This document shows, piece by piece, positions 1-64,000 of a stretch of 64,000 nt of DNA. Position numbers and translations under genes: made by a program. The stretch comes from Gammaproteobacteria bacterium (GTDB lineage Bacteria > Pseudomonadota > Gammaproteobacteria > Pseudomonadales > JADFDG01): assembly GCA_018262975.1 (NCBI GenBank), contig JADFDG010000011.1, forward strand, positions 46,195 through 110,194, read 5' to 3'. The notes below the pieces were generated by a model. The model was not told the origin of the DNA, ran no database searches, and saw only the letters and a program-made list of their open reading frames with translations. Position 1 is the first letter of the stretch, and each line of letters starts with the position of its first letter.

Positions 1-2
1 TG

Positions 3-911
3 GTGCCGGAGGCCATCGACGACAGCCGCGGCGATCGCGCGGTGGTGCTGTCGCTGGCGGAACGCATCGCTGCCGCTGACGTGCAGTTGTATTACCAGAC
101 CGCCCTGATCGGCCGGCGTGACCTGCCGCTGGCGCCGGACGCACGTGCCGGCCTGGAGATGACCCTGCTGCGCATGCTCGCCTTCCGCCCGGCCGGTACA
201 CCACCGGCATCCGGCACCGGCGGCGGCCCTGCCGGGGCCACGGCGGCAGGCGCGCCGGCAAAAAAGACTGAGGCCCCGTCGCCGGTGACCGGCAGCGGGG
301 CCGCGGGTGTTGCCCCGGTGGCGCTGGCGTCGCGCGTGCCCGGACCGATGGCTGAACGCGCTCCGGTCGACGCCGTTGCGCCGGCGCGTGCGCATGCCGA
401 CCCGCGGCCGCTGGCCGACGTGGTGCCCATGCCGGCCCGGCCGGCGGTGGCGCGTTCGCCCGACCCGCTGCCCGCCACGCCGCCGGCGGAGCCGGCCGAA
501 GCCCTGCCCGGTGGCAACCTCGTCGCGTTGTCGCGCAGCTGGGATGCGCTGGTCGCGCAACTGACGGACCTGTCGCAGGATGTCATCGCGCTGGCGCGCA
601 ACAGCGCGCTCGAGTCGCAAGCCGACGGCACCTGGGAACTGGTGGTGGCGCCGGGCAGCGACATCCTCGTGAAGGATCCCGCCGTGCGCGCGCTGGAGGC
701 GGCGGTGTCGGCGCGCGCCGGCAGTGCAGTGAAACTGAAATTCGTCAACCGCGCGTTGCTCGGCGAAACCCCGCGCATGGCCGCCGAGCGGCGTGCGCGC
801 GAGCGCATGGCGCAGGCCGAGCAGGTCATCCGCGGCGATGACAACGTGCGTGACCTCATCCAGATTTTCGACGCCCGCATCCTGCCGGGCACCATCAAGC
901 CCGTGTCCTGA
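3..911 (+). CDS. dnaX: DNA polymerase III subunit gamma/tau, C-terminal part (5' end outside window)
   Basis: Open to the left edge. Pro/Ala-rich linker followed by a conserved C-terminal tail. Sits directly upstream of ybaB-recR, the canonical dnaX-ybaB-recR arrangement. Confidence 0.75.
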   Translation: MPEAIDDSRGDRAVVLSLAERIAAADVQLYYQTALIGRRDLPLAPDARAGLEMTLLRMLAFRPAGTPPASGTGGGPAGATAAGAPAKKTEAPSPVTGSGAAGVAPVALASRVPGPMAERAPVDAVAPARAHADPRPLADVVPMPARPAVARSPDPLPATPPAEPAEALPGGNLVALSRSWDALVAQLTDLSQDVIALARNSALESQADGTWELVVAPGSDILVKDPAVRALEAAVSARAGSAVKLKFVNRALLGETPRMAAERRARERMAQAEQVIRGDDNVRDLIQIFDARILPGTIKPVS

Positions 912-937
912 CGCGGGCCTGCCGAACGGAGTAGTCC

Positions 938-1252
938 ATGAACATCAACCAGCTCATGAAACAGGCCCAGATGCTCCAGGAGAAGGTGCAGAAGGCCAAC
1001 GAGGAAATGCTGCGCCACGAGGTCACCGGCGAATCCGGTGCCGGACTGGTGAAAGTGCTGATGACCGGCCGCCACGAGATCAAGCGCGTCAGCATCGACG
1101 ATTCGTTGATGAAGGAAGACAAGGAAGTGCTGGAAGACCTGATCGCCGCCGCGGTGAACGATGGCGTGCGCAAGGTCGAGAAGTACAAGGAAGAGAAGAT
1201 GGGTGCCGTCACCGGCGGCCTGCCGCTGCCGCCGGGCATGAAGCTGTTCTGA
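938..1252 (+). CDS. ybaB: YbaB/EbfC family nucleoid-associated protein
   Basis: 104 aa. N-terminal [20 protein letters not shown] and ...[17 protein letters not shown]... are typical of YbaB. Synteny between dnaX and recR. Confidence 0.9.
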
Positions 1253-1274
1253 GCGCCGCGCTGCCTGCCACCCG

Positions 1275-1868
1275 ATGAAATACTCCCCGCTCATCCAGGA
1301 GCTGGTGCGTGCGCTCACCGCGCTGCCCGGCGTCGGCCCGAAGTCGGCACAGCGCATGACGCTGCAGTTGCTGGAGCGCGACCGTGACGGCGGCCGCCGC
1401 CTGGCCGCCGCCCTGAAGGCGGCGATGGACAACGTGAAGCACTGCGTGCGTTGCCGCAACTTCACCGAGGAAACGCTGTGCCCGGTGTGCGCCGACCGCT
1501 CGCGGGACGACGCGCTGCTGTGCGTGGTGGAAACGCCCGCCGACGTGATCGCCATCGAGCAGGCCGGCACCTTTCGCGGCCGCTACTTCGTGCTGATGGG
1601 GCGCCTGTCGCCGCTGGACGGCCTTGGTCCCGACGAGATCGGCATCCCGCAACTGGTCGCGCGGGTGGGCGAGGGCGTGCAGGAAGTCATCGTCGCAACC
1701 AACCCCACGGTGGAAGGCGAAGCCACCGCGCACTACATCGCCGGTGCGCTGGCATCGTCCGGCACCACCATCAGTCGCATCGCCCACGGCGTGCCGATGG
1801 GCGGCGAGCTGGAGTTCGTCGACTCCGGGACGCTCGCCCACGCCTTCGCGGGGCGACGCCCCGTCTGA
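1275..1868 (+). CDS. recR: Recombination protein RecR
   Basis: 197 aa. [12 protein letters not shown] helix-hairpin-helix, CxxC...CxxC zinc finger (CVRCRNF...CPVC) and a Toprim region. Confidence 0.95.
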
Positions 1869-1901
1869 CACCGCACCGCCTGTTGACGGGTGGCGCGCTG
1901 C

Positions 1902-4900
1902 TCAGTTCGCCGCCGGTCCGCCGATGCGCAGCAGCCGCTTCAGCCACTGCGTCAGGTCGTCCAGGTAGGTGTAGATCACCGGCACCACTACCAGCGTCAG
2001 CAACGTCGAGGTGATGATGCCGCCGATGATGGCGTGCGCCATCGGCGCGCGCTGCTCGGCGCCTTCGCCAAGGCCCAGTGCCAGCGGCACCATGCCCATC
2101 ACCATCGCCGCGGTGGTCATCAGGATCGGCCGCAGGCGGGTGTGGCCGGCCTTCATGATCGCCTCGGTGCGCTCCATGCCGTTCTCGGTGGCCACCTTGA
2201 TGAAGTCGATGAGCAGGATGGCGTTCTTGGTCACCAGGCCCATCAGCATCACGATGCCGATGATCGAGAAGATGTTCATGGTGCTGCGGAACAGGAACAG
2301 CGCCAGGAACACCCCCACCAGCGACAGCGGCAGCGACGTCATGATCGCCACCGGATGCACGAAACTGTTGAACTGCGAACCGAGCACCATGTAGATGAAG
2401 ATCACCGCCAGCAGCAGGGCGATACCGGCGTAGTAGGCCGACTCCTGCATGTCCTTGTTCTGGCCCTCGGTCTCGAAGCGGTAGCCCGGCGGCAATTCCT
2501 TCTCCATCTGCGCCATGACGCGGTTGATGTCGGTGCCCACGTCGCCGGACGGGCGACCTTCCACGTTGGCCTGGATCAGCACCTCGCGGAACAGGTTGCG
2601 GCGCTTGATCTGCGCGGCGCCGACGCTCTCGCTGATGTCAGCCACTTGCGCCAGTGCCACCATGCGCGGTGCGCCGGTCTGCGGATCGACCGTGCTGCTG
2701 GCGAACCAGAGGTTGTCCAGTTGCCCCGGCGAGTCGCGGCCGCCCGGCGGCAACTGAACGGACACGTCGTAGGTCTCGCCGTCCTCCGCCTGCCAGGTCG
2801 AGATGGCATCGCCGGCCAGGAACGGGCGCAGCGCCGCGCCGATCTGTCCCACGTTCAGGCCCAGGTCGGCAGCGCGTTCGCGGTCCACGGCGATGTCGAA
2901 CGACGGCTTCGGCGCCTTCAGCGACGACTCGATGTCGACCAGCCCGTCGATCTTCGCCAGCCGCGCGGTGAATTCATCGGAGATGCGCTGCAGTTCGGCA
3001 AGGTCGGCGCCCTGGATGGAAATCATGATCGGCTTCATGCCGCCGGACACGGCTTCCTTGGCGGCCGCCACCGACTTGATGTCGATGCCGCCGACCATGG
3101 CCAGTTCGCGCCGCAGTTGTGCGATCAGTTCCTTCTGGCTGAGCGTGCGCTCGTGCTTGGGCTTCAGCGCGACGCGGAAACTGGCCTCGTTCTTGCCGGT
3201 CTCGAAGCCGCCGCCGCCATTGAGCGTGGCATAGGTGGCAATGACTTCCTGGTGGGCGCGGATGATCGCGTCCACCTGCATCACCTTCTGCTCGGTGAAT
3301 GCCAGGCTGGAGCCCACCGGCGTGGCGAACTTGACGCTGATTTCCGACAGGTCCGGTTCCGGCACGAACTCCTTGCCGATGAACGACAGCAGCATGAAGG
3401 CCACCACCAGCGAGCCGGCGGCGATGCCCAGCGTGGACTTGCGGTGTGCCAGCGCCCAGCGGATTACCTGCATGTACACGTCGCCGAGGCGCTCCAGCCA
3501 GGCGGCGAAGCGGTCGAGGAAGCGGGAGAAGGCGTTGCCGCCGCGCTGGCCATGCACGTGCGGGTCGTGCCAGATCGATGACAGCATCGGGTCGAGGGTG
3601 AAGCTCACGAACATCGACAGCAGCACCGCGCAGGTCACCGTCACGCCGAACTGGAAGAAGAACTTGCCGATGATGCCGCCCATGAAGGCCACCGGCAGGA
3701 ACACCGCGACGATCGACAGGGTGGTGGCCAGCACCGCCAGGCCGATTTCCTTGGTGCCGTCCAGCGCGGCGGTACGCGGGTCCTTGCCCATGGTGCCGTG
3801 GCGCACGATGTTCTCGCGCACCACGATGGCATCGTCCACCAGCAAGCCGATGCACAGGCTCATCGCCATCAGCGTCATCATGTTGATGGTGAATTCGAAG
3901 ATCCACAGGCAGAACACCGTGCCGAGCAGCGAGATCGGCAGGGTGAGGCCGGTGATCACCGTGCTGCGCCAGGAGCCGAGGAACAGCAGCACGATCAGCA
4001 CCGCGAGGATGGCCCCTTCCAGCAACGTCTTCTTCACGTCGTCCAGGCCGGCACGGATGGAGCGCGAACTGTCGGCCACCACCGTCATTTCCATGCCGGC
4101 GGGGAACTCGGCACGCATTTCCTCCAGGCGGGCACGGGCGGTTTCCGCCACCTCGATGGTATTGGCGCCGGAGATCTTCACCACGCCCAGCGCGACCGCC
4201 TGCCGGCCGTTCACCAGCGCCCGCGATTCCAATTCCTCCTCGCCGTCCACCACGTCGGCGACGTCACCGAGGTAGACCGGGCTGCCGTTGCGGGTGCCCA
4301 CCACGATGCGCTCGAAATCGGCCGCCGACGCCAGCCGCGCCTTGACCTGCACGATCTGCTCGCGGTTGTCGAACTCCACGCTGCCGGCCGGCATGTCCTG
4401 GTTGTCGGCGCGGATCGCCGACAGCACCTGCTCGACGCCCACCGCGCGAGCCTGCAGGTCGGCAGGGCGCAGGAAGATGCGCATCTCGCGCTTCACGCCG
4501 CCGACCAGGTCGACCTTGCCGACGCCGGGAATGACCTGCAGGCGCTTGAGCACCTTCTGGTCGACGAAGGTGGTCAGTTCGCGCGGCGCCAGCGTGTCGC
4601 TGGTGAACGCCACCGACAGCACCGGCACCGCGCCGGGGTTCCAGCGCTGGATCACCGGCTCGTCGACCTCGTCGCGGAACTCGGTCTTCACCACCGCGAT
4701 CTTGTCGCGCACGTCCTGCACGGCAGCGTCCGGGTTCACCTCGAGGTGGAACTCGACGATGACCAGCGACAGCCCCTCGTAGGAGGTGGAGAACACCCGC
4801 TTGACGCCGTTGACGGTGTTGACCGCGTCCTCGAGCTTGCGCGTCACGTCGCTTTCCATCGACTCCGGCGAGGCGCCCGGCCAGCTGGTGGACACGATCA

Positions 4901-5033
4901 CGAATGGCATCTCGACGTTGGGGAATTCCTCCACCGACAACGAGTTGAAGGAGAAGGTGCCAAGCACCATGAGCGCGGCCATCATCATGGCCGCGAACAC
5001 CGGGTTGTTGACGCTGATGCGGGTCAGCCACAT
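1902..5033 (-). CDS. RND family efflux transporter permease (AcrB/HAE1-like)
   Basis: 1043 aa with 12-TM RND architecture. N-terminus MWLTRISVNNPVFAAMMM... is typical of ACR_tran proteins. Sits downstream of a membrane-fusion protein gene. Confidence 0.9.
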   Translation of the reverse strand: MWLTRISVNNPVFAAMMMAALMVLGTFSFNSLSVEEFPNVEMPFVIVSTSWPGASPESMESDVTRKLEDAVNTVNGVKRVFSTSYEGLSLVIVEFHLEVNPDAAVQDVRDKIAVVKTEFRDEVDEPVIQRWNPGAVPVLSVAFTSDTLAPRELTTFVDQKVLKRLQVIPGVGKVDLVGGVKREMRIFLRPADLQARAVGVEQVLSAIRADNQDMPAGSVEFDNREQIVQVKARLASAADFERIVVGTRNGSPVYLGDVADVVDGEEELESRALVNGRQAVALGVVKISGANTIEVAETARARLEEMRAEFPAGMEMTVVADSSRSIRAGLDDVKKTLLEGAILAVLIVLLFLGSWRSTVITGLTLPISLLGTVFCLWIFEFTINMMTLMAMSLCIGLLVDDAIVVRENIVRHGTMGKDPRTAALDGTKEIGLAVLATTLSIVAVFLPVAFMGGIIGKFFFQFGVTVTCAVLLSMFVSFTLDPMLSSIWHDPHVHGQRGGNAFSRFLDRFAAWLERLGDVYMQVIRWALAHRKSTLGIAAGSLVVAFMLLSFIGKEFVPEPDLSEISVKFATPVGSSLAFTEQKVMQVDAIIRAHQEVIATYATLNGGGGFETGKNEASFRVALKPKHERTLSQKELIAQLRRELAMVGGIDIKSVAAAKEAVSGGMKPIMISIQGADLAELQRISDEFTARLAKIDGLVDIESSLKAPKPSFDIAVDRERAADLGLNVGQIGAALRPFLAGDAISTWQAEDGETYDVSVQLPPGGRDSPGQLDNLWFASSTVDPQTGAPRMVALAQVADISESVGAAQIKRRNLFREVLIQANVEGRPSGDVGTDINRVMAQMEKELPPGYRFETEGQNKDMQESAYYAGIALLLAVIFIYMVLGSQFNSFVHPVAIMTSLPLSLVGVFLALFLFRSTMNIFSIIGIVMLMGLVTKNAILLIDFIKVATENGMERTEAIMKAGHTRLRPILMTTAAMVMGMVPLALGLGEGAEQRAPMAHAIIGGIITSTLLTLVVVPVIYTYLDDLTQWLKRLLRIGGPAAN

Positions 5034-5048
5034 GGGCGGGGTGCTCCG

Positions 5049-6197
5049 TCAGCGCGGCGCGGACACGGTCACCGGCATGCCGGGCGTGCGCGTGCCGATG
5101 TCGGTGAGGATCACCTGTTCGCCGGCGGCGAGTCCCTGGCGGACTTCCACCAGGCCGGTGCCGGTGTCGCGCGCGCCGAGGCTCACCTGCTGCAGCGCGA
5201 GCTTGCCGGCGCGTACCACCCACACCTGTTCGCGGTTGTCGATGCGCCGTACCGCGCTGCCCGGGATGCGCAGCGCCTGCTGGCCGGCACTCGCGGTGAC
5301 CACGCGCCCGCTGGCGAACATGCCGCCGCGCAGCGCGCCGTCGGCGTTGGGCACGCGCGCGTAGAGCGTGATGGTGCGCGCATTGCCGTTGGCCATCGGG
5401 TTGATGCGCACGACCTTGCCGCGGAAGGTGCGGTTGGCGTGGCCGTCGACGGTGAACGACACGTCGTTGCCGATGCGCACCTGGCCGATGTCGCGCGCCG
5501 GGATCGACGCGGCGAGTTCCAGCTCGGACAGGTCCACCAGTGTCAGCATGGCCTGGCCGCTCATCACGTTGGTGCCGGGCTCCACGTGGCGCTCGGCGAC
5601 CATGCCGGTGATCGGCGCGGTCACGGTGGCGTCGGCGACGGCCTTGCGGGCGATCGCCACCGCCGCTTCGCGCACCTGCACGTTGCCGCGGCGGACTTCG
5701 GTCTCGCCTTGCGCGGTGGCCAGTTCGACGTCGGACAGGTACTGCTGCTTGTTGAGGGCTTCCTTGCGCGTCTGGTAGGCCTCCGACAGGCGCAGCTCGA
5801 TCTTCGCGCTTTCCAGTTGTGCCTCGGCCTGGCGCAGTTGCGCCTGCACGTCGGCGCTGTCCTGGCGCACAAGCACCTGGCCCTTGCGCACGGCTTCGCC
5901 TTCGCGCACCAGCACTTCGTTGACCACCGCGTTGATGCGCGCGTTCACCGCCGTGCGGTTGCGCGGCTCAAGCGTGCCGGTGACCTTGATGCCCTGCGCC
6001 ACCGGGCCGGTGTCCACCGTGACCAGGTCGGCCGGCACCAGCAGCAACGGCTGCGCGGGCGGCGCGGCTTTCGCCTCGGCGCTGGTGGCGGGCGTGCTGG
6101 CTCCGAAGATCGCCCAGGCAACGCCGGCAACGGCCAGCGTGGCGAAGGCGATACGGCGGTTGCGCGTCCATGCGCCGCTGTCGCGAAGGCTGTTCAT
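5049..6197 (-). CDS. RND efflux periplasmic adaptor (membrane fusion protein)
   Basis: 382 aa. Signal/anchor N-terminus, coiled-coil hairpin (QAQLRQAEAQLESAKIELRL...) and beta-barrel region. 15 nt upstream of the RND permease. Confidence 0.85.
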   Translation of the reverse strand: MNSLRDSGAWTRNRRIAFATLAVAGVAWAIFGASTPATSAEAKAAPPAQPLLLVPADLVTVDTGPVAQGIKVTGTLEPRNRTAVNARINAVVNEVLVREGEAVRKGQVLVRQDSADVQAQLRQAEAQLESAKIELRLSEAYQTRKEALNKQQYLSDVELATAQGETEVRRGNVQVREAAVAIARKAVADATVTAPITGMVAERHVEPGTNVMSGQAMLTLVDLSELELAASIPARDIGQVRIGNDVSFTVDGHANRTFRGKVVRINPMANGNARTITLYARVPNADGALRGGMFASGRVVTASAGQQALRIPGSAVRRIDNREQVWVVRAGKLALQQVSLGARDTGTGLVEVRQGLAAGEQVILTDIGTRTPGMPVTVSAPR

Positions 6198-6829
6198 GGG
6201 GAGTTTCCTCGGTGGGAGTCGTCGGGCCGCGGCGCGATGCCGTGCCAGATCAGGTCGACCATGCGCACGATGAGCGCATCCTGGTCGGTTTGCGGGTTGA
6301 TGACCCAGGCCAGCATCAGGCCGTCGAACAGGGCGCTCCAGAACGACGCCTGCAGTTCGGGATCTTCTTCTGCGGGTGCCAGGCCGGCGGCCTGCATGGT
6401 GCGCACGGAGCCGGCGATCACCGCCAGGCTCTGCGCGTGGAATTGCGCCAGCCGCGCGCGCACGTCGTCGTCGCGCGCCTGGCTGACGAATTCCAGGTAC
6501 AGACGCGGCCAGTCGGTGTCGGCGCGCAGGCGGGCAAACGCGGCCTGCAACAGCATGATCAGCGCCCGGCGCGGATCGGTGCCGATGGCGGCGTTGCGCA
6601 GGTCCTCGATGACCGGGTCGGTGTGGCGCTGGAACTGCACGTCCAGCAGCGCGAAGAACAGGTCGCCCTTGCTGCGGAAATGCCAGTAGATGGCGCCCTT
6701 GGTCAGGCCCGCTTCGCGCGCCACCTCGTCCAGCGACGCGGCCTGGTAGCCCTTGCGGGCGAACACGTGCGCGGCCGCATCAAGGATGCGTTCGCGGGTG
6801 TCGGGCGGGGCAGGGCGCGGTCGGGACAT
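6194..6829 (-). CDS. TetR/AcrR family transcriptional regulator
   Basis: 211 aa. N-terminal HTH RERILDAAAHVFARKGYQAASLDEVAREAGLTKGAIYWHF. 4-nt overlap with the MFP gene start. Confidence 0.85.
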   Translation of the reverse strand: MSRPRPAPPDTRERILDAAAHVFARKGYQAASLDEVAREAGLTKGAIYWHFRSKGDLFFALLDVQFQRHTDPVIEDLRNAAIGTDPRRALIMLLQAAFARLRADTDWPRLYLEFVSQARDDDVRARLAQFHAQSLAVIAGSVRTMQAAGLAPAEEDPELQASFWSALFDGLMLAWVINPQTDQDALIVRMVDLIWHGIAPRPDDSHRGNSP

Positions 6830-6849
6830 GGGACGGTCATTCCACTGAC

Positions 6850-6884
6850 ATACCGCCCGGTATTTAACATATCCGTGGGTATGT
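6850..6884. promoter_or_regulatory. Putative TetR operator: two adjacent palindromes upstream of the tetR-MFP-RND operon
   Basis: ATACCG-CC-CGGTAT (6850-6863) and imperfect ACATATCCGTGGGTATGT (6867-6884) share the ATACC/GGTAT half-site. They lie 21-55 nt upstream of the TetR start codon. Confidence 0.45.
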
Positions 6885-6904
6885 TGCCATGCGCATACCC
6901 CGCA

Positions 6905-7759
6905 TCAGCGGCTGCCGTGGCAGGCCGGGTACTCGTTGCGCAGGAAACCGGCCTCCAGGTAGGCGCGGCGGACCAGCCCCTGGCTGCGCAGCAACTCCAG
7001 CCCGCGCTCCAGCGACTGGCGCAGGCGATTGCCGGCGGCGTGGCGGCCGAGCGCGTAGTGGCGGCTGCCGGGGAGCACCAGGCAGGTGCCGTCGACTGGC
7101 ACCAGCTGGATACCGTCGAGGCGAATGTCCGGACTGCCGGCCCCGGGCAACGGCGCCAGCAGGAAGTCGGCGCGACCGGCCCCGACCATGCGCACCATCA
7201 GCGGCCACTCGGCCGCGTCGTACACGTGCCGCAGGGCAAGGCGCTGCAGGGCGAGCCAGTCCGGGCGCCAGTCGCGGCTGGACACCGCGGTGAGTCCCTG
7301 CCAGCGGCCCTGGCGGATCGACGCGTCAAGGTGGCCGGCGCCCGGGGCACGGTAGAACCCGGCGATGAACTGGCCGTCGCTAACCAGCGCCGATGACGCC
7401 TGCAGGCGCGCTGCGTTGTCGTCGATGTCACTGCCCCACACGGAACTGCCGCTGACATCGGCGTGGCCGTCTGCCACCAGGGCGAGCATGCGCCGGTAGG
7501 TGGGTGCGGTGAGGAACTCGACGGTGGCAGGCAGGCCGCCGCGTGCCAGCGCCTGCTGCAGCAGGATCACCTCGACCACGTCGCGCCGTGCCCCCGGCCC
7601 CTGGAAGCGGGTCATCGCCAGTGGCGAACGCTCGCCCAGCAGGCGCTGGTAGTCGGCCAGCACGTCCGGCGTGACGACCACGCGCAGCGACTCCGCCAGT
7701 GCCGCCATGGGCAGGCAGAGGCACAGTGCGAGCAGGGCAGTGAGCACTTTGCGCAGCAT
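6905..7759 (-). CDS. Secreted hypothetical protein (possible periplasmic solute-binding-like fold)
   Basis: 284 aa with a clear signal peptide MLRKVLTALLALCLCLPMAALA. No diagnostic motif recognised. Confidence 0.5.
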   Translation of the reverse strand: MLRKVLTALLALCLCLPMAALAESLRVVVTPDVLADYQRLLGERSPLAMTRFQGPGARRDVVEVILLQQALARGGLPATVEFLTAPTYRRMLALVADGHADVSGSSVWGSDIDDNAARLQASSALVSDGQFIAGFYRAPGAGHLDASIRQGRWQGLTAVSSRDWRPDWLALQRLALRHVYDAAEWPLMVRMVGAGRADFLLAPLPGAGSPDIRLDGIQLVPVDGTCLVLPGSRHYALGRHAAGNRLRQSLERGLELLRSQGLVRRAYLEAGFLRNEYPACHGSR

Positions 7760-7802
7760 CCCCGGACGGTATCCGCCGGCGGTGCTCGCTGCATCCGTAG
7801 GT

Positions 7803-8414
7803 CTACTTACCCTGAACGGGGGACACGAGGCCCTGCAGCAACGGTTCGATTTCCGCCGCGCGCCGGCGCAGATCGGCGCCGGTTGGCCGCGGAAAGCTGC
7901 ACAGGCAACCGATGAAGCCGAACAGCAGCGCCTCGGCGAGCAGGCGTGCGCGGCTGGCGTCGCCGGTCAGCTCGCTGAACAGGGTGACCAGTCGCGCCAG
8001 CCGCGCGCGGTCGATTCGCTCCAGGTGCGTGGCGACGCGCGGATCCGACAGTGCCCAGGCGCGCATGGCCAGTTCCAGGTAATGGCTGCGCGTCCACACG
8101 AACCGCATCATGTGCGCCAGTTGCGCCTGCGGGTCCGGGCCGGCGGCGGCCGCATCGCGGAAGCCCGGTTCGATGCCCTCGGCTTCCCAGCGCTCCACCA
8201 CGGCGTCGATGAAGGCGTCCACGCTGCCGAAGTGGTGGTAGAAGGAGCCGCGCGTCACCTCCAGCCGGGTGGCCAGCCGCGCCGGCGTCACCGCCGTATG
8301 GCCTTCCTTGCCCAGCACGCGCAGGGCCTCGCGGATCCAGTCCTCGCGGCTGCGGTTGTCCTTGCGGGCCGGGGTCTCGGCAGGTGTGGTCACGGGGGCG
8401 TCCGGGGTGGGCAT
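7803..8414 (-). CDS. TetR family transcriptional regulator
   Basis: HTH region REDWIREALRVLGKEGHTAVTPARLATRLEVTRGSFYHHF. ORF track starts at 8516. I prefer the ATG at 8414 (MPTPDAP...) because the longer form would cover the divergent promoter and operators. Confidence 0.8.
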   Translation of the reverse strand: MPTPDAPVTTPAETPARKDNRSREDWIREALRVLGKEGHTAVTPARLATRLEVTRGSFYHHFGSVDAFIDAVVERWEAEGIEPGFRDAAAAGPDPQAQLAHMMRFVWTRSHYLELAMRAWALSDPRVATHLERIDRARLARLVTLFSELTGDASRARLLAEALLFGFIGCLCSFPRPTGADLRRRAAEIEPLLQGLVSPVQGK

Positions 8415-8476
8415 ACAGGGTTGTATGGTAGCGCCGTTATGCCTAGACTCGCCAACAGCATACAGCCCTGTATGGT
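8411..8476. promoter_or_regulatory. Twin palindromic operator candidates in the TetR / acyl-CoA dehydrogenase divergent intergenic region
   Basis: GCATACAGGGTTGTATGGT (8411-8429) and GCATACAGCCCTGTATGGT (8458-8476). Each has CATACAG/CTGTATG-type inverted arms, and the two copies are 47 bp apart. Confidence 0.5.
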
Positions 8477-8514
8477 GCCGACCCGCGGCGCCGGGCACTC
8501 CCGCGAGGACCCCC

Positions 8515-9657
8515 ATGAGCCAGCTCGATTACTTCAGCGATACCCACAAACAACTGCGCGATTCGGTGCGCAAGTTCGTCGAGAAGGAAATCCGCCCCTA
8601 CGTGGCCGAATGGGAAGAGGCGGGCACCTTCCCGCTGGACTTGTACCGCAAGGCCGGCGAAGCGGGCTTCCTCGGCATCGGCTTCCCCGAGGAATACGGC
8701 GGCCTGGGTGAGGATGTGTTCATGGCCGTAACCTTTGCCGAGGAAATCGTGCGCAGCACCTCCGGCGGCCTGGTGGCATCGCTCGGTTCGCTGGGTATCG
8801 GCCTGCCGCCGATTGCCAAGTGGGGTTCGCCGGAAATGAAGGCACGGGTGATCCCCGAAGTGCTGCGCGGCGAGAAGATCTCGGCGCTGGCGATCACCGA
8901 GCCGTCCGGCGGTTCCGACGTTGCCAATATCCGCACCCGCGCCGTCAAGGACGGCGACCACTACGTGGTGAACGGCAGCAAGACCTTCATCACCAGCGGC
9001 GTGCGCGCCGATTACTACACGGTAGCGGTGCGCACCGGCGGTGACGGCTTCGGTGGCGTGTCGCTGCTGTTGATCGAGAAGGGCACCCCGGGCTTCAGCG
9101 TCGGCCGCAACCTCAAGAAGATGGGCTGGTGGGCATCAGATACCGCCGAGCTGTTCTTCGAGGACTGCCGCGTGCCGGTGGCCAACCTGATCGGCCCGGA
9201 GAACGGCGGCTTCTTCTGCATCATGACCAACTTCCAGGCCGAGCGCCTGAACCTGGCCATCATCGCCACCACCACCGCGCAGGTCGCGCTGGACGAGTGC
9301 CTGCGCTACGTGAAGGAGCGTGAAGCGTTCGGCAAGACGCTGTCGAAGTTCCAGGTCATCAAGCACAAGCTCGCCGACATGGCGACCCGCATCGAGGTCA
9401 GCCGCGAGATGAACTACCGCGTCGCCGCGAAGATGGCGGCCGGGCAGAGCGTCATCAAGGAAGTGTCGATGGCCAAGAACTTCGCCACCGATGTTTCCGA
9501 CTTCTGCACCTACGAGGCGACGCAGATCTTCGGCGGCATGGGCTTCATGCGCGAGTCGGTGGTGGAGCGGCTGTACCGCGACAACCGCATCCTGTCCATC
9601 GGCGGCGGCACCCGCGAGATCATGAACGAGGTGATCGCCAAGCAGCTCGGTCTCTGA
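8515..9657 (+). CDS. Acyl-CoA dehydrogenase
   Basis: 380 aa from the ATG at 8515 (MSQLDYFSDTHKQLRDSVRKFVEKEI...). Contains ...ALAITEPSGGSDVA..., ...QIFGGMGFMRE... and C-terminal ...IGGGTREIM.... The ORF-track N-terminal extension is rejected. Confidence 0.9.
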   Translation: MSQLDYFSDTHKQLRDSVRKFVEKEIRPYVAEWEEAGTFPLDLYRKAGEAGFLGIGFPEEYGGLGEDVFMAVTFAEEIVRSTSGGLVASLGSLGIGLPPIAKWGSPEMKARVIPEVLRGEKISALAITEPSGGSDVANIRTRAVKDGDHYVVNGSKTFITSGVRADYYTVAVRTGGDGFGGVSLLLIEKGTPGFSVGRNLKKMGWWASDTAELFFEDCRVPVANLIGPENGGFFCIMTNFQAERLNLAIIATTTAQVALDECLRYVKEREAFGKTLSKFQVIKHKLADMATRIEVSREMNYRVAAKMAAGQSVIKEVSMAKNFATDVSDFCTYEATQIFGGMGFMRESVVERLYRDNRILSIGGGTREIMNEVIAKQLGL

Positions 9658-9669
9658 CGCGGCGACGAC

Positions 9670-10749
9670 TCATTTCGCCAGCGCTTCGCTCACCTTCAGC
9701 CGCCCGATGCGGTCGTTGGTGAGCGAGCCGAAGTAGATCCACTCGCCGGCCTGTTCCACCGAGGTGATCTCGCGCAGGTGTTCGCCGCTCGCGTCATGCA
9801 GGCTGGCGAGCACCTGGCCATTCTCGTCCAGTGCCAGCACCAGCCCGTAGCGCACCGCTTTCGGGCGCAGGAACTGCGGCAAGGCCGCCACCGCCTGCTT
9901 GGCCAGCGGCCACGCATGCAGCGCATCAAGATCTGCCTTGCGCGGGCTCGGCAGCGCCACCCAGAACACACCGTTGCGGTTGCCGGAAATGCCGTCGGGG
10001 AAACCCGGCAGGTTGTCGGCGAACACTTCGTGCTGGCCCATGCGCGGGCCGGACAGCCAGTAGCGCACGATGCGGTAGCGCCAGGTCTCGTTCACCAGCA
10101 CGAAATCCTCGTTGCTCGACAGCGCCACGCCGTTGGCGAAGTGCAGGCCGTCCAGCAGCACGCGCGTCTCGCCGCTGTCGGGGTAGTAGGCAAGCAGGCG
10201 GCCGTAAGGGCGCGACTCCAGCAGGTCGAGCTCGTAGTCGGGCTGGTGCCACTTGCTGCTGGCGTCGGTGAAGTAGATGACACCGTTCTTCGCGATGTCG
10301 ACGTCGTCGGTGAAACCGAACGGCACGCCGCCGGCCGTGTTGGCCAGCACGGTGACCTGGCCGCCGCTGCTCACCGACAGCAATCCTTTCCAGGCATCGG
10401 CCACGATCAGGCGGCCGCCGGCGTCGAACTCCAGCCCCAGTGGCCGGCCGCCGGTGTTGGCGAATTCCTCGACGCTGCCGTCGGCGAGCACGCGCACGAT
10501 GCGTCCGTCCGCGAGCCCCGCGTAGACGCGCCCCCCGGCATCCACGTCCACGTCCTCCGGTCCGCTGATGCGGCCCTGCGCCAACAGTTCGGCGGTGGCC
10601 AGCCGGGCGTTCGGCGCCAGTACGCCGTCCAGTGGCGGTGCCGGCGGTGCCTGCCAGGCCACGCTGCTCACCGGCGAGAGCACCACCAGCAACACCAGCA
10701 GCAGGGTGAGGCCGGCCAGCAGCCAGCCGAGCGTACGCAACATGGACAT
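9670..10749 (-). CDS. Strictosidine synthase-like / SMP-30-gluconolactonase-LRE family beta-propeller protein
   Basis: Start at 10749 (MSMLRTLGWLLAGLTLLLVLL, preceded by CAGGAGGAC). Motifs GPEDV, YFTDASSKW and LHFANGVALS...NETWRYRIVRYWL...PGFPDGI. Confidence 0.8.
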   Translation of the reverse strand: MSMLRTLGWLLAGLTLLLVLLVVLSPVSSVAWQAPPAPPLDGVLAPNARLATAELLAQGRISGPEDVDVDAGGRVYAGLADGRIVRVLADGSVEEFANTGGRPLGLEFDAGGRLIVADAWKGLLSVSSGGQVTVLANTAGGVPFGFTDDVDIAKNGVIYFTDASSKWHQPDYELDLLESRPYGRLLAYYPDSGETRVLLDGLHFANGVALSSNEDFVLVNETWRYRIVRYWLSGPRMGQHEVFADNLPGFPDGISGNRNGVFWVALPSPRKADLDALHAWPLAKQAVAALPQFLRPKAVRYGLVLALDENGQVLASLHDASGEHLREITSVEQAGEWIYFGSLTNDRIGRLKVSEALAK

Positions 10750-10858
10750 GTCCTCCTGACGACCGTGACGCCCGCAGTATAGGCGGCTACCATGGCGCCT
10801 TTCCCGGCCAGCCGTCGCCCGCGACAGCTTCCGGCCGACCGTCGCCAAGCCCGGACCC

Positions 10859-12019
10859 ATGTCGCATCCAGCCTACGAACTCGTCACCGATCCCGGCCGT
10901 CTTGCCGAGGTTGCGGCGCGCCTTTCCACCGCGCCGGCACTCGCCGTCGACACCGAGTTCGTGCGGCGCACCACCTTCTTCGCGCGTCCGGGCCTGCTGC
11001 AGTTGTCAGCCGGCGACGGCGAGTTCCTCATCGACCTGGTGGCGCTACCCGACGTGTCGGCGTTGCGTGAACTGTTCCTCGCGCCGCGCCCGGTCAAGGT
11101 CATGCATTCCTGCAGCGAGGACCTCGAGGTACTCAAGCGCCTGTTCGGCGCGGTGCCCGGCAGCCTGTTCGACACCCAGGTGGCGGCGGCCATGCTCGGC
11201 CACCCGCTGCAGCTGAGCTACCAGAAGCTGGTCAAGGCCATCCTCGACATCGACGTGCCCAAGGACGAAACGCAGTCGGACTGGACGGCGCGACCGTTGA
11301 GCGACGCGCAGTTGTCCTACGCGGCGCTCGACGTGCGCCACCTGCTGCCGGTGTGGCAGCGCCTGTCGGCGGAGCTCGCCGCGCGCGGCCGCCTGGCCTG
11401 GGTGGAAGAAGACTGTGCGCGCTTGCTGCGCGACGCTGCCCGCGAGACCTCCGCGGACGACTACTACCGCAACATCGGCAGTGCGTGGAAGCTGCGTGCG
11501 CCGCAACTGGCGGTACTGGCGGCGCTGGCGCGCTGGCGTGAACTGGCCGCGCGCGAATACGACAAGCCGCGTTCGCACGTGGTGCCTGACCCGGTGCTGT
11601 TCCTGGTGGCGCAGCGACGGCCGCAGACCCTGCAGCACCTGCGCGCCATTCCCGATTTCCACCCGATGTCGCTGCGCAAGTACGGCGAGACCCTGCTGCG
11701 CATCGTCCGCGACACGCCGGTCGACATCGTCCTGCCGCCGGTCCCGCCGCCGTTGCCGCGCGAGGCGAAGCCGGCCATCGCCGCCCTGCGCGAGGTTGCC
11801 GCGCAGGCCGCCGCCGGCCTCGGGGTGGAAGTGGAGGTGCTGGTCCGTCGACGCCACCTCGAGGGCATCCTCGAGAGCGTGCGCAACGGCCAGCCGGCCT
11901 TGCCGGCCATGCTCGAGGGCTGGCGCCGGCCGCTGGTCGGCGACGCCCTGCTGACGGCGGCGCTGGCGCGCGAGACGGAGATCCGTGGCTGGGCAGCGGA
12001 GACCGCCGATGTCGAATGA
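10859..12019 (+). CDS. rnd: Ribonuclease D
   Basis: 386 aa. DEDD exonuclease motifs (AVDTEFVR, HSCSEDLEVL, YAALDVRHLL) plus an HRDC region. Confidence 0.9.
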   Translation: MSHPAYELVTDPGRLAEVAARLSTAPALAVDTEFVRRTTFFARPGLLQLSAGDGEFLIDLVALPDVSALRELFLAPRPVKVMHSCSEDLEVLKRLFGAVPGSLFDTQVAAAMLGHPLQLSYQKLVKAILDIDVPKDETQSDWTARPLSDAQLSYAALDVRHLLPVWQRLSAELAARGRLAWVEEDCARLLRDAARETSADDYYRNIGSAWKLRAPQLAVLAALARWRELAAREYDKPRSHVVPDPVLFLVAQRRPQTLQHLRAIPDFHPMSLRKYGETLLRIVRDTPVDIVLPPVPPPLPREAKPAIAALREVAAQAAAGLGVEVEVLVRRRHLEGILESVRNGQPALPAMLEGWRRPLVGDALLTAALARETEIRGWAAETADVE

Positions 12020-12329
12020 CTACCTGGATGCCAACCGCCGCCTGGTGAGCGTGTTCCGCAGCCCGCGTCGCGACGGCATGTACCTGTACGTCGATCGCAA
12101 GGAAGGCCTGGCGCGCGTGCCTGACGCCCTGCGCGAGCTGTTCGGCACCCCGCAACACGCCATGGACCTGCTGCTCACCGCGGAACGCAAGCTGGCGCGC
12201 GTGGCGGCCGCCGACGTGCTGGCGAAGATTGCCGAGCAGGGCTTCTACCTGCAGATGCCGCCGCTGCCGGACGATGAAATGCGTGCCATCATCGCCGCCA
12301 ACGACAAGCTGGCGCCGGCCCGGCGCTGA
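12009..12329 (+). CDS. YcgL domain-containing protein
   Basis: MSNDYL...VFRSPRRDGMYLYVDRKEGLARVPDALRELFG...QGFYLQMPP. The ATG at 12009 overlaps the rnd stop. Confidence 0.75.
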   Translation: MSNDYLDANRRLVSVFRSPRRDGMYLYVDRKEGLARVPDALRELFGTPQHAMDLLLTAERKLARVAAADVLAKIAEQGFYLQMPPLPDDEMRAIIAANDKLAPARR

Positions 12330-12344
12330 CACGGGATCGCTACC

Positions 12345-12740
12345 ATGCTGACCACCAACGCCTACCTGATCGCCTGGGGCATCTACCTGCTGGCCGCCTG
12401 CGGCCTGCTGGCGGCACTGTTCCGTCTCACCCGCGGCTGGCGCCCGGTGGCGTTCCGCGTGGTGCTGCGCGCGGTGGCGGTGGTCTGGCTGCTGATGCCG
12501 GCGGTGGTGGAGCCGGATGCGGTGCGCGAAACGCTGGCGCCGGCTTTCATGGTGCTGGTGTTCGAACTCACCGGAGGCTACGAGAACGCCGCGCGCGTGC
12601 TCGAGCCGATGCTGATCCTGACCGTCGGGGTGATCCCGCTGGCGCTGGCGCTGGACTGGGGCTGGACGCGCTGGCGTGGTCGCCGGCCGCAGGTGGCCCG
12701 CAACGGTGCGGTCTCCGGCGAAGGGGCGGGCCAGCCGTGA
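12345..12740 (+). CDS. Hypothetical membrane protein
   Basis: 131 aa with about four hydrophobic helices. 4-nt overlap with the downstream HIT gene. Confidence 0.5.
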   Translation: MLTTNAYLIAWGIYLLAACGLLAALFRLTRGWRPVAFRVVLRAVAVVWLLMPAVVEPDAVRETLAPAFMVLVFELTGGYENAARVLEPMLILTVGVIPLALALDWGWTRWRGRRPQVARNGAVSGEGAGQP

Positions 12741-13186
12741 GCGACTGCGTGTTCTGCGCGGTGGTGGCCGGCCGCGCGCCGGCGAGCGTCGTCTGGCAGG
12801 ACGACCAGTGCATCGCGTTCATGGACCTGTTCCCGCTCAACGAGGGGCACGTGCTGGTGGTGCCGCGCGTGCACGCGCCATTGCTCAACGAGCTGCCGGC
12901 ATCGCTGCGCGACCACCTGTTCCGCGTGGCCTGCCGGGTGATCGCCGCGCAGAAGGCCATCGGCCTGCACGCCGACGGCGCCAACCTCGTGGTCAACGAC
13001 GGCAAGCCGGCCAACCAGCACGTGCCGCACGTGCACGTGCACCTCATCCCGCGCGACGGCGGCGACCTCGCGGCCATCGGCGTGCGCATGGCCACCCGTT
13101 TCCTCAACCCGTTCGGCATGGATGCCCGCCGGCGCCGTCTCGACGCCCTGGCCGCGCGCCTGGCGGCGGCGATGCCGCCGGCCTGA
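12737..13186 (+). CDS. HIT (histidine triad) family protein
   Basis: 149 aa with the histidine triad HVPHVHVHLIPR and N-terminal CVFC. Confidence 0.85.
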   Translation: MSDCVFCAVVAGRAPASVVWQDDQCIAFMDLFPLNEGHVLVVPRVHAPLLNELPASLRDHLFRVACRVIAAQKAIGLHADGANLVVNDGKPANQHVPHVHVHLIPRDGGDLAAIGVRMATRFLNPFGMDARRRRLDALAARLAAAMPPA

Positions 13187-13203
13187 ACAGTCTTCGCCGC
13201 CCA

Positions 13204-13234
13204 CAAAAAAAGCCGCGCATCGCGCGGCTTTTTC
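13204..13234. terminator. Bidirectional rho-independent terminator between the convergent HIT and PilZ genes
   Basis: A-run, then 8-bp GC stem AGCCGCGC / GCGCGGCT with a 3-nt loop (13211-13229), then a T-run. A second perfect hairpin CCGGCAG-TG-CTGCCGG lies at 13244-13259. Confidence 0.65.
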
Positions 13235-13262
13235 ATTCGCAAACCGGCAGTGCTGCCGGCTC

Positions 13263-13613
13263 CTAGTCCTCGGTGAACAGCGCCAGCCAGGCGTCGAAAT
13301 CGCTGTCGGTCACCGGCAACAACTGGATGCCGGCATTGAAGCGTTCCTTGCCGTCGATCTCGCGCCCCTCCAGCCAGGTGATCCGCCCGTGCAGGTGGTA
13401 GGTGCGGCGGTTTTCCAGCAGCACCATCCAGATCTCCACGCGGCTATCCGCCGGGATGAAGCGGTCGAGCACCACCTGCAGGCCGGCCGCCGAGATGTCG
13501 ACCGACTCGCAGTACAGGCGCTCCCCCTGGTTCACCAGGTGCGCCGCCGACGTCACCGTGAGCGACAGGCTCTCGGCCTTCAGCACGCGGGGAAAGCGGC
13601 GCTTGTTCTCCAT
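13263..13613 (-). CDS. PilZ domain protein (c-di-GMP receptor candidate)
   Basis: 116 aa from the ATG at 13613. RxxxR motif (RRFPR) and DxSxxG motif (DISAAG). The ORF-track 326-aa extension overlaps the permease gene and is rejected. Confidence 0.7.
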   Translation of the reverse strand: MENKRRFPRVLKAESLSLTVTSAAHLVNQGERLYCESVDISAAGLQVVLDRFIPADSRVEIWMVLLENRRTYHLHGRITWLEGREIDGKERFNAGIQLLPVTDSDFDAWLALFTED

Positions 13614-13621
13614 GGCGGGCC

Positions 13622-15976
13622 TCAGTGCTTGCTGTAGGTGAACATCGCCTGCACCCACGCCGGCAGGCTGTCCTTGTACTCCGGGTACAGCAGCGGGCCG
13701 TAGGCAACGATCATCAGCGCGATGAACATGATCGTCACCGGCAGCACGTAGCGCTCGTGCCGATACCACCAGCCGCGGCCCGCGGCGATGGCGTCGGACT
13801 TGGCCAGCTCCACTTCCTTGTCGCCCACCAGGTGCCGTGTCAGCAGGTGGTTCAGTGCCACCGGTGGTGTCAGGTAGCCGAGCTCGAAGGACAGCAGGGC
13901 GAACATCCAGAAGTGCAGCGGGTCGATGCCGGCCTGGAAGGCCACCTGGGCGATGGTCGCGTTCACCAGGATCACCGCGCCGTACGGATCCATGATCATG
14001 CCGATGATCACCATGATCACCACCAGCAGGGTCATGGTCGCCCAAACGCTGTCCATCTGCGGGAACAGTTCCATCACGTGCGAGCGCTCGATGGTGCCGC
14101 CGATGGAAACCGACAGCGCCATCAGCATCAGCAGCGCGCCCATGTGGCCGGTGGCCTCGTTGGTGGCCTCGCGCAGGGAGATCTCCAGCGGCCGGCGACG
14201 CTCCAGCGACGGCGCATGCGCCTCGTTGCGGTCGCGGTCCCACTGGCGCGCCTGCTTGAAGGACACCACGGCCAGCCAGGCGGCGATGCCGAGTTTCACG
14301 GCCTCGCTGGCCAGGTCGAGTGCCGACGGATCGGCGCTGCCCTGCAGGAACAGGTAGCCCTTTAGCACCACGCCGCCCAGCACCAGCAGGGAGGCGAGGT
14401 TGGCCACCCAGGAGCCGAGTTTGTCGTACATCAGCACGGCAATGAGCATGATCGGCAGGATGTACGGCGCCGAGAACTCGTCGACGCGCTGGTTCAGCAC
14501 CACGTCATAGACGCCGATGACGGCCAGGATGATGACGATGTACGGCACCAGCGGCGCCATCAGCTTGATGCTCTCCGGCAGGGCGGTGCCGACCGGGGCG
14601 ATGCGCGCCGGCTCGGTGCGCGAGATCTGCGAGATCACCAGGAACAGGCCGGCGGTGAGCAGGTAGATCATGAAGCCGAAGTGGTACATCTCGCCGGTGG
14701 TCACGTCCTTGTTCAGGGCGGCGATGATCACCACCAGCAGGCAGGGCGCCAGCACCACGCCCATGGAGCCGGACATGGCGGTGGCGGCCAGTGCCAGGCC
14801 GCGGCGCGCATGGTTGCGACGCATCTCGGTGTAGAGGATGGCGCCGGCGGCGATGATGAAGATGCCCGAGGCGCCGGTGTAGGCGGTCGGCCAGGCGGCG
14901 ATCACCAGCACCACGAAGCACAGCAGTTCCGGCGACAGCGCCCACGGGCGCAGCACGTTGAAGAACAGTTCGGTCACGCGCGTCTGCTTGAGCAGCATGC
15001 CGATCCAGATGTACAGCGCCAGGCTGAGGAACATGCCCGACAGTTCCATCATCTGCGACAGGTAGACGCCGATGCCCTGGTAGTACGGCTGCGTCGTGAT
15101 TTCACCGGTGGTGAACTGCTCGATGGCGGGGATCACCCAGAACTGCAGCGACGCGCTGACCGACATGTAGGCATACAGCGGTACGGCGAGGAAGGCGTGG
15201 CCGAAGCCGCCGCCTTCGGCGAGATCCTTGGGCGGATTCAGCAGCTGGTACACGCTGATCAGCGCCAGCAATCCGAAGCCGGCGATCCACCAGGCGTGCA
15301 TGTAGAAGAACTGCACCTGCACGCCCTCGGCCATCGACTGCAGCTCGGCGTTGCGGTACGAGACTTCGGATACCACCAGCATCACGTGCGCGATCAGCTG
15401 CATGGTGACGGCGGTGTAGTAATCCTTGCGCGTGTGCACGCTGCGCAGGCCGATGTGGTGGCGCGTCAGCGTGGTGGAGGCAGCGGCAATCAGGATCAGT
15501 GCCAGCAGCATCATCTGCTTGTACTGCCCGACCAGCGTGACCAGCTTGGCGACGCCGGTTTCCACGAAGCGGAAGGCGCGCACGTCGGGCGTCACGCGTT
15601 CCTGGTTGGACTTGGCGATGGCCCATTTTTCCTGGCACATGGCCAGCGACTGCTCGACCGAGGTGCGGATGGCCGCCGGATCGACTTCCTCGGCGAACAG
15701 GTCGAGTTCATCGGCCGACGACGTTTCTGCCTCGGCGACCAGGCGGTTCACCTCGGCATCGATGTCGATGTCCGGGTTGCAGTCCGGGTCGGGGATGTCT
15801 CCACGCAGGATGAAATACTGGTCCCACTGCGCTTCGCCGAACTTCAGCAACTGCGAGTGGAGGTACTCGCCGGTGCCGAGGAAGATGACGGTGAGCAGGA
15901 TCAGGACGGACGGCAGGGACACCAGCCACTCGCCAACCGAGCGGTTGGCAAACAGCACCTTCTTGGCTTCTTGCAT
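13622..15976 (-). CDS. TRAP-type transporter fused permease (DctQ/DctM-like fusion)
   Basis: 784 aa from the ATG at 15976 (MQEAKKVLFANRSVGEWLVSLPSVLILL). Polytopic. C-terminal DctM-like ...FELGYLTPPVALNHLL.... The upstream ORF extension is Pro/Arg-rich junk. Confidence 0.8.
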   Translation of the reverse strand: MQEAKKVLFANRSVGEWLVSLPSVLILLTVIFLGTGEYLHSQLLKFGEAQWDQYFILRGDIPDPDCNPDIDIDAEVNRLVAEAETSSADELDLFAEEVDPAAIRTSVEQSLAMCQEKWAIAKSNQERVTPDVRAFRFVETGVAKLVTLVGQYKQMMLLALILIAAASTTLTRHHIGLRSVHTRKDYYTAVTMQLIAHVMLVVSEVSYRNAELQSMAEGVQVQFFYMHAWWIAGFGLLALISVYQLLNPPKDLAEGGGFGHAFLAVPLYAYMSVSASLQFWVIPAIEQFTTGEITTQPYYQGIGVYLSQMMELSGMFLSLALYIWIGMLLKQTRVTELFFNVLRPWALSPELLCFVVLVIAAWPTAYTGASGIFIIAAGAILYTEMRRNHARRGLALAATAMSGSMGVVLAPCLLVVIIAALNKDVTTGEMYHFGFMIYLLTAGLFLVISQISRTEPARIAPVGTALPESIKLMAPLVPYIVIILAVIGVYDVVLNQRVDEFSAPYILPIMLIAVLMYDKLGSWVANLASLLVLGGVVLKGYLFLQGSADPSALDLASEAVKLGIAAWLAVVSFKQARQWDRDRNEAHAPSLERRRPLEISLREATNEATGHMGALLMLMALSVSIGGTIERSHVMELFPQMDSVWATMTLLVVIMVIIGMIMDPYGAVILVNATIAQVAFQAGIDPLHFWMFALLSFELGYLTPPVALNHLLTRHLVGDKEVELAKSDAIAAGRGWWYRHERYVLPVTIMFIALMIVAYGPLLYPEYKDSLPAWVQAMFTYSKH

Positions 15977-16208
15977 GGATGCACTCACCTGGACTGCTTG
16001 TTCTTTTCGGGTGTTGTTCTTGTGGTGCGCGTCATGCCCCGGCGGCGCCGGTGGATCGGGGGCCGCGTAACGGGGGTTCGCCGGTGGACGGGCGACATGA
16101 CCGGCCGATTCTAGGGGAGGCGGGGGTAAAAGAACACAGACCCGCCGGTCGCGCGGCATGAAAAAAGGGCGCCCGCGGGCGCCCTTTCCGTCTACCCCGA
16201 AAAACGGC

Positions 16209-17222
16209 TTACTCGATCTTCTCGGTGCACTCGGCGCGGCTGCTGTCCAGCTTGCAGCGCACCTTGCGCAGCAGGGACAGGGTGTCGGCGTTGTAGATGC
16301 CCTCGTCACGCAGGGCGATGCGCGACTGGCGCATCAGCTCGTCGTACTTGGCCTGGTCAGCCTTGGGGATCTCGATCCAGTACTTGGCGTCCACCTCTTT
16401 CTCGGCGCGGCTGATCAGCGCCAGCGCGCGGTCGAACTGGCTGTAGAACCAGGCGCGGGACTTCTGGGTGAAGCCCGGGTACTGCGCGAACCTGTCGGCG
16501 CGCACGATGTACTGCAGCGACACCTGGGCCAGCGGGTAGCGCACCACGCCGCCCTTGGGTTCAAGGCCCTTGTAGAGCTCCAGCGCCTTGTAGGCGGCGG
16601 CCGGGGCGGCGCAGATGTCCACCGAGCGGTTGTTGAACTTGCCGGCGAAGTTGGTCACGTCCGAGGCGACCGGCGAGGCGCCGACCTTCTGCACCATCTT
16701 GGCCTGGGCCTTGTCGTAGTCGAGCACCGCGATGCGCTTGCCGGACAGCGCGCCGACGGTGTTGATCTTGCGGTCGTTCACGAACAGGAAGGCCGCGCCC
16801 ATCGGGGCCATGCCGGCCACCTCATACGGGCCGCTCTTCATCTTGTCGGCCAGCTTGGGGTTGGCCATGGCCTCGTGGGCGAGGCGCACGGCCTCGTAAC
16901 TCGGCTGCGAGCCGATGGAGTCCAGCGAGCCGGTGTAACTGTTGAACAGACGGCCGCGGATACCGGTCATCAGCACGGCATCGCACTGGCCGGCCTTGAA
17001 GTCCTCGGCGGCGATCTTTTCGTCAGTGTAGGCCTTCAGCTCGATGTCCGGGCCCCACGCCTTGGCGGCAACGCGGTAGTCCTTCATCAGGTTGAAGCCA
17101 TCACCGTGCTGGCCGATGACGTCCCAGACGCAGACGACGTGTTTGGCGGCCTGGGCGGTACCGGCGCCGAGGGCGAGGGCGCCGGCAGCAGCGGCGGCAA
17201 GCAGGTTCTTGCGAAGGGTCAT
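16209..17222 (-). CDS. Putative periplasmic solute-binding protein of the TRAP-type system
   Basis: Start at 17222 (MTLRKNLLAAAAAGALALGAGTAQA signal peptide, GGGGAG SD upstream). Position immediately upstream of the fused permease. Family assignment is by context only. Confidence 0.6.
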   Translation of the reverse strand: MTLRKNLLAAAAAGALALGAGTAQAAKHVVCVWDVIGQHGDGFNLMKDYRVAAKAWGPDIELKAYTDEKIAAEDFKAGQCDAVLMTGIRGRLFNSYTGSLDSIGSQPSYEAVRLAHEAMANPKLADKMKSGPYEVAGMAPMGAAFLFVNDRKINTVGALSGKRIAVLDYDKAQAKMVQKVGASPVASDVTNFAGKFNNRSVDICAAPAAAYKALELYKGLEPKGGVVRYPLAQVSLQYIVRADRFAQYPGFTQKSRAWFYSQFDRALALISRAEKEVDAKYWIEIPKADQAKYDELMRQSRIALRDEGIYNADTLSLLRKVRCKLDSSRAECTEKIE

Positions 17223-17312
17223 GAGGGCTCCCCGTGACTGGTTGGTTCTTGTTTTCAGGATCATGAAGCAGAACAGGCGCCTTGCGGCGCCTGTCGCTCG
17301 TACCTGCTTGGA

Positions 17313-18338
17313 TCAGAGCAGGTCGTCGATGTTCCCGGCGCTCTTCGGTTTGTCGTCCCAGAAGGTGCCCAGCCCGCCCATCGGCGTGCGGGTGCCGGTG
17401 GCTTCCGTCCACATGCGGTCGCTGGTGGCGAGGATCATCTGCTCGGCCATCATGTCGAGCATGCGGAAGTTGGCGTCGAGCTTGGCCGTTTTGCCGGCGG
17501 CGGCGAAGTCACGGATGATGTTCTTCACCAGTTCCTTGTCGCCGTTGCCGTAGGCGGCCAGCGCCCACATGGCGTGGCCGAGGCGGACGCCCTGGGATTC
17601 ACCCTGCTTGGCGACGCGGGCCAGCGTTTCCATCGGCTTGGCACCCGGCGGGGCGATCATCGGCAGCGTGTTCCACAGGGCGGCACGGATGCCTTGCGGC
17701 AGGCCCCACCACTTCTTGCTGTCCACGCAGGCGGCCAGGCGCTCGACCTTGGCGGCGATGTCACGCGGAACGCCCACGGCCTGGTCGGACTGCGAGTCGT
17801 TGAGCGCGGACTGCACGCCGGAAATCAGGCCCACCAGGAACATCAGCTGGTCGAAGTCGCTGTCCAGTTCCTCCGGGCACTTGCCGGCCGGCGTCTCGCC
17901 GTAATACATCACGAAGCGCTGGTAGGCGGTGTACTGGCGGCGGGCGGCGAGGGCGTGCGCGCGCTTCTGGGCGATGCGGGCGTCCTGGGCCTCGGGGATG
18001 TTGCCCTGGTTGGCGGCGCGCAGGTAGCGCAGCTCGTGCGCCAGCGCTTCTTCCTCGGCGCACAGCGCGGCGGCGGTGTACACCATGATGGCCATCTGGT
18101 TGGGGTTGCTGCCCACGGCCTCGAAGGTCATCAGCAGCGGGGTGAGTGCCTCGCCGGAGGCGCAGCCCATGGCGGTGTCGTCGAAGCCCAGCAGGTAAGG
18201 AACCATTTCCTTCTCGCTGAACTTCATCATCTGGTTGCCGGCGATCTTGTACGGCGAACAGCCGCTGGCCAGCGCGAGGGCGCCGACGGTCACGGCAGTG
18301 GCAAGGACGCGCATGATGCGGGCCGGCTGCAGGCTCAT
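17313..18338 (-). CDS. Hypothetical lipoprotein
   Basis: Start at 18338. Lipobox ...ALALASGC. Same strand as and upstream of the solute-binding/permease genes. Confidence 0.5.
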   Translation of the reverse strand: MSLQPARIMRVLATAVTVGALALASGCSPYKIAGNQMMKFSEKEMVPYLLGFDDTAMGCASGEALTPLLMTFEAVGSNPNQMAIMVYTAAALCAEEEALAHELRYLRAANQGNIPEAQDARIAQKRAHALAARRQYTAYQRFVMYYGETPAGKCPEELDSDFDQLMFLVGLISGVQSALNDSQSDQAVGVPRDIAAKVERLAACVDSKKWWGLPQGIRAALWNTLPMIAPPGAKPMETLARVAKQGESQGVRLGHAMWALAAYGNGDKELVKNIIRDFAAAGKTAKLDANFRMLDMMAEQMILATSDRMWTEATGTRTPMGGLGTFWDDKPKSAGNIDDLL

Positions 18339-18585
18339 CACCGGTTTCTCCTGTTCTTGTTGGGTGCGTATCTTGTTGTTTGTTATTCGCGGCCCGCATG
18401 CGTATGGCGGGCAGGCCGTCAAACTTACAGGAAAATCGCCATTCGTCGCAAGGCACGGCAGTACAAGGAGATTTTCCCTGTTGCCGGTGCCGCGCAGCTG
18501 CCCAATTTCAGCCAAAGGGAGTATTGGCCCCCGGCATGGGGTGGGTATCCTGCGCACCGCGTCCGACCCACCCTGACGGAGTGCC

Positions 18586-19938
18586 ATGACCCCCAACCTG
18601 CAGGAATCCCTGGCGGCTGCCCGCCGTGGCCTCGACCACGCCCGTACCGGCCTGAAAGGCGCGGCGCGCCTGGGTTTCACCGCGACGGTGCTGGCCAGTA
18701 CCGGGTTCGGCTGGCTGCTCGGCGACCGGCCGCCGGCCCCCCGCCTGATGCGCCGCACCTTCGAGCGTCTCGGTACCACCTACATCAAGCTCGGCCAGTT
18801 CATCGCCTCCAGTCCCTCCCTGTTCCCCGCCGAGTACGTCGAGGAGTTCCAGCACTGCCTGGACAACACCCCGCCGATGGCCTTCCACCGCGTGCGCCGG
18901 GTGATCGAGGAGGAACTGGGGCGGCCGCTCAACGAGGTGTACGCCTGGGTCGACCCCCGGCCGCTGGCCTCGGCGTCCATCGCCCAGGTCCATGCCGCCC
19001 GCCTGCTCACCGGCGAGGACGTGGTGGTGAAGGTACAGAAGCCGGGCGTGCAGGACGTGCTGCTCACCGACTTCAACTTCCTGTACGTGGCGGCGCGGGT
19101 GATCGAGCTGCTGTCGCCGGGGCTGTCCAAGTCCTCCATTTCCGGGGTCGTGGAGGAAATCCAGAAGAGCATGCTCGAGGAGTGCGACTTCCTGCAGGAG
19201 GCGCGCAACCTCGAGCAGTTCAACGCCTTCCTGGTGGCCACGCAGAACCACCGCGCCATCGCGCCCCGCCCCTACCACCAGGCCAGCACCTTGCGCGTGC
19301 TGACCATGGAGCGCTTCTACGGGGTGCCGCTGACCGACCTGGAGACCATCCGCACCCACACGCGGGACCCGGCCGAGACGCTGGTGGCGGCGCTCAATAC
19401 CTGGTTCTCGTCGCTGATGCTCTGCGACTTCTTCCATGCCGACGTGCACGCCGGCAACCTCATGGTGCTGGAGGATGGCCGCATCGGCTTCATCGATTTC
19501 GGCATCGTCGGGCGCATCGAGCGCGACGCCTGGCAGGCCATGTTCACCTTCTTCGAGGCCATCTCCACCGGCCACTTCCGCCAGATGGCGGAGTCGATGG
19601 TGAAGATCGGCATGACCGACGAGGCGGTCGACGTCGACCGCCTGGCGCACGACATCGAGAAGCTCTATGCGCGGCTGGTCGACATCGACCCGATGACGGT
19701 GGTGAAGGCCGAGAAGAACGACACCGAGATCAACCGCCTGCTCACCGACATCGTCGAGATCGGCGAGAACCACGGTATCCGCTTCCCTCGCTCGTTCGCG
19801 CTGCTGGTCAAGCAGTTCCTCTACTTCGACCGCTACGTGCAGATCCTGGCGCCGGAGATGAACATTTTCGACGACGAGCGCCTGGAATTGATGCCGGCCG
19901 GGCTGGCGCTGGACCCGGCATACGACGACGATCGCTGA
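18586..19938 (+). CDS. ABC1/AarF/UbiB family atypical kinase
   Basis: 450 aa. ...LGTTYIKLGQFIASSPSLFP..., ...ASASIAQVHAARL..., ...FFHADVHAGNLMV..., ...IDFGIVGR.... Confidence 0.85.
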   Translation: MTPNLQESLAAARRGLDHARTGLKGAARLGFTATVLASTGFGWLLGDRPPAPRLMRRTFERLGTTYIKLGQFIASSPSLFPAEYVEEFQHCLDNTPPMAFHRVRRVIEEELGRPLNEVYAWVDPRPLASASIAQVHAARLLTGEDVVVKVQKPGVQDVLLTDFNFLYVAARVIELLSPGLSKSSISGVVEEIQKSMLEECDFLQEARNLEQFNAFLVATQNHRAIAPRPYHQASTLRVLTMERFYGVPLTDLETIRTHTRDPAETLVAALNTWFSSLMLCDFFHADVHAGNLMVLEDGRIGFIDFGIVGRIERDAWQAMFTFFEAISTGHFRQMAESMVKIGMTDEAVDVDRLAHDIEKLYARLVDIDPMTVVKAEKNDTEINRLLTDIVEIGENHGIRFPRSFALLVKQFLYFDRYVQILAPEMNIFDDERLELMPAGLALDPAYDDDR

Positions 19939-19944
19939 CGCACG

Positions 19945-20646
19945 TCAGCCGTAAAGGCGGCCGAGCAGCACGGGCACCGCGGTATCCACCCGCAGGATGC
20001 GCGCGCCCAGTGTCACTGGCCGGCAGCCGGCCGCGCGCAGCAGGTCCACCTCGAACGGGATGAAGCCGCCCTCGGGGCCCACCACCAGGGTGGCCGGACC
20101 GGCGAGGCCGCGCGGGCACGCCGCGTCGCCGGCCGGGTGCGCCACCAGCGCCGCTGCGTCGCCGATGAGGGCCGGCAATTCGTCCTCCACGAACGGGCGG
20201 AAGCGCTTGTGCAGGGTCACCTGCGGCAGGCGGGTGTCGATGGCCTGTGCGAGGCCGAGCCTGCACTTTTCCCCGATGGCATCGGCGCCGAGTTGCGGGC
20301 TGGACCAGTAACTCTTGTCGACGTGGTAACTGTTCACCAGGCAGATGCGCTTGACGCCCAGCGAGGTGGCGTCGACGAGGATGCGCTTGAGCATCTTCGG
20401 GCGGGGCAGGGCGAGCACCAGCGTGCAGGGCAGCGCCGGCGGCGGCGGGTGGTCCAGCGACTCCACCTGCAGTACCGCCGCCTGTTCGTCGATGGCGACG
20501 ATGCGCGCCTCGCCGAGCAGGCCGTCGATTTCGCCGACGCGCAGCACGTCCCCCGCCTGCCAGGCCTGTACCTCGCGCAGGTGCGCCAGGCGTTCGCCGC
20601 CGATGCGCGCGATGCCGTCGGCACCGCGCTCGCCGGGTTCCAGCAA
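19945..20646 (-). CDS. rsmE: 16S rRNA (uracil1498-N3)-methyltransferase RsmE family
   Basis: 233 aa. PUA-like N-terminus and a SPOUT C-terminus with ...LVVGPEGGFIPFEV... and ...LGARILRVDTA.... Confidence 0.8.
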   Translation of the reverse strand: MLEPGERGADGIARIGGERLAHLREVQAWQAGDVLRVGEIDGLLGEARIVAIDEQAAVLQVESLDHPPPPALPCTLVLALPRPKMLKRILVDATSLGVKRICLVNSYHVDKSYWSSPQLGADAIGEKCRLGLAQAIDTRLPQVTLHKRFRPFVEDELPALIGDAAALVAHPAGDAACPRGLAGPATLVVGPEGGFIPFEVDLLRAAGCRPVTLGARILRVDTAVPVLLGRLYG

Positions 20647-20654
20647 CAGCAGGT

Positions 20655-21623
20655 TTATTGGACGTTCTCCGCGTCCGAGAACAGGCCCTCGAACAGCGCG
20701 GTGGACAGGTAGCGCTCGCCGGAATCCGGCAGCACCACCACGATCAGCTTGTCCTTGTTCTCCGGGCGTTCGGCGACTTTTGCCGCCGCCGCCAGCGCCG
20801 CGCCGCAGGAGATGCCGGCGAGGATGCCTTCCTCGGCCATCAGCCGGCGGGCGGTGGCGATGGATTCGTCGTTGGTGACCGGGATGACCTCGTCGACGAT
20901 CGACAGGTCGAGGTTCTTCGGCACGAAGTTGGCGCCGATGCCCTGGATCTTGTGCGGGCCGGGGGTGAGCTGCTCACCCTTGCGCGTCTGGGTGATGATC
21001 GGCGAGTGCAGCGGCTCCACGGCGATCACCTGCACGCCGGGCTTCTTCGACTTCAGGAAGCGGCCCACGCCGGTGACGGTGCCGCCGGTGCCAACGCCGC
21101 CGACGAAGATGTCGACCTTGCCGTCGGTGTCGTTCCAGATCTCCGGACCGGTGGTCTCCTCGTGGATCTTCGGGTTCGCCGGGTTCTCGAACTGTTGCAG
21201 GAGCACGTACTTGTCCGGTGCAGCGTCGACGATTTCCTGTGCCTTGTCGACGGCGCCCTTCATGCCCCTGGCAGGATCGGTGAGGACCAGTTTCGCGCCG
21301 AGGGCCTTGAGCACCTTGCGGCGCTCCAGGCTCATGCTGGCCGGCATGGTCAGCGTCAGCGGGTAACCGCGCGCGGCGGCCACGAAGGCCAGGGCGATGC
21401 CGGTGTTGCCGCTGGTCGGCTCGACCAGTTCCTTGCCGGGCTTGAGGATGCCGCGCTTCTCGGCGTCCCAGATCATGGCGGCGCCGATGCGGCACTTCAC
21501 CGAGTAGGCCGGGTTGCGGCCCTCGATCTTGGCGTACAGGTTGCCCGTCTTCACGATGCGGTTGATGCGCACCAGCGGGGTGTTGCCGATCGAGAGGGAG
21601 TTGTCGTCGTAGAGGCGGGCCAT
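20655..21623 (-). CDS. cysK: Cysteine synthase A (O-acetylserine sulfhydrylase)
   Basis: 322 aa. ...[11 protein letters not shown]... (PLP lysine), ...[12 protein letters not shown]..., ...[10 protein letters not shown].... Confidence 0.9.
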
Positions 21624-21755
21624 GGCGGGTCTCCTTGCCGGCGCGGGGCGGGCTGTGCGCCCGGGTTAACAGGCTGTGAACGCCGGGGATTCTAGCCCCC
21701 GCCCGGCCTGCTAGAGTAGCGCCTTCCCGGCACAAGCTTATTCCCGGAGACACAC

Positions 21756-22595
21756 ATGCAATTCCAGGGTACCGACAAGTACGTGGCCACCGCCGAGCTG
21801 CGCATGGCCGTCAATGCCGCCATTGCGCTGGAGCGCCCGCTGCTGATCAAGGGTGAGCCGGGCACCGGCAAGACGCGCCTCGCCGAGGAAATCGCCGCCG
21901 GCCTGGGCCTCGAGCTGATTTCCTGGAACATCAAGTCCACCACCAAGGCGCACCAGGGCCTGTACGAGTACGACGCGGTCTCCCGCCTGCGTGACTCGCA
22001 GCTGGGTGGCGACATCGCCGACATCGAGCGCTACATCAAGAAGGGCAAGCTCTGGGAAGCCTTCGCCGCCGACAGGAAGGTGGTGCTGCTGATCGACGAG
22101 ATCGACAAGGCCGACATCGAGTTCCCCAACGACCTGCTGCAGGAACTCGATCGCATGGAGTTCTACGTCTACGAGACGGCGCAACTGGTCCGCGCGAAGC
22201 AGCGCCCGATCGTCATCATTACTTCGAACAACGAGAAGGAACTGCCGGACGCCTTCCTGCGCCGCTGCTTCTTCCACTACATCAGCTTCCCGGACGCCGA
22301 CACGATGATGAAGATCGTCGACGTGCACTACCCGGACGCCAAGAAGAACCTGGTGCGCGAGGCCATGGAGATCTTCTTCGACCTGCGCAAGGTGCCGGGC
22401 CTGAAGAAGAAGCCGTCCACCTCCGAGCTGATCGACTGGCTGAAGTTGCTGCTGGCCGACGACATCCCGGAAGACATCCTGCGCAACCGCGACACCCGCT
22501 CGGCCATCCCGCCGCTGTACGGTGCGCTGGTCAAGAACGAGCAGGACGTGCAGCTGCTCGAGCGCCTGGCGTTCATGAGCCGCCGCGAGGCCTGA
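21756..22595 (+). CDS. MoxR-like AAA+ ATPase
   Basis: 279 aa. Walker A GEPGTGKT, Walker B LLIDEIDKA. Paired with the downstream VWA gene. Confidence 0.85.
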   Translation: MQFQGTDKYVATAELRMAVNAAIALERPLLIKGEPGTGKTRLAEEIAAGLGLELISWNIKSTTKAHQGLYEYDAVSRLRDSQLGGDIADIERYIKKGKLWEAFAADRKVVLLIDEIDKADIEFPNDLLQELDRMEFYVYETAQLVRAKQRPIVIITSNNEKELPDAFLRRCFFHYISFPDADTMMKIVDVHYPDAKKNLVREAMEIFFDLRKVPGLKKKPSTSELIDWLKLLLADDIPEDILRNRDTRSAIPPLYGALVKNEQDVQLLERLAFMSRREA

Positions 22596-22599
22596 GGCC

Positions 22600-23778
22600 G
22601 TGCTGATCAACTTCTACTACACGCTGCGCGAGCACAAGGTTCCCGCCACCCCGCGGGAGCTGATGGACCTGTACGCGGCGATGGAGAAGCGCCTGGCCTT
22701 CGCCGACATGGAGGAGTTCTACCTGTTGTCGCGCACGGTGCTGGTCAAGGACGAGAAGCACTACGACAAGTTCGACCAGGCCTTCGAGAAGTACTTCAAG
22801 GGCATCGAGGCCGCCCGCGGCGACTGGCTGGCCAAGGCCATCCCCGAGGAGTGGCTGCGCAAGGAGCTGGAGAAGAACCTGACGCCCGAGGAATTCGAGA
22901 AGCTCAAGGCGCTCGGGTCACTCGAGAAGCTGATGGAGACCTTCCGCCAGCGCCTTGAGGAACAGCACAAGCGCCACCAGGGCGGCAACAAGATGATCGG
23001 CACCGGCGGCACCAGCCCGTTCGGCGGCCACGGCGAGAATCCCGAGGGTATCCGCCTCACCGGCGAGTCGCGCAAGAAACGCGCGGTGAAGGTTTGGGAA
23101 CGCCGCGATTACAAGAACCTCGACGACAACGTCGAGCTCGGCATCCGCAACATCAAGCTGGCGTTGCGCCGGCTGCGTCGCCTGACCCGTTCCGGCGCCG
23201 AGGAGGAGTTCGACCTCGACGGTACCATCAAGTCCACCGCCGACAACGCCGGCCTGCTGGACATCGTCATGCGCCCGTCGCGGCAGAACAAGGTCAACGT
23301 GCTGATCTTCTTCGACGTGGGCGGTTCCATGGACCCGCACATCAAGGTCTGCGAGGAGCTGTTCTCGGCGGCGCGCACCGAGTTCAAGCACATGGAGTAT
23401 TTCTACTTCCACAACTTCATCTACGAAGGCGTGTGGAAGGACAACCGGCGCCGCTTCGAGCAGCGCATCCCCACCTTCGACATCCTGCACCGCTACGGCA
23501 AGGACTACCGGGTGATCTTCGTGGGTGACGCGGCGATGAGCCCGTACGAGATCAATGCGCCGGGCGGCTCGGTGGAGCACTGGAACGACGAGCCGGGCGC
23601 GGTGTGGATGAAGCGGCTGGTGGACCACTTCGACAAGGTGGTGTGGCTGAACCCGGAGCCGCAGAAGAGCTGGGACTACACCACCTCCAACGTGTGGGTG
23701 CGCCAGCTGGTGAACAACCACATGTTCCCGCTGACCCTCAAGGGCATCGAGGATGCCATGCGGGTGCTCAGCCGCTGA
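22600..23778 (+). CDS. VWA domain-containing protein (CoxE-like)
   Basis: 392 aa. C-terminal VWA-like region (...VLIFFDVGGSMDPH...). 4 nt after the MoxR ATPase stop. Confidence 0.7.
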   Translation: MLINFYYTLREHKVPATPRELMDLYAAMEKRLAFADMEEFYLLSRTVLVKDEKHYDKFDQAFEKYFKGIEAARGDWLAKAIPEEWLRKELEKNLTPEEFEKLKALGSLEKLMETFRQRLEEQHKRHQGGNKMIGTGGTSPFGGHGENPEGIRLTGESRKKRAVKVWERRDYKNLDDNVELGIRNIKLALRRLRRLTRSGAEEEFDLDGTIKSTADNAGLLDIVMRPSRQNKVNVLIFFDVGGSMDPHIKVCEELFSAARTEFKHMEYFYFHNFIYEGVWKDNRRRFEQRIPTFDILHRYGKDYRVIFVGDAAMSPYEINAPGGSVEHWNDEPGAVWMKRLVDHFDKVVWLNPEPQKSWDYTTSNVWVRQLVNNHMFPLTLKGIEDAMRVLSR

Positions 23779-23790
23779 GCACCCGCGGCG

Positions 23791-24756
23791 TCAGAATTCC
23801 GGGATGTAACGGTCCAGCCATTGCGCGAGGTGGGCGAGCACCTCCTCGCGGTTGCTCTCGTTGAGCATCTCGTGCCGGCCGCCCGGGTAGAGTTGCAGCG
23901 TCACGAAACCGAGGCCGGCCTCGCGCATCTTCGCCGCGAGCCTGGGCAACCCCTTGCCGTGCTGGCCCACCGGGTCCTGGTCGCCACCGAAGATGTATAC
24001 CGGCAGGCCGTGCGGAATGCGCGACAGTGCGTGCGTGCTGCTGATATCGATCAGCCCGCCGAGCAGGTCGGTCCACAACTGGTTGGTGACGCGGAAGCCG
24101 CACAGCGGATCGTTGATGTAGGTGTCGACTTCGCGGTTGTCGCGGCTGAGCCAGTCGTAGGCGGTGCGTGCCGGACGGAACGCCTTGTTGAAGGCGCCGA
24201 ACGACAGGAATTCCAGCAGCGCGCTCCTGCCGCGCTTGCCCTGGCGCAGCCGCTCCAGGCGCGCGACCAGGCGGCCGGCGCGATAGGTGAGCGGGGCGCC
24301 GAAATTGCTGCCCGACAGTGCCAGGCCCGCCAGCGACTTGCCGTGTTGCATGGCCAGGGCCTGGGCGATGAACGAGCCCATCGAGTGGCCGAGCAGGAAC
24401 ACCGGGACGTCGGGGTGGGCGATGCGCACGTGGTTCAGCGCCACCTGCAGGTCAGAGACCACGCGCTGCCAGCCGTCGTGGTCGGCGAAGTGGCCGAGGT
24501 CTCCGGGCTGGTGGGCGGACAGGCCGTGGCCGCGGTGGTCCACCGCGTGTACCGCGATGCCGCGCGCGGCCAGGTATTCGCCCAGCGGCGCGTAGCGGGC
24601 GCCATGCTCGGCCATGCCGTGCGAGACCAGCAGGGCGGCACGCACGGTGCCGGCGGGCTCCCAGTGGTGGATGACGATGCGGTGCTCGTCGATGGCGCGG
24701 ATGCTGTAGTGGCGGTCGGTCATGGTCGGCGGCGGGGGTGGAAGCGGGCGGCGCAT
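23791..24756 (-). CDS. Alpha/beta hydrolase (lysophospholipase / monoacylglycerol lipase-like)
   Basis: Nucleophile elbow GHSMGS, plus HGMAEH and C-terminal ...GGRHEMLNE.... Alternative start at 24723 (MTDRHYS...). Confidence 0.8.
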   Translation of the reverse strand: MRRPLPPPPPTMTDRHYSIRAIDEHRIVIHHWEPAGTVRAALLVSHGMAEHGARYAPLGEYLAARGIAVHAVDHRGHGLSAHQPGDLGHFADHDGWQRVVSDLQVALNHVRIAHPDVPVFLLGHSMGSFIAQALAMQHGKSLAGLALSGSNFGAPLTYRAGRLVARLERLRQGKRGRSALLEFLSFGAFNKAFRPARTAYDWLSRDNREVDTYINDPLCGFRVTNQLWTDLLGGLIDISSTHALSRIPHGLPVYIFGGDQDPVGQHGKGLPRLAAKMREAGLGFVTLQLYPGGRHEMLNESNREEVLAHLAQWLDRYIPEF

Positions 24757-24772
24757 TATAGCCGCCGGTGCG

Positions 24773-26068
24773 TCATTTGGCCGCCGGCAGCACCTTCACC
24801 TTGAGCGGGGCCAGGAAACTCTCGGCATAGGCGCGCGGCGTCATGCCGCCGAGGTTCTCGTTGAAGGACAGCGTGGCCTTCATGTAGAAGTCGCGGCCGA
24901 TCGGCAGGTCGTCGAGAGAAAAGCCCACGTTGGGCCACTGGCCGATGAAGCGCTCCGGCGGGTCCTCGTCGCGGCGGGAATCCTTGTAGACCAGCGACAT
25001 CGGTACGTCGAAGCCCTTCTTGAACTCCATGCCGACCAGGGTCATGAAGCCCTGGCCGGTGTCGTAGAGCAACCAGTTCTTGTCGTTGGGTACCTTGCGT
25101 GCCATCAGCGCTGCCTCGGCGCTGTCGATGCGGCCGTCGGTGATCACCGGCTCGTCAAAGCCCCAGCTGGTCCACAACTTGCCGCCTTCCAGGCGGTTGC
25201 CGTCGACGGCCATGCTGCTCGCCGGCTTTTCCATGATGGTGGAGGCGATCGACGGGATCTTGAACTTGGCGTAGATCTCCGTCTGGCGCGGCTGGATCAC
25301 GTAGTACATCAGCACGGTGAGTACCGGCACGCGTGCCACCTCGACCTTGGCCTTGGCGAAGATTTCCGTCTGCACCTGCCCACGGCGGATCTCCACCACC
25401 TGCGTGTCGAGGTTGCGGTTGTCGAGGGTGATGCGGTTGTTTTTCGTGAACACGCCGGACGACAGCTTCACCTTCATGGTGTCCAGCAGCGTGCGCTTGC
25501 GCTTGCCGTCGGTGGCGGTGTAGGTGCGGAAGAAGAAGTCGTTCCACACGTTGAGGTTTTTCGGGTCGACGTTCAGTTCGTACCAGTCGGTGCCGATGAT
25601 CCCGGCGGTCTCGTCGTACTTGGTAAGCACGCGGTTGTTCTGCAGGAAGCCGGGCTCTGCCAGGTAGGCGTAGCGTGGCCCCTCGCTGGTCTGCACCTCG
25701 ATCTCGGCGTACAGCTTCTGCATGCTGCGACCCTGGAAGCGCGGGCCGGTGTCCTCCAGCTGGAAGACCAGTTCGTCGCTGGCGTCGAGGCGGTTGGCGT
25801 CACCGTTGGGCTGCGTGGAGTCGTCGGCCGCGAAGTACGGGAAGCCTTCCACCGAACGCTCGACGAATTGCAGCGGGATGGCGCGCATGCGGCCATCCTT
25901 CATCGACAGCAGCGCGTAGCGGCGCAGTTCGCTGCCGAGCAGGTGCGGGAACTGGCCGCCGGGCACGGTGACCAGCCGCGATTCCTCGGCCTTGGTCAGG
26001 GCGGAGGCCGTGGAGGCGGTACCCAGCAGCAGAAGTACGCCGGCGAGCGGCGCCAGGATTGATCGCAT
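24773..26068 (-). CDS. Secreted hypothetical protein
   Basis: 431 aa with signal peptide MRSILAPLAGVLLLLGTASTASA. Good coding composition. No recognised domain. Confidence 0.5.
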   Translation of the reverse strand: MRSILAPLAGVLLLLGTASTASALTKAEESRLVTVPGGQFPHLLGSELRRYALLSMKDGRMRAIPLQFVERSVEGFPYFAADDSTQPNGDANRLDASDELVFQLEDTGPRFQGRSMQKLYAEIEVQTSEGPRYAYLAEPGFLQNNRVLTKYDETAGIIGTDWYELNVDPKNLNVWNDFFFRTYTATDGKRKRTLLDTMKVKLSSGVFTKNNRITLDNRNLDTQVVEIRRGQVQTEIFAKAKVEVARVPVLTVLMYYVIQPRQTEIYAKFKIPSIASTIMEKPASSMAVDGNRLEGGKLWTSWGFDEPVITDGRIDSAEAALMARKVPNDKNWLLYDTGQGFMTLVGMEFKKGFDVPMSLVYKDSRRDEDPPERFIGQWPNVGFSLDDLPIGRDFYMKATLSFNENLGGMTPRAYAESFLAPLKVKVLPAAK

Positions 26069-26163
26069 GTCTAATGGTCGCCTGTGCGGAAGGGGGCAGG
26101 TGCGGGTTCGATCGAGTCATTCAATCGACCACGGGGGCCGGCCCGGGTTGCGTCCAGAGGATG

Positions 26164-27063
26164 TCAGTACGATGAACGGCTTACAAGCGGGGATGACCGC
26201 AGTGCTGTTGCCAGCAGCCTGGCCAGCGGGATCACGCCGGTCGCGTGGGGTATGGCGTCGGTGGTGTACACCTCGCCGATGCCGGCGGCGCGCATGCCCT
26301 CCAGGGCCCCCGGGGCGAACAGGCCGTGGGTGGCAATGGCGCTTACCGAGCTGGCGCCCGCCGCGAGCAGGCCGCGGGCCGCCTCCATCATGGTGTGACC
26401 GCTGGAGATCACGTCATCGACCAGCACGGCAGGGCGGCCGCGCACGTCGACCGCCGGCAGGCTCACCCGTACATCGGTGTCGCTGAAGCGCTCCTTGCGG
26501 GCCACGCCGTAGGCATAGCCACCCGGTGCCGCGACCTGGCTGACCCACTGCGCCGACTCCTCGTCGGGACCGACCAGCAGGGCGTTGCCGGGCAGTCGCG
26601 CATGCAGGAACTCGCCGAGCACGCCGGACGCCGACAGGCACAGCGGTGTCTTCACCGGTACGGCCTCGGCCAGCGTGGCCACGCGGTGCAGGTGCGGGTC
26701 CACGGTGACCAGGGCGTCGAACCAGTCCGCCAGCAACTTGCCGATGATGCGCTGGCTGACCGGTTGTCCGGGTTCGAAGGCCATGTCCTGGCGCATGTAG
26801 CACAGGTACGGCGCCACCAGCGTCAGGTGCCGGGCACCGAGGGCGCGGGCTCCGCCGGCGGCGATCACCAGTTCGGTCAGGCGCGGGTTGGGATGGTCCA
26901 GCGTGCGGAACAGCAGCACGTCTTCCGGCAGTCGTGGTGGCAGTTGCAGGCGGCTCTCGCCGTCGGGGAACGCGTGGATGTCGATGGTGGCGTGGTCGCA
27001 GCCGAGCGCGGCCGCCAGGGCGGTCGACTGCGCGATGTTTTCCGGGAAGCCGAGCACGATCAT
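26164..27063 (-). CDS. Ribose-phosphate pyrophosphokinase-like phosphoribosyltransferase
   Basis: 299 aa from the ATG at 27063 (MIVLGFPEN...[11 protein letters not shown]...). PRPP-binding loop ...[13 protein letters not shown].... The ORF-track 661-aa version is an out-of-context extension. Confidence 0.8.
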
Positions 27064-28619
27064 AGTTCGCTGTCCACCTGTTCCATGTCCGCTGCGCTGC
27101 CGATGACGAAGCCTTCGTGGCGTTTCGCATGGTTCACCGCGAACTGGAAGTCGGCGGGGAACTGCGCGTGGATGCGGTACAACGGCTCGCCAGTGCGCAC
27201 CGGTTCGCCGATTTTCTTCAGCAGGTCGACCCCTGCACCCTTGTCCATGGGTGCGCCGGCCAGGCGGGCGATGCGGGCCATCACCAGGTTGTCGATGCGC
27301 GCCACCACGCCGTCGCGCGGGGCGGTGACTTCCAGTGTCAGCGCGCCGGGCTGCGTCGTCTCGGTAGCGCGGCCCTGGGCATCGATGATGGCATTCATCT
27401 TCGCCAGCGCCCGGCCCGAGTCGAGGATATCGCGGGCGATCTCGTAGCCCTTGCCGCCGCGCACGCTGGGGTCGAACTCGATCATGCGGCCGGCCAGCTG
27501 CAGCGATTTCTCGCGCAGGTCGTGCGGCGCGTCCGGGTGGCGCTCGAGCACGCGCATCACGTCGCGCGCCTCGAGCACCGGGCCGATGCCGCGGCCCACC
27601 GGCTGGCGGCCGTCGCTCATCACCACCTCGACGTGCAGGCCGAGGCGCTCGCCGACGTATTCGAACAGTTTGCGCAACTGGTGCGCCCAGCGCAGGTGGC
27701 GCACCTTGGCGGTTTCGCCGATGGGGATGTCGATCAGCAGGTGGGTGGAACCGGCGGCGATCTTCTTCGACAGGATCGAGGCGATCATCTGGCTGGGCGA
27801 GTCGATGCCCAGCGGGCGCTCGACCGAGATCAGGATGTCGTCCACCGGGGCCAGCCGCGCGGTGCCTCCCCACGCCAGGCAGCCTTTCTCGCGGCGCACG
27901 ATGCTGTCCAGTTGCTCCGGCGTCAGGTTCACCTCGGCGAGCACCTCCATGGTGTCGGCGGTGCCGGCCGGGGAAGTGATCGAGCGCGAACTGGTCTTCG
28001 GGCACAGTAGTCCGTAAGCGGCGATGATCGGAACGATGATCATGGACGTGCGGTTGCCGGGGATGCCACCGATGCAGTGCTTGTCGACCACCATGTGCTC
28101 GTGCCAGTCGAGGCGGTGTCCGGTTTCCACCATGGCACGCGTCAGCCACAGCACTTCATCGCGATCCATGCCGTTTTCCTGGGCCGAGACCAGGAAGGTG
28201 GCGATCTCCGGCTTGGAGTAGCGGTTGTCGGCGATGTCGCGGGCGATCTCCAGGAAATCGTCGGCGTCGAGGCGGCCGCCGTTCATCTTGCGGCGCACCA
28301 GCTCGAACGAACGCGGCGGCTCCGCGTGGGAAACGTGCACCGGGCTGCCGGACTCCAGGCCCAGTTGCGCGAAGCTCTGCTCGGACAGGCCGATCTCGTC
28401 GCAACCGACGATGCCGTCGTCATCCACCACGTTGAGCACGGCGAGAATGCGCCGGCCGTTGTTGCCGATCTCCACCTTGGAGAGGGCCTGGAAGCCCTCG
28501 GCGCGGTAGATCACGCATTCGCGGTGCAGGTAGGCGACGTTCTCGTGGTAGGTGTCGATGGCCACCCGGCGCAGGCGCAGGTCCTGCGGGGGAGAGGGCT
28601 GGTCGGCACAATGGGACAT
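27060..28619 (-). CDS. Thymidine phosphorylase family protein (archaeal AMP-phosphorylase-like type)
   Basis: 519 aa from the ATG at 28619. ...[14 protein letters not shown]...[16 protein letters not shown].... ATGA overlap with the downstream Prs-like gene. Confidence 0.8.
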
Positions 28620-28747
28620 GGACGGGGATCGCCTGTATGAATTGACGGAAGGCGGGGAGTTTAACCGAGCCCCACCCGCCCCGGTGCTATCCTGCGCCAC
28701 CCGGCTCACCTGTAGCGAGCGGGCCATGCCCGCGACCGTTTTCCCCC

Positions 28748-31700
28748 ATGACCAGCGTTGACCTGCCTTCCGCCGCCGAACTCGAACTGCAATTGTCCGG
28801 GTGCCTGCGGGCCGACCGATTCCGCCTGCGCCGCGACTGGCGCCGGCTGGCCGACGCCACGCGCGGTGGCGGCCAGCCCGATGCGCAGGCGCTGGCGCGC
28901 TGGCAGGCGCGTCTGTCCGCCTCGCAGGCTGCCCGCGAGGCACGCCGGCTGTCGCTGCCCGTGCCGCAGTTCGACGACGCGCTGCCGGTCTGCCAGCGGC
29001 GCGAGGAGATCCGCGAGCTCATCGCGAAGCACCAGGTGGTGATCGTGGCCGGCGAGACCGGCTCGGGCAAGACCACCCAGTTGCCGAAGATCCTGCTGGA
29101 GCTCGGGCGCGGCGTGGACGGTTTCATCGGCCACACGCAGCCGCGCCGGCTGGCCGCGCGCGCGGTCGCCACCCGCATTGCCCAGGAGCTGGGTACAAAA
29201 CTGGGCGAGGGCGTCGGTTACCAGGTGCGCTTCACCGACGAGGTCGGCCCGAACAGCCACGTGAAGCTGATGACCGACGGCATCCTGCTGGCGGAAATCC
29301 CCCACGACCGCTTCCTCGAGAAGTACGACACGCTGGTCATCGACGAGGCGCACGAGCGCAGCCTCAACATCGACTTCCTGCTCGGCTACATCAAGCGCAT
29401 CCTGCCCAAGCGCCCCGATCTCAAGGTGGTGATCACCTCGGCGACCATCGACCACCTGCGCTTCGCGAAGCATTTCGCCGATGCCGCCGGCCGTCCCGCG
29501 CCGGTGATCGAGGTGTCGGGCCGCACGTACCCGGTGGAGACTATCTACCGGCCGCTGGCTGACGACGAGGAAGAGCGCGTGCTCGGCCTGCCGCAGGCGG
29601 TGCACAAGGTGATGGGCGAGATCCTCGCCCGCGAGCGAGCCGAGGGCCGGCCGGCCGCCGGCGACGTGCTGGTGTTCTGCACCGGCGAGCGCGAGATCCG
29701 CGAGGTGCACCAGCACCTGCGCAAGGCCATGCACGGCATCGAGGTGCTGCCGCTGTACGCGCGCCTGTCCAATGCCGAGCAGAACCGGGTGTTCGCGCCG
29801 CACGGCGGCCGCCGCATCGTGCTGGCCACCAACGTCGCGGAAACGTCCATCACGGTGCCGAACATCCGTTACGTGATCGATCCCGGGCTGGCGCGCATCA
29901 GTCGCTACAGCGCGCGCTCGCGCGTCCAGCGCCTGCCGATCGAGGCGGTGTCGCAGGCCAGCGCCAACCAGCGGCAGGGACGTTGCGGCCGCGTCGCCGC
30001 CGGCGTCTGCTATCGCCTGTACAGCGAGGCCGACTTCCTGTCGCGCCCCGAGTTCACCGATGCCGAGATCCAGCGCACCAACCTCGCCGCGGTCATCCTG
30101 CAGATGGCCTGGCTGGGCCTCGGTGACATCGAGGACTTCGATTTCATCGATCCGCCCGATCGTCGCTACGTGCAGGACGGCTGGCGGTTGCTCGAGGAAC
30201 TCAACGCGGTCGATGCGCAGCGCCAGCTGACAGCGGCCGGCCGCCAGCTGGCGCGCCTGCCGGTCGATCCGCGGCTGGGCCGCATGCTGCTGGAGGCCGC
30301 GCGCAACGGTTCGCTGGCCGAGATGCTGGTGATCGTCGCCGGCCTGGCCGTGCAGGACCCGCGCGACCGTCCGCACGATCGCCAGCAGGCGGCCGACGAG
30401 GCGCATGCGCTGTTCGCCGACAAGGAATCCGATTTCCTGTGGTACGTGAACGCCTGGCGCGCGCACGAGCAGGCGCGCCAGGACCTCTCCGGCAGCGAAC
30501 TGCGGCGCTGGGCCGAGCGCCACTACCTGTCGTTCCTGCGCCTGCGCGAATGGCGCGAAACCCATCACCAGTTGCGCCTCGCCTGTGCGGAGTTCGGCCT
30601 GAAGGAAGCCGACGCGCCGGCCGATTACGTGTCCATCCACCGGGCGTTGCTGTCCGGCCTGCTTTCGCAGGTGTTCATGCGCGAGGAGGGCCGCGATCCG
30701 GCCGACAAGAGTTACCTCGGCACCCGCTCGCGGCGCTTCGCGGTGTGGCCGGGCTCGGCGCTGGCGAAGAAGCCGCTGGCCTGGGGCGTGGCCGCGGAAA
30801 TCGTCGAAACGCACAAGACCTTTGCACGCACGGTGGCGCGCGTGCAGCCCGGCTGGATCGAGCACCAGGCGCAGCACCTGGTGCGCCGCGAGTGGTTCGA
30901 CGCCGCCTGGCACGGCAAGCGTGGCATGGTGCTGGCGCGCGAGCAGGTGTCGCTGCTCGGATTGATCCTGCATCCCGGCCGCGAGGTGCACTACGGGCCC
31001 ATCGACCCGAAGCTGTCGCGCGAACTGTTCATCCGCGGCGCACTGGTCAACGGCGACTGGGGCGGTCGCGAGCCGGCATACCGTTTCATCGCCCGCAACC
31101 AGGAGGTGGCCGCCACGGTCGATCGCCTCGAGGCCAAGCTGCGCCGCCGCGACGTGCGCGTTGATGATGCGGTCCTGTACGCGTGGTTCGACGCGCGCGT
31201 GCCGGCAGACGTGTTCAGTACGCAGAAGTTCGACCACTGGTACCGGCAGGCCGCCCGCGCCGACCGCGACCTGTTGTGCCTGTCCACCGCCGACCTGATG
31301 GCGCGCACGCCCGACGAGCTGGTACCGGAGGATTTCCCCGACCAGGCGCCGCTGGCCGGTGCGCATTTGCCGCTCGCCTATCACTTCGCGCCCGGCGAGC
31401 CGGATGACGGCGCCAGCCTCGAAGTGCCGGTGGCGGCGCTCAACCAGGTGCCGGCGGTGCAGCTGGACTGGCTGGTGCCGGGGCTGCTGCGCGAGAAGTG
31501 CATCGCACTGGTGAAGTCCCTGCCCAAGGACCTGCGCCGCGCCCTGGTGCCGGTGCCGGACGTGGTGGCCGGCGTGCTGCCGCGACTGGCGGCCGGCGAG
31601 CGGCCGCTGGTGGATGCGCTGGCCGCCGAACTGCGGCGCGTGTCCGGGCAGGACATCCGCCCGTCGCACTTCAACCTCGCCGCGCTGCCGGCGCACCTGC

Positions 31701-32689
31701 AGGTCAACCTGCGCGTGGTCGACGGCGACGGCAACCTGCTTGGCCAGGGGCGCGACCTTGCCGCGCTGAAACAGGCGCTGGGCGCGCAGGCGGCGCAGGC
31801 CGTGGTCGCGGTGCGTGCCGGCGCGATCGGTCGCGAGGACATCCGCGACGCCGGATTCGAGGCATTGCCGGCGGTAATCGAGCAGCAGCAGGGCGGCCTT
31901 ACCCTGAAGAGTTACCCGGCGCTGGTGGACGAGGGCGATCGTTGCGCGGTGCGCCTGTACGCCGACGAGGGTACCGCGCGCGAGGTGCATCGCCGTGGCC
32001 TGCGCCGCCTGTTCCTGTTGCAGAGCGCGGCGATCCTGCGGCCGTTGCGCAAGGCGCTGCCGGGTTTCAGCCAGGCAGCGCTGCATTACCGCCATGTCGG
32101 CAGCGCCGACGAGTTGCTCGACGACCTGTGGCTGGCGGTGGCGGACCTGACCTTCCTGCGCGAGGGCGATGACATCCGCGATGCCGATGCCTTCGTGGCG
32201 CGCTGGGAAGCGCGGCGCAGCGAACTGCACGCCAATGGCAACCGGCTGGTGAAGTCGGTGGGCGATACGCTGGCGCGTGCCCACGAGGTCCGCCAGGCAC
32301 TCGGCAGGCTGGCGGCGCGCGATGCGTCCTGTCGCGATGACATGCAGGCCCAGCTCGACGAGTTGCTCGGCCCGCGCTTCGTCAGCGAAACACCGGTGCT
32401 CTGGCTGCTGGAATTCCCGCGCTATCTGCAGGCCCTGCAGGCGCGCATCGAGAAATTGCCCGGCCAGCCCGACAAGGATGCCGCGTTCGCGCGCGAATTG
32501 CGCGCGCTGTGGGCGGACTACGCAGCACTGCGCGCGCAACTGGAAGGGCAGGGCCGGCAGTCCGCCGAGCTGGTCACCTACCGGTGGATGATCGAGGAAT
32601 ACCGGGTGTCGCTGTTCGCGCAGCAGTTGCGCACGCGCATGCCGGTGTCCGCGCAGCGCCTCGCCCGGCAACGCGACAGCGTGGCCTGA
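28748..32689 (+). CDS. hrpA: ATP-dependent RNA helicase HrpA (DEAH box)
   Basis: 1313 aa. [19 protein letters not shown], ...[11 protein letters not shown]... and the long HrpA C-terminal region. Confidence 0.92.
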
Positions 32690-32698
32690 CGCGCCGGC

Positions 32699-33691
32699 TT
32701 GCAGCGGGCGCGTCGCCGCGTCAGGATGCCGGCCAGAGGTATTGCCATGAATCCAGCCAATCCGCGCAGCCCGGCGCGCGCCGGCCAGCACGACGCCGAG
32801 TCGACGCTGGTGGCCGTCAACGACCGCGACCAGTTGCACGTGCGCCATTTCGGTGGCGGCACGCGCAACACCACGGTCGTGCTGCTGCATGGCCTGTTCG
32901 AGGATGGCAGCCTGTTTTTCGGCAACAACGACGCGCTGGCGCCCGCGCTGGTGCGCGCCGGCTTCGACGTGTGGGTGCCCGACCTGCGCGGCCGCGGTCG
33001 CAGCTGGCCGGCACTGACCCCGGAACTGGCCGCGGATTTCGACTACGGCGTGCACGCCGCGGTGACCGAGGACCTGGCCACGGTCTTTGGCTTGCTGCGC
33101 GAGGGCGCCCCGGACAAGCCCGTCTACCTCGTCGGCCACGGTACTGGCGGGTTGTTGTGGCTGAATTTCCTCGCCCGCTGGCCCATCGTGCGCGAAATGG
33201 TGCGTGGCATCGTGCTGCTGGGCAGCGCGACATCGATCGAGCACGCCGGCCTGTTGCCGGCCCTGCGCTGGAACCTGCGCGATGGCTTGTGGGCCTCGGT
33301 GCTGGCCCGTCGCGGTGGCCTGGTGCCGGGCGCGCGGCTGGCGCAGGGGCAGGGCGTCGAGCCGCTGCGCTACTACCGTGAACTGCGGGACATGCTTGCG
33401 CACGGCTGGATCGATCCGGCCGACGCCCTGGACCACGCCGCGCAACTGCGCGAACTGCCGTTCTGGCCGCCCACGCTGGTGGTGGCCGCCGACCGCGACG
33501 CGCCCTGGTCCGGGCCGGACAGCGCCCGTCGCCTGCAGGCGCAGTTGCCGCCGCACGACGGCCGTCTTTACCTGTTCCCGGCTGCCTCCGGCGTGTCGCT
33601 GCTGGGTCCGCGCTCGGCGCTGGCCGGTGGTGCCGGTGCCGGGGAGCTGCAGGCCCTTGTGCTAGACTGGCTCGCCGCCTTCGACGGCTGA
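32699..33691 (+). CDS. Alpha/beta hydrolase family protein
   Basis: VVLLHGLFEDG and nucleophile elbow-like VGHGTGG. The start may be the ATG at 32747 (MNPANPRS). Confidence 0.6.
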   Translation: MQRARRRVRMPARGIAMNPANPRSPARAGQHDAESTLVAVNDRDQLHVRHFGGGTRNTTVVLLHGLFEDGSLFFGNNDALAPALVRAGFDVWVPDLRGRGRSWPALTPELAADFDYGVHAAVTEDLATVFGLLREGAPDKPVYLVGHGTGGLLWLNFLARWPIVREMVRGIVLLGSATSIEHAGLLPALRWNLRDGLWASVLARRGGLVPGARLAQGQGVEPLRYYRELRDMLAHGWIDPADALDHAAQLRELPFWPPTLVVAADRDAPWSGPDSARRLQAQLPPHDGRLYLFPAASGVSLLGPRSALAGGAGAGELQALVLDWLAAFDG

Positions 33692-33773
33692 ACCCACTCC
33701 CATTCCGATCGACCGCGGTCGTCCCCCCGCAGGAAGCGGCGTCCGGGCGTCCGCCTGTACAGGGGACCTGTCC

Positions 33774-34913
33774 TTGAATTCCTCTTCGCGCGCCGGCGAC
33801 ATCGTCATCACGGGCACCGGCCTGTTCACCCCCGCCGAGTCCATCTCCAACGCCGAGCTCGTCGCGTCGTTCAACGAGTACGTCAGCCGCTACAACGCCG
33901 CCCGTGCCGACGACATCGCCGCCGGCCGCTGCGAGGCGCTGGCGCCGTCCAGCGAGGAATTCATCGAGAAAGCCTCGGGCATCAAGAGCCGTTACGTCAT
34001 CAACAAGTCCGGCGTGCTGGACCCCGAGCGCCTGTGCCCGGTCATCCCGGAGCGCGCCGAGGAAGAACCCTCGGTGCAGTGCGATATGGCGGTGGCCGCC
34101 GCCAGCGAAGCGCTGGCAAAGGCCGGCCTTTCCGGCGCCGACATCGACGCGGTGATCGTCGCCTGCTCGAACATGCAGCGCCCGTACCCGGCCATGGCGG
34201 TGGAAGTGCAGGCCGCCATCGGCGCCCGCGGCTTTGCCTACGACATGAACGTGGCCTGCTCGTCGGCCACCTTCGGCATCCAGGCTGCGTACAACGCCAT
34301 CGTCGCCGGCAGCGCCGACCGCGTGCTGGTGGTCAACCCGGAAATCTGCTCGGCCCACCTGGCCTGGCAGGACCGCGATTGCCACTTCATCTTCGGCGAT
34401 GCCTGCACGGCGGTGATCGTCGAGCGCGCGTCGGTGGCGAAATCCGCCGAGCAGTGGGAAGTGCTGGGCACCCGCCTGCAGACCGTCTACTCGAACAACA
34501 TCCGCAACAACTTCGGTTTCCTGAACCGCTGCGACGAGTCGGGCATCGGCCAGCGCGACAAGCTGTTCCACCAGAACGGCCGCCGCGTCTTCATGGACGT
34601 CTGCCCGATGGTGGCCGAGCAGATCACCGATCACCTCGGCAAGCTGGCGGTGCCGGTCGATTCGCTCAAGCGCATGTGGCTGCACCAGGCCAACCTCAAG
34701 ATGAACGAGCTGATTTCCCGCAAGGTCCTCGGCCGCGACGCCACCGTCGAGGAGGCGCCGATCATCCTTGATCGCTACGCCAACACCAGTTCCGCCGGCT
34801 CGGTGATCGCTTTCCATCTGTACAAGGACGACCTCAAGCCGGGTGACACCGGCGTGATCTGCTCGTTCGGTGCCGGCTATTCGATCGGCAGCGTTGTCGT
34901 CCGTCGTCGTTGA
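33774..34913 (+). CDS. Beta-ketoacyl-ACP synthase III (long FabH-like KAS III)
   Basis: 379 aa with a TTG start. Active-site region ...AYDMNVACSSATFG..., ...LHQANLKMN... and C-terminal ...NTSSAGSVIAF...FGAGYS.... Confidence 0.8.
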   Translation: MNSSSRAGDIVITGTGLFTPAESISNAELVASFNEYVSRYNAARADDIAAGRCEALAPSSEEFIEKASGIKSRYVINKSGVLDPERLCPVIPERAEEEPSVQCDMAVAAASEALAKAGLSGADIDAVIVACSNMQRPYPAMAVEVQAAIGARGFAYDMNVACSSATFGIQAAYNAIVAGSADRVLVVNPEICSAHLAWQDRDCHFIFGDACTAVIVERASVAKSAEQWEVLGTRLQTVYSNNIRNNFGFLNRCDESGIGQRDKLFHQNGRRVFMDVCPMVAEQITDHLGKLAVPVDSLKRMWLHQANLKMNELISRKVLGRDATVEEAPIILDRYANTSSAGSVIAFHLYKDDLKPGDTGVICSFGAGYSIGSVVVRRR

Positions 34914-34939
34914 ACTTTCCAATCACGGAGAATCCACGC

Positions 34940-35284
34940 ATGTCCAGGCTCAACAAGATCAACGCGTTCGCGGCGTCGGTAGTTGCCGGCGCACTCGGTG
35001 TTTCCGCGGCCCACGCCACCGGCAATCCGTTTGCTGCCAGCGACTTGCCGGCCGTGCAGCTGGCCTCGGCCGAGGGTAAGGATGCGGAAGGCAGGTGCGG
35101 CGAAGGGCGTTGCGGTGAAGGCATGTGCGGCGGCATGGCGGAAAGCGCCGATGCCGGCCAGAGCGCTCCGGCCGGCAGCCAGGACACCGCTCCGGCCGAC
35201 CAGAAAGCCGACGACAAGAGGGCCGCCGAAGGCACCTGTGGCGGTAAGGCGGCCGCTGAAGGCGCCTGCGGCAACCACAAGTAA
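34940..35284 (+). CDS. Secreted Cys-motif RiPP precursor candidate (HvfA-like, EGxCG repeats)
   Basis: 114 aa from the ATG at 34940 (SD ACGGAG). Signal peptide ...[10 protein letters not shown]. Five Cys, all inside E-G-x-C-G motifs: [28 protein letters not shown]. Immediately upstream of DUF692 and DUF2063 genes. Confidence 0.6.
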
Positions 35285-35295
35285 ACACACCGGCC

Positions 35296-36132
35296 ATGGT
35301 GGCCACCGCGCTGTCCGGCGCCGGCCTCGGCCTGCGGCGGGCCCTGCTGGGCCCGCTGGCAGGGCACGCCGCGATCGGCGAGCCGGCGGGCTTTGATTTC
35401 CTCGAGGTGGCGCCGGAAAACTGGATCGGCGTGGGCGGGCGGCTGGGCCGCCGCCTGCGCGAACTCACCGAGCGCCACCCGTTCGTCACGCACGGCCTTT
35501 CCCTGTCGCTGGGCAGTCGTGACCCGCTCGATATCGAACTGGTGCGCGCGATCGGCGCCTTCCTCGACACCCACGGCATCGACACCTACAGCGAACACCT
35601 GAGCTTCTGCAGCGACGGAGGTCACCTCTACGACCTGGCGCCGTTGCCGTTCACCGAGGAGACGGTGCGGCACGTCGCGGCACGCATCCGCACCGTGCAG
35701 GACCTGCTCGGCCGCCGCATCGCCATCGAGAACATCTCCTACTACGCCGTGCTGCAGGCGGACCTGGACGAACCGACGTTCATCAATGCCGTGCTGGCGG
35801 AGGCTGATTGCGACCTGCTGCTGGACGTCAACAACGTGTTCGTCAACGCGGTGAACCACGGCTACGACGCCGAGGCCTTCCTCGCTGCCATGCCCGGCGA
35901 GCGCATCCGCTACCTGCACGTCGCCGGCCACCACGACGAAGCCCCGGACCTCAAGGTCGATACCCACGGCGCCGACGTCATCGACCCGGTGTGGACGCTG
36001 CTGGCGTCGGCCTATCGCCGTTTCGGCGTGAAGCCCACGCTGCTGGAGCGCGACTTCAACCTGCCGCCACTGCCGGCGTTGCTGGCGGAAGTCGCGCAGG
36101 TGCGTGCCCTGCAGCAGGCGGCCACCCCATGA
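35296..36132 (+). CDS. DUF692 / MNIO family (MbnB/HvfB-like) RiPP maturase candidate
   Basis: 278 aa. ...[12 protein letters not shown]...[16 protein letters not shown]..., ...YSEHLSF..., ...IENISYY..., ...[16 protein letters not shown]..., ...LHVAGH... and C-terminal ...PTLLERDFN. Confidence 0.8.
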
Positions 36133-36881
36133 GCACGGCAGACGGGGCAGGGCGGCAACAGGCGTTCGCGGACTGGGTGCGCCAACCCGGTGGCACACCG
36201 CCCGCCGGCATCGATGCACGCCGCGCCGCGCTGTACCGGAAGTTGTTCTTCAACAACGTGGCGAACCTGCTGTCCACGTTCTTTCCGCTGTCGCGCAGCC
36301 TCTACGCGCCGGAAGCCTGGCGCGCGCTGGTCGCGGATTTCTTCGCGCGCCATCGCGCCGGTTCGCCGTACTTCCTCGACCTTGCCCGCGAATTCCTCGA
36401 TTTCCTCGCCCAGGCACGCGGCGATCATCCCGATGACCCGCCCTGCCTGCGCGACCTGGCCCACTACGAGTGGCTGGAACTGGTACTGGACGTGGCCGAA
36501 GAGGAGCTGCCGGTTTCCGGTATCGATCCGCACGGCGACCTGCTGGCCGGAATACCGGTGCTGAACCCCGTGGCGGTGCTCGCCACTTACGCCTGGCCGG
36601 TACACCGCGTGGTGGTCGGCGAGCCGCTGCCAGCACCGCAGCAGACCTTCCTGGCCGGCTGGCGCGACCCGGCGGACCAGGTGCGTTTCATGGTCTTCAA
36701 CGCGGAGACTGCCCACCTCTACAGCGCGCTGCGCGAGTCGCCGACCTTGTCCGGCCGCGAGGCCGCGCTGGCCGTTGCGCAGGCCACCGGGCATGCCGAT
36801 CCGGCGGCGGTGGTGGAGGGTGCTGCCGACATGCTGCGGCAATGGCGCGAGCGACACATCGTGCTGGGCACGCGCACCTGA
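36129..36881 (+). CDS. DUF2063 (MbnC/HvfC-like) partner protein
   Basis: 250 aa from the ATG at 36129 (ATGA overlap with the DUF692 gene). ...[20 protein letters not shown]... and ...[10 protein letters not shown].... Confidence 0.7.
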
Positions 36882-36957
36882 CCGCCCGGCGCCCGCCGGC
36901 GCTTGCACCCCCGGACGCATGCACTAGACTGCCGCCTCCCGATTCCGCCTGCCCCCG

Positions 36958-37719
36958 TTGATGCCACCCATGACCGCCTGCCTGCGTTCCCTGTCGCTGC
37001 TCGTCCTGCTGGCACTTCCCGCCGCTACCATGGCCGACAACGGCGCGCGCGATCCGTGGGAAGGTTTCAACCGCAAGGTGTATGCCTTCAACCACTGGGT
37101 CGATACCTGGCTGGCCAAGCCGGTGGCGATTGGTTACCAGGCCGTCACCCCGGAATTCGTCGACAACCGTGTCACCCGTTTCTTCTCCAACCTCGGTGAC
37201 GTGACCAACGCCGCCAACCTCGCGCTGCAGGGCGAGGGCAAGCAGGCGCTGGACAGCACCGGGCGGGTACTGGCCAACAGCACCCTGGGTCTGGCCGGCT
37301 TGTTCGACGTCGCGTCCGTCGGGGGCATCCCGCGGCGGGAAACCACTTTCGGTACCACGCTGGGCAAGTGGGGCGTGTCGTCCGGAAACTACCTCGTGCT
37401 GCCGTTCCTCGGCCCCTCCACCGTCCGTGATGCCGCGGGCATCCCGGTGGACTGGGCATTCGGCCCGGTGATCCGCCCGTGGACGCTGTTCGACGACGAC
37501 GCCACCCGTTACGGCCTGCAGGCACTTGACCTCGTCGATACCCGCGCCGACCTCCTGCAACTGGAGGAGGCAGTGGTGGGCGATCGCTACGCGTTCCTGC
37601 GCGACATCTACCTGCAGCGCCGCGACTTCACCGTCGAGGGCGCCAGCGCCGCCGACCCGTTCCTCGACGAGGAGTTCGACGACGAGGAGGAGGAAGACGA
37701 GGGCCCGGCCGCCGAGTGA
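36958..37719 (+). CDS. mlaA: MlaA/VacJ family lipoprotein
   Basis: 253 aa. DPWEGFNRKVYAFNHWVD... and acidic C-terminal tail. Confidence 0.8.
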   Translation: MMPPMTACLRSLSLLVLLALPAATMADNGARDPWEGFNRKVYAFNHWVDTWLAKPVAIGYQAVTPEFVDNRVTRFFSNLGDVTNAANLALQGEGKQALDSTGRVLANSTLGLAGLFDVASVGGIPRRETTFGTTLGKWGVSSGNYLVLPFLGPSTVRDAAGIPVDWAFGPVIRPWTLFDDDATRYGLQALDLVDTRADLLQLEEAVVGDRYAFLRDIYLQRRDFTVEGASAADPFLDEEFDDEEEEDEGPAAE

Positions 37720-37784
37720 CGGTGCCTGCGCTTGCCGGCGCCGGTTGACGGGTATACCGTACGGCAAACCTCGCGGAGACGGGC

Positions 37785-38972
37785 ATGCCCGCCAACCAGG
37801 ATCGCTGCATCCTGCTGCTCGACAACGACCCCGCCATGCGCGACCAGTTGCATGGCATGCTGGCAGCCATCGGTTGCCCGGCCACCGTCGTCGTCGATGC
37901 CGATGACATCCACGCGCGAGCCGCCGCCGCCGACCTGCTGATCTGCGACCTCGACAATCCGCATGGTGCGGCGGATCTGGTGCGCGCGTTGCAGGCCAAC
38001 GATCCTGACCTGCCGGTGATCGTCGTCGCCCGCGAACCCGACGTCGATGACGTGGTGGAAGCCCTGCGTGCCGGCGCCTTCGATTTCCTGCGCTGGCCCA
38101 TTCCCGATGCGGGCATCTTCGGGCGCGCGGTGCAGCGCGCCATCGACGCGCGCAATCTCGAGCGCGAGAACCGCCGCTACCGCGAGCGCCTCGAGCAGGC
38201 CAACGCCGAACTGCAGGCCAGCCTGCGCCTGCTGCGCGAGGACGAGGACGCCGGGCGTCGCGTGCAGCAACGCATCCTGCCGGAGTCGCCGCGCGATTAC
38301 GGCTGGGCGCAGGTCGAGCACCGCGTGGTCCCGTCGCTCTACCTGTCAGGTGATTTCGTCGACTATTTTGAGGTCGGCGAGCGACGCCTGGCGTTCTATC
38401 TTGCCGACGTCTCCGGCCATGGTGCGTCGAGCGCCTTTGTCACCATGCTGCTGAAGACCCTGGGCAACCGCGCCCGTCGCGACATTGCCCGCGATCCGGT
38501 CCATGCCTCGCAACCCTCGTTGATGCTGGCCCTGGCCAACCGCGAGCTGTTGTCGCTGGGCCTGGGCAAGCACGTGGCCATGTTCTGCGGAATCATCGAT
38601 TTCAGCACCCGTCAACTGCATTACGCCGTCGCCGGTCAGTACCCGCAACCCATTGTTTCTGATGGGAAATGTGCCTGTTATCTGGAAGGTAAGGGTATGC
38701 CCGTAGGGCTATTTGACGGTGCGGTGTACGAGGATAGAATGCACGCGCTTCCGGAAGGGTTTGCCCTCGTGCTGCTTTCGGATGGCGTCATGGAACTGCT
38801 GGGCGGCGCGTCGCTCGCAGAAAAGGAAACCCGCTTGCTGGACATGATCGGCAGCGGGGCTGTCACGGTAGACACCCTGGGTCGCGAACTGCAACTGGAT
38901 GGCACGCGGGAACTTCCCGACGACGTCGCGATGCTGGTCATCCGCGACAAGACGGCAAGCCCCGCGGCCTGA
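37785..38972 (+). CDS. Response regulator receiver fused to PP2C/SpoIIE phosphatase (RsbU-like)
   Basis: 395 aa. N-terminal REC (ILLLDNDPAM...LICDLDNP...) and a C-terminal PP2C region (...SGDFVDYF...YLADVSGHGASSAF...LLSDGVME...DDVAMLVI). Confidence 0.8.
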   Translation: MPANQDRCILLLDNDPAMRDQLHGMLAAIGCPATVVVDADDIHARAAAADLLICDLDNPHGAADLVRALQANDPDLPVIVVAREPDVDDVVEALRAGAFDFLRWPIPDAGIFGRAVQRAIDARNLERENRRYRERLEQANAELQASLRLLREDEDAGRRVQQRILPESPRDYGWAQVEHRVVPSLYLSGDFVDYFEVGERRLAFYLADVSGHGASSAFVTMLLKTLGNRARRDIARDPVHASQPSLMLALANRELLSLGLGKHVAMFCGIIDFSTRQLHYAVAGQYPQPIVSDGKCACYLEGKGMPVGLFDGAVYEDRMHALPEGFALVLLSDGVMELLGGASLAEKETRLLDMIGSGAVTVDTLGRELQLDGTRELPDDVAMLVIRDKTASPAA

Positions 38973-38984
38973 GAGGCCGATGGC

Positions 38985-39488
38985 ATGAATTGCGGCACGA
39001 TTCTCTACGCGGTGAGCGATGGCACCTGGGTGCTGCGTTTCCGCGGCGATGTCCGTGCGCCCTGGTGTGCGTCGCTGGATGCCCTCGTCGAGCGCCTGTT
39101 CGCCGACCCGTCGGTGAAGTCGGTCGTCGTCGACCTGCGTGAAGCCACCAACATCGACAGCACCATGCTCGGCATGCTCGCGCGCGTCGCCATGCGTTCG
39201 CGCCAGCAGCATGGCCGCGACGCCGTGCTGGTCGGTCCCAATGCCGACGTGCACCGGCTGCTCGACAGCATGTGCTTCGACAAGGTCTGCCGCGTGGTGG
39301 ATGCCGCCGCCGAGGCCGGTTGCGAGTGCGCCGAACTGGCGCCGGTGGAGAGCCCCGAGGCGGACATGTGCCGGCAGGTTGCCGATGCCCACCGCGTGCT
39401 GATGGACATCGACGAACGCAACCGCGCGGTATTCCGTGACGTGGTCGCCACCCTCGAGGACCAGCAGCGCGCCGCCGGCGAGCACTGA
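38985..39488 (+). CDS. STAS domain protein (anti-sigma-factor antagonist-like)
   Basis: 167 aa. ...VVVDLREATNIDSTMLGMLA.... 12 nt after the PP2C gene. Confidence 0.7.
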   Translation: MNCGTILYAVSDGTWVLRFRGDVRAPWCASLDALVERLFADPSVKSVVVDLREATNIDSTMLGMLARVAMRSRQQHGRDAVLVGPNADVHRLLDSMCFDKVCRVVDAAAEAGCECAELAPVESPEADMCRQVADAHRVLMDIDERNRAVFRDVVATLEDQQRAAGEH

Positions 39489-39496
39489 TCCGTTTC

Positions 39497-39516
39497 GCGC
39501 GCCGTCGCCGGCGCGC
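39497..39516. terminator. GC hairpin between the convergent STAS and TerB-like genes (possible terminator)
   Basis: GCGCGCCG-TCGC-CGGCGCGC, a perfect 8-bp stem with no clear U-run. Confidence 0.35.
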
Positions 39517-39534
39517 ATCGACCAGCCTTTGCCT

Positions 39535-40002
39535 TCAGGCCTCGCCCTGCGCCAGCAGGCGCGCGTGGATGTAGTCGTCGTGCGGCACGTACATCAGTCC
39601 GGCCACCTGGCGGATGATGTATTCCTCGTACTTGTCGATGCGCCCGTCGGCCAGCGCGATCTTCCACATCTCGATGAGCAACTGCTTGCGCTCGGCCTGG
39701 TTGCAGTGGCGGTTGACCACCTGCGTCAGTTCGGTGAGCGACACCGCGTGCGCCGAATGGTGGCGGGCGCGTTGCGCGAACTGTTCGGCCTCGTCGACCG
39801 TGAGCGCGTGCTTCTCGCGCAGCAGCGCCAGCAGGCGCTGCTGTTCCTCGGCACCGAACGCCTGGTCGGCGAGGGCGGCTTCCACCAGCAGTGCCGCCGA
39901 CGCCAGCTGCAGTTCGTGGGCATCGCGGGCCGCGTCGCGCTGCGACGCGTAGACCTGCGCCTTCAGGCGCGCTTCCAGCCAGCGGGAAAGGTCACCGATC
40001 AT
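39535..40002 (-). CDS. TerB family (tellurite-resistance-like) protein
   Basis: 155 aa. ...ADGRIDKYEEYIIRQVAGLMYVPHDDY... is typical of the TerB-like fold. Confidence 0.65.
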   Translation of the reverse strand: MIGDLSRWLEARLKAQVYASQRDAARDAHELQLASAALLVEAALADQAFGAEEQQRLLALLREKHALTVDEAEQFAQRARHHSAHAVSLTELTQVVNRHCNQAERKQLLIEMWKIALADGRIDKYEEYIIRQVAGLMYVPHDDYIHARLLAQGEA

Positions 40003-40006
40003 CTGT

Positions 40007-40954
40007 TCACACCTGCCTGAGCAATTCGTCGAGCTTGCGCTGGTCCGCCACGAAGTTGCGGATGCCCTCGGCCAGTTTTTCGGTGGCCATGGCGTCCTCG
40101 TTCATCAGCCAGCGGAAATGCTGCTCGTCCAGTTCCATCCGGGCCAGGTCGCGCGGCAACTCCGCCGGGTCCAGCCTGCGGCTGAGAACGCCGGTATCGC
40201 GGGAAAGTTCCTCGAGCAGGGCCGGGCTGATGGTGAGGCGGTCGCAGCCGGCCAGCGCCTCGATCTCGCCGGCGTTGCGGAAGCTGGCGCCCATGACAAT
40301 GGTGCCATGGCCATGGCGACGGAAGTATTGCCAGATGCGGGTCACCGACAGCACGCCGGGGTCCTCGTCGGCCGTGTAACTCTTGCGGTCCGTGCGCGCC
40401 ACGTACCAGTCGAGGATGCGCCCCACGAACGGCGAGACCAGGAACGCCCCGGCCTCGGCGGCCGCCACCGCCTGAGGCAGGCTGAACAGCAGGGTCAGGT
40501 TGGTGCGGATGCCTTCCTGCTCGAGGATGCGGACAGCGGCGATGCCTTCCCAGGTGCTGGCGATCTTCACCAGCACGCGGTCGCGGCCGATGCCGCGCGC
40601 GCGGTACAGTGCGACCAGGCGGCGTGCGCGCGTCACCGTGCCCATGGTGTCGAACGACAGCCGCGAATCGACCTCGGTGGACACGTAGCCCGGCACGATG
40701 GCGAGGATCTCGGCGCCGATCGCCACCGCCAGGCGGTCGGCGGCGTCATCCACCCAGTGAGCCCCGTGGGCGGCCCGGGCTTCGCGCACCGCGGTTTCCA
40801 CCAGCGGCCGGTAGCGCGGCAACTGCGCGGCCTTCAGCAGCAGCGACGGGTTGGTGGTGGCGTCCTGCGGACGGAAGGCTCGCATGGCCTCGATGTCGCC
40901 GGTGTCGGCGACCACCACGGTCATCGCGCGCAACTGCTCAAGCTTGTTCTGCAT
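40007..40954 (-). CDS. tal: Transaldolase
   Basis: 315 aa. ...[11 protein letters not shown]...[13 protein letters not shown]... and ...[12 protein letters not shown]... (Schiff-base Lys). Confidence 0.9.
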
Positions 40955-41951
40955 CCGGGTCCTGTTCCCTGGTCGATTTCTCCACCTGCGCGAGCGCCTC
41001 GCGCAGGGTGTGTATGCCGGCGCCGCGTTTCACGCCCTCGGTGCTGAGCAGGCGGCGGAACGCGCGTGCCCCCGGTACGCCGTGGTAGAGCCCCAGCATG
41101 TGCCGGGTGATGCTGTGCAGCGTGTGGCCATCGGCGAGGGCGTGCTCGATGTACGGCACCATGCGTTCAACGACTTCGGCGCGCGACGGTACCGGGTGGT
41201 CGTCACCGAACAGCCGGCGGTCCGCCTCGGCGAGCAGGTACGGGTTGTGATAGGCCTCGCGGCCGATCATCACCCCGTCCACCCGCGCCAGGTGCGCCGC
41301 GCTTTCCTCCAGGGTCTTCACGCCGCCGTTGAGGGCGATGGTCAGTTGCGGGAAATCGTCCTTGAGGCGGTAGACGTTGTCGTAGACCAGTGGCGGGATC
41401 TCGCGGTTCTCCTTCGGCGACAGCCCGGCGAGGATCGCCTTGCGCGCGTGCACGATGAACACCGTGCAGCCGGCCTGGCGCACGGTGTCGATGAAGCCGT
41501 GGGTGAAGGCGTAGCTGTCCTGGTCATCGATGCCGAGGCGGTGTTTCACCGTCACCGCCACGCCGGCCGGTACCGCCGCGCGCATTGCCGCCACGCAGTC
41601 GGCCACCAGCGCCGGTTCGGCCATCAGGCAGGCGCCGAAGCGGCCTTCCTGCACGCGGTCGGACGGGCAACCCACGTTGAGGTTGATCTCGTCGTAGCCG
41701 GCGTCCGCGCCCATCCGGGCCGCGCGGGCCAGCGCCAGCGGATCGCTGCCGCCCAGTTGCAGCGCCAGCGGGTGTTCGGCGGCGTCGAAACCGAGCAGGC
41801 GGGCGGCGTCGCCGTGCAGCAGGGCCATGGCCGTCACCATCTCGGTGTACAGGCGGGTATGCCGGCTGATCAGGCGCAGGAAGTAGCGGTCGTGGCGGTC
41901 GGTCCACTCCATCATCGGTGCGACCGACAGCCGCCAGGGCGAAGTCGTCAT
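40938..41951 (-). CDS. dusA: tRNA dihydrouridine(20/20a) synthase DusA
   Basis: 337 aa. ...[22 protein letters not shown]... and ...[13 protein letters not shown].... Confidence 0.9.
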
Positions 41952-42041
41952 GGGGCCGGGACTATACGCCGGCGTATCCGCCGGTCAACGCGCATCGGCC
42001 GCCGTATAATGGCCGCCCCTCCACGCACCCCGACCGGCCAC

Positions 42042-43568
42042 ATGACCGTCCGTACCCGCATTGCCCCGTCGCCCACCGGTGACCCGCACGTCGGCACCGC
42101 CTACGTCGCCCTGTTCAACCTCGCCTTCGCCCGTGCCCACGGCGGACAGTTCCTGCTGCGCATCGAGGACACCGACCTGGTGCGCTCCACGCCGGAATCC
42201 GAGCAGATGATCCTCGACTCGCTGCGCTGGCTGGGCCTCGAGTGGGACGAGGGCCCGGATGTCGGTGGCCCGCACGGTCCGTACCGGCAGAGCGAGCGCG
42301 GCGAGATCTACAAGCAGCACACGCAGGTGCTGCTCGACAAGGGGCATGCCTTCCGCTGCTTCTGCTCCAAGGAGCGCCTCGACACGCTGCGCGCCGAACA
42401 GATGGCGGCGCAGAAAACGCCCGGCTACGACGGTCACTGCGCTCACCTGTCCGCGGACGAGGTCGCCCGGCGCGTGGCCGCCGGCGAGCCGAGCGTCGTG
42501 CGCATGAAGGTGCCGCGCCCCGGCTGCCTGGAAGGCGAAGGTGCCATATGCGAGATCGACGACCTCTTGCGCGGCAAGATCGAGATTCCCTGGGAACAGG
42601 TGGACATGCAGGTGCTGATGAAGGCCGACGGCATGCCCACCTACCACCTCGCCAACGTGGTCGACGACCACCTGATGCAGATCACCCACGTGCTGCGCGG
42701 CGAGGAATGGATCAGCTCGGCGCCCAAGCACAAGTTGCTGTACCAGTATTTCGGCTGGGACATGCCGGTGCTGTGCCATCTGCCGCTGCTGCGCAACCCG
42801 GACAAGTCCAAGTTGAGCAAGCGCAAGAATCCCACCAGCATCAATTACTACCGGCGCATGGGTTTCCTGCCGGAAGCCATGCTCAACTACCTCGGCCGCA
42901 TGGGTTGGTCCATGCCGGACGAGCGCGAGAAGTTCAACTTCGCCGACATGGTGGCGAACTTCGACCTCATGCGCGTCTCGCTCGGCGGCCCGGTATTCGA
43001 CGTGGAAAAACTGCGCTGGCTGAACGGCCAGTGGATGCGCGAGCTGACGCCGGAGCAGTTCGTGTCGCGCCTGAAGGACTGGGCGTTCAACGAGGCGTAT
43101 TTCGCGCCGCTGGTATCGCACATCCAGGGCCGCACCGAGGTGTTGTCCGACGTCGCGCCGCTGGCGGCGTTCATGGTGTCCGGCCTGCCGAAACTCGAGC
43201 GCGGCCAGTTCGCGCACAAGTCGCTTGGCGAAGAGCAGGTCGTGAAGATCCTGCAGTTCGCCACCTGGCGTTTCGAGGGCATGCGCCGCTGGGGCAAGGA
43301 TGAATTGTCCGCGGAAGTGAATGCACTGGCTGCTGCCATGGGCCTGAAGATGCGCGATTTCCTGGCGCCCGTTTTCGTGGCGGTATCCGGGTCGGCCTCG
43401 TCGTTCTCGGTGCTCGACGCCATGGCGGTGCTGGGTTCCGATCTCACCCGGGCGCGGCTGCGCCATGCCGTGGAAATCCTCGGCGGGGTGTCCAAGAAAC
43501 AGGCCAAGGAATGGGAGAAGGAGTACCGGGGTCTGGGTGCGGATACGGAAAGTGAAACGGAGGGTTGA
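42042..43568 (+). CDS. gltX: Glutamate--tRNA ligase
   Basis: 508 aa from the ATG at 42042 ([21 protein letters not shown] = HIGH region). KLSKRK = KMSKS motif. The ORF-track N-terminal 397 aa is antisense to dusA and is rejected. Confidence 0.9.
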
Positions 43569-43610
43569 CAGCCCGCCGCGCACTTCCCATAATTCGCGCC
43601 CTCAGCACGT

Positions 43611-43686
43611 GGGGCTATAGCTCAGCTGGGAGAGCGCAACAATGGCATTGTTGAGGTCATCGGTTCGATCCCGATTAGCTCCACCA
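43611..43686 (+). tRNA. tRNA-Ala (anticodon GGC)
   Basis: Hand-folded cloverleaf: acceptor GGGGCTA/TAGCTCC with the G3:U70 Ala identity pair, D arm GCTC...GAGC, anticodon stem CAACA/TGTTG with loop A-T-GGC-A-T, T arm ATCGG-TTCGATC-CCGAT, encoded CCA. Confidence 0.9.
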
Positions 43687-43700
43687 CTCACGTAACGGAA

Positions 43701-43725
43701 AAGGCGCCTTCGGGCGCCTTTTTTC
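43701..43725 (+). terminator. Rho-independent terminator after tRNA-Ala
   Basis: AAGGCGCC-TTCG-GGCGCCTT followed by TTTTT. Confidence 0.75.
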
Positions 43726-43823
43726 GTTCTGGATCAAGGGTTTTCCATGTCTTTCAGGCGGTTGAGGATTCCGGTGGAACCCGACGGGACCCGTTGAGGT
43801 CCGGGGGTGCTGGGGGTTAGTTT

Positions 43824-43859
43824 GGGGGTAACGGGTTTTCTGCGAGCACTGTTACCCCC
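43824..43859 (+). promoter_or_regulatory. Perfect 9-bp inverted repeat abutting the integrase start codon
   Basis: GGGGGTAAC (43824-43832) ... GTTACCCCC (43851-43859) with an 18-nt spacer. The ATG follows at 43860. As RNA it would occlude the translation-initiation region. As DNA it could be a binding site. Confidence 0.35.
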
Positions 43860-45050
43860 ATGCCGCTATCTGACGCCGCTGTCCGCTCCGCCAAGCCAAA
43901 AGAGAAGCCGCAAAAACTCGCGGACGGTGGGGGGTTGTACCTCCTCATCACGCCTACCGGCAGCAAGTGGTGGCGGCTGAAGTACCGCTTCGACGGCAAG
44001 GAAAAGTCGCTGTCGCTTGGTGTGTATCCGGATACCGGACTCAAGGAAGCGCGCGAGAAAAGGGATGCGGCGCGCAAGCTTCTCGCGGCCGGTGTCGACC
44101 CGGGCGAGAACAGGAAGGCGGCGAGGGCCGCGCGCGCCCTGGAGGAAACAAACAGCTTTGAAGTCGTTGCCCGCGAATGGTTTGCCAAGCAGGAGTCCGT
44201 GTGGGCGGAGTCGCATAGCTCCAAGGTCATTCGGCGCCTGGAAGCCGATGTCTTCCCCTGGATTGGCAAGCGATCCATGGACAGCCTCACGGCGCCAGAC
44301 CTGTTGGCCGTCTTGCGGAAGGTCGAGGGCCGCGGCGCGGTAGACACCGCGCACCGCATCCTTCAGAACTTCGGTCAGGTCTTCCGCTATGCCGTCGCCA
44401 CGGGGCGGGCCACCAGCAATCCAGCGCCCAACCTCCGGGGCGCCTTGAAGGCCATCAAGCAATCCCACTTCGCTTCGCTCACCGACCCCAAGGATGTCGG
44501 CGCCTTGCTTCGGGCCATCGATGGTTACGAGGGGGCATACGCCACCAGGGCTGCCCTCCGGCTGGCGCCGCTGGTATTTGTCCGGCCGGGTGAATTGAGG
44601 GCGGCGGAATGGTCCGAGATCGACTTTGACCAGGCGGAATGGAACATCCCCGCCGCGCGGATGAAGCTCCGCATCCCGCACTTGGTGCCGCTCTCCCGGC
44701 AGGCCCTCGAGATCCTTCGGGACCTTCACAAGGTGACTGGAAAGGATCGCTACCTCTTTCCAAGTTCCCGGACGACGGATCGGCCGATGAGCAACAACGC
44801 AATCCTCGCCGCCCTGCGGCGCATGGGGTACGAGCAGGGCGAGATGACTGGGCACGGCTTTCGGGCCATGGCCCGGACGATCCTTGATGAGGTGCTCCAG
44901 GTACGACCTGACTACATCGAGCACCAGCTCGCGCACGCCGTCCGTGATCCCAACGGCCGGGCGTACAACCGGACCGCGCACAAGGCTGAACGGGCCAAGA
45001 TGATGCAGCGGTGGGCCGACTACCTGGATGGGCTGAGGGCTGATCGGTAA
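43860..45050 (+). CDS. int: Tyrosine-type site-specific integrase (P4/CP4-57-like, DUF4102 N-terminus)
   Basis: 396 aa. N-terminus LSDAAVRSAKPKEKPQKLADGGGLYLLITPTGSKWWRLKYRFDGKEKSLSLGVYP. Catalytic region ...HGFRAMARTIL...IEHQLAH...AYNR.... Adjacent to the tRNA. Confidence 0.92.
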   Translation: MPLSDAAVRSAKPKEKPQKLADGGGLYLLITPTGSKWWRLKYRFDGKEKSLSLGVYPDTGLKEAREKRDAARKLLAAGVDPGENRKAARAARALEETNSFEVVAREWFAKQESVWAESHSSKVIRRLEADVFPWIGKRSMDSLTAPDLLAVLRKVEGRGAVDTAHRILQNFGQVFRYAVATGRATSNPAPNLRGALKAIKQSHFASLTDPKDVGALLRAIDGYEGAYATRAALRLAPLVFVRPGELRAAEWSEIDFDQAEWNIPAARMKLRIPHLVPLSRQALEILRDLHKVTGKDRYLFPSSRTTDRPMSNNAILAALRRMGYEQGEMTGHGFRAMARTILDEVLQVRPDYIEHQLAHAVRDPNGRAYNRTAHKAERAKMMQRWADYLDGLRADR

Positions 45051-45637
45051 TCCGCGGGTGCCCACCGCCCGATGGTTCTAAGGAACCCCGGCAGGCGATG
45101 GCCTGTAACGGCCCCGGTTGGCGCTGCCCGGTGGTCAGGCGGCGCCCGTCAGATGAGTAAATTAGGTGGTAATTTTCAGTTAAAAGAAGATCATTACGTA
45201 TGAATAGATGAAGATTTATTCGTAAGTGATCGTGATATCAACGTTAAAGATGGTGATTTATCTAGAACATATGTTACTTATGCGTGGCATAGATAGGCGT
45301 TACTGTAGTAGATAAATGTATGATATACATGCGGTTGATGGTTAATATGGCTTCGCTGATCGGTATCCGGTGATCTGCGCTCGCAGGTGGTCGCCTGATA
45401 GCGTTGGTGAGCGAGCCACCGAGGCGCCATGTCGTGGGCCGCTCTTGGTTCACCGCGGCGCTCCCCGGGAAGGGCGCCAGGGGCTTGCTGGGTGGTGGGG
45501 GCGCAGTAAGGCGCCAGGGATGCGGCGGCCGGCTGAGTGGGCCAGCCGCCCCCAAGCGGAAACCGGGATGTTGGCTCGGGCGAGCGCCTTGGCACTTGGG
45601 GCGGACCCGGTCCAGATGTCTTCTAGGAGGGGCGGCG

Positions 45638-47065
45638 ATGGCGAGAGTTACTCGATTGGCCGGAAAGGAGAAGAAGCCCGGCGGCCGGCCCAAGCGAGGG
45701 ATCGCCGGCGCAGGGTCTGCCAGGCGGCAGGAGCCTTTCCGTAATCCCGCTGAACCCGCGCGCGTGGGTGGCGTCCGCGACCTCCTGCCGAACGATATTT
45801 ACGCCGCGTTAGAGGCGGACCAGGCAGCGCCTCCCTGGCCGCTTGGGGGAGACCGGTCTGCCGCCCTGCGGCCACCCAGGGTTGATATCCCTTTGGCACT
45901 CGCACGGGATATTCACTGCTTCATGATGCGAGCCCTCGGGTGTCGCGCGCCGGCCATCGCAACGAGTATTCCTGTGGCGTTCAAGCTGACGGCCCTTGGA
46001 AGGGACTTGGCTGGGTTGTTTGCCCAGATCAAGGCGGGGGTGCCGAGGGATTATTCTCACCACAGCGAGCATGTCCGGTTGTTTCTGGATGCCTACAAAC
46101 ACTTTGGGCTCGATGGCGGGGAGGGAGATCCGGACGCACTCGAGGGCGTCAACGCCGCACCAGATCCGCAGGTTCATCTACATGAGTACTTCTTGCGGTA
46201 TCTAAGGCAAAGGTCGAGGGAGCGAATTAAACCCAAGGAGTATCCGGTCACGCCGGATCAAAAGAAACACATTGAGGCAGCAAGGGCAAATCCTCTCCGG
46301 GCAAGGTATTGGGAGCAAAGGAAAAAGCGAAGGGCGCGCGCCTATAAAAGCAATCGAGCTGCCGCTGCTTTGATCGAGGATATTTTTCGAAGAGAAAAAT
46401 CCGTATACGTTGTAAGGCTTGATCTGGGAGTAATGCCCGATCTTTTTGAGGCCCTGAAGCTGAGCTATGTCACGGACGAGAAGACAATAAGAGCGAACAG
46501 GGAACTTACCGGCGACGCACTTTCGAAATCCATGCTTTCGCGTCCAGCAACCCCCGTGGAAGGGTTCAAGCAGCTGTTGAAGTCGCTGTTCAGATCGATC
46601 AACAAGGGCATTGGCCCTTTGCATGGCATAGTCGGACGATTTGCGCGGCTGATGTGGTCGCCCAGTAGGGGGCTTTATTGCCATCTGGTCCTTTTCTACA
46701 CGAAGCAGTCTGGCGGTGCCTGCAAGGATCTTGCGCAGAAGGTCGCTGATTACTGGGTGTTTTCTGCGACGAAGGGGGTTGGTGTTTACGCTGTCCCGGA
46801 TGAAGGTTCCAGCATTTACATCAGGAGCCCTGTGGGAAGTATCTCTGAGACTGATCTGTCAAAGAGGGAAGAACTGCTGTATTCGGCTAGCTACCTGAGT
46901 GCGATCGATGAATATTTTTCTCTTCCTTCGGATCTGGTTTGTTCCGGAGATGATGTTTTTTTCTACAGTGAGTTGCAAACGATCAAGCCGGTAGTTAGAC
47001 CTCATGAGAAGCGCAGACCGGGTAGGCCAAAAAAAGGTGAGCATTTCGACAGGAAAAACTCCTGA
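45638..47065 (+). CDS. Hypothetical protein with terminal AT-hook-like GRPK motifs and a YagK/YfjJ (inovirus Gp2)-like core
   Basis: 475 aa from the ATG at 45638 (AGGAGG SD 7 nt upstream). GGRPKRG near the N-terminus and RRPGRPKKG near the C-terminus. ...VYVVRLDLGV... and ...WSPSRGLYCHLVLFYTKQSGG... resemble the YagK/YfjJ pattern. The ORF-track N-terminal 78 aa is rejected. Confidence 0.45.
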   Translation: MARVTRLAGKEKKPGGRPKRGIAGAGSARRQEPFRNPAEPARVGGVRDLLPNDIYAALEADQAAPPWPLGGDRSAALRPPRVDIPLALARDIHCFMMRALGCRAPAIATSIPVAFKLTALGRDLAGLFAQIKAGVPRDYSHHSEHVRLFLDAYKHFGLDGGEGDPDALEGVNAAPDPQVHLHEYFLRYLRQRSRERIKPKEYPVTPDQKKHIEAARANPLRARYWEQRKKRRARAYKSNRAAAALIEDIFRREKSVYVVRLDLGVMPDLFEALKLSYVTDEKTIRANRELTGDALSKSMLSRPATPVEGFKQLLKSLFRSINKGIGPLHGIVGRFARLMWSPSRGLYCHLVLFYTKQSGGACKDLAQKVADYWVFSATKGVGVYAVPDEGSSIYIRSPVGSISETDLSKREELLYSASYLSAIDEYFSLPSDLVCSGDDVFFYSELQTIKPVVRPHEKRRPGRPKKGEHFDRKNS

Positions 47066-47290
47066 TCGATCATATATCTGCAGAGTTGTTTGTATGCCTA
47101 TTGGATCGCAAAGATCAGAGTTTTGTGCGTAAAGCGGCCGGAGATTGACGAGATCCTCTGTTGGTGTAGTTATGTAAATATATAGGTGCATCTAATATCC
47201 TTTCGACTAGAAAGGGTCGCATCAAATATACCCAGAGTAAAAAAATACTGTGATGGGTTTCCTGTGAGGTATTCACTGGAGATCCCACAA

Positions 47291-48037
47291 ATGCGAGTCA
47301 GACATCCAAACAACCGAAACCTTAGGCTGATGTATGGGTCGGAATGGCAGGGTCTGAGAGTAATCCAATATCCAAACGGCCTCATTGCGAACTACCTGGA
47401 GGACGTCAGTGAGTTGCTGGACGATACGGTCACGGATTACGCCAGATCGATCGTGCTTCGATTCGATCTGTGCATTCCGAATTTCCTGAGCCATGTGGAT
47501 TCCGCAGTAATCAGTCGATTTATCAGTGCAATGAAATCCAGACTCTCAGCAGATGCTGAGAAAAGGCGTCGATCTGGAGTCAGAATATATCCGTGCGAGC
47601 CCCGATTCGTTTGGGTCAAGGAGCAATGCCATTCGTCGGCCCCCCACTATCACGTCGCAATGACGTTGAACAATGACGCCTACTTCACGCTAGGGGCTAT
47701 CAGGCCTCGTTGGGAGGTGGAGTTGATGGCCAATGGAGATTATGGGGTAGAGCAGCGCCGCAATATGGTGGACAGGATCAGGGAGGCGTGGGCTTCAGCG
47801 CTTGGCGTTTCTTCTGCTGAGGCGGTTGGTTTGGTCCACATACCTGAAAACCCTGTTTATAAAATCGACCGGAACTCTCCGGAAGTGTTCGAGCAGTACG
47901 CGTGCGTCTTCTATCGACTTAGCTACTTCGCGAAGGCTGACACCAAACCGTATGGCGATGGCAGTCGCCACTTCGGGTGTAGTCGGCGCAGACTCGGTGG
48001 TTCCTTTTTGTGGGACTGCCCGCCAGATGAGGGATGA
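47291..48037 (+). CDS. YagK/YfjJ domain (inovirus Gp2 family) protein
   Basis: About 248 aa from the ATG at 47291 (GGAG upstream; the ORF-track GTG at 47186 is possible). ...SIVLRFDLCIPN..., ...RFVWVKEQCHSSAPHYHVAMTLNNDAYF..., ...IREAWASALG.... Confidence 0.55.
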   Translation: MRVRHPNNRNLRLMYGSEWQGLRVIQYPNGLIANYLEDVSELLDDTVTDYARSIVLRFDLCIPNFLSHVDSAVISRFISAMKSRLSADAEKRRRSGVRIYPCEPRFVWVKEQCHSSAPHYHVAMTLNNDAYFTLGAIRPRWEVELMANGDYGVEQRRNMVDRIREAWASALGVSSAEAVGLVHIPENPVYKIDRNSPEVFEQYACVFYRLSYFAKADTKPYGDGSRHFGCSRRRLGGSFLWDCPPDEG

Positions 48038-48121
48038 GGCCTTGCGTCTGGCTGGCTATTAATTGCCTGCAGATAGCGATGGGGCATCCTTGTTCGCCAG
48101 TGCGAACATGTGCGCAGATGT

Positions 48122-49453
48122 TCAGCGTTCGTCGCTGAGCCCCAGTTCTTCCCACATCCACCCGAAGTCATACGCAGGCATGCCGCGCTGCTGAGCGCCG
48201 TGTGTGGTGCTGCGCTCGAGGTCCTTGAGCCAGGCGATGGTGCGTTCGCGGCCGACCTTGGTCTTGATCGCCTGGGCCGGCGTTTTGTTGCCGAGCGCCG
48301 GGATCGGCATGCGCATGATTTCGCGGTAGTGGCGATCGAGGATGGCGAGGATCATGCCGTGCTGCTCATCCGGGGACGGCATCGCTGCCGGGGCAGCACC
48401 GCCACCGGGCACCGGCACGGCGTTGATGTCCATTTCCTCGTAGCTGGTCAGGGCAGGGCCGACCTTGTCACCCAAGGCCTGCTGCAGCATCAGCAAGCCG
48501 CGCTCCATGCGCTGGCGAGAGTTCGTCGTGAACACCAGGTGCTTGCGCTCGAGCACGGCATCGCCGAGCAGCGTTCCGGCCGGGCTCACCGATTTCGACT
48601 TGCGCCGTGACTTCGGCTTTTCTTCCGGTGCTTCACCGCTGGCGAGCCAGACCCAGCGCAAGTGATTGTCGGATGCTGACTCCCATCCGGGCAGGGTGTT
48701 CATGACGGCAGCGATTTCGTCGGCACGCGCCAGCAATGGCAGCCGGCTCTTGCTCAGGAGGAGTTCGTCGCCATCGCGATTGACGACCTGCGGGCGCGGC
48801 GCGAACTTGCCGGCGTACAGCCAGGCGATCCAGGCGGTGGTGCTCAGCGAGGGCATCGGGTCGGTACTGCTGTCTGCCTTGCACAGGCGGGCATAGGCCT
48901 TGAGCAGGCTCCTGGTTTCATCCGGGCGCACGGGCAGCACACCGCCGGCCAGCACATACTCCTCGTGCACGCGCAGTACCCGGGCGGAAATCACGTCCCA
49001 GCGCGACAGGTGCTGGCTGCCGGTTTTCTCGTGGACGAACACCGGCTCCTCGGTCTTGCCCTTGGTCACGTCCAGCGGGCGCAGGGTGAGGCCGATACCC
49101 GGCCGGACATCGGTGACCTCGTGCAGGCGAAGGCGGCTGTCGATGAGCGCCTCCAGGTACTTGCGGGCGTAGCCGTTTTCCCGCCAGCCGGCGCGCTGGA
49201 GGTAGTCGGCCGCCATGCAGAGGCCGTCGGCTCGCCGCCGGGTAGCGAAGTCCTCGAAGACGGTGGCGATGAATTCACCGGATTGGTCGCCGACGATGTC
49301 GCTGATCTCGGCAGGGTCAACGTCCAGGGCCTCGGCGGCATTTTCCACATGCTCCCTGATCACCTCCCCGAAGAGCGACTTCCACTCGGGCCGGGTGGCG
49401 TACTTCTGCATGTTGCTGATCAGGGAACCGGTCTTGCTCATGGCGGGGTGCAA
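48122..49453 (-). CDS. Hypothetical protein (443 aa), unknown function
   Basis: Long ORF with good coding composition. C-terminal ...IPALGNKTPAQAIKTKVGRERTIAWLKDLE...YDFGWMWEELGL resembles the LGGxTP...G...v..lL..lE tail seen in DUF2384/Xre-MbcA-ParS-type domains. That similarity is weak and by eye only. Confidence 0.5.
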   Translation of the reverse strand: MHPAMSKTGSLISNMQKYATRPEWKSLFGEVIREHVENAAEALDVDPAEISDIVGDQSGEFIATVFEDFATRRRADGLCMAADYLQRAGWRENGYARKYLEALIDSRLRLHEVTDVRPGIGLTLRPLDVTKGKTEEPVFVHEKTGSQHLSRWDVISARVLRVHEEYVLAGGVLPVRPDETRSLLKAYARLCKADSSTDPMPSLSTTAWIAWLYAGKFAPRPQVVNRDGDELLLSKSRLPLLARADEIAAVMNTLPGWESASDNHLRWVWLASGEAPEEKPKSRRKSKSVSPAGTLLGDAVLERKHLVFTTNSRQRMERGLLMLQQALGDKVGPALTSYEEMDINAVPVPGGGAAPAAMPSPDEQHGMILAILDRHYREIMRMPIPALGNKTPAQAIKTKVGRERTIAWLKDLERSTTHGAQQRGMPAYDFGWMWEELGLSDER

Positions 49454-49641
49454 GGGAAGTAGGCGGTGACGCGTATTTCACCAGAATCCGAGGGGGGAGG
49501 GTCAGATTTACCCCGGCGCCTGGGGGCAGTTCCGTGTCGGCGCCGGGGAGGGGTCAACGGTGGGGCGGAAGGAACTGATCCGCCGGCGTAGGTTTTCACG
49601 TCAGTCCGGATGCTGTGAGAAATCACCATCCGGAGTTCGAC

Positions 49642-50130
49642 ATGATTTGTCCTCGGTCCATTCAGCCGGGATGCCGGCATTGCCTCGCTGACTATGGTCG
49701 TCGCCCTGACGCAGGTTTGCCCGCGCTGCGCGCCAGGCTGGGCTATCCACCGTTAAGCCTCCTGCAGGCGCAGGCCCACATCGAGGCTTTCGTGGATCAG
49801 GTTGTGGATAGCAGGCGATTGGCCGTGAAGATACGTGAGCGAGTGACCGGCTATGGCCCCGGTTTGACCCGTCTTGGCCGACAGCTGATTCCCACGCTGC
49901 TGATGCTTGGCTACTTCGACTCCAGTCTGGCTTACCCGCCGAAGGTCTACGCCTTCCTCGAGGCGTGCTGGAGTCTCGAGGAGTTCTGCGGCGTCAGTTA
50001 CTCGGCGTTGGCAGCTGATCAGCTATGGTCCATGCATACCCATGCGGACGAGTTGAACGCTGTAGTCGACAAGATCCGGATGTTAGCTCGCCAAGGGTGG
50101 TTTCCTGGTGTGACGCATCAACCTTGGTAG
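49642..50130 (+). CDS. Hypothetical protein (162 aa)
   Basis: ATG at 49642 with GGAG 8 nt upstream (ORF-track GTG at 49615). No recognisable motif. Confidence 0.3.
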   Translation: MICPRSIQPGCRHCLADYGRRPDAGLPALRARLGYPPLSLLQAQAHIEAFVDQVVDSRRLAVKIRERVTGYGPGLTRLGRQLIPTLLMLGYFDSSLAYPPKVYAFLEACWSLEEFCGVSYSALAADQLWSMHTHADELNAVVDKIRMLARQGWFPGVTHQPW

Positions 50131-50152
50131 TCGCCGCCAGTTGGCGAGGCCG

Positions 50153-52015
50153 TCACCAGCCCGGATACTTCCGCCAGATCCGATCATTCAGTTCCTGATT
50201 GCTGCTGTACTCCCCGATATCCCAATCCCTGAAGGCATAAAGGTCCCCTGCGAGCTTCGCGATCACCTCGCGAAGCTCCAGGGGTTCCAGCCATTTCTGC
50301 GGAATCGATTTCACGCCGTAGAGAGCGCCCAGCAGGTTGCCGGTGATCGATCCGGTCGAGTCGGAATCGCCGTCGTGGTTCACCGCGAGCAAGACGCCCT
50401 CACGAAAGGTGCGGGCGACGAGGGCGCAGTAGACCGAGATGCCGAGTGCTTCCTCGGCGACCCAGCCTTGGCCGAGTTCGCGGATGGCCTGTTCCGGCGG
50501 CATCTTCATGTCCGCTAGGATCTCGGCACCTTTGAGCGAGTGGATGGCTTCCTGAGAATCTTCTTGTGGCTCAAGGCAGGCAATGGCCACGCGCAATGCT
50601 TCGCGGATGGACGCGCCATCGGTGATGGCCTGGATCATCACGGCCAGCGCACCGCCGGTGAGGTGGCCGGTCGGGTGTCCGTGCGTGATTGCGGCCAGTT
50701 CCATGCCGACCTTGAACGTCTGGTGCGCATCCCAGCGCTCGCGTGCTCCGTACAGTCCGACGGGGGCAACTCGCATCACGCCGCCGCACCCCTTGCTGTC
50801 GTTATCGGCAGTGATCTCGCCGGGTCCGCTGCGCAACGCGCTCAGGCAGGTGTTGCCCGGCGCGCGGCGACTGTGCAATTCGGGATGGAAGAACAGCCAG
50901 CCGTAACGTTCGCTGGGAACCTTGGGCCGGAGTGGCGGCGTTTCCTTCTGGGTTTCCAGCCAGCGTTGATAGGCGTGTGCTGTGACGCCTGGGTAAGTCG
51001 TCAGGCCCTTGAAGCAGCCCCTTACATGGGCGCGCAGCAGTCCCTCGGCAGTGAACAGCGTCATCTGCGTGTCGTCGGTGATCTTGCCGATACCGCCATA
51101 GGCAGGTGCGTAGTCGGTGAGGCCCTTGGGGCCGAAGCGGCACAGAATTTCGTCCCGCTTCATGAACTCGATGGGCGCGCCCAATGCATCGCCCACGGCA
51201 CCGCCGAGCAGGCAGCCGAGGAAGCGGTTCTGGACCGTGCGCGCCTGCTGGCGCTTGCGCGTCCAGGTCGGGATTGCCGCCGCAGGTGGGGGCAGATCCT
51301 CCGGCTCATCCGCCACAGGCTCGTCGGGGTCAGCGGAATACGCATGGTGCGCACCCAGCTCCATGGCGACCCTGGCCGCCGGCCGGGGCGCGAGGGTGCG
51401 ATGCCGGCGCCAGTCCGGCAGCACGGTGCCGTCGTGGCTGATGCCGATGCCCTTTTCCCAGTAGGAGAGATAAGCCTCCCCGGCTTCCGAGGCGTAGACG
51501 TTGCCCATGCCGGCCGAGCAGTCGAGGGCGTACTCCCAGTTGTTCTCCCGCATGCAGACGGCGCCCTTGTACGGGCGTTGTGCGAGGCCGCAAAGGTATT
51601 CACAGCTCTTCCCGTCCAGGGGCCGGTAGACGGCGACCCGGAGGCGCCCGTCCTCCCGGCGGGTCATGGCGGCGATCAGCTCGCCGTCCCGTTGGATGGT
51701 GACGAGCTTGCCCTCCAGGTCGACTGGACCGATCTCCAGCCACCAGGACTCGCCCTCAGCCGTGACGGTCTCGCGTGGGTCGTCGGGGCTCAGCAGTTGG
51801 GCAAGGCGGTCCATGGCCGGCTCGAGGTCCCGCCAGCCGGTGGCCAGATCCCGGCTGCGCTCCTGAAGGCCCTGAAGGAGCAGGGCGAAGGGGAGGTGGC
51901 CGTCGGAGGTCAGGGCTTCCTGTACCTGGGCGGCCGGCACGGGGTAGGGGATGTCGGGCAGGCCGTACTGTTGGATGAGGTCGATCTTGAGGTGCAGGTC
52001 AGCAAGGCTGGGCAT
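50153..52015 (-). CDS. ADP-ribosylglycohydrolase family domain fused to an unknown N-terminal domain of about 300 aa
   Basis: 620 aa from the ATG at 52015 (MPSLADLHLKIDL...). C-terminal half: ...FLGCLLGGAVGDALGAPIEF..., ...ITDDTQMTLFTAEGLL..., ...AITHGHPTGHL..., ...GDSDSTGSITGNLLGALYG.... No clear SD, so the start is uncertain. The ORF track extends to 52258 through Pro/Arg-rich sequence. Confidence 0.75.
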   Translation of the reverse strand: MPSLADLHLKIDLIQQYGLPDIPYPVPAAQVQEALTSDGHLPFALLLQGLQERSRDLATGWRDLEPAMDRLAQLLSPDDPRETVTAEGESWWLEIGPVDLEGKLVTIQRDGELIAAMTRREDGRLRVAVYRPLDGKSCEYLCGLAQRPYKGAVCMRENNWEYALDCSAGMGNVYASEAGEAYLSYWEKGIGISHDGTVLPDWRRHRTLAPRPAARVAMELGAHHAYSADPDEPVADEPEDLPPPAAAIPTWTRKRQQARTVQNRFLGCLLGGAVGDALGAPIEFMKRDEILCRFGPKGLTDYAPAYGGIGKITDDTQMTLFTAEGLLRAHVRGCFKGLTTYPGVTAHAYQRWLETQKETPPLRPKVPSERYGWLFFHPELHSRRAPGNTCLSALRSGPGEITADNDSKGCGGVMRVAPVGLYGARERWDAHQTFKVGMELAAITHGHPTGHLTGGALAVMIQAITDGASIREALRVAIACLEPQEDSQEAIHSLKGAEILADMKMPPEQAIRELGQGWVAEEALGISVYCALVARTFREGVLLAVNHDGDSDSTGSITGNLLGALYGVKSIPQKWLEPLELREVIAKLAGDLYAFRDWDIGEYSSNQELNDRIWRKYPGW

Positions 52016-52029
52016 GAAGTGAGTCGGTC

Positions 52030-52071
52030 CTGTCGCGGGTGATGGCCTATTGCGCCACCGCCCCGCGACAG
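52030..52071. promoter_or_regulatory. Perfect 10-bp inverted repeat just upstream of the ARH-fusion gene
   Basis: CTGTCGCGGG (52030-52039) / CCCGCGACAG (52062-52071) with a 22-nt spacer, 15 nt from the proposed ATG at 52015. Confidence 0.3.
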
Positions 52072-52272
52072 TCGTTGTCGCAGAGCAAGACCATTCGCAT
52101 CGATGTAGAGGATGTCGAAACGGCGGGTGGCCCAAAGCATGCCGGGCGTAACCGGGACGTCGAGTATCTGGAGAAAATCTGGCAGGCTCACATGGAGGGC
52201 TGTACCAAACATCGCCTGAAGTGATATCTACTATCCGTGCAACATCAACCGTGCTCACAGGGCCATAGACCC

Positions 52273-52539
52273 ATGCGTAAAGTTGTAAATTTCATATGCG
52301 CAGTCCTCATGGCCGGCGTCGGAATCTACCTCGCGATTTCAATTGGCATACTTGTTTTCATATTCACTGGGCAACTACAGGTCGGCAATGACTTGGGCGA
52401 CGGCAATGTCGTTCCGTCAGTATCAACTCTGTTATTTTTTCAGGCGTCTTGTATTTTGTTCATGGCGATCTTGGTTCTGATACGAGCCAAGGTTGGGAAA
52501 CAATATGATTTCAAATTCCTACGGCCGAGAGGCATCTAG
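52273..52539 (+). CDS. Small two-TM membrane protein
   Basis: 88 aa from the ATG at 52273 (MRKVVNFICAVLMAGVGIYLAISIGILVFIF ... LLFFQASCILFMAILVLI). AT-rich codon usage like the surrounding island. Confidence 0.4.
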   Translation: MRKVVNFICAVLMAGVGIYLAISIGILVFIFTGQLQVGNDLGDGNVVPSVSTLLFFQASCILFMAILVLIRAKVGKQYDFKFLRPRGI

Positions 52540-52642
52540 CAATGTCTCTCAAGGATGTTGCTCTTTTCAACTGCGTAGGCTACGCAGCGCTACTGTTCAG
52601 GCCACGAAGCGCCAGCGGCAAAGTTCCTACAGCGGATCTTTC

Positions 52643-53461
52643 CTAGATCATCCCGGCAGCTAACAATTGACGCTCGATTTCTAGCCAGGCCTTCTTGTTG
52701 TATTTCGGCGCAAGAGCACCAGTCCAGAGCCTGTGGAAATCATTGTGGTTCTTTCTCTTTTGACAATCGCAATGCTTGGCTCCGCCTCTACGAAGCTCGC
52801 ACTGCTCGTCGTGCTGTTCTTCTACTCTCTTACGCGCATTCGATACTTGTTTGCCTCTATCCTGGGCTAGTTCGCTCTGTATTCTCTGATCTTCTAGAAA
52901 AAGGTCTGGCACGCCTGCATGAAAATCATCAGGGTCAGAAGCTGGCGCGTCATGTCCATTAGCGATGTCCGTCTCGTCTGGTTCAGGGTAGAGGGATTCC
53001 AAGACATCCGGTGGCACGGGGAGAAGACTCTTCCCTATGCTTTTTATCGTCGAAATGGGCACAACTTCCAGAAACGTTTCAGTATTCGAGCGGTGAACAT
53101 TATTCTTTGCGTCGTGCCATTCCGATGTACGAGAAACGACAGCGTTGGCCATCCCATCTGATTTGTTCGGATAGATTCGCAACAGGCAATCCGTTCTGCA
53201 GGGCGCGGCATCGCTGGTCGCGTGATTATCGAGCCAATAACTAGGTCCAAGATCGAATGTGGCCTCAATGGAAGTGACATCAAATCTTACGAGTTTCATC
53301 GCAAAGGCTGCTACGCAGTCAGGTACGTCAGACGAAAACGTTCCAGAATTAGAGCGATCAACGTTATGGGCAACTATATCAATCCCGCAAGTCGTAACCA
53401 CGAAATCTTTGTGAAAAGTGCCATCTTCGCCGTCATACCGCTCTCTAACGTACATTTCCAT
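52643..53461 (-). CDS. Hypothetical protein (272 aa) immediately downstream of brxL
   Basis: ATG at 53461 with GGGGTG upstream. Same strand as and 60 nt after the brxL stop. Acidic middle and basic Cys/His-containing C-terminus (...GGAKHCDCQKRKNHNDFH...). No recognised domain. Confidence 0.5.
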   Translation of the reverse strand: MEMYVRERYDGEDGTFHKDFVVTTCGIDIVAHNVDRSNSGTFSSDVPDCVAAFAMKLVRFDVTSIEATFDLGPSYWLDNHATSDAAPCRTDCLLRIYPNKSDGMANAVVSRTSEWHDAKNNVHRSNTETFLEVVPISTIKSIGKSLLPVPPDVLESLYPEPDETDIANGHDAPASDPDDFHAGVPDLFLEDQRIQSELAQDRGKQVSNARKRVEEQHDEQCELRRGGAKHCDCQKRKNHNDFHRLWTGALAPKYNKKAWLEIERQLLAAGMI

Positions 53462-53521
53462 CGTCGCACCCCTATGCGCGGTCAGATTCCGCTATTCCAA
53501 CGCGGAAAAATATCAGGCTAC

Positions 53522-55561
53522 TTAATCAACCCCCAGCGCCTTGAACACAGCATCCACCGGATCAGCATAAAAGCTGGTCTGGAATTTTGTGAACAACTCC
53601 GCCGGAATCGTCGGAATATCCTTGGCGCTTGTCATCGGCATTGCCACGCGCTTTCCGCCCGCATCAAAAGCCACCTGCAGGCACTCGGCAATACTCTCGA
53701 CAGGCGTAACGCTGCCTCCCAAGCTCATGTCCCCCAGAACCACCAGCTGCGCTTGCGCAGGTCGCCCCATCAGGCCTGATGCGAACGCCACCAGGCTAGG
53801 TAGCGCCATGTGAGTGAGAGGGCCGGTGTTTTGCAGTTCAACCACGTGCAAGTGAAAGTCGTGATCTAAGACCTTGGCCGAAGCACTGATCCGCGCGGCA
53901 TTCGCCTTGAAGTAATCAAATGCGATCTTCACCTGCTCCTTGGCAGCGCTGGAGTTCCACAAGCCTGAGGTGGCCAATTTTCCAGTGCCCTTCGTGACCT
54001 GTAGCTCTATCCGGTACACCCCGGGCATTCCCTTGCTGCTCAGGCCGATCGTGTGGATAAAGCCTGGCTTGCCGGGGCCCTCAGGAATCAGACCGCCACC
54101 GCCTTGTTCCTTCACGGTCACAAAGCGTTCTTCCAGTGTCTGGTTGTCGATGTAGCTGAAGTGCACATCGTAAAACTCCATCCCGCCGATTTTCTTCAGC
54201 TGCTCCTTCACGCGGCGGCGCACCTGCAGTGCGTACTCCAGGCACAGGCGGACGTCTTCCTTGGTGAACTGGTCATGAGGGAAGAGCAGCTTGAGAAGGC
54301 CGGAAACCGTCTTGCGAACCGCAATGACATCCCGCTGATTCAGGTTGTTTCCCAACTTGAAGTGCTTGTCGATTGCATCGGCAAAACTGCGCTTGCGCAT
54401 TTCCCGAAAGAACTCAGCCAGGTAGTCCACGATCAGGCCGTACCTGTCGGTGAAATACTCAGGCCGCATCTTCGGGATCTCCCATCCTGGGATGTAGGCA
54501 TGAAAGCGGTCGAAGAACGCGGAATCGATCATTGCCTCAGGGAACGGCGCCAGCAGGTGGCTGGTTTTGACCAGGGACTCCACACTCTGGTTGATGTTGC
54601 CAACGAACACCATCGAGGCTGAGGCTTCCATCTGTTCACGGCCACGGGCAAAAGAACCCGAAGCCATGAAATCCTTCATAATCTGGACGCCGTCCTTTTC
54701 CTTGAAATTGATGCCGGCAACTTCATCAAATGCCACAACGTCCCACAGGCCAACCAGGCCAATGCGACGGCTGCTCATGTTGTAGAAAAGGTTGGCTACC
54801 GTCGTCTGGCCGCCGGAAACCAGAATGCTGTTCGGTGAGCATTCCTTGTAGATGTGGCTCTTGCCGGTTCCGCGTGGGCCCAACTCACAAACGTTGTAGT
54901 TGTTCTCTACGAAGGGAATCATGCGGGCGAGCAGATGCCACTGCACGGATTCATCCAGCGTAGATGGCTCCATTCCAATCGAGCGAATAAGTGCTTCCCG
55001 CCACTGCACAGTCGTTAATGCCGCGCGGCCGGCGAACAACTCCGGCATGTTCATGTTGGGCATTTGAATCGGCTTTAGAAGCGTCACGCCGAAGGGAGAT
55101 CCGGACTGACCTTCTTCGTGGTAGTAACTCAGCGTTGCGATTACCCATATGCCACCAACAAGCAGCTTCTCGTATTCCTTGACGATGCTGGCCGAAATCT
55201 CGGCGTCCTTGATCCCGAGGTTGCTGAAGGCCGCCTCATAGCGGTCCTTCTTTTCATTCAGGCGAACTGTGACGCGGTCGATAACCTTGTAAGTTCCACG
55301 CTCACGCACCAGTGATTTGACCTTCTCCGCCTCATCGGGGCGAACATAGTTGTCTGCCAGAACGTTCTTGACGTTCTTTAGTCCCTTTTCAATGATCTCT
55401 GGATCATCGGATGCGCAATACATGCCAAGCAAGTACTCAAGAACATACACCGGCACATTGGCGCCTTCCTTGATCAACTTGGTCAGGTCTTTGCGCACCA
55501 CGCGGCCGGCGAAGTGCTCGTTCAGCAGCTGATCGAGATCCTTGTCCGTATCAATAGTCAT
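53522..55561 (-). CDS. brxL: BREX system Lon protease-like protein BrxL
   Basis: 679 aa. N-terminus ...LNEHFAGRVVRKDLTKLIKEGANVPVYVLEYLLGMYCASDDPE... is highly characteristic. Central P-loop ...LGPRGTGKSH.... Lon-protease-like C-terminus. Follows pglZ. Confidence 0.9.
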   Translation of the reverse strand: MTIDTDKDLDQLLNEHFAGRVVRKDLTKLIKEGANVPVYVLEYLLGMYCASDDPEIIEKGLKNVKNVLADNYVRPDEAEKVKSLVRERGTYKVIDRVTVRLNEKKDRYEAAFSNLGIKDAEISASIVKEYEKLLVGGIWVIATLSYYHEEGQSGSPFGVTLLKPIQMPNMNMPELFAGRAALTTVQWREALIRSIGMEPSTLDESVQWHLLARMIPFVENNYNVCELGPRGTGKSHIYKECSPNSILVSGGQTTVANLFYNMSSRRIGLVGLWDVVAFDEVAGINFKEKDGVQIMKDFMASGSFARGREQMEASASMVFVGNINQSVESLVKTSHLLAPFPEAMIDSAFFDRFHAYIPGWEIPKMRPEYFTDRYGLIVDYLAEFFREMRKRSFADAIDKHFKLGNNLNQRDVIAVRKTVSGLLKLLFPHDQFTKEDVRLCLEYALQVRRRVKEQLKKIGGMEFYDVHFSYIDNQTLEERFVTVKEQGGGGLIPEGPGKPGFIHTIGLSSKGMPGVYRIELQVTKGTGKLATSGLWNSSAAKEQVKIAFDYFKANAARISASAKVLDHDFHLHVVELQNTGPLTHMALPSLVAFASGLMGRPAQAQLVVLGDMSLGGSVTPVESIAECLQVAFDAGGKRVAMPMTSAKDIPTIPAELFTKFQTSFYADPVDAVFKALGVD

Positions 55562-55576
55562 GGGTTTTCTTTTGCC

Positions 55577-58204
55577 TCAAAAGAAATCGTCAGTGAAGGC
55601 CAGGTCAATCGTGACGCGATAGCGCTCCAGCTCGGTATTCATGTCTTTGTCGCGAATGATCATGAAGTAGTCCTTCTGGCGGTCAAAGTCTTTGCCAATC
55701 AGGGATAGCCGAATCTGCTTCATGCGCTCGGTCATTGAGTCAGTCGCGCAATCGAAGGTAACGACTTCTTCGCTTGAAACGGCCTTGTTGTCTTCATAGA
55801 TCGCCACGGCAACGGTAATTGGCAGTACTAGCTCGCTGACCGATTCCGTCTGGATAAGATCAAACCGCTGGATATGGGTAACCATCTTCAGCGATGACTT
55901 TGGCGAGATCACACCAACCTTTCTCTTTGTTCGCTTTTCGGCTTTCTCACCCCTCAGTTGGTTCACGGTAATAACCGGAACCACGATCTCCTGAGGCATC
56001 GCGCCGCCATGAACAAAACGGGCGCCACCAACAAAGTGGAAGCGGTTGGCCCCCTTGGGGATCCAGAACTGGGTATCCGAGCTGGTTCCGGCGGTCAGCT
56101 TGGTTGATCCGCGCCAAACATCCTTGGCGGCAGGCAGGCTGTGAGCGATCACATAGCGCTTCTTGCTTTTGATAGTGTTCTCTGGCTTCTCCACCAGGCT
56201 CGTGCGATCCGCTGCTTCCATTTTGCTTTGCTGAAACAAAAAGCCATGGTCAGCGGTAATCAATACCGTGCTTGTATTGAAGTGCATAAGTATCTTTTTT
56301 GTCAGTTCATTCAGCTCTTCAATGGCGTATTCGACGTGCTGAAAAGTATCTGACTCGGATTGGCCGCCACTATCACTTCGATCATCAATCACGTTGTGAT
56401 AGACATAGACCAACTGCTGGTCCTTGAGTGCTTCACGGCCAGCGTCGCGTGACCACTCCTTGATCTGATCGGCAGTGACTGCCATGCCATGGTACTGGGC
56501 GAGGATGGCATTCCGCGCTTGGGTTCCTGCGGTCGACTGGCTATCTACGAATACGTTGTCACCGCCGTCCGCGCGGTATTCGAGTGTCTTGTGGGGCAGC
56601 AGGGAGGCCATGCCCAATGTGGTGTAGCTAGGCAGGACACCCAGTTGACTCGTAAGCGTTGCTTCGCTGTAGCGCTTCTGGTTGATGCGCTCGCAGAGCT
56701 CAACAGCCGCTTCATACCGGAACGCATCGCTGATGATCACGACAACACGCTTGTTGCGGTGGCTATCTAGTTGAGGGCGAACAAAGTGCTCGTAAAAATC
56801 CTGCTGGCTCGGTATTCCCGACAAAGCCCAATGATCCAGCCGATGTTCAGACTCGATACGGTCACTCCAGCAGCGGCCTAGTTGGTCCAGGTACCAGGAG
56901 GCGTAACACTGTTCAACCGCGTCATCGAGTTTCTTGAGCAACTCCACATGCGCAAGCCGGGAAGCCGCAAAGTAATGCCGGTAAGACGTGTCAAATCGGT
57001 AGAGATCGCTTTGGTACGCCTTGTACAACGACTCCGTGCTGGAGAAGTGGAATCCCTCCACATGGTCGTGTCGTAGCGTGAATAGATCTATCGCTGCCGA
57101 CAGTGCCGAGTAGAGAAGGCGGTACTTGCGCCGTATTTCGTCGTCCTTATGACGTGAAGCCCAGTAGTTGTCGAGCCGGTCTGAAATGATTCGCGTAAAT
57201 TGAGACAGCTCTCTGGCTGAAGCGTCAGGGATGAACTTTGTAAGGTCTGAAACAATTTGTCGTTCAACGGCCTGAAAGGTTGCCGAATTGGCCAATGTCT
57301 CGACAGGGATATCTCGGATTCTCTCAGGAATACGCAGTGCATTACTGACCCAGTCGGATACGGCGTCATAGGACTTGTAGTGACGGGAGCTGTCACGCCA
57401 ACGCGATAGCAGCGAGCGGGACGTTGCGCGCGCATTGGCTGATGGCATTACGGTGGATGTAGCCCAGCCCGGGACATCGCCGATATTTTCGCAAAATGCT
57501 GTTGCGAGCAGGCGGATCAGGAAATGGCTGAAGTTGAATGGCTTCTCGCCATTGACCTCCTCGAGACTTGCCGGGTAGCCCACCTCTTCCCGGAGTGACT
57601 GCAGCAGGGTGGGCATCAGGCCGTATTTGTACAACTCATCTATGGCGACCGGGTTCGCATCGAGACCGTGTTCACCTTGAACAGCGGCATCGGCCAGTGT
57701 GCAGAGGAGGGTGGAAATATCCGAAGCGCTTGCACCGATGACGACAGCAATCATGGCCAGATCCAGCGCCTCGGGACTGTCCGTTGGCTGGATCAGGCGC
57801 TTCAGACTGTTTGTCCTGGCTTTACTGCTAAGGAATCGTTCACGTTTGGCCAGATGCGCGCGCAGGCTTTGCTGTTGCAATCCAAAGTCATTGAAGATCA
57901 GCGACATGCGATCGGCGTAGAAGCTGCGCGAATAGAGCTTGATGTCCAGAAGCCAGTCATCATTAGCTTCTGGTTCGGCGATTGGAAAATACAGCAGGTA
58001 CTTGCCTTCCTTGTCCTCGCATTCCAGCTTTAGCTTGAGGCCGAATGTGGACTGACCATGCATGTTCAATATATTCACGCCAGGCAGATCAAGCTGGTTC
58101 AGTTCGTCGGCAAAACTCTGCTCCGCGTCGTACCAGAATACGATGCGATGTCCTTCCACAAAGAAGGCACGCTTGAGGCCTTGGGTCAGTTGTTGGGTGT
58201 CCAT
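55577..58204 (-). CDS. pglZ: BREX alkaline-phosphatase-superfamily protein PglZ
   Basis: 875 aa from the ATG at 58204 (MDTQQLTQGLKRAFFVEGHRIVFWYD...). PglZ core ...VVVIISDAFRYEAAVEL...LGVLPSYTTLGMASLLPH...TADHGF.... The start overlaps the upstream stop (TAATG). Confidence 0.9.
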   Translation of the reverse strand: MDTQQLTQGLKRAFFVEGHRIVFWYDAEQSFADELNQLDLPGVNILNMHGQSTFGLKLKLECEDKEGKYLLYFPIAEPEANDDWLLDIKLYSRSFYADRMSLIFNDFGLQQQSLRAHLAKRERFLSSKARTNSLKRLIQPTDSPEALDLAMIAVVIGASASDISTLLCTLADAAVQGEHGLDANPVAIDELYKYGLMPTLLQSLREEVGYPASLEEVNGEKPFNFSHFLIRLLATAFCENIGDVPGWATSTVMPSANARATSRSLLSRWRDSSRHYKSYDAVSDWVSNALRIPERIRDIPVETLANSATFQAVERQIVSDLTKFIPDASARELSQFTRIISDRLDNYWASRHKDDEIRRKYRLLYSALSAAIDLFTLRHDHVEGFHFSSTESLYKAYQSDLYRFDTSYRHYFAASRLAHVELLKKLDDAVEQCYASWYLDQLGRCWSDRIESEHRLDHWALSGIPSQQDFYEHFVRPQLDSHRNKRVVVIISDAFRYEAAVELCERINQKRYSEATLTSQLGVLPSYTTLGMASLLPHKTLEYRADGGDNVFVDSQSTAGTQARNAILAQYHGMAVTADQIKEWSRDAGREALKDQQLVYVYHNVIDDRSDSGGQSESDTFQHVEYAIEELNELTKKILMHFNTSTVLITADHGFLFQQSKMEAADRTSLVEKPENTIKSKKRYVIAHSLPAAKDVWRGSTKLTAGTSSDTQFWIPKGANRFHFVGGARFVHGGAMPQEIVVPVITVNQLRGEKAEKRTKRKVGVISPKSSLKMVTHIQRFDLIQTESVSELVLPITVAVAIYEDNKAVSSEEVVTFDCATDSMTERMKQIRLSLIGKDFDRQKDYFMIIRDKDMNTELERYRVTIDLAFTDDFF

Positions 58205-59613
58205 TAACTCGGCGCCTGATCCTGTCGAATGGTGATGGCTTTCCAGCCATATTTTTCTTTTGCTTTGTCGTATGACATCACCGCAATGCCTGCGACGATG
58301 GTGCCTGTTGTGATGCCTTCGCACATTCCGGGTGGAACGAACAGGTCATTGTTTACGAATCCAAATCCCCTATCAGTGACCCGTATTTCACCCCTGAAGG
58401 AATTTATGTCAGGCGAATCAAAGGGTGCGATTGATTCGGCAGAGGAGACATCCTTCGAATCACTGCCCATATCACAGAGAATCCTGATGTATGTGCCCGG
58501 CGACGGAATTCTGCGATTCGGGAAAACACCTTTCCGGACAGAGAACGTTTGGCTTCTGTCTACGTATACGAAGGCGCCTTTGCCTGATTCGTGAACAGAC
58601 TGAACCACGCCAGAAAAATAGGTCGGGTCTGCCATGGCGACTTCATTGGCACCGACTGCCAACCCGGCGATGTACGCGTCGAGATCTTTGGTGTTCAGGG
58701 ATCCATCAAACCAGGCAGAGGACGTCAGGCCTACGACCTTGTCCTTCAATTGCCAGCCGTTCTGGTTATAGATGTCACAGAGTTTGATCAGCACTTTGGA
58801 CGCGTATTCATGGTCTCCGGTTTCGGCAAGCAGCTCTGCCATCTGTACCAGACCAGGAATACTGAACTTTGGATCGTGGGCGCAAGTTAGTCCGAATGCA
58901 GTCAAGGCAATTGCTTTCTTGGGATCATCCAGATAGGTCGATGCGAGGCCGAACCACGCCCAGGACTCGCCACCTTTCCTCTTCAATACCGAAGAATAGG
59001 CTTCACGAGCTTTATCAATTCGCCCTGCGGCCTTGAAGATCCTTGCCATGTCATAGTCGAGCCAAACCTTTCCCTGCGGGGAATCCTTTGCACATTCCTG
59101 GGCATGCTTCAGGAGCGCGATAACCCTTGCAGGATCAAGTTGACTGGTGCCGACCTGCTGGAGGTAGTTGGCTGCCACCATGTGCGCCAGTCGAGTCACT
59201 AAGCTCGGGGATTCACCCTTTTCGGTCTTGAAGGGCTCGTAGTCATTCGAGCTGAATATTGAGCGGCCGCTGCGCAAGATAAACAGGCAGATCGGCTCGC
59301 AGAACTTTCCTATACCCCGGAAGAGGTTCCATAGTCTGAAATCAATGAGTTCGTTGGGAAGCGTTATCTGCAGTGTCGATATGCGAGAAGCCCAAAAATC
59401 AATCTGCTTCTTCTCAAGGGTTGTCGGGGCAATGTTTTCGCGCGCTGTGATTGGCTCAATAAGCTGCTTTAAAGCGGAATAAATCACCCAGAATAGCGAA
59501 GTCTGGAGATATGTGTTTCCGGGATCTTGTTGAAGAGCCGGGAAGCCCTTCTGCCAGGCGGCCTCAAAGTCGCCTGTCGCTTTGATGTCCCTTATTTCGC
59601 TGATGATGCTCAT
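58204..59613 (-). CDS. Helical-repeat (TPR-like) protein with two C-terminal cold-shock/OB-like modules; BREX-embedded, unknown function
   Basis: 469 aa. The N-terminal 320 aa or so is helical with TPR-like stretches (...MARIFKAAGRIDKAREAYSSVLK...). aa 333-378 read GVVQSVHESGKGAFVYVDRSQTFSVRKGVF. aa 406-462 read FRGEIRVTDRGFGFVNNDLFVPPGM...G, a CSD-like GFGF signature. ATGA and TAATG overlaps link it to its neighbours. Confidence 0.6.
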   Translation of the reverse strand: MSIISEIRDIKATGDFEAAWQKGFPALQQDPGNTYLQTSLFWVIYSALKQLIEPITARENIAPTTLEKKQIDFWASRISTLQITLPNELIDFRLWNLFRGIGKFCEPICLFILRSGRSIFSSNDYEPFKTEKGESPSLVTRLAHMVAANYLQQVGTSQLDPARVIALLKHAQECAKDSPQGKVWLDYDMARIFKAAGRIDKAREAYSSVLKRKGGESWAWFGLASTYLDDPKKAIALTAFGLTCAHDPKFSIPGLVQMAELLAETGDHEYASKVLIKLCDIYNQNGWQLKDKVVGLTSSAWFDGSLNTKDLDAYIAGLAVGANEVAMADPTYFSGVVQSVHESGKGAFVYVDRSQTFSVRKGVFPNRRIPSPGTYIRILCDMGSDSKDVSSAESIAPFDSPDINSFRGEIRVTDRGFGFVNNDLFVPPGMCEGITTGTIVAGIAVMSYDKAKEKYGWKAITIRQDQAPS

Positions 59614-62378
59614 GGAAGCCCCTTGATGGCTTGCTCGAGTTTCACGATTACTTCTTCAGTTGTCGCCCTGATCACGCGCAAGGAGCTGATCATTCCCTCC
59701 TTGTTGGCGTTGACCTCAAGTTCGACTCCATCGTCACCCACTGAAAATACCAACTGCGCGCGATAGGCAGTTTCCTTGCCATCCACAAGCGTGAAGCCAG
59801 CCTTTTGCAAAGGCTCAGTGAGTGCATCTACGGCTTCTGCCAATGCACTGTCTGCCGGCTTGAACGGGCGGATCAGCAATTGGCCAACCGCCATCCGATC
59901 AGCAACAGAGCCTTCCAGATACGTGACGTTGCTGACGGATAGGCTCTTGTCGTAATGGAGGCGGAGCTGAACATGCGCGTCGGCCTGCCTGGATGAGACT
60001 GTCAGTACGACCTGAAAAACATGTTCCCGCCAGACAGTGATCGCCCATGCAGATCCACTGAGCCTATCCATCAGTTCCAGAAGCAGAGGTAAAAGCTTAA
60101 TGTCGCTGAACCCTGCGGGCATGGGCAGCGAGGCTTCTCGTTCCGTTGGCTGCCGTGCCTTGTCGTAATGCAGTCCTTGTTTGATCGGAAAGCTTCCGAT
60201 GTGCAGTGTTGAGGAACGGCTAACCGCCGCATTGGTTAGCGGATTCAGGAAAGGTAGCTGCCGTATGACCAACAGCTCATCCGCGCAAACGGATGCCGTA
60301 TACAGCCAGCGGAAGTATTCCTGATTGTTTGGCGTCTCGCTGGAGGCGCTGCGCGCGGCAGAGATCCAGACCGAGGGCCAGCGGCGCCCTTGGGCGCGGT
60401 GCAACGTCAAGGCATGGGCGGGCCTGATGCGGGCCGCGGAAACATACCCTTGAGACTGAAATAGCGAATACTCAAATTTGTCGTATTCCAGCTTTGCTTG
60501 CTTGTACTCGGGTGCGTCCTTTGCCGGCAAAGCATTCTTGCGGGCGTCCAGTATTGGCTTTGCCAGCCGCCGCGACAGTACCTGGAGTGCAAGTACCTGA
60601 TCGACTGAAATTTCAGGTTCCTCTGCTTCATAGAACTCGACGAGATAGCGGAACGTCACTTGCCCTAAACGTGGAACCCGGCATTTCGCGCGCTGGAAGC
60701 GAATCACCGTGGCCGCTTTACGCCCTCGTAACTCTATGGTGTAGGTTTCTATGTCCTCATCAATATCATCGATGAGACCAATTTCACCGGCATTGATCCA
60801 GCGGACCGTCTTACCAGAGTGAGGATCATACTCGTCTTCAAGAATCGGAGTTCTCGAGTGGAAATCCACCCGATCACCGCAGCCAAGGGCGGTAGGGCTT
60901 TTGTGGCCAAGAATCCTTGTCTTTACCGAGCCATTCACCCGGCTTGTTTGCAGGTGGGTTGCGCAGAGATAAATGGATTCAGCCGCAACGTGGTGAATAT
61001 CCGGTTCCCATTTGCGGGCGGAATCGCTCTCCAATGTTTCAAGGCGATGCCCGGTGATACGCGGGAGCCTGTTGAAGCGGTCACTGTCGATACTGCCGAC
61101 CAGGTGGGCCTGCAATGAGTTCAGTGCATCGTCTTTGTCAGCGAGAATCTGTTCATTGAGTACATGGGTCACAACATCTTGACCCATGGCGTTGATCGAT
61201 ATTTCGGAGGTCAATGAGCGTTGTAGAGAGCCTCGTGTCAGTTGGTACTGGTCACCGATGACAATAAACGGTTGGTTGTGATTCTTCATTACAGTAAGGA
61301 AGTCAGTGACGAGTCGACCCGATCCATAACGTCGATCAAGCACCTCAAACTCTTCATCGCTCATGAGGTGAGCATCGACCAGAACGGGAATTTTCCCGTC
61401 CAGATTCAAATCCACATTCACCTTGTGGAGGGCGAATTTCCGGTCATTTACCTTCTCGAAGCTGCTCGGGATCAGTTCGTAAAGCCAGGTGTATATCGAA
61501 ACAGCGGGTACGGAAGGATTGGCGTAGTTGGCCGAAAGTCGAGCGCTCGGCGTTAGCAGAACCACATCCAACCCTTCCTGCTTCAGAAGATCGACCAGGT
61601 AAGGGAACAGGAATCGCTTGCCTGTCGAGGCCATGCCAAGCAGGCGGAACATGCCGCTGTTGGTCTTCCGCCACGTGGAAAAGGCGGTGAGTGCATGTGC
61701 TTGCGAGCGCGTCAGTTGCTGGCCCTGTTGCACACCATGGCTGGCCGGCCCTGCGAGCTTCCGTGTGTCTATGCCGCCTGCCGGCACGAACGACTCGAGC
61801 CCCAGCAGGGAGGCAAGACGGTTCATGTCGTCAGCAGTAAAGTGGATCTCCCGGCTGACGATGGCCTCCAGGTCACGGACGACATGCGAAAAGTCGCTGA
61901 TATAGAACCAGGGCTTGATAGATCCCGGAATCGTGCCGCTATCAAAGCTAATGTTGCCGTGAAAGGCGACGAGGGCTGCGGCATGGCCCCAATTGCAAAT
62001 GTTGTTGAGCTCGGAGAAGTTGCGGCTGAGAAAATCCATCACCGCCTTCTTGTTGATTCGTAGCTGGACAAGCGGGTTAACGCTGGAGCCCCCCTTCACT
62101 TGCGTTGGCTCAGCAGCATTCGGGGGCTGGATCAGCCAAGGGCCGCTCTCAGAAAATTTCAGATCTCCGCTGAAGTCTTTGAAGTCGATGATGATGACCG
62201 CATTGGGCTTGATCACCAGTGCGTCCAGCTCCCGGCTGCCAACGAAGAAATTGCCCAGCAGCAACCAGTTCTGCGAGGTGGCTGTGCAATGCGCATCCAG
62301 CAGGTCGAACAGGCTGTCGAAAGCCTTGTTCTCGTGCGTGTGCTCGAATGGGTTGCCGCGAAACGCCCTGAGTCCCAT
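59610..62378 (-). CDS. NERD nuclease-related domain fused to an SF1 (RecD/AAA_30 + UvrD_C_2-like) helicase, with an unknown C-terminal domain; BREX-embedded
   Basis: 922 aa. NERD-like aa 15-125 (ENKAFDSLFDLL...GSRELDALVIKPNAVIIIDFKDFSG). Walker A GMASTGKR (61617-61637). Walker B position reads VLVDAHLM (61371-61382). IVIGDQYQL (aa 372-380). LTLHRAQGRRW (aa 657-667). aa 715-922 or so are unassigned. Starts 6 nt after the pglX stop. Confidence 0.75.
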   Translation of the reverse strand: MGLRAFRGNPFEHTHENKAFDSLFDLLDAHCTATSQNWLLLGNFFVGSRELDALVIKPNAVIIIDFKDFSGDLKFSESGPWLIQPPNAAEPTQVKGGSSVNPLVQLRINKKAVMDFLSRNFSELNNICNWGHAAALVAFHGNISFDSGTIPGSIKPWFYISDFSHVVRDLEAIVSREIHFTADDMNRLASLLGLESFVPAGGIDTRKLAGPASHGVQQGQQLTRSQAHALTAFSTWRKTNSGMFRLLGMASTGKRFLFPYLVDLLKQEGLDVVLLTPSARLSANYANPSVPAVSIYTWLYELIPSSFEKVNDRKFALHKVNVDLNLDGKIPVLVDAHLMSDEEFEVLDRRYGSGRLVTDFLTVMKNHNQPFIVIGDQYQLTRGSLQRSLTSEISINAMGQDVVTHVLNEQILADKDDALNSLQAHLVGSIDSDRFNRLPRITGHRLETLESDSARKWEPDIHHVAAESIYLCATHLQTSRVNGSVKTRILGHKSPTALGCGDRVDFHSRTPILEDEYDPHSGKTVRWINAGEIGLIDDIDEDIETYTIELRGRKAATVIRFQRAKCRVPRLGQVTFRYLVEFYEAEEPEISVDQVLALQVLSRRLAKPILDARKNALPAKDAPEYKQAKLEYDKFEYSLFQSQGYVSAARIRPAHALTLHRAQGRRWPSVWISAARSASSETPNNQEYFRWLYTASVCADELLVIRQLPFLNPLTNAAVSRSSTLHIGSFPIKQGLHYDKARQPTEREASLPMPAGFSDIKLLPLLLELMDRLSGSAWAITVWREHVFQVVLTVSSRQADAHVQLRLHYDKSLSVSNVTYLEGSVADRMAVGQLLIRPFKPADSALAEAVDALTEPLQKAGFTLVDGKETAYRAQLVFSVGDDGVELEVNANKEGMISSLRVIRATTEEVIVKLEQAIKGLP

Positions 62379-62384
62379 GGTCTG

Positions 62385-64000
62385 TCAGCCTTCCTGGACG
62401 TCCTTGTCGCCGGTTATGGCTTTTACCTCCGCGAGCAAGTCTCCGAACTTGCCGTAGTTCACCTTCACGCCATCATCCAGATCCAGACTGATGCGCTGGT
62501 CGGCGTAGTGACGGAGTTTCTCGTCGAAGGTCGCGAGTTCAGCTTGCTGGTTGTGAAGGGTGGCGAGTTCCTTTTCCAGGCGCTTCTTCTCAGCAGTACT
62601 GGCACTGGCGTCGATGTCTTGTTCGAGCTTGTGTGCGTAGGTGCTGAGCTTTGCAGTCAGCGGGATAACGTATTCGGTGCGCATGCGGGCGAGCGTGCCT
62701 TCGTTGTAGCGGTGCAAGTAGACGAGGCATTCGAAGGCGTTGTGTTTGCCGGAGCTGAACAGCCAGTAGATCGGGCGTTTTTTGTAGGTCTTGAGGTGGT
62801 CTTTATAGAACTGCGTGCTCAAATAGCGGCGGATTGAGTCCAGCGCGGACTCGCCGCGTTTGGGTTTAATGGCATGGAGGCACAGGCTCTCCGCGACGAA
62901 ATCGAGATTTTCCTGCAGGTGTTCGTCTCCCCAGACCACGCGGACAAACTCGCGGAACCGGTTGGTTGCGTCATCGGCGAACCATTCCTGGTCGGTTAGC
63001 GGCAGGATTCCGTCGTTGTCCGGCGCGAAGCGCGGTGATGGGATTTGGCTGAGGTAGTCCTGGAGCGTTTCGCCCTGGCTGGCAAGAATCAGCCCCGGCT
63101 TATCCAAGGAATATCGACCCATCATGCAGCCGATGGCGTAGGACACCAGTTCTTCCATGGTGTCGCACTGAAGCATGGTTTCTAACTCTGCGTCGCTCTT
63201 GTCAACACCGTACCGGTAGTAGGGGTTTGCGTTAAGTGATACTTCATGCAAGGGAGCATGCGGAGATAGTTCGTCCTGGAGACCGTACATCGATATAAAT
63301 GTGTCGTTTATCTCAATCTCAATAGCTTTTAGTTTCGATACGTTTTCTTTCCATTGATTCATGCAATTTACGTATGCATGTTCAAGTTTTTCGTGTGATT
63401 CTCCGGCAGGAATCAGAGGGCTGCATTTGAAGTTCCACGAGTATTCGAAAGAATCCCAGTCTGAATCTGAAATATCTACGGCAGTATTTCTCAGCTCAAT
63501 GATCCGCCTTTGGATGCCATCCGCAAACGGCAGGTTAAGAATATGTCCAAGCTTGAAATCTAAAGTTGGGGCAAGCATCTTTAAAAAGTGGTTGGTCACA
63601 GCGCTATTCAAGAACGCTTCCTCAACAGAGGTTTCGTCTGACGTCGTGGAGAATCCCATGGGGCCTTTGGCATCGAACATAAATCCGTGAGGCACGCTTC
63701 GCACGGCAAAGCTCCCGCTCGATATTCCAGACCATGTTAATCCTTTTCTGAATGCATAATCTCCGTTGTAGTTATGCGATCTAATTCGCCCAGTGCTTGG
63801 GTCGGAAAACACCCTTAGTTCCTCTCCATCATGGAACCAATTAACTACATACTCAAAGTTTCCAGACCAACGTCTAAACTCGCCACCTTTGATGTAGGGG
63901 AAATATCGCTTCTCGCTCTTCGTGGCCTCGGCGTTACTTCTTAAGTTGAATCCAATGCTCTTGATGGCAACTTCGTGCCACAGACGTAGGAATAGATCGT
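62385..64000 (-). CDS. pglX: BREX-1 adenine-specific DNA methyltransferase PglX, C-terminal part (5' end outside window)
   Basis: The frame stays open to the right edge (hand translation upstream of 63812 gives ...FPYIKGGEFRRWSGNFEYVVNWFHDGEELR...). The C-terminal region ...KKRPIYWLFSSGKHNAFECLVYLHRYNEGTLARMRTEYV... is typical of PglX. Followed by pglZ and brxL. Confidence 0.85.
   Translation of the reverse strand, partial: DLFLRLWHEVAIKSIGFNLRSNAEATKSEKRYFPYIKGGEFRRWSGNFEYVVNWFHDGEELRVFSDPSTGRIRSHNYNGDYAFRKGLTWSGISSGSFAVRSVPHGFMFDAKGPMGFSTTSDETSVEEAFLNSAVTNHFLKMLAPTLDFKLGHILNLPFADGIQRRIIELRNTAVDISDSDWDSFEYSWNFKCSPLIPAGESHEKLEHAYVNCMNQWKENVSKLKAIEIEINDTFISMYGLQDELSPHAPLHEVSLNANPYYRYGVDKSDAELETMLQCDTMEELVSYAIGCMMGRYSLDKPGLILASQGETLQDYLSQIPSPRFAPDNDGILPLTDQEWFADDATNRFREFVRVVWGDEHLQENLDFVAESLCLHAIKPKRGESALDSIRRYLSTQFYKDHLKTYKKRPIYWLFSSGKHNAFECLVYLHRYNEGTLARMRTEYVIPLTAKLSTYAHKLEQDIDASASTAEKKRLEKELATLHNQQAELATFDEKLRHYADQRISLDLDDGVKVNYGKFGDLLAEVKAITGDKDVQEG

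Follow-up and report, generated by a model that had tools for sequence, protein, structure and literature searches.

A 620-residue protein (P0001) that joins an N-terminal domain (N-domain) of a small, conserved family to an intact ADP-ribosylglycohydrolase (ARH) domain is encoded on a mobile island in the window, the 64,000-nucleotide stretch of DNA analysed here. We read the protein as a stand-alone enzyme for ADP-ribose removal that belongs to a defence or mobile island; the ARH domain would reverse foreign marks and the N-domain would target the enzyme. We give this reading a probability of roughly 45%. A foreign ADP-ribosyltransferase, for example of the phage Alt/Mod type, would modify host macromolecules, and the C-terminal ARH domain would hydrolyse the ADP-ribose off them. 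The N-domain, carried on a flexible acidic linker, would recognise either the ADP-ribose moiety or the target that carries it, and would thereby deliver the enzyme to its substrate. We infer activity, substrate, and protective function from comparative evidence, and the role given to the N-domain is conjectural.

Gene model and the ADP-ribosylglycohydrolase domain

Both the ORF list and the translation place the gene at 50153–52015 on the minus strand, stop codon included. These limits are adopted because 29 aligned homologues begin at the ATG at 52015 or within about 20 residues of it; on the same evidence, a longer frame reaching to a GTG at 52258 (701 aa) is rejected as the gene. Full-length homologues are 54–88% identical to the protein. 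The first-pass annotation had described an ARH enzyme with an N-terminal fusion ending at 52071; the fusion is confirmed, but that end takes in an upstream repeat, which is non-coding. The resulting features are as follows:

50153–52015, minus strand: whole gene for P0001, comprising N-domain, linker, and ARH domain (ORF, translation, homologue starts, full-length homologues)
51332–52015, minus strand: N-terminal domain, about aa 1–228 (conserved family without named relative or structural match)
51230–51331, minus strand: acidic proline-rich linker, about aa 229–262 (alignment columns about 250–300)
50153–51229, minus strand: ARH/DraG-type domain, about aa 263–620, with intact metal-site motifs (PF03747 and alignment)
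52030–52071, minus strand: perfect 10-bp inverted repeat with a 22-nt spacer, 15–56 nt upstream of the start codon

The C-terminal part matches PF03747 over aa 267–573 (E = 1.3e-73; 248.6 bits against a cut-off of 26.2), covering profile positions 1–286 of 287. All three ARH/DraG signature blocks quoted in the earlier annotation are present in the 620-aa translation, and GDALGxPxE, TDDTQ, and DGDSDSTG are invariant or nearly so in a 30-sequence alignment. In particular, full invariance or at least 90% conservation among 30 homologues is seen for D276, E283, T313-D314-D315-T316, and D548/D550/S551/D552/S553/T554, and the corresponding blocks of MJ1187 and Lmo0067 align with them. We take these acidic and Thr/Ser motifs to be the ARH di-metal site. 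Judged by its sequence, P0001 carries an intact ADP-ribosylglycohydrolase domain and is a predicted hydrolase.

The best solved relatives of the ARH domain are MJ1187, Lmo0067, DraG, and Tri1. Sequence matches are stronger to DraG (2.8e-17) and Tri1 (6dre, 1.1e-14) than to ARH1 (about 1e-9) and ARH3 (5e-8). DraG, Tri1, and ARH1 are arginine-specific, and the substrate would most likely be arginine-linked protein ADP-ribose. P0001 misses the equivalog cut-offs of both DraG (TIGR02662, 92.9 bits versus 337.05) and Tri1 (NF041672, 86.2 bits versus 490). While it shares its superfamily with DraG, the ADP-ribosyl-[dinitrogen reductase] hydrolase, the latter consists of one domain and is about 300 aa long, and no DraT or nitrogenase context is seen around the window gene.

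The N-terminal domain and its fusion partners

The N-terminal part had been put at some 300 aa matching nothing recognised. It is in fact a conserved domain, some 225 aa long, followed by an acidic linker of about 35–40 aa, which varies in length and sequence among homologues; the statement that it belongs to no recognised family holds. The domain has no match in Pfam, NCBIfam, PHROGs, or PADLOC, and its model matches neither solved nor viral structures. Further, it finds 0 matches among 50,697 phage records, which fits a host-side role. AlphaFold models the domain with very high confidence (pLDDT 95, falling to 51 at the last residues), and the family is small, with 232 representative clusters. 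Few polar residues are near-invariant in the family alignment, namely only Y24, Q51, R109, and W186. A complex prediction of the ARH domain with the N-domain scored 0.00 in two runs made without controls and carries no weight for or against an interaction.

Two assignments to named families found no support. As a TY-chaperone (TY-Chap1/2/3, CesT/YbjN-like), the N-domain is not supported by sequence: none of 43 family members matches PF22551, PF22552, or PF22553 at E ≤ 1, and PF22551 and PF22552 have no match anywhere in the genome. It is also unlike the text description of ARPP, in which a β-meander contains an inserted barrel and a cysteine is conserved.

The N-domain is modular and is found alongside ADP-ribose-related domains. 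Some copies stand alone; others are fused to ARH, NUDIX (twice), DSP-phosphatase (same-protein fusions in P0108 and P0116), UDG-like, HhH, and TY-Chap2 domains, and in one locus (L046) it is a separate gene 40 nt from an ARH-only gene. It is tempting, though somewhat doubtful, to see in it a fold not recognised before, one that would read ADP-ribose or macromolecules carrying it and is plugged onto enzymes cutting different bonds of one adduct. If so, ARH would cut the ribosyl linkage, NUDIX the pyrophosphate, DSP-phosphatase the phosphate, and the UDG-like domain the base-sugar bond. Macro, WWE, and PBZ domains play a comparable reader role elsewhere.

Two observations weigh against our preferred reading at this point. 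Stand-alone N-domain genes in genome G020 and on a Roseomonas plasmid have ordinary metabolic genes around them, and the fusions to NUDIX and phosphatase domains fit the processing of soluble ADP-ribose derivatives equally well. NUDIX and DSP-phosphatase domains act on nucleotide diphosphate or sugar phosphate groups. The protein might thus process soluble ADP-ribose-derived immune signals or toxic by-products, with the N-domain acting as a sensor that gates the hydrolase, and so tune or switch off an NAD-based defence. HD and calcineurin-type phosphatases adjoin relatives, and WYL regulators are ligand sensors (PMC9503650), both in line with such processing. However, no signal-making TIR, SIR2, or cyclase adjoins the window gene or occurs in the loci examined, and ARG domains are argued, as an inference of Iyer et al, to prefer macromolecular adducts (PMC9503650). 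We consider soluble processing unlikely.

Genomic island, neighbouring genes, and loci of relatives

The gene, whose G+C departs from that of the core genome, sits in a tRNA-Ala/integrase island adjoining BREX; the contents of the island include tRNA-Ala, a P4-type integrase, BrxL, and PglZ. It was not found in any of seven same-genus genomes and is therefore accessory; of 400 other genomes sampled across the phylum, one has a match to the N-domain profile. This distribution, the island location and G+C, and the missed DraG cut-off all speak against a housekeeping hydrolase (a DraG-like regulator or an enzyme of ADP-ribose metabolite turnover) residing in the island by chance. ARH enzymes are common, PF03747 being present in 7 of 14 control genomes, and the metabolic surroundings of some stand-alone N-domain genes would suit such a role, which we nevertheless regard as most improbable.

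The first-pass annotation had seen no obvious ADP-ribosyltransferase partner and had nominated two neighbouring orphans for that part. At the sensitivity of Pfam, its former remark is borne out: no ART, DarT, or RES family was found in the neighbours of the window gene, the cluster representatives, or 78 neighbour ORFs of N-domain loci (part of 114 such ORFs selected from 29 loci), and DarT/DUF4433 matches none of the neighbours scanned. Its nomination is not supported. Searches by tblastn with the 443-aa, 171-aa, 272-aa, 100-aa, YagK, and 553-aa proteins as well as BrxL and PglZ gave 0 matches each across 80 related loci. The 443-aa gene (48122–49453) is an independent gene present in three copies in the genome; the repeat spans that gene alone, and its copies have no ARH nearby. 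Its product gives a weak antitoxin-type C-terminal motif as its sole family signal, rather than a transferase match. The 171-aa ORF (49615–50130) is convergent with the ARH gene rather than in a shared operon, and its one paralogue lies beside another copy of the 443-aa gene, away from any ARH. On conservation (homologues in 0 of 80 related loci), the neighbours are therefore rejected as ARH partners, and a partnership is not supported by these comparisons.

An antitoxin whose toxin is encoded by one of these two genes or, in relatives, by a 169-aa Cys-rich gene is accordingly very unlikely. The latter gene starts 17 nt past the end of the ARH gene in 7 of 28 N-domain loci, as it does in 4 additional loci that contig ends interrupt, and such an operon layout is typical of toxin-antitoxin pairs. 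Yet the window holds no homologue of it, and neither the 169-aa protein nor the neighbours of the window gene match a transferase family. An ARH-like antitoxin, DarG3, is described in the DarHTG defence system (NAR 2026, PMC13069673) and shares with P0001 an ARH-type hydrolase in a phage-defence setting. In that system, DarG3 is reported to be coupled to a DarT toxin and to a helicase, whereas the scans show no DarT-type family next to the window gene or its relatives.

Full-length relatives are located in mobile or defence islands, and the genes beside relatives include integrases, serine recombinases, ParB, TraG, PsyrTA, BrxF, a type I methylase, and Fic. A divergent WYL regulator is the neighbour in 11 of 28 N-domain loci (138–171 nt upstream in 10, with an HD gene between in the 11th), and 4 of the 28 have an HD_4 phosphatase that overlaps the start. 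Calcineurin-like phosphatases (Metallophos) and WYL regulators are also found near ARH-only relatives. The WYL–ARH intergenic region of 160 nt is almost identical in eight loci from different named genera, indicating recent horizontal spread of the WYL–ARH module. Moreover, several relatives (L018, L025, and L056) look truncated or frame-shifted, so that the gene is often dispensable, a point against our preferred reading. By comparison, a family scan of the neighbours finds no WYL/Nudix-type regulator adjoining the window gene; the nearest WYL match on the contig lies about 22 kb off (C2:120741–120941), in a gene that probably heads BREX. Likewise, a phosphatase is neither fused to the window protein nor encoded by its neighbours.

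Horizontal spread and the setting in an integrase island would also suit counter-defence cargo, that is, a hydrolase by which the element neutralises DarT- or CmdT-like defences of the recipient during or after transfer; orphan antitoxin-like enzymes on phages are reported to act against DarTG1. The N-domain was not found in the phage records, however, none of 53 matching plasmid records covers at least 80% of the full-length protein, and most loci are flanked by defence rather than transfer genes. Such cargo thus appears distinctly unlikely.

Upstream of the gene, the inverted repeat reported earlier is present as a perfect 10-bp pair (52030–52039/52062–52071). A comparable repeat arises in 0.8% of 2000 dinucleotide shuffles of the 221-nt upstream stretch; the whole window has 29 such repeats (0.45 per kb), so that about 0.1 would be expected upstream. 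As RNA, the 91-nt repeat stretch folds with −37.1 kcal/mol (z −2.75), and 3 of 200 shuffles fold as well. The repeat is mildly unusual and possibly represents a candidate operator or 5′-leader hairpin. Neither the repeat nor the upstream region aligns with the relatives' conserved WYL–ARH intergenic region, and the stretch from the start codon to 52260 yielded no sigma-70-like site. RNA-library contigs on the N-domain part and the 272-aa ORF are of low depth and do not thereby show transcription. None of the sequencing runs contained at least half of the sampled words of the stretch; parts left uncovered by contigs do not thereby count as absent.

Relation to known systems and significance

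Phages such as T4 ADP-ribosylate host proteins. To our knowledge, no bacterial system has been shown experimentally to undo phage ADP-ribosylation, the sole proposal being a computational one from 2022. In that work, Iyer, Burroughs, Anantharaman, and Aravind predicted ARG-centric host systems that counter viral ADP-ribosylation (Iyer et al, 2022, Viruses 14:1977, section 3.8, PMC9503650), and within the literature searched this computational paper is the only one to treat these systems. A WYL- or Nudix-type one-component regulator is adjacent in over 42% of the systems described, and a phosphatase is coupled, fused or adjacent, in over 55% (PMC9503650); the text of its supplements gives no list of host ARG architectures.

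The window gene shares with these systems an ARH/ARG enzyme without a coupled transferase or sirtuin (at Pfam sensitivity) as well as the conflict hallmarks of patchy distribution, island context, and swapped modules. Its relatives additionally share the coupling to WYL, to HD, calcineurin-like, and DSP phosphatases, to NUDIX, and to TY-Chap2. In contrast, the window copy is solo: it lacks the three components by which most ARG-centric systems in that work are defined (regulator, phosphatase, and chaperone), and this counts against our preferred reading. The N-domain matches none of the accessory families named there that Pfam covers (TY-Chap1/2/3) and does not suit the text description of ARPP, but its architecture with ARH may be drawn unnamed in Figure 7 of that work. 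We predict that the window copy, beside BREX, is a reduced solo form of these systems. Among the options raised in the first-pass annotation (antitoxin, immunity component, or reverser of phage-imposed ADP-ribosylation), reversal of externally imposed marks fits the comparative evidence and PMC9503650, while the partnership with a neighbour is not supported.

Orphan immunity deserves separate consideration. The protein would here remove the marks of transferase effectors of the T6SS or Rhs type delivered by competitors, and its N-domain may bind and block the toxin. Tri1, which confers immunity to the T6SS toxin Tre1 (6dre/6drh), is among the closest solved relatives of the ARH domain and shares the DraG-like ARH fold together with an extra N-terminal part. 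Tri1 protects by removing arginine ADP-ribose, and its N-terminal extension binds and blocks the incoming toxin. That extension is short, however, as opposed to the independent, mobile 225-aa domain of the window protein, and the Tri1 score lies far under its cut-off. A cognate transferase is absent beside the window gene in the Pfam scans, as orphan immunity would have it, and a bacterial PARG offers a precedent: this stand-alone hydrolase is reported to protect against the foreign, non-cognate RNA ADP-ribosylating toxin RhsP2 (NAR 2025, PMC11833690). PARG is a macrodomain fold and not an ARH, and has no N-domain equivalent. Against orphan immunity, no Tre1-like gene lies near the window gene, and secretion-system or Rhs genes turned up neither next to it nor next to its relatives; the contexts consist of phage-defence genes and WYL regulators instead. 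We therefore hold orphan immunity to be unlikely.

Returning to the reversal of foreign marks by a stand-alone enzyme, the window gene would constitute a minimal, one-protein form of the proposed ARG-centric systems and would thus lend itself to cloning and testing. The N-domain is compact, confidently modelled, and without detectable structural relative, and it recurs on four kinds of nucleotide or ADP-ribose enzymes. Should the N-domain prove not to be a reader, a clean correction remains, namely that the neighbouring orphans are not partners of the ARH gene. If it does read or target ADP-ribose marks, it would define a new domain class for ADP-ribosylation biology and yield a probe for these marks. 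In that case, the window gene would encode a self-targeting eraser of foreign ADP-ribose marks and would be the first tractable single-gene handle on a bacterial defence that reverses phage-imposed modification.

Domain architecture of the ARH protein

The minus-strand open frame of the ARH gene terminates at 50153 and, read from the ATG at 52015, encodes a 620-aa protein (P0001). A GTG at 52258 offers an alternative start and a longer frame; 29 aligned homologues begin at or near the ATG, not at the GTG. The protein comprises three parts:

about 225 aa, N-terminal domain (N-domain), strongly conserved in the homologue alignment
about 35-40 aa, acidic, proline-rich linker, variable in length and sequence among homologues
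aa 267-573, ADP-ribosylglycohydrolase (ARH) domain (Pfam PF03747, E 1.3e-73, 248.6 bits vs a cut-off of 26.2)

The N-terminal part described in the first-pass annotation as one domain of some 300 aa is a shorter conserved domain plus a variable linker, and no family matches it convincingly. All three ARH signature blocks that it quoted are present in P0001. The acidic and Thr/Ser blocks, which make up the metal site of solved relatives, are intact, being invariant or nearly so across 30 aligned sequences. The solved structures closest to it in sequence are MJ1187 (1.2e-19), Lmo0067, DraG (2.8e-17), and Tri1 (1.1e-14), with ARH1 and ARH3 more distant. Because of its proximity to DraG and Tri1, P0001 may prefer arginine linkages; it is an equivalog of neither DraG (92.9 bits vs a cut-off of 337) nor Tri1 (86.2 bits vs 490).

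The perfect 10-bp inverted repeat reported upstream of the gene (52030-52039/52062-52071) is confirmed and belongs to a stable predicted RNA hairpin (z -2.75). Since such repeats occur at 0.45 per kb across the window, it is only mildly unusual, and its region shows no homology to the regulatory region of relatives. A second perfect inverted repeat of 11 nt with a 5-nt spacer (50252-50278), within the 3' part of the coding sequence, is probably a coincidence.

Searched alone against 1.84 billion representatives, the N-domain recovers only 232 clusters at E<=1e-3, many of them stand-alone proteins of about 230 aa. Its family profile hits a single genome out of 400 others drawn from the phylum, and no match occurs in 50,697 phage records. 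The domain is modular: 7 of 23 members scanned carry an extra domain (no family in the remaining 16), and its fusion partners are ARH, NUDIX (twice, on either side), a DSP-type phosphatase, a UDG-superfamily domain, helix-hairpin-helix, and TY-Chap2. In Halorhodospira abdelmalekii (L046), a 232-aa N-domain gene (8187-8885, -) is convergent with an ARH-only gene (6989-8146, +) 40 nt away, so that the two halves of the window protein are separate genes there. Every fusion partner of the N-domain works on nucleotides, and the majority on some portion of an ADP-ribose adduct, which makes recognition of ADP-ribose or of the adduct by the N-domain the most attractive of the bolder readings; a role as sensor of soluble ADP-ribose derivatives would fit these data as well.

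AlphaFold2 models the N-domain from 43 sequences as a mixed alpha/beta domain (pLDDT 95.2, pTM 0.91), whose centre, residues 57-150, consists of a helix, five strands, and a helix and is also predicted confidently when folded alone (pLDDT 92.4). Foldseek gives no meaningful match for the full model or for its centre, either in the PDB (best E 0.40 and 0.29) or in BFVD (best E 0.33). Likewise, no PDB chain is retrieved with the sequence profile at E<=10, and the 43 members show no convincing Pfam match, TY-Chap1, 2, and 3 included. The N-domain is therefore a confident model that lacks a detectable relative, which is in itself no proof that its fold is new.

Island setting and neighbouring orphans

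The ARH gene resides in an island that also holds a YagK/YfjJ-type gene and the following features, several of them orphans:

43611-43686, tRNA-Ala
43860-45050, P4-type integrase
48122-49453, 443-aa protein
49615-50130 (+), 171-aa ORF
52237-52539 (+), 100-aa hydrophobic ORF
52643-53461 (-), 272-aa ORF of no family
53522-55561 (-), BrxL (BREX)
55577-58324 (-), PglZ (BREX)

The ARH gene shares its strand with the two BREX genes, and the 272-aa and 100-aa ORFs separate it from BrxL; either of these may be a gene or part of the ARH transcript leader. RNA-library contigs are identical to the 272-aa ORF over 52745-53030 at depth 3, which is not a sign of transcription. The core ahead of 44 kb has a G+C of 0.64-0.71 and most of the island 0.51-0.55, compared to 0.64-0.65 across 48-52 kb; therefore, the ARH segment and the adjoining BREX genes have different histories. 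The distribution of the ARH gene is that of an accessory, mobile gene: it was not found in any of the seven same-genus genomes, and among 61 genomes of relatives the full-length form occurs only in the source genome. About 10.5 kb past the window end, upstream of the BREX genes and on their strand, a WYL-domain gene (C2:120741-120941, -) may encode a BrxR-type regulator of the BREX system with BrxL and PglZ at 53522-58324.

The neighbouring 443-aa and 171-aa orphans had been put forward as candidate partners of the ARH gene. This proposal is not supported: the flanking proteins of the window lack a homologue in any of 80 loci encoding ARH relatives, and the other copies of the 443-aa gene have no ARH nearby. 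At the sequence level, nothing points to a hidden transferase fold in either. The 443-aa protein is the product of a real gene with 32 database relatives and a match in 16 of 401 genomes of the class (a count that takes in one unpublished genome), and all four family members tested match, weakly and below threshold, the C-terminal domain with which Xre/MbcA/ParS antitoxins bind their toxins. It is present in three copies in its own genome at 87-91% identity, and the repeated DNA is that gene alone:

window 48120-49519, copy on C2
C10:57275-58675, copy on C10 with no ARH nearby
C26:20490-21596, copy on C26 with no ARH nearby and an internal deletion (about 270 nt missing)

The 171-aa ORF is matched in none of the 399 other genomes from the class. 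It has a single paralogue (C10:54805-55287, 40% identity), which a 436-aa ATPase-like gene separates from the C10 copy of the 443-aa gene, some 2 kb away. Both orphans may be part of the same type of mobile module.

Metagenome contigs also hint that these neighbours and the ARH gene are not partners. Contigs of about 90-95% similarity from two runs span the ARH gene and extend upstream as far as 53500 (among them a 1017-nt contig on 52055-53067 and others bridging 51943-52084), and in one of these runs contigs turn into unlike sequence exactly at the ARH stop codon (50153). In a third run, one contig bridges 49858-50190; the arrangement seen in the window thus exists elsewhere too.

Gene company of ARH relatives

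P0001 has many full-length homologues: 7936 of the 8000 candidates scored match it, and among the 120 listed, the majority span the whole protein at 54-65% identity, one at 88%. A few full-length relatives carry further C-terminal domains in precomputed Pfam assignments: McrBC-type PF10117 in P0089 and the DSP-phosphatase domains PF22784, PF22785, and PF05706 in P0108 and P0116. When each species is represented by a single genome, at least 589 stretches code for ARH relatives. Among the best 80 loci analysed, 34 include the N-domain and the remainder are ARH-only (about 365-400 aa, 50-69% identical in the shared part), which implies repeated gain or loss of the N-domain.

Of 28 loci with an N-domain start, 10 have a divergently oriented WYL regulator 138-171 nt upstream, and an 11th has one with an HD gene in between; an HD_4 phosphatase gene overlaps the ARH start in 4 of the 28. 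Past the regulator follow BrxF, PsyrT/PsyrA, a type I methylase, or Fic. The roughly 160 nt of WYL-ARH intergenic DNA are almost identical in eight loci (L001, L002, L003, L008, L009, L010, L020, L059) from Pseudomonas, Pseudoduganella, Thiobacillus, Comamonas, Halioglobus, and other genera, indicating recent horizontal spread. In these eight, the genes past the regulator differ, with BrxF in some and PsyrTA in others, suggesting that WYL and ARH form a two-gene module that has been spreading recently.

Downstream, a gene for a 169-aa Cys-rich protein (motif CxxC...CxC; e.g., L010 8895-9404) starts 17 nt past the ARH stop in 7 of 28 N-domain loci and in four loci cut by contig ends (together L001, L003, L004, L006, L008, L010, L012, L016, L022, L023, and L030), followed in L001, L006, and L022 by a DUF3223/HamC-like gene. 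The protein has no Pfam or PADLOC family, and its gene is absent from the window. A Pfam scan of 78 of 114 further neighbouring ORFs (the 36 omitted lie mostly in clusters already scanned) identified integrases, serine recombinases, ParB/RepB, TraG, large helicase-nuclease proteins, and RtcB around the N-domain loci, with housekeeping genes at island edges; it contained no ADP-ribosyltransferase, DarT, or RES family.

Relation to predicted ARG-centric systems

Such company agrees closely with the "ARG-centric" systems, defined purely by comparative genomics as an ARH/ARG enzyme that lacks a coupled transferase (Iyer et al, 2022; PMC9503650, section 3.8). They include WYL or Nudix regulators in over 42% and phosphatases (rhodanese-phosphatase, calcineurin-like, HD or HAD) in over 55%, together with the peptide-binding chaperones vWA, SseB, and TY-Chap1-3, ARPP, and restriction-type nucleases, and are proposed to strip ADP-ribose put on host macromolecules by viral enzymes. 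We found no experimental test of them in the literature on ADP-ribosylglycohydrolases with defence islands, WYL, or TY-Chap. Related precedents are DarG3, an ARH-like antitoxin (PMC13069673), and a bacterial PARG reported to guard cells from an RNA ADP-ribosylating toxin that is not its cognate partner (PMC11833690). Contig C7 of the source genome carries another ARH system of a different make-up, in which the gene for a 393-aa WYL-WCX regulator (L118 937-2118, +) immediately precedes that for a 627-aa inositol-monophosphatase-ARH fusion (L082 589-2472, +); it is a textbook instance of the predicted kind.

In contrast to this list, the window copy has neither an adjacent regulator nor a phosphatase, two frequent but not universal features, and its N-domain is not among the named accessory families; it would therefore be a variant form of the predicted kind. 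Interbacterial immunity, processing of a soluble signal, counter-defence cargo, a toxin-antitoxin function, and housekeeping share the remaining confidence. Our leading reading, at slightly less than even odds (about 0.45), is that the window gene is a reduced, solo member of the ARG-centric kind, in which the ARH domain would remove foreign ADP-ribose marks and the N-domain would locate the substrate; P0001 may thereby protect its host.

Follow-up and report, generated by a model that had tools for sequence, protein, structure and literature searches.

A TOTE/PDC-M16 gene pair between pglX and pglZ in a type 1 BREX operon

What are two extra genes doing inside a type 1 BREX operon? The canonical gene order is brxA-brxB-brxC-pglX-pglZ-brxL, with an empty pglX|pglZ junction. 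In the window, the whole 64,000-nucleotide stretch of DNA analysed here, this junction holds a gene for a 922-aa protein (A) followed by a gene for a 469-aa protein (B). A preliminary description of the locus found no named defence system to match the pair. It offered two readings, a new two-component nucleic-acid-sensing module or a BREX accessory or specificity factor. We therefore asked what the pair is, whether it belongs to BREX, and how it might act.

Layout of the operon and its island

Read along the minus strand, the genes run pglX, A, B, pglZ, brxL. The C-terminal ~537 codons of pglX, the BREX type 1 methyltransferase, occupy 62385-64000 (PADLOC PglX PDLC02521, 4e-173, model positions 740-1171/1174). 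The pglX frame is open to 63998 and the gene runs past the window end, so a boundary at 63812, the internal GTG start of a listed ORF, was rejected as a listing artefact. Genes A (59610-62378) and B (58204-59613) both start with ATG. They are followed by pglZ (55577-58206; Pfam PglZ 6.6e-58; PADLOC PglZ 2.7e-297, full length) and by brxL, which encodes the Lon-like protease (53522-55561; Pfam BrxL_N, BrxL_ATPase and Lon_C; PADLOC BrxL E=0). The true pglZ start is taken as the ATG at 58206 because the resulting 875-aa product matches the PADLOC PglZ model over 1-855/855. The flanks are bona fide by Pfam and PADLOC. With pglX, pglZ, and brxL all present and co-oriented, the host operon is assigned to BREX type 1.

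The genes are tightly packed. Between the pglX stop (62385-62387) and the A start (62378) lie 6 nt. The stop of A and the start of B share a 4-nt ATGA overlap (59610-59613), the B stop and pglZ start share a TAATG overlap (58202-58206), and a 15-nt gap separates the pglZ end (55577) from the brxL start (55561). The gene order, spacings, ORF coordinates, and tight coupling given in the preliminary description were all reproduced from the sequence. A scan of the minus-strand junctions found no promoter-like or terminator-like site, with counts not above the shuffled expectation. This is consistent with co-transcription of the five genes. The pglZ overlap and the 6-nt gap after pglX leave room for functional coupling to BREX at this locus. 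The present window stops inside pglX; in an orthologous locus (L001) the full order is brxR-brxA-brxB-brxC-pglX-A-B-pglZ-brxL.

A tRNA-Ala(ggc) gene (43611-43686, plus strand; ARAGORN) and a P4-type integrase gene (43860-45050, plus strand; Pfam Arm-DNA-bind_3, Phage_int_M, and Phage_integrase) together span 43611-45050. They are likely the left border of an island that carries BREX and the A/B pair. GC content per 2-kb block is ~64-71% in the backbone up to ~46 kb, 51% at 46-48 kb, and 52-55% from 52 kb. This shift, with the tRNA and the integrase, supports a horizontal origin of the BREX region.

Identity and domain architecture of A and B

Both proteins match one catalogued candidate end to end. 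Protein A matches PADLOC PDC-M16A (PDLC04474; E=0, 1237 bits) over residues 1-918 and model positions 1-913/917. Protein B matches PDC-M16B (PDLC04480; 5.6e-174) over model positions 5-469/472, and the two genes are adjacent, as the candidate requires. Payne, Hughes, Fineran & Jackson (2024, bioRxiv 10.1101/2024.01.29.577857) derived 145 candidates from genes nested within BREX, DISARM, and type I R-M, and PDC-M16 is among these candidates, which they list as untested. The present pair is likewise embedded in BREX, and we see no difference between it and PDC-M16.

The pair also has the parts of a TOTE system. TOTE stands for TPR, OB, TBP, and Effector, following the definition of Aravind, Iyer & Burroughs 2022 as it is cited in PMC12458937. 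Protein B contributes the TPR or helical repeats and, fused to them, the S1/CSD OB folds. Its partner A contributes the TBP-like domain and a linked NERD effector, and the operonic linkage is conserved. The TOTE-linked Pfam families considered were S1CSD-TOTE-2 (PF22707), TBP-TOTE (PF22721), and DUF7017 (PF22860). All four signature parts and the two-gene operon are thus found in the pair, with no difference in kind, and it represents a NERD plus SF1B-like effector flavour of TOTE. We consider it almost certain that the A/B pair is a TOTE conflict system corresponding to the PADLOC candidate PDC-M16.

The novelty claimed in the preliminary description was tied to the absence of a profile match of both proteins to a named two-gene system. 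Such a match was found, at full length in PADLOC and through TOTE-specific Pfam families, and so the claim does not stand. Known here means catalogued, not characterised: the pair is known in kind and opens no new category of system. Two routes, domain analysis and guilt-by-embedding, have each led to a prediction of TOTE. Literature searches that included PDC-M16, DUF7017, and TBP-TOTE returned no experimental work on any TOTE or PDC-M16 member, and PDB searches by sequence, profile, and Foldseek returned no solved structure of one. In the broader literature searches, the only relevant match was the bioinformatic TALON/ARMADA preprint (PMC12458937).

Protein A runs from a NERD domain through an SF1B-like core to a tandem TBP-like domain, and Pfam detects NERD, AAA_30, and UvrD_C_2 in it. 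Its AF2 model has a pLDDT of 84.8, and 70 homologues were collected at 30-100% identity. The NERD domain, of the PD-(D/E)xK nuclease type, covers residues ~1-195 (61794-62378, minus strand; Pfam NERD 4e-7, above the gathering cut-off). Its putative active site consists of E16, D52, and D65-x-K67. Across 38-62 homologues D52, K57, D65, F66, and K67 never vary, and conservation of E16 is at least 90%. The invariant D52, D65, and K67 suggest that the nuclease is intact and active.

The core at residues ~222-710 (60249-61715, minus strand) has an SF1B helicase fold of the Dda/RecD2/Pif1 kind, as judged from Foldseek and motif conservation. Foldseek matches it to T4 Dda (PDB 3upu; E 2e-19, TMt 0.70). 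An active SF1B helicase carries a canonical GxxxxGK[ST] motif I and a DE motif II, and A has neither. Motif I reads G248-MAST-G-K254-R255 (GMASTGK-R255), with R at position 255 in 59/62 homologues and K in the other 3/62. Motif II reads VD335-A336-H337, with A and H at least 90% conserved among homologues. A sister clade of the DUF4145 type has the canonical GYAGTGKT and DEaSM where the NERD-type clade has the degenerate GK-R and DA, and Pfam AAA_30 scores ~80 bits there versus ~20 bits in A. Lacking the Ser/Thr of Walker A and the Glu of Walker B, A has probably lost ATPase activity. It keeps the Walker A Lys, motif III (GD376xYQ379), and motif VI (H660-R-A-Q-G664), and unusual catalysis may be possible. 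The earlier name of RecD-like helicase holds for the fold, which is SF1B and Dda/RecD2-like by Foldseek, but the degenerate motifs of the NERD-type clade make a working motor doubtful. For the same reason, mutation of K254 may be less informative than had been assumed.

The C-terminal domain of A, residues ~755-919 (59622-60116, minus strand), had been described as unknown. The domain is there, and it can now be assigned as a tandem TBP-like (TBP-TOTE) domain from hhalign, Pfam matches in orthologues, and AF2 topology. When the C-terminus of A was aligned with the sister clade's bona fide tandem TBP-TOTE region, hhalign gave a probability of 98.5% (E 3e-15, 160 columns). The AF2 model contains two (S1)-H1-S2-S5-H2 repeats (H-beta4-H) at 760-835 and 844-919. 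Pfam TBP-TOTE scores 18.7 bits (1.3e-3) in A itself, below the gathering cut-off of 27, and 34-48 bits in orthologues; in the 59%-identical orthologue P0013 it scores 2e-11, above the cut-off. In the PDB, sequence and profile searches and Foldseek of the AF2 model found no full-length analogue of A, and the matches were SF1B helicase cores (Dda, Pif1 pieces).

Protein B begins with a TPR/DUF7017 helical solenoid and ends in two S1/CSD-like OB folds. Pfam reports DUF7017 (5e-31), S1CSD-TOTE-2 (1e-17, or 2e-18 with the C-terminal fragment), and TPR_14 (8.7e-7). The AF2 model has a pLDDT of 93.1, and 92 homologues were collected at 30-100% identity. With these homologues, A and B are both confirmed as genuine genes. 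The helical-repeat, TPR-like region covers residues 1-326 (58636-59613, minus strand; AF2 secondary structure and Foldseek), and an E216-S-W-A-W220 signature within it is invariant in the homologue alignment. The two OB or cold-shock-like barrels lie at 58228-58626 on the minus strand. OB1 lies at residues 330-394 and OB2 at 403-462; the AF2 model shows beta-barrels at 330-394 and 403-460, and Pfam S1CSD-TOTE-2 covers 405-462. OB2 carries an RNP1-like R-G416-F-G-F-V420 and an RNP2-like L-F425-V-P-P, motifs that we take to resemble the RNP motifs of CspA. Among B homologues G416 is invariant, and F417, G418, F419, V420, and F425 are at least 90% conserved. The conserved RNP1-like GFGFV points to binding of single-stranded nucleic acid by B. 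The same PDB searches, with Foldseek of the AF2 model, found no full-length analogue of B; fold matches were to TPR proteins only. The original domain calls of NERD, SF1, and TPR with two OB folds are thus upheld by Pfam, AF2, and Foldseek, and the reading of the pair as a candidate two-component nucleic-acid-sensing module is supported.

Two named systems come near the pair. TALON shares with it a NERD-type PD-(D/E)xK nuclease as well as TPR-CSD and TBP components. TALON centres on a YprA (SF2) helicase whose RNase H domain is inactivated, and it is largely confined to Chloroflexota, whereas in the A/B pair a single protein joins an SF1B module to NERD and TBP, and the hosts are gammaproteobacterial. 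Nhi, named earlier as the closest concept, and other single-protein nuclease-helicases also fuse a nuclease to an SF1 helicase fold and are found in a defence context. Unlike Nhi, the pair has an obligate TPR-OB partner, a TBP-like C-terminus, and degenerate ATPase motifs. PADLOC-DB v2 includes Nhi models; A matched PDC-M16A and, marginally, MkoA (E=0.0098), and no other model. An Nhi-like single-protein system was rejected on the conserved obligate partner gene and the lack of an Nhi model match, in favour of PDC-M16/TOTE.

Genomic contexts of the pair

The A-then-B order with overlapping stop and start codons recurs at 25 further distinct loci (numbered L001-L027). In this numbering L002/L010 stand for one and the same Photobacterium contig, and L025/L026 nearly duplicate each other. 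In L001-L010, L012-L016, and L018-L027, A directly precedes B and overlaps or abuts it. The 3.8-kb contig of L011 does not extend far enough to include A. L017 is degraded, and A was not detected in it. Compared with the window pair, A and B diverge in step, with identities of 59/59, 59/63, 52/52, 32/38, 32/32, and 31/34 %. The order is kept in every long-enough locus except the degraded L017, which supports A and B forming one unit.

Does this unit serve BREX? Five loci of Pseudomonas, Halomonas, and Vreelandella BREX (L001, L003-L006) hold the pair in the pglX|pglZ slot, with A 52-59% identical. BrxL is 84-94% identical in L001, L003, L005, and L006, and the L004 contig ends before brxL. Judged by this BrxL identity to Pseudomonas and Vreelandella loci and by the ~64-71% GC of the backbone, the window probably comes from a gammaproteobacterium of high GC content. 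A dedicated accessory would fit this conserved slot and the operon wiring with overlapping start and stop codons. The NERD protein would supply the cleavage that BREX lacks, or back up PglZ, by acting on BREX-marked or nicked DNA with B as adaptor. Auxiliary nucleases embedded in BREX have been argued to be a general back-up layer (PMC12839542). However, the pair also occurs with type I R-M, in transposon islands, and as a stand-alone unit. The L005 slot contains three other unrelated cassettes: its junction holds Eleos (LeoBC/LeoA), the A/B pair, a DUF262/HEC-05-like gene, and a PDC-S26-like gene. This marks the slot as a cargo hot spot and bears out the suggestion that the junction receives independent defence cargo. 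The canonical six-gene BREX also works without the pair, as Goldfarb et al. are said to have found in 2015. We regard a dedicated BREX accessory as quite improbable. The narrower proposal of a BREX specificity factor was rejected because the pair is present in non-BREX contexts, with orthologues of 55-73% identity outside BREX.

These other contexts are varied. The pair lies within or beside type I R-M in L002/L010, L007-L009, L014, L016, and L027. It follows brxL and adjoins an integrase in L013, sits in a Tn3-linked island with GmrSD_N in L025, and lies amid aldolase, ThiC, and PHO4 genes in L018; in L023 (73% identity) it is external to a BREX locus and divergent from it. Its recurrence within operons of both kinds, BREX and type I R-M, and in their orientation, raises the possibility of a PrrC-like guard. 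Such a pair would be silenced by, or monitor, BREX or type I R-M, and would fire abortive infection when an anti-restriction protein (an Ocr-like mimic or Stp-like peptide) disables the host complex. Both host systems are known Ocr targets, and PrrC/EcoprrI and PARIS are precedents (Payne et al. 2024; PMC12839542). More speculatively, the DNA-binding TBP-like domain could bind a DNA mimic. We nevertheless judge a guard unlikely. Orthologues at 55-73% identity are found away from any BREX or R-M operon, and so is a NERD-type member at 31% identity; L018 has housekeeping genes around it. The same B sensor occurs with different host systems and different effectors, and neither protein has a domain that hints at recognition of PglX, PglZ, or Hsd proteins.

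The B proteins of L010 and L016 illustrate this pairing with different effectors. They are 80% identical, whereas their A partners, NERD-type in L010 and DUF4145-type in L016, are only ~22% identical. This pattern supports a sensor/effector split in which effectors would be swappable beside a near-identical B, and suggests B as a possible portable sensor. In the sources compared here, neither this occurrence of near-identical B with either effector type nor the degenerate ATPase motifs of the NERD-type clade appears.

A nuclease with a tightly coupled partner, found on mobile islands near integrases, Tn3, and PIN toxin-antitoxin pairs, might instead be an addiction or toxin-antitoxin-like module. 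It might also be a non-defence DNA-processing pair that stabilises the island and is not aimed at phages. No phenotype was found in the literature, which suits this explanation. On the other side, defence genes make up the great majority of its neighbours (BREX, R-M I, Eleos, GmrSD-like, Zorya ZorC, DruH, and PD-T4-1-like), a sensor with swappable nuclease or HEPN-like effectors is typical of immune systems, and classical toxin-antitoxin pairs do not have the sizes seen here (922 and 469 aa). An addiction or non-defence role is highly improbable.

The neighbourhood check proposed earlier, whether the pair occurs outside BREX and in defence-rich surroundings, thus gave non-BREX loci with mostly defence neighbours. 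We are fairly confident, from gene content and context, that the pair is an autonomous candidate anti-phage defence module. With somewhat less assurance, we favour a complete, self-contained, horizontally mobile two-gene TOTE module, carried as cargo in the pglX|pglZ slot of the BREX of a tRNA-Ala-integrated island.

A putative mechanism and nested defence

How might the autonomous module work? We tentatively propose the following scheme, which has less than an even chance of being right in its specifics. The translationally coupled A and B proteins would assemble into a complex. B would be the sensor, its tandem cold-shock-like OB folds binding single-stranded nucleic acid made during infection, and its TPR solenoid would dock on A. 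A would be the effector. Its tandem TBP-like domain would bind a duplex (dsDNA or an RNA:DNA hybrid) or form the interface with B. The SF1B-like core is probably an ssDNA clamp or a nucleotide-binding switch and not a motor, because the Walker A Ser/Thr and Walker B Glu are lost. Upon engagement of the complex, the NERD PD-(D/E)xK domain would cut DNA. Embedding in BREX would give co-expression and co-transfer, not an obligatory functional dependence.

A bolder version of this scheme is doubtful, and we hold it to be improbable. In NERD-type TOTE, an ATPase-dead SF1B clamp or switch and the CSD/TBP sensors would recognise a phage replication or transcription intermediate (an ss/ds junction or R-loop) and so license NERD cleavage. 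This second layer would be triggered preferentially when BREX or type I R-M is blocked. If true, it would be a mechanistically new, motor-less form of immunity, a helicase-fold sensor with swappable DNase or HEPN-like effectors. As a compact, well-delimited gammaproteobacterial representative, the pair would be a sensible subject for initial functional work.

The locus offers a clean case from nature of one defence housed inside another: overlapping codons tie TOTE/PDC-M16 into BREX, and both lie on a tRNA-integrated island. BrxU (GmrSD-type) and PARIS in BREX, and PrrC in EcoprrI, are likewise independent modules nested in a methylation-based system in the same orientation, but they belong to protein families unrelated to A and B. 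In L005, the DUF262/HEC-05-like gene shares the pglX|pglZ slot with the pair.

Identity and architecture of the pair

The two genes between pglX and pglZ of the type 1 BREX operon, encoding a 922-aa protein (A) and a 469-aa protein (B), are an already catalogued system, TOTE/PDC-M16. Both proteins match PDC-M16 models of PADLOC-DB v2 end to end (A, PDLC04474, E=0, 1237 bits; B, PDLC04480, 5.6e-174). The PDCs are 145 single- or multi-gene candidates drawn from cassettes nested within BREX, DISARM and type I R-M systems, released in PADLOC with untested-candidate status (Payne et al. 2024). In the supplement of that paper, cassette CAS_00083 carries the entry 'Assign as candidate PDC-M16'. Independently, TOTE conflict systems (Aravind, Iyer and Burroughs 2022) are defined, as quoted in PMC12458937, by TPR, OB, TBP and Effector. 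All four parts are found in the pair, and Pfam has TOTE-specific families. A profile search therefore places both proteins in a named two-gene system, and the claim of the preliminary description that they match none falls away. The discovery signal for PDC-M16 was the same embedding in BREX-like loci that the preliminary description had spotted. In the literature searched, the primary TOTE review aside, we found no experimental work on TOTE/PDC-M16, and PDB searches gave no solved structure for either protein. As a candidate with a predicted function only, the pair still merits some experimental attention. The window locus itself contributes little more than a neat example and two side points, degenerate ATPase motifs and effector swapping.

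All genes of the operon lie on the minus strand. The pglX stop codon (62385-62387) is separated by 6 nt from A (62378..59610), which overlaps B (59613..58204) by ATGA. B overlaps pglZ (ATG start 58206, end 55577) by TAATG, and a 15-nt gap precedes brxL (55561..53522). The gene order and spacings described earlier agree exactly with this ORF map and the junction sequences. Pfam and PADLOC identify the flanking pglX, pglZ and brxL as bona fide BREX type 1 genes. The window end cuts pglX, whose frame is open to base 63998. For the pglX fragment (62385-64000) the ORF lister starts at an internal GTG (63812) and gives a 475-aa ORF, a truncation artefact because the frame stays open to the window end. 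A simple scan of the minus-strand junctions detected nothing resembling a promoter or terminator, and counts did not exceed those of shuffled sequence; co-transcription of the operon genes, including the pair, is therefore plausible. Judged by sequence, A and B are both real genes, with homologues at 30-100% identity (n=70 and n=92, respectively).

In A, Pfam finds NERD (34-121), a weak AAA_30 (222-380) and UvrD_C_2 (654-705). The central module of its AlphaFold2 model (mean pLDDT 84.8) resembles the SF1B helicases T4 Dda, RecD2 and Pif1 (Foldseek; 3upu: E 2e-19, TMt 0.70). At its C-terminus A has a tandem TBP-like domain. In the model, a helix/four-strand/helix repeat occurs twice (760-835 and 844-919). 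Pfam TBP-TOTE (PF22721) is sub-threshold in window A (1.3e-3); it passes the gathering score in an orthologue 59% identical to window A (P0013, 2e-11) and in other relatives. Profile–profile comparison matches the C-termini of the NERD-type clade, to which window A belongs, with the high-scoring tandem TBP-TOTE region of the DUF4145-type sister clade (98.5% probability, E 3e-15, 160 columns). The earlier reading of the domains was good, except that the model repeats and the profile match put a tandem TBP-like domain where it had an 'unknown C-terminal domain' of A.

For B, Pfam returns DUF7017 (5e-31), TPR_14 and 'S1/CSD-like domain 2 of the TOTE conflict systems' (1e-17). In the AlphaFold2 model (pLDDT 93.1), residues 1-326 form a helical solenoid, and two beta-barrels come after it (330-394 and 403-460); the PDB matches of the model are TPR proteins only. 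The second barrel carries an RNP1-like R-G-F-G-F-V (416-420) and an RNP2-like L-F-V-P-P, both conserved across 59 homologues, which we take to resemble the cold-shock RNP motifs of CspA. Among 1.84 billion proteins, 984 representatives (50%-identity clusters) belong to the B family at E <= 1e-10.

Genomic contexts of the pair

A B-profile scan of GTDB species genomes gave 20 loci, all from Gammaproteobacteria, and exact look-ups of A homologues gave seven further locus records (L002 duplicates L010; L025 and L026 are near-duplicates). Contexts were classified by tblastn, Pfam and PADLOC. The same pglX|pglZ slot is occupied in Pseudomonas, Halomonas and Vreelandella (L001, L003-L006; A 52-59% identical). 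Other pairs lie between hsdS and hsdR or adjoin type I R-M (L002/L010, L007, L008, L009, L014, L016, L027), or follow brxL beside an integrase (L013). One lies outside a BREX locus and divergent from BREX (L023; A 73% identical). The L025 pair sits in a Tn3-associated island that also holds GmrSD_N, UvrD and PIN toxin-antitoxin pairs; those of L012 and L014 have Zorya ZorC, DruH or PD-T4-1-like genes nearby, and in L018 the neighbours are aldolase, ThiC and phosphate-transporter genes. Wherever locus length allows, A is directly upstream of B with codons overlapping or abutting, the degraded L017 excepted, and the divergence of A and of B from the window pair is closely parallel.

The pair is probably an autonomous module rather than a part of BREX. 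A BREX accessory or specificity factor, an option raised in the preliminary description, does not accord with relatives in type I R-M, Tn3-island and other non-BREX loci. The non-embedded orthologues likewise argue against two obligatory modes of action. A PrrC-like guard of methylation-based systems is unlikely on this account. A dedicated BREX auxiliary nuclease, a role proposed in general terms (PMC12839542), is more improbable still.

The pglX-pglZ interval of Vreelandella sedimenti (L005, 2707-14422) holds a stack of four cassettes: Eleos (LeoBC with LeoA), the TOTE pair, and one gene each of DUF262/HEC-05-like and PDC-S26-like type. This junction therefore behaves as a hot spot for defence cargo. 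In a 59%-identical Pseudomonas-like locus, a 59-aa ORF is called between B and pglZ (L001, 14205-14384); it has no counterpart in the window, where B overlaps pglZ directly.

Effector types and proposed mechanism

The A proteins adjoining this B family are of two types, NERD-type, as in the window, and DUF4145-type. Motif I is GMASTGK-R/K in the former and GYAGTGKT in the latter; motif II is VD-A-H, VE-A/S-H or LN-S-H against DEaSM, motif III GDPYQL against GDxAQLPPV, and motif VI HRAQG against HKAQGSEW. AAA_30 scores about 20 bits in NERD-type and about 80 bits in DUF4145-type proteins, and the TBP-TOTE match is a weaker, single stretch in the former and tandem (E about 1e-40) in the latter. 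The degenerate residues are conserved across 62 full-length homologues. With motifs I and II degenerate, NERD-type proteins have lost the Walker A Ser/Thr and the catalytic Glu. NERD residues D52, D65 and K67 are invariant. From these motifs we infer that the helicase-fold core of the NERD-type clade is probably not a conventional motor.

In Photobacterium (L010, 7237-11398), B is paired with a NERD-type A whose helicase motifs are degenerate; in Shewanella (L016, 7155-11428), with a DUF4145-type A whose helicase motifs are canonical. The two B proteins are 80% identical, but over the helicase region the two A proteins reach only ~22%. It appears that the effector gene beside a conserved sensor was exchanged, which fits B as sensor and A as exchangeable effector. 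We found no mention of the degenerate ATPase motifs or effector swapping in the TOTE/PDC-M16 literature searched, the primary review aside. In L014, a 1201-aa type I HsdR (12205-15810) has an N-terminus (~240 aa) matching positions 1-245 of the PDC-M16A model PDLC04472. Apparently it corresponds to the stretch annotated by Pfam as DUF4145 in DUF4145-type TOTE effectors, in this case fused to a restriction subunit; DUF4145 is presumably HEPN-related.

The data directly support the domain composition, the conservation of active-site residues, and the linkage and mobility of the genes, and a mechanism can be proposed. A and B would form a complex, as translational coupling and co-inheritance suggest. 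The cold-shock-like barrels of B would bind single-stranded nucleic acid. The TBP-like tandem of A may bind duplex nucleic acid, by analogy with the TBP-like substrate-binding domain of RNase HIII, or may be the interface with B. The SF1B-like core would clamp ssDNA or bind nucleotide without translocating, and the NERD domain would cleave DNA. The outcome may be direct restriction or abortive infection, the sequence being compatible with either. That the pair is instead an addiction or non-defence module seems very improbable.

The island around the BREX genes

In 2-kb blocks, GC is ~64-71% in the backbone to ~46 kb, 51% at 46-48 kb and 52-55% from 52 kb on. The 52-55% GC BREX region lies downstream of tRNA-Ala(ggc) and, directly following it, a P4-type integrase (43611-45050). 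The BREX and TOTE genes therefore belong to the cargo of a genomic island integrated at a tRNA gene. Just downstream of brxL are two minus-strand genes (50153-53461) that have no PADLOC match and may be further cargo. Of these, a 272-aa ORF (52643-53461) also lacks a Pfam match. In the 701-aa product of the other gene (50153-52258), the C-terminal half is an ADP-ribosylglycohydrolase and the N-terminal 347 aa carry no assignment. Within the island, the 51%-GC patch holds a plus-strand gene for a YagK/YfjJ C-terminal-domain protein (47186-48037), a family typical of integrative elements.
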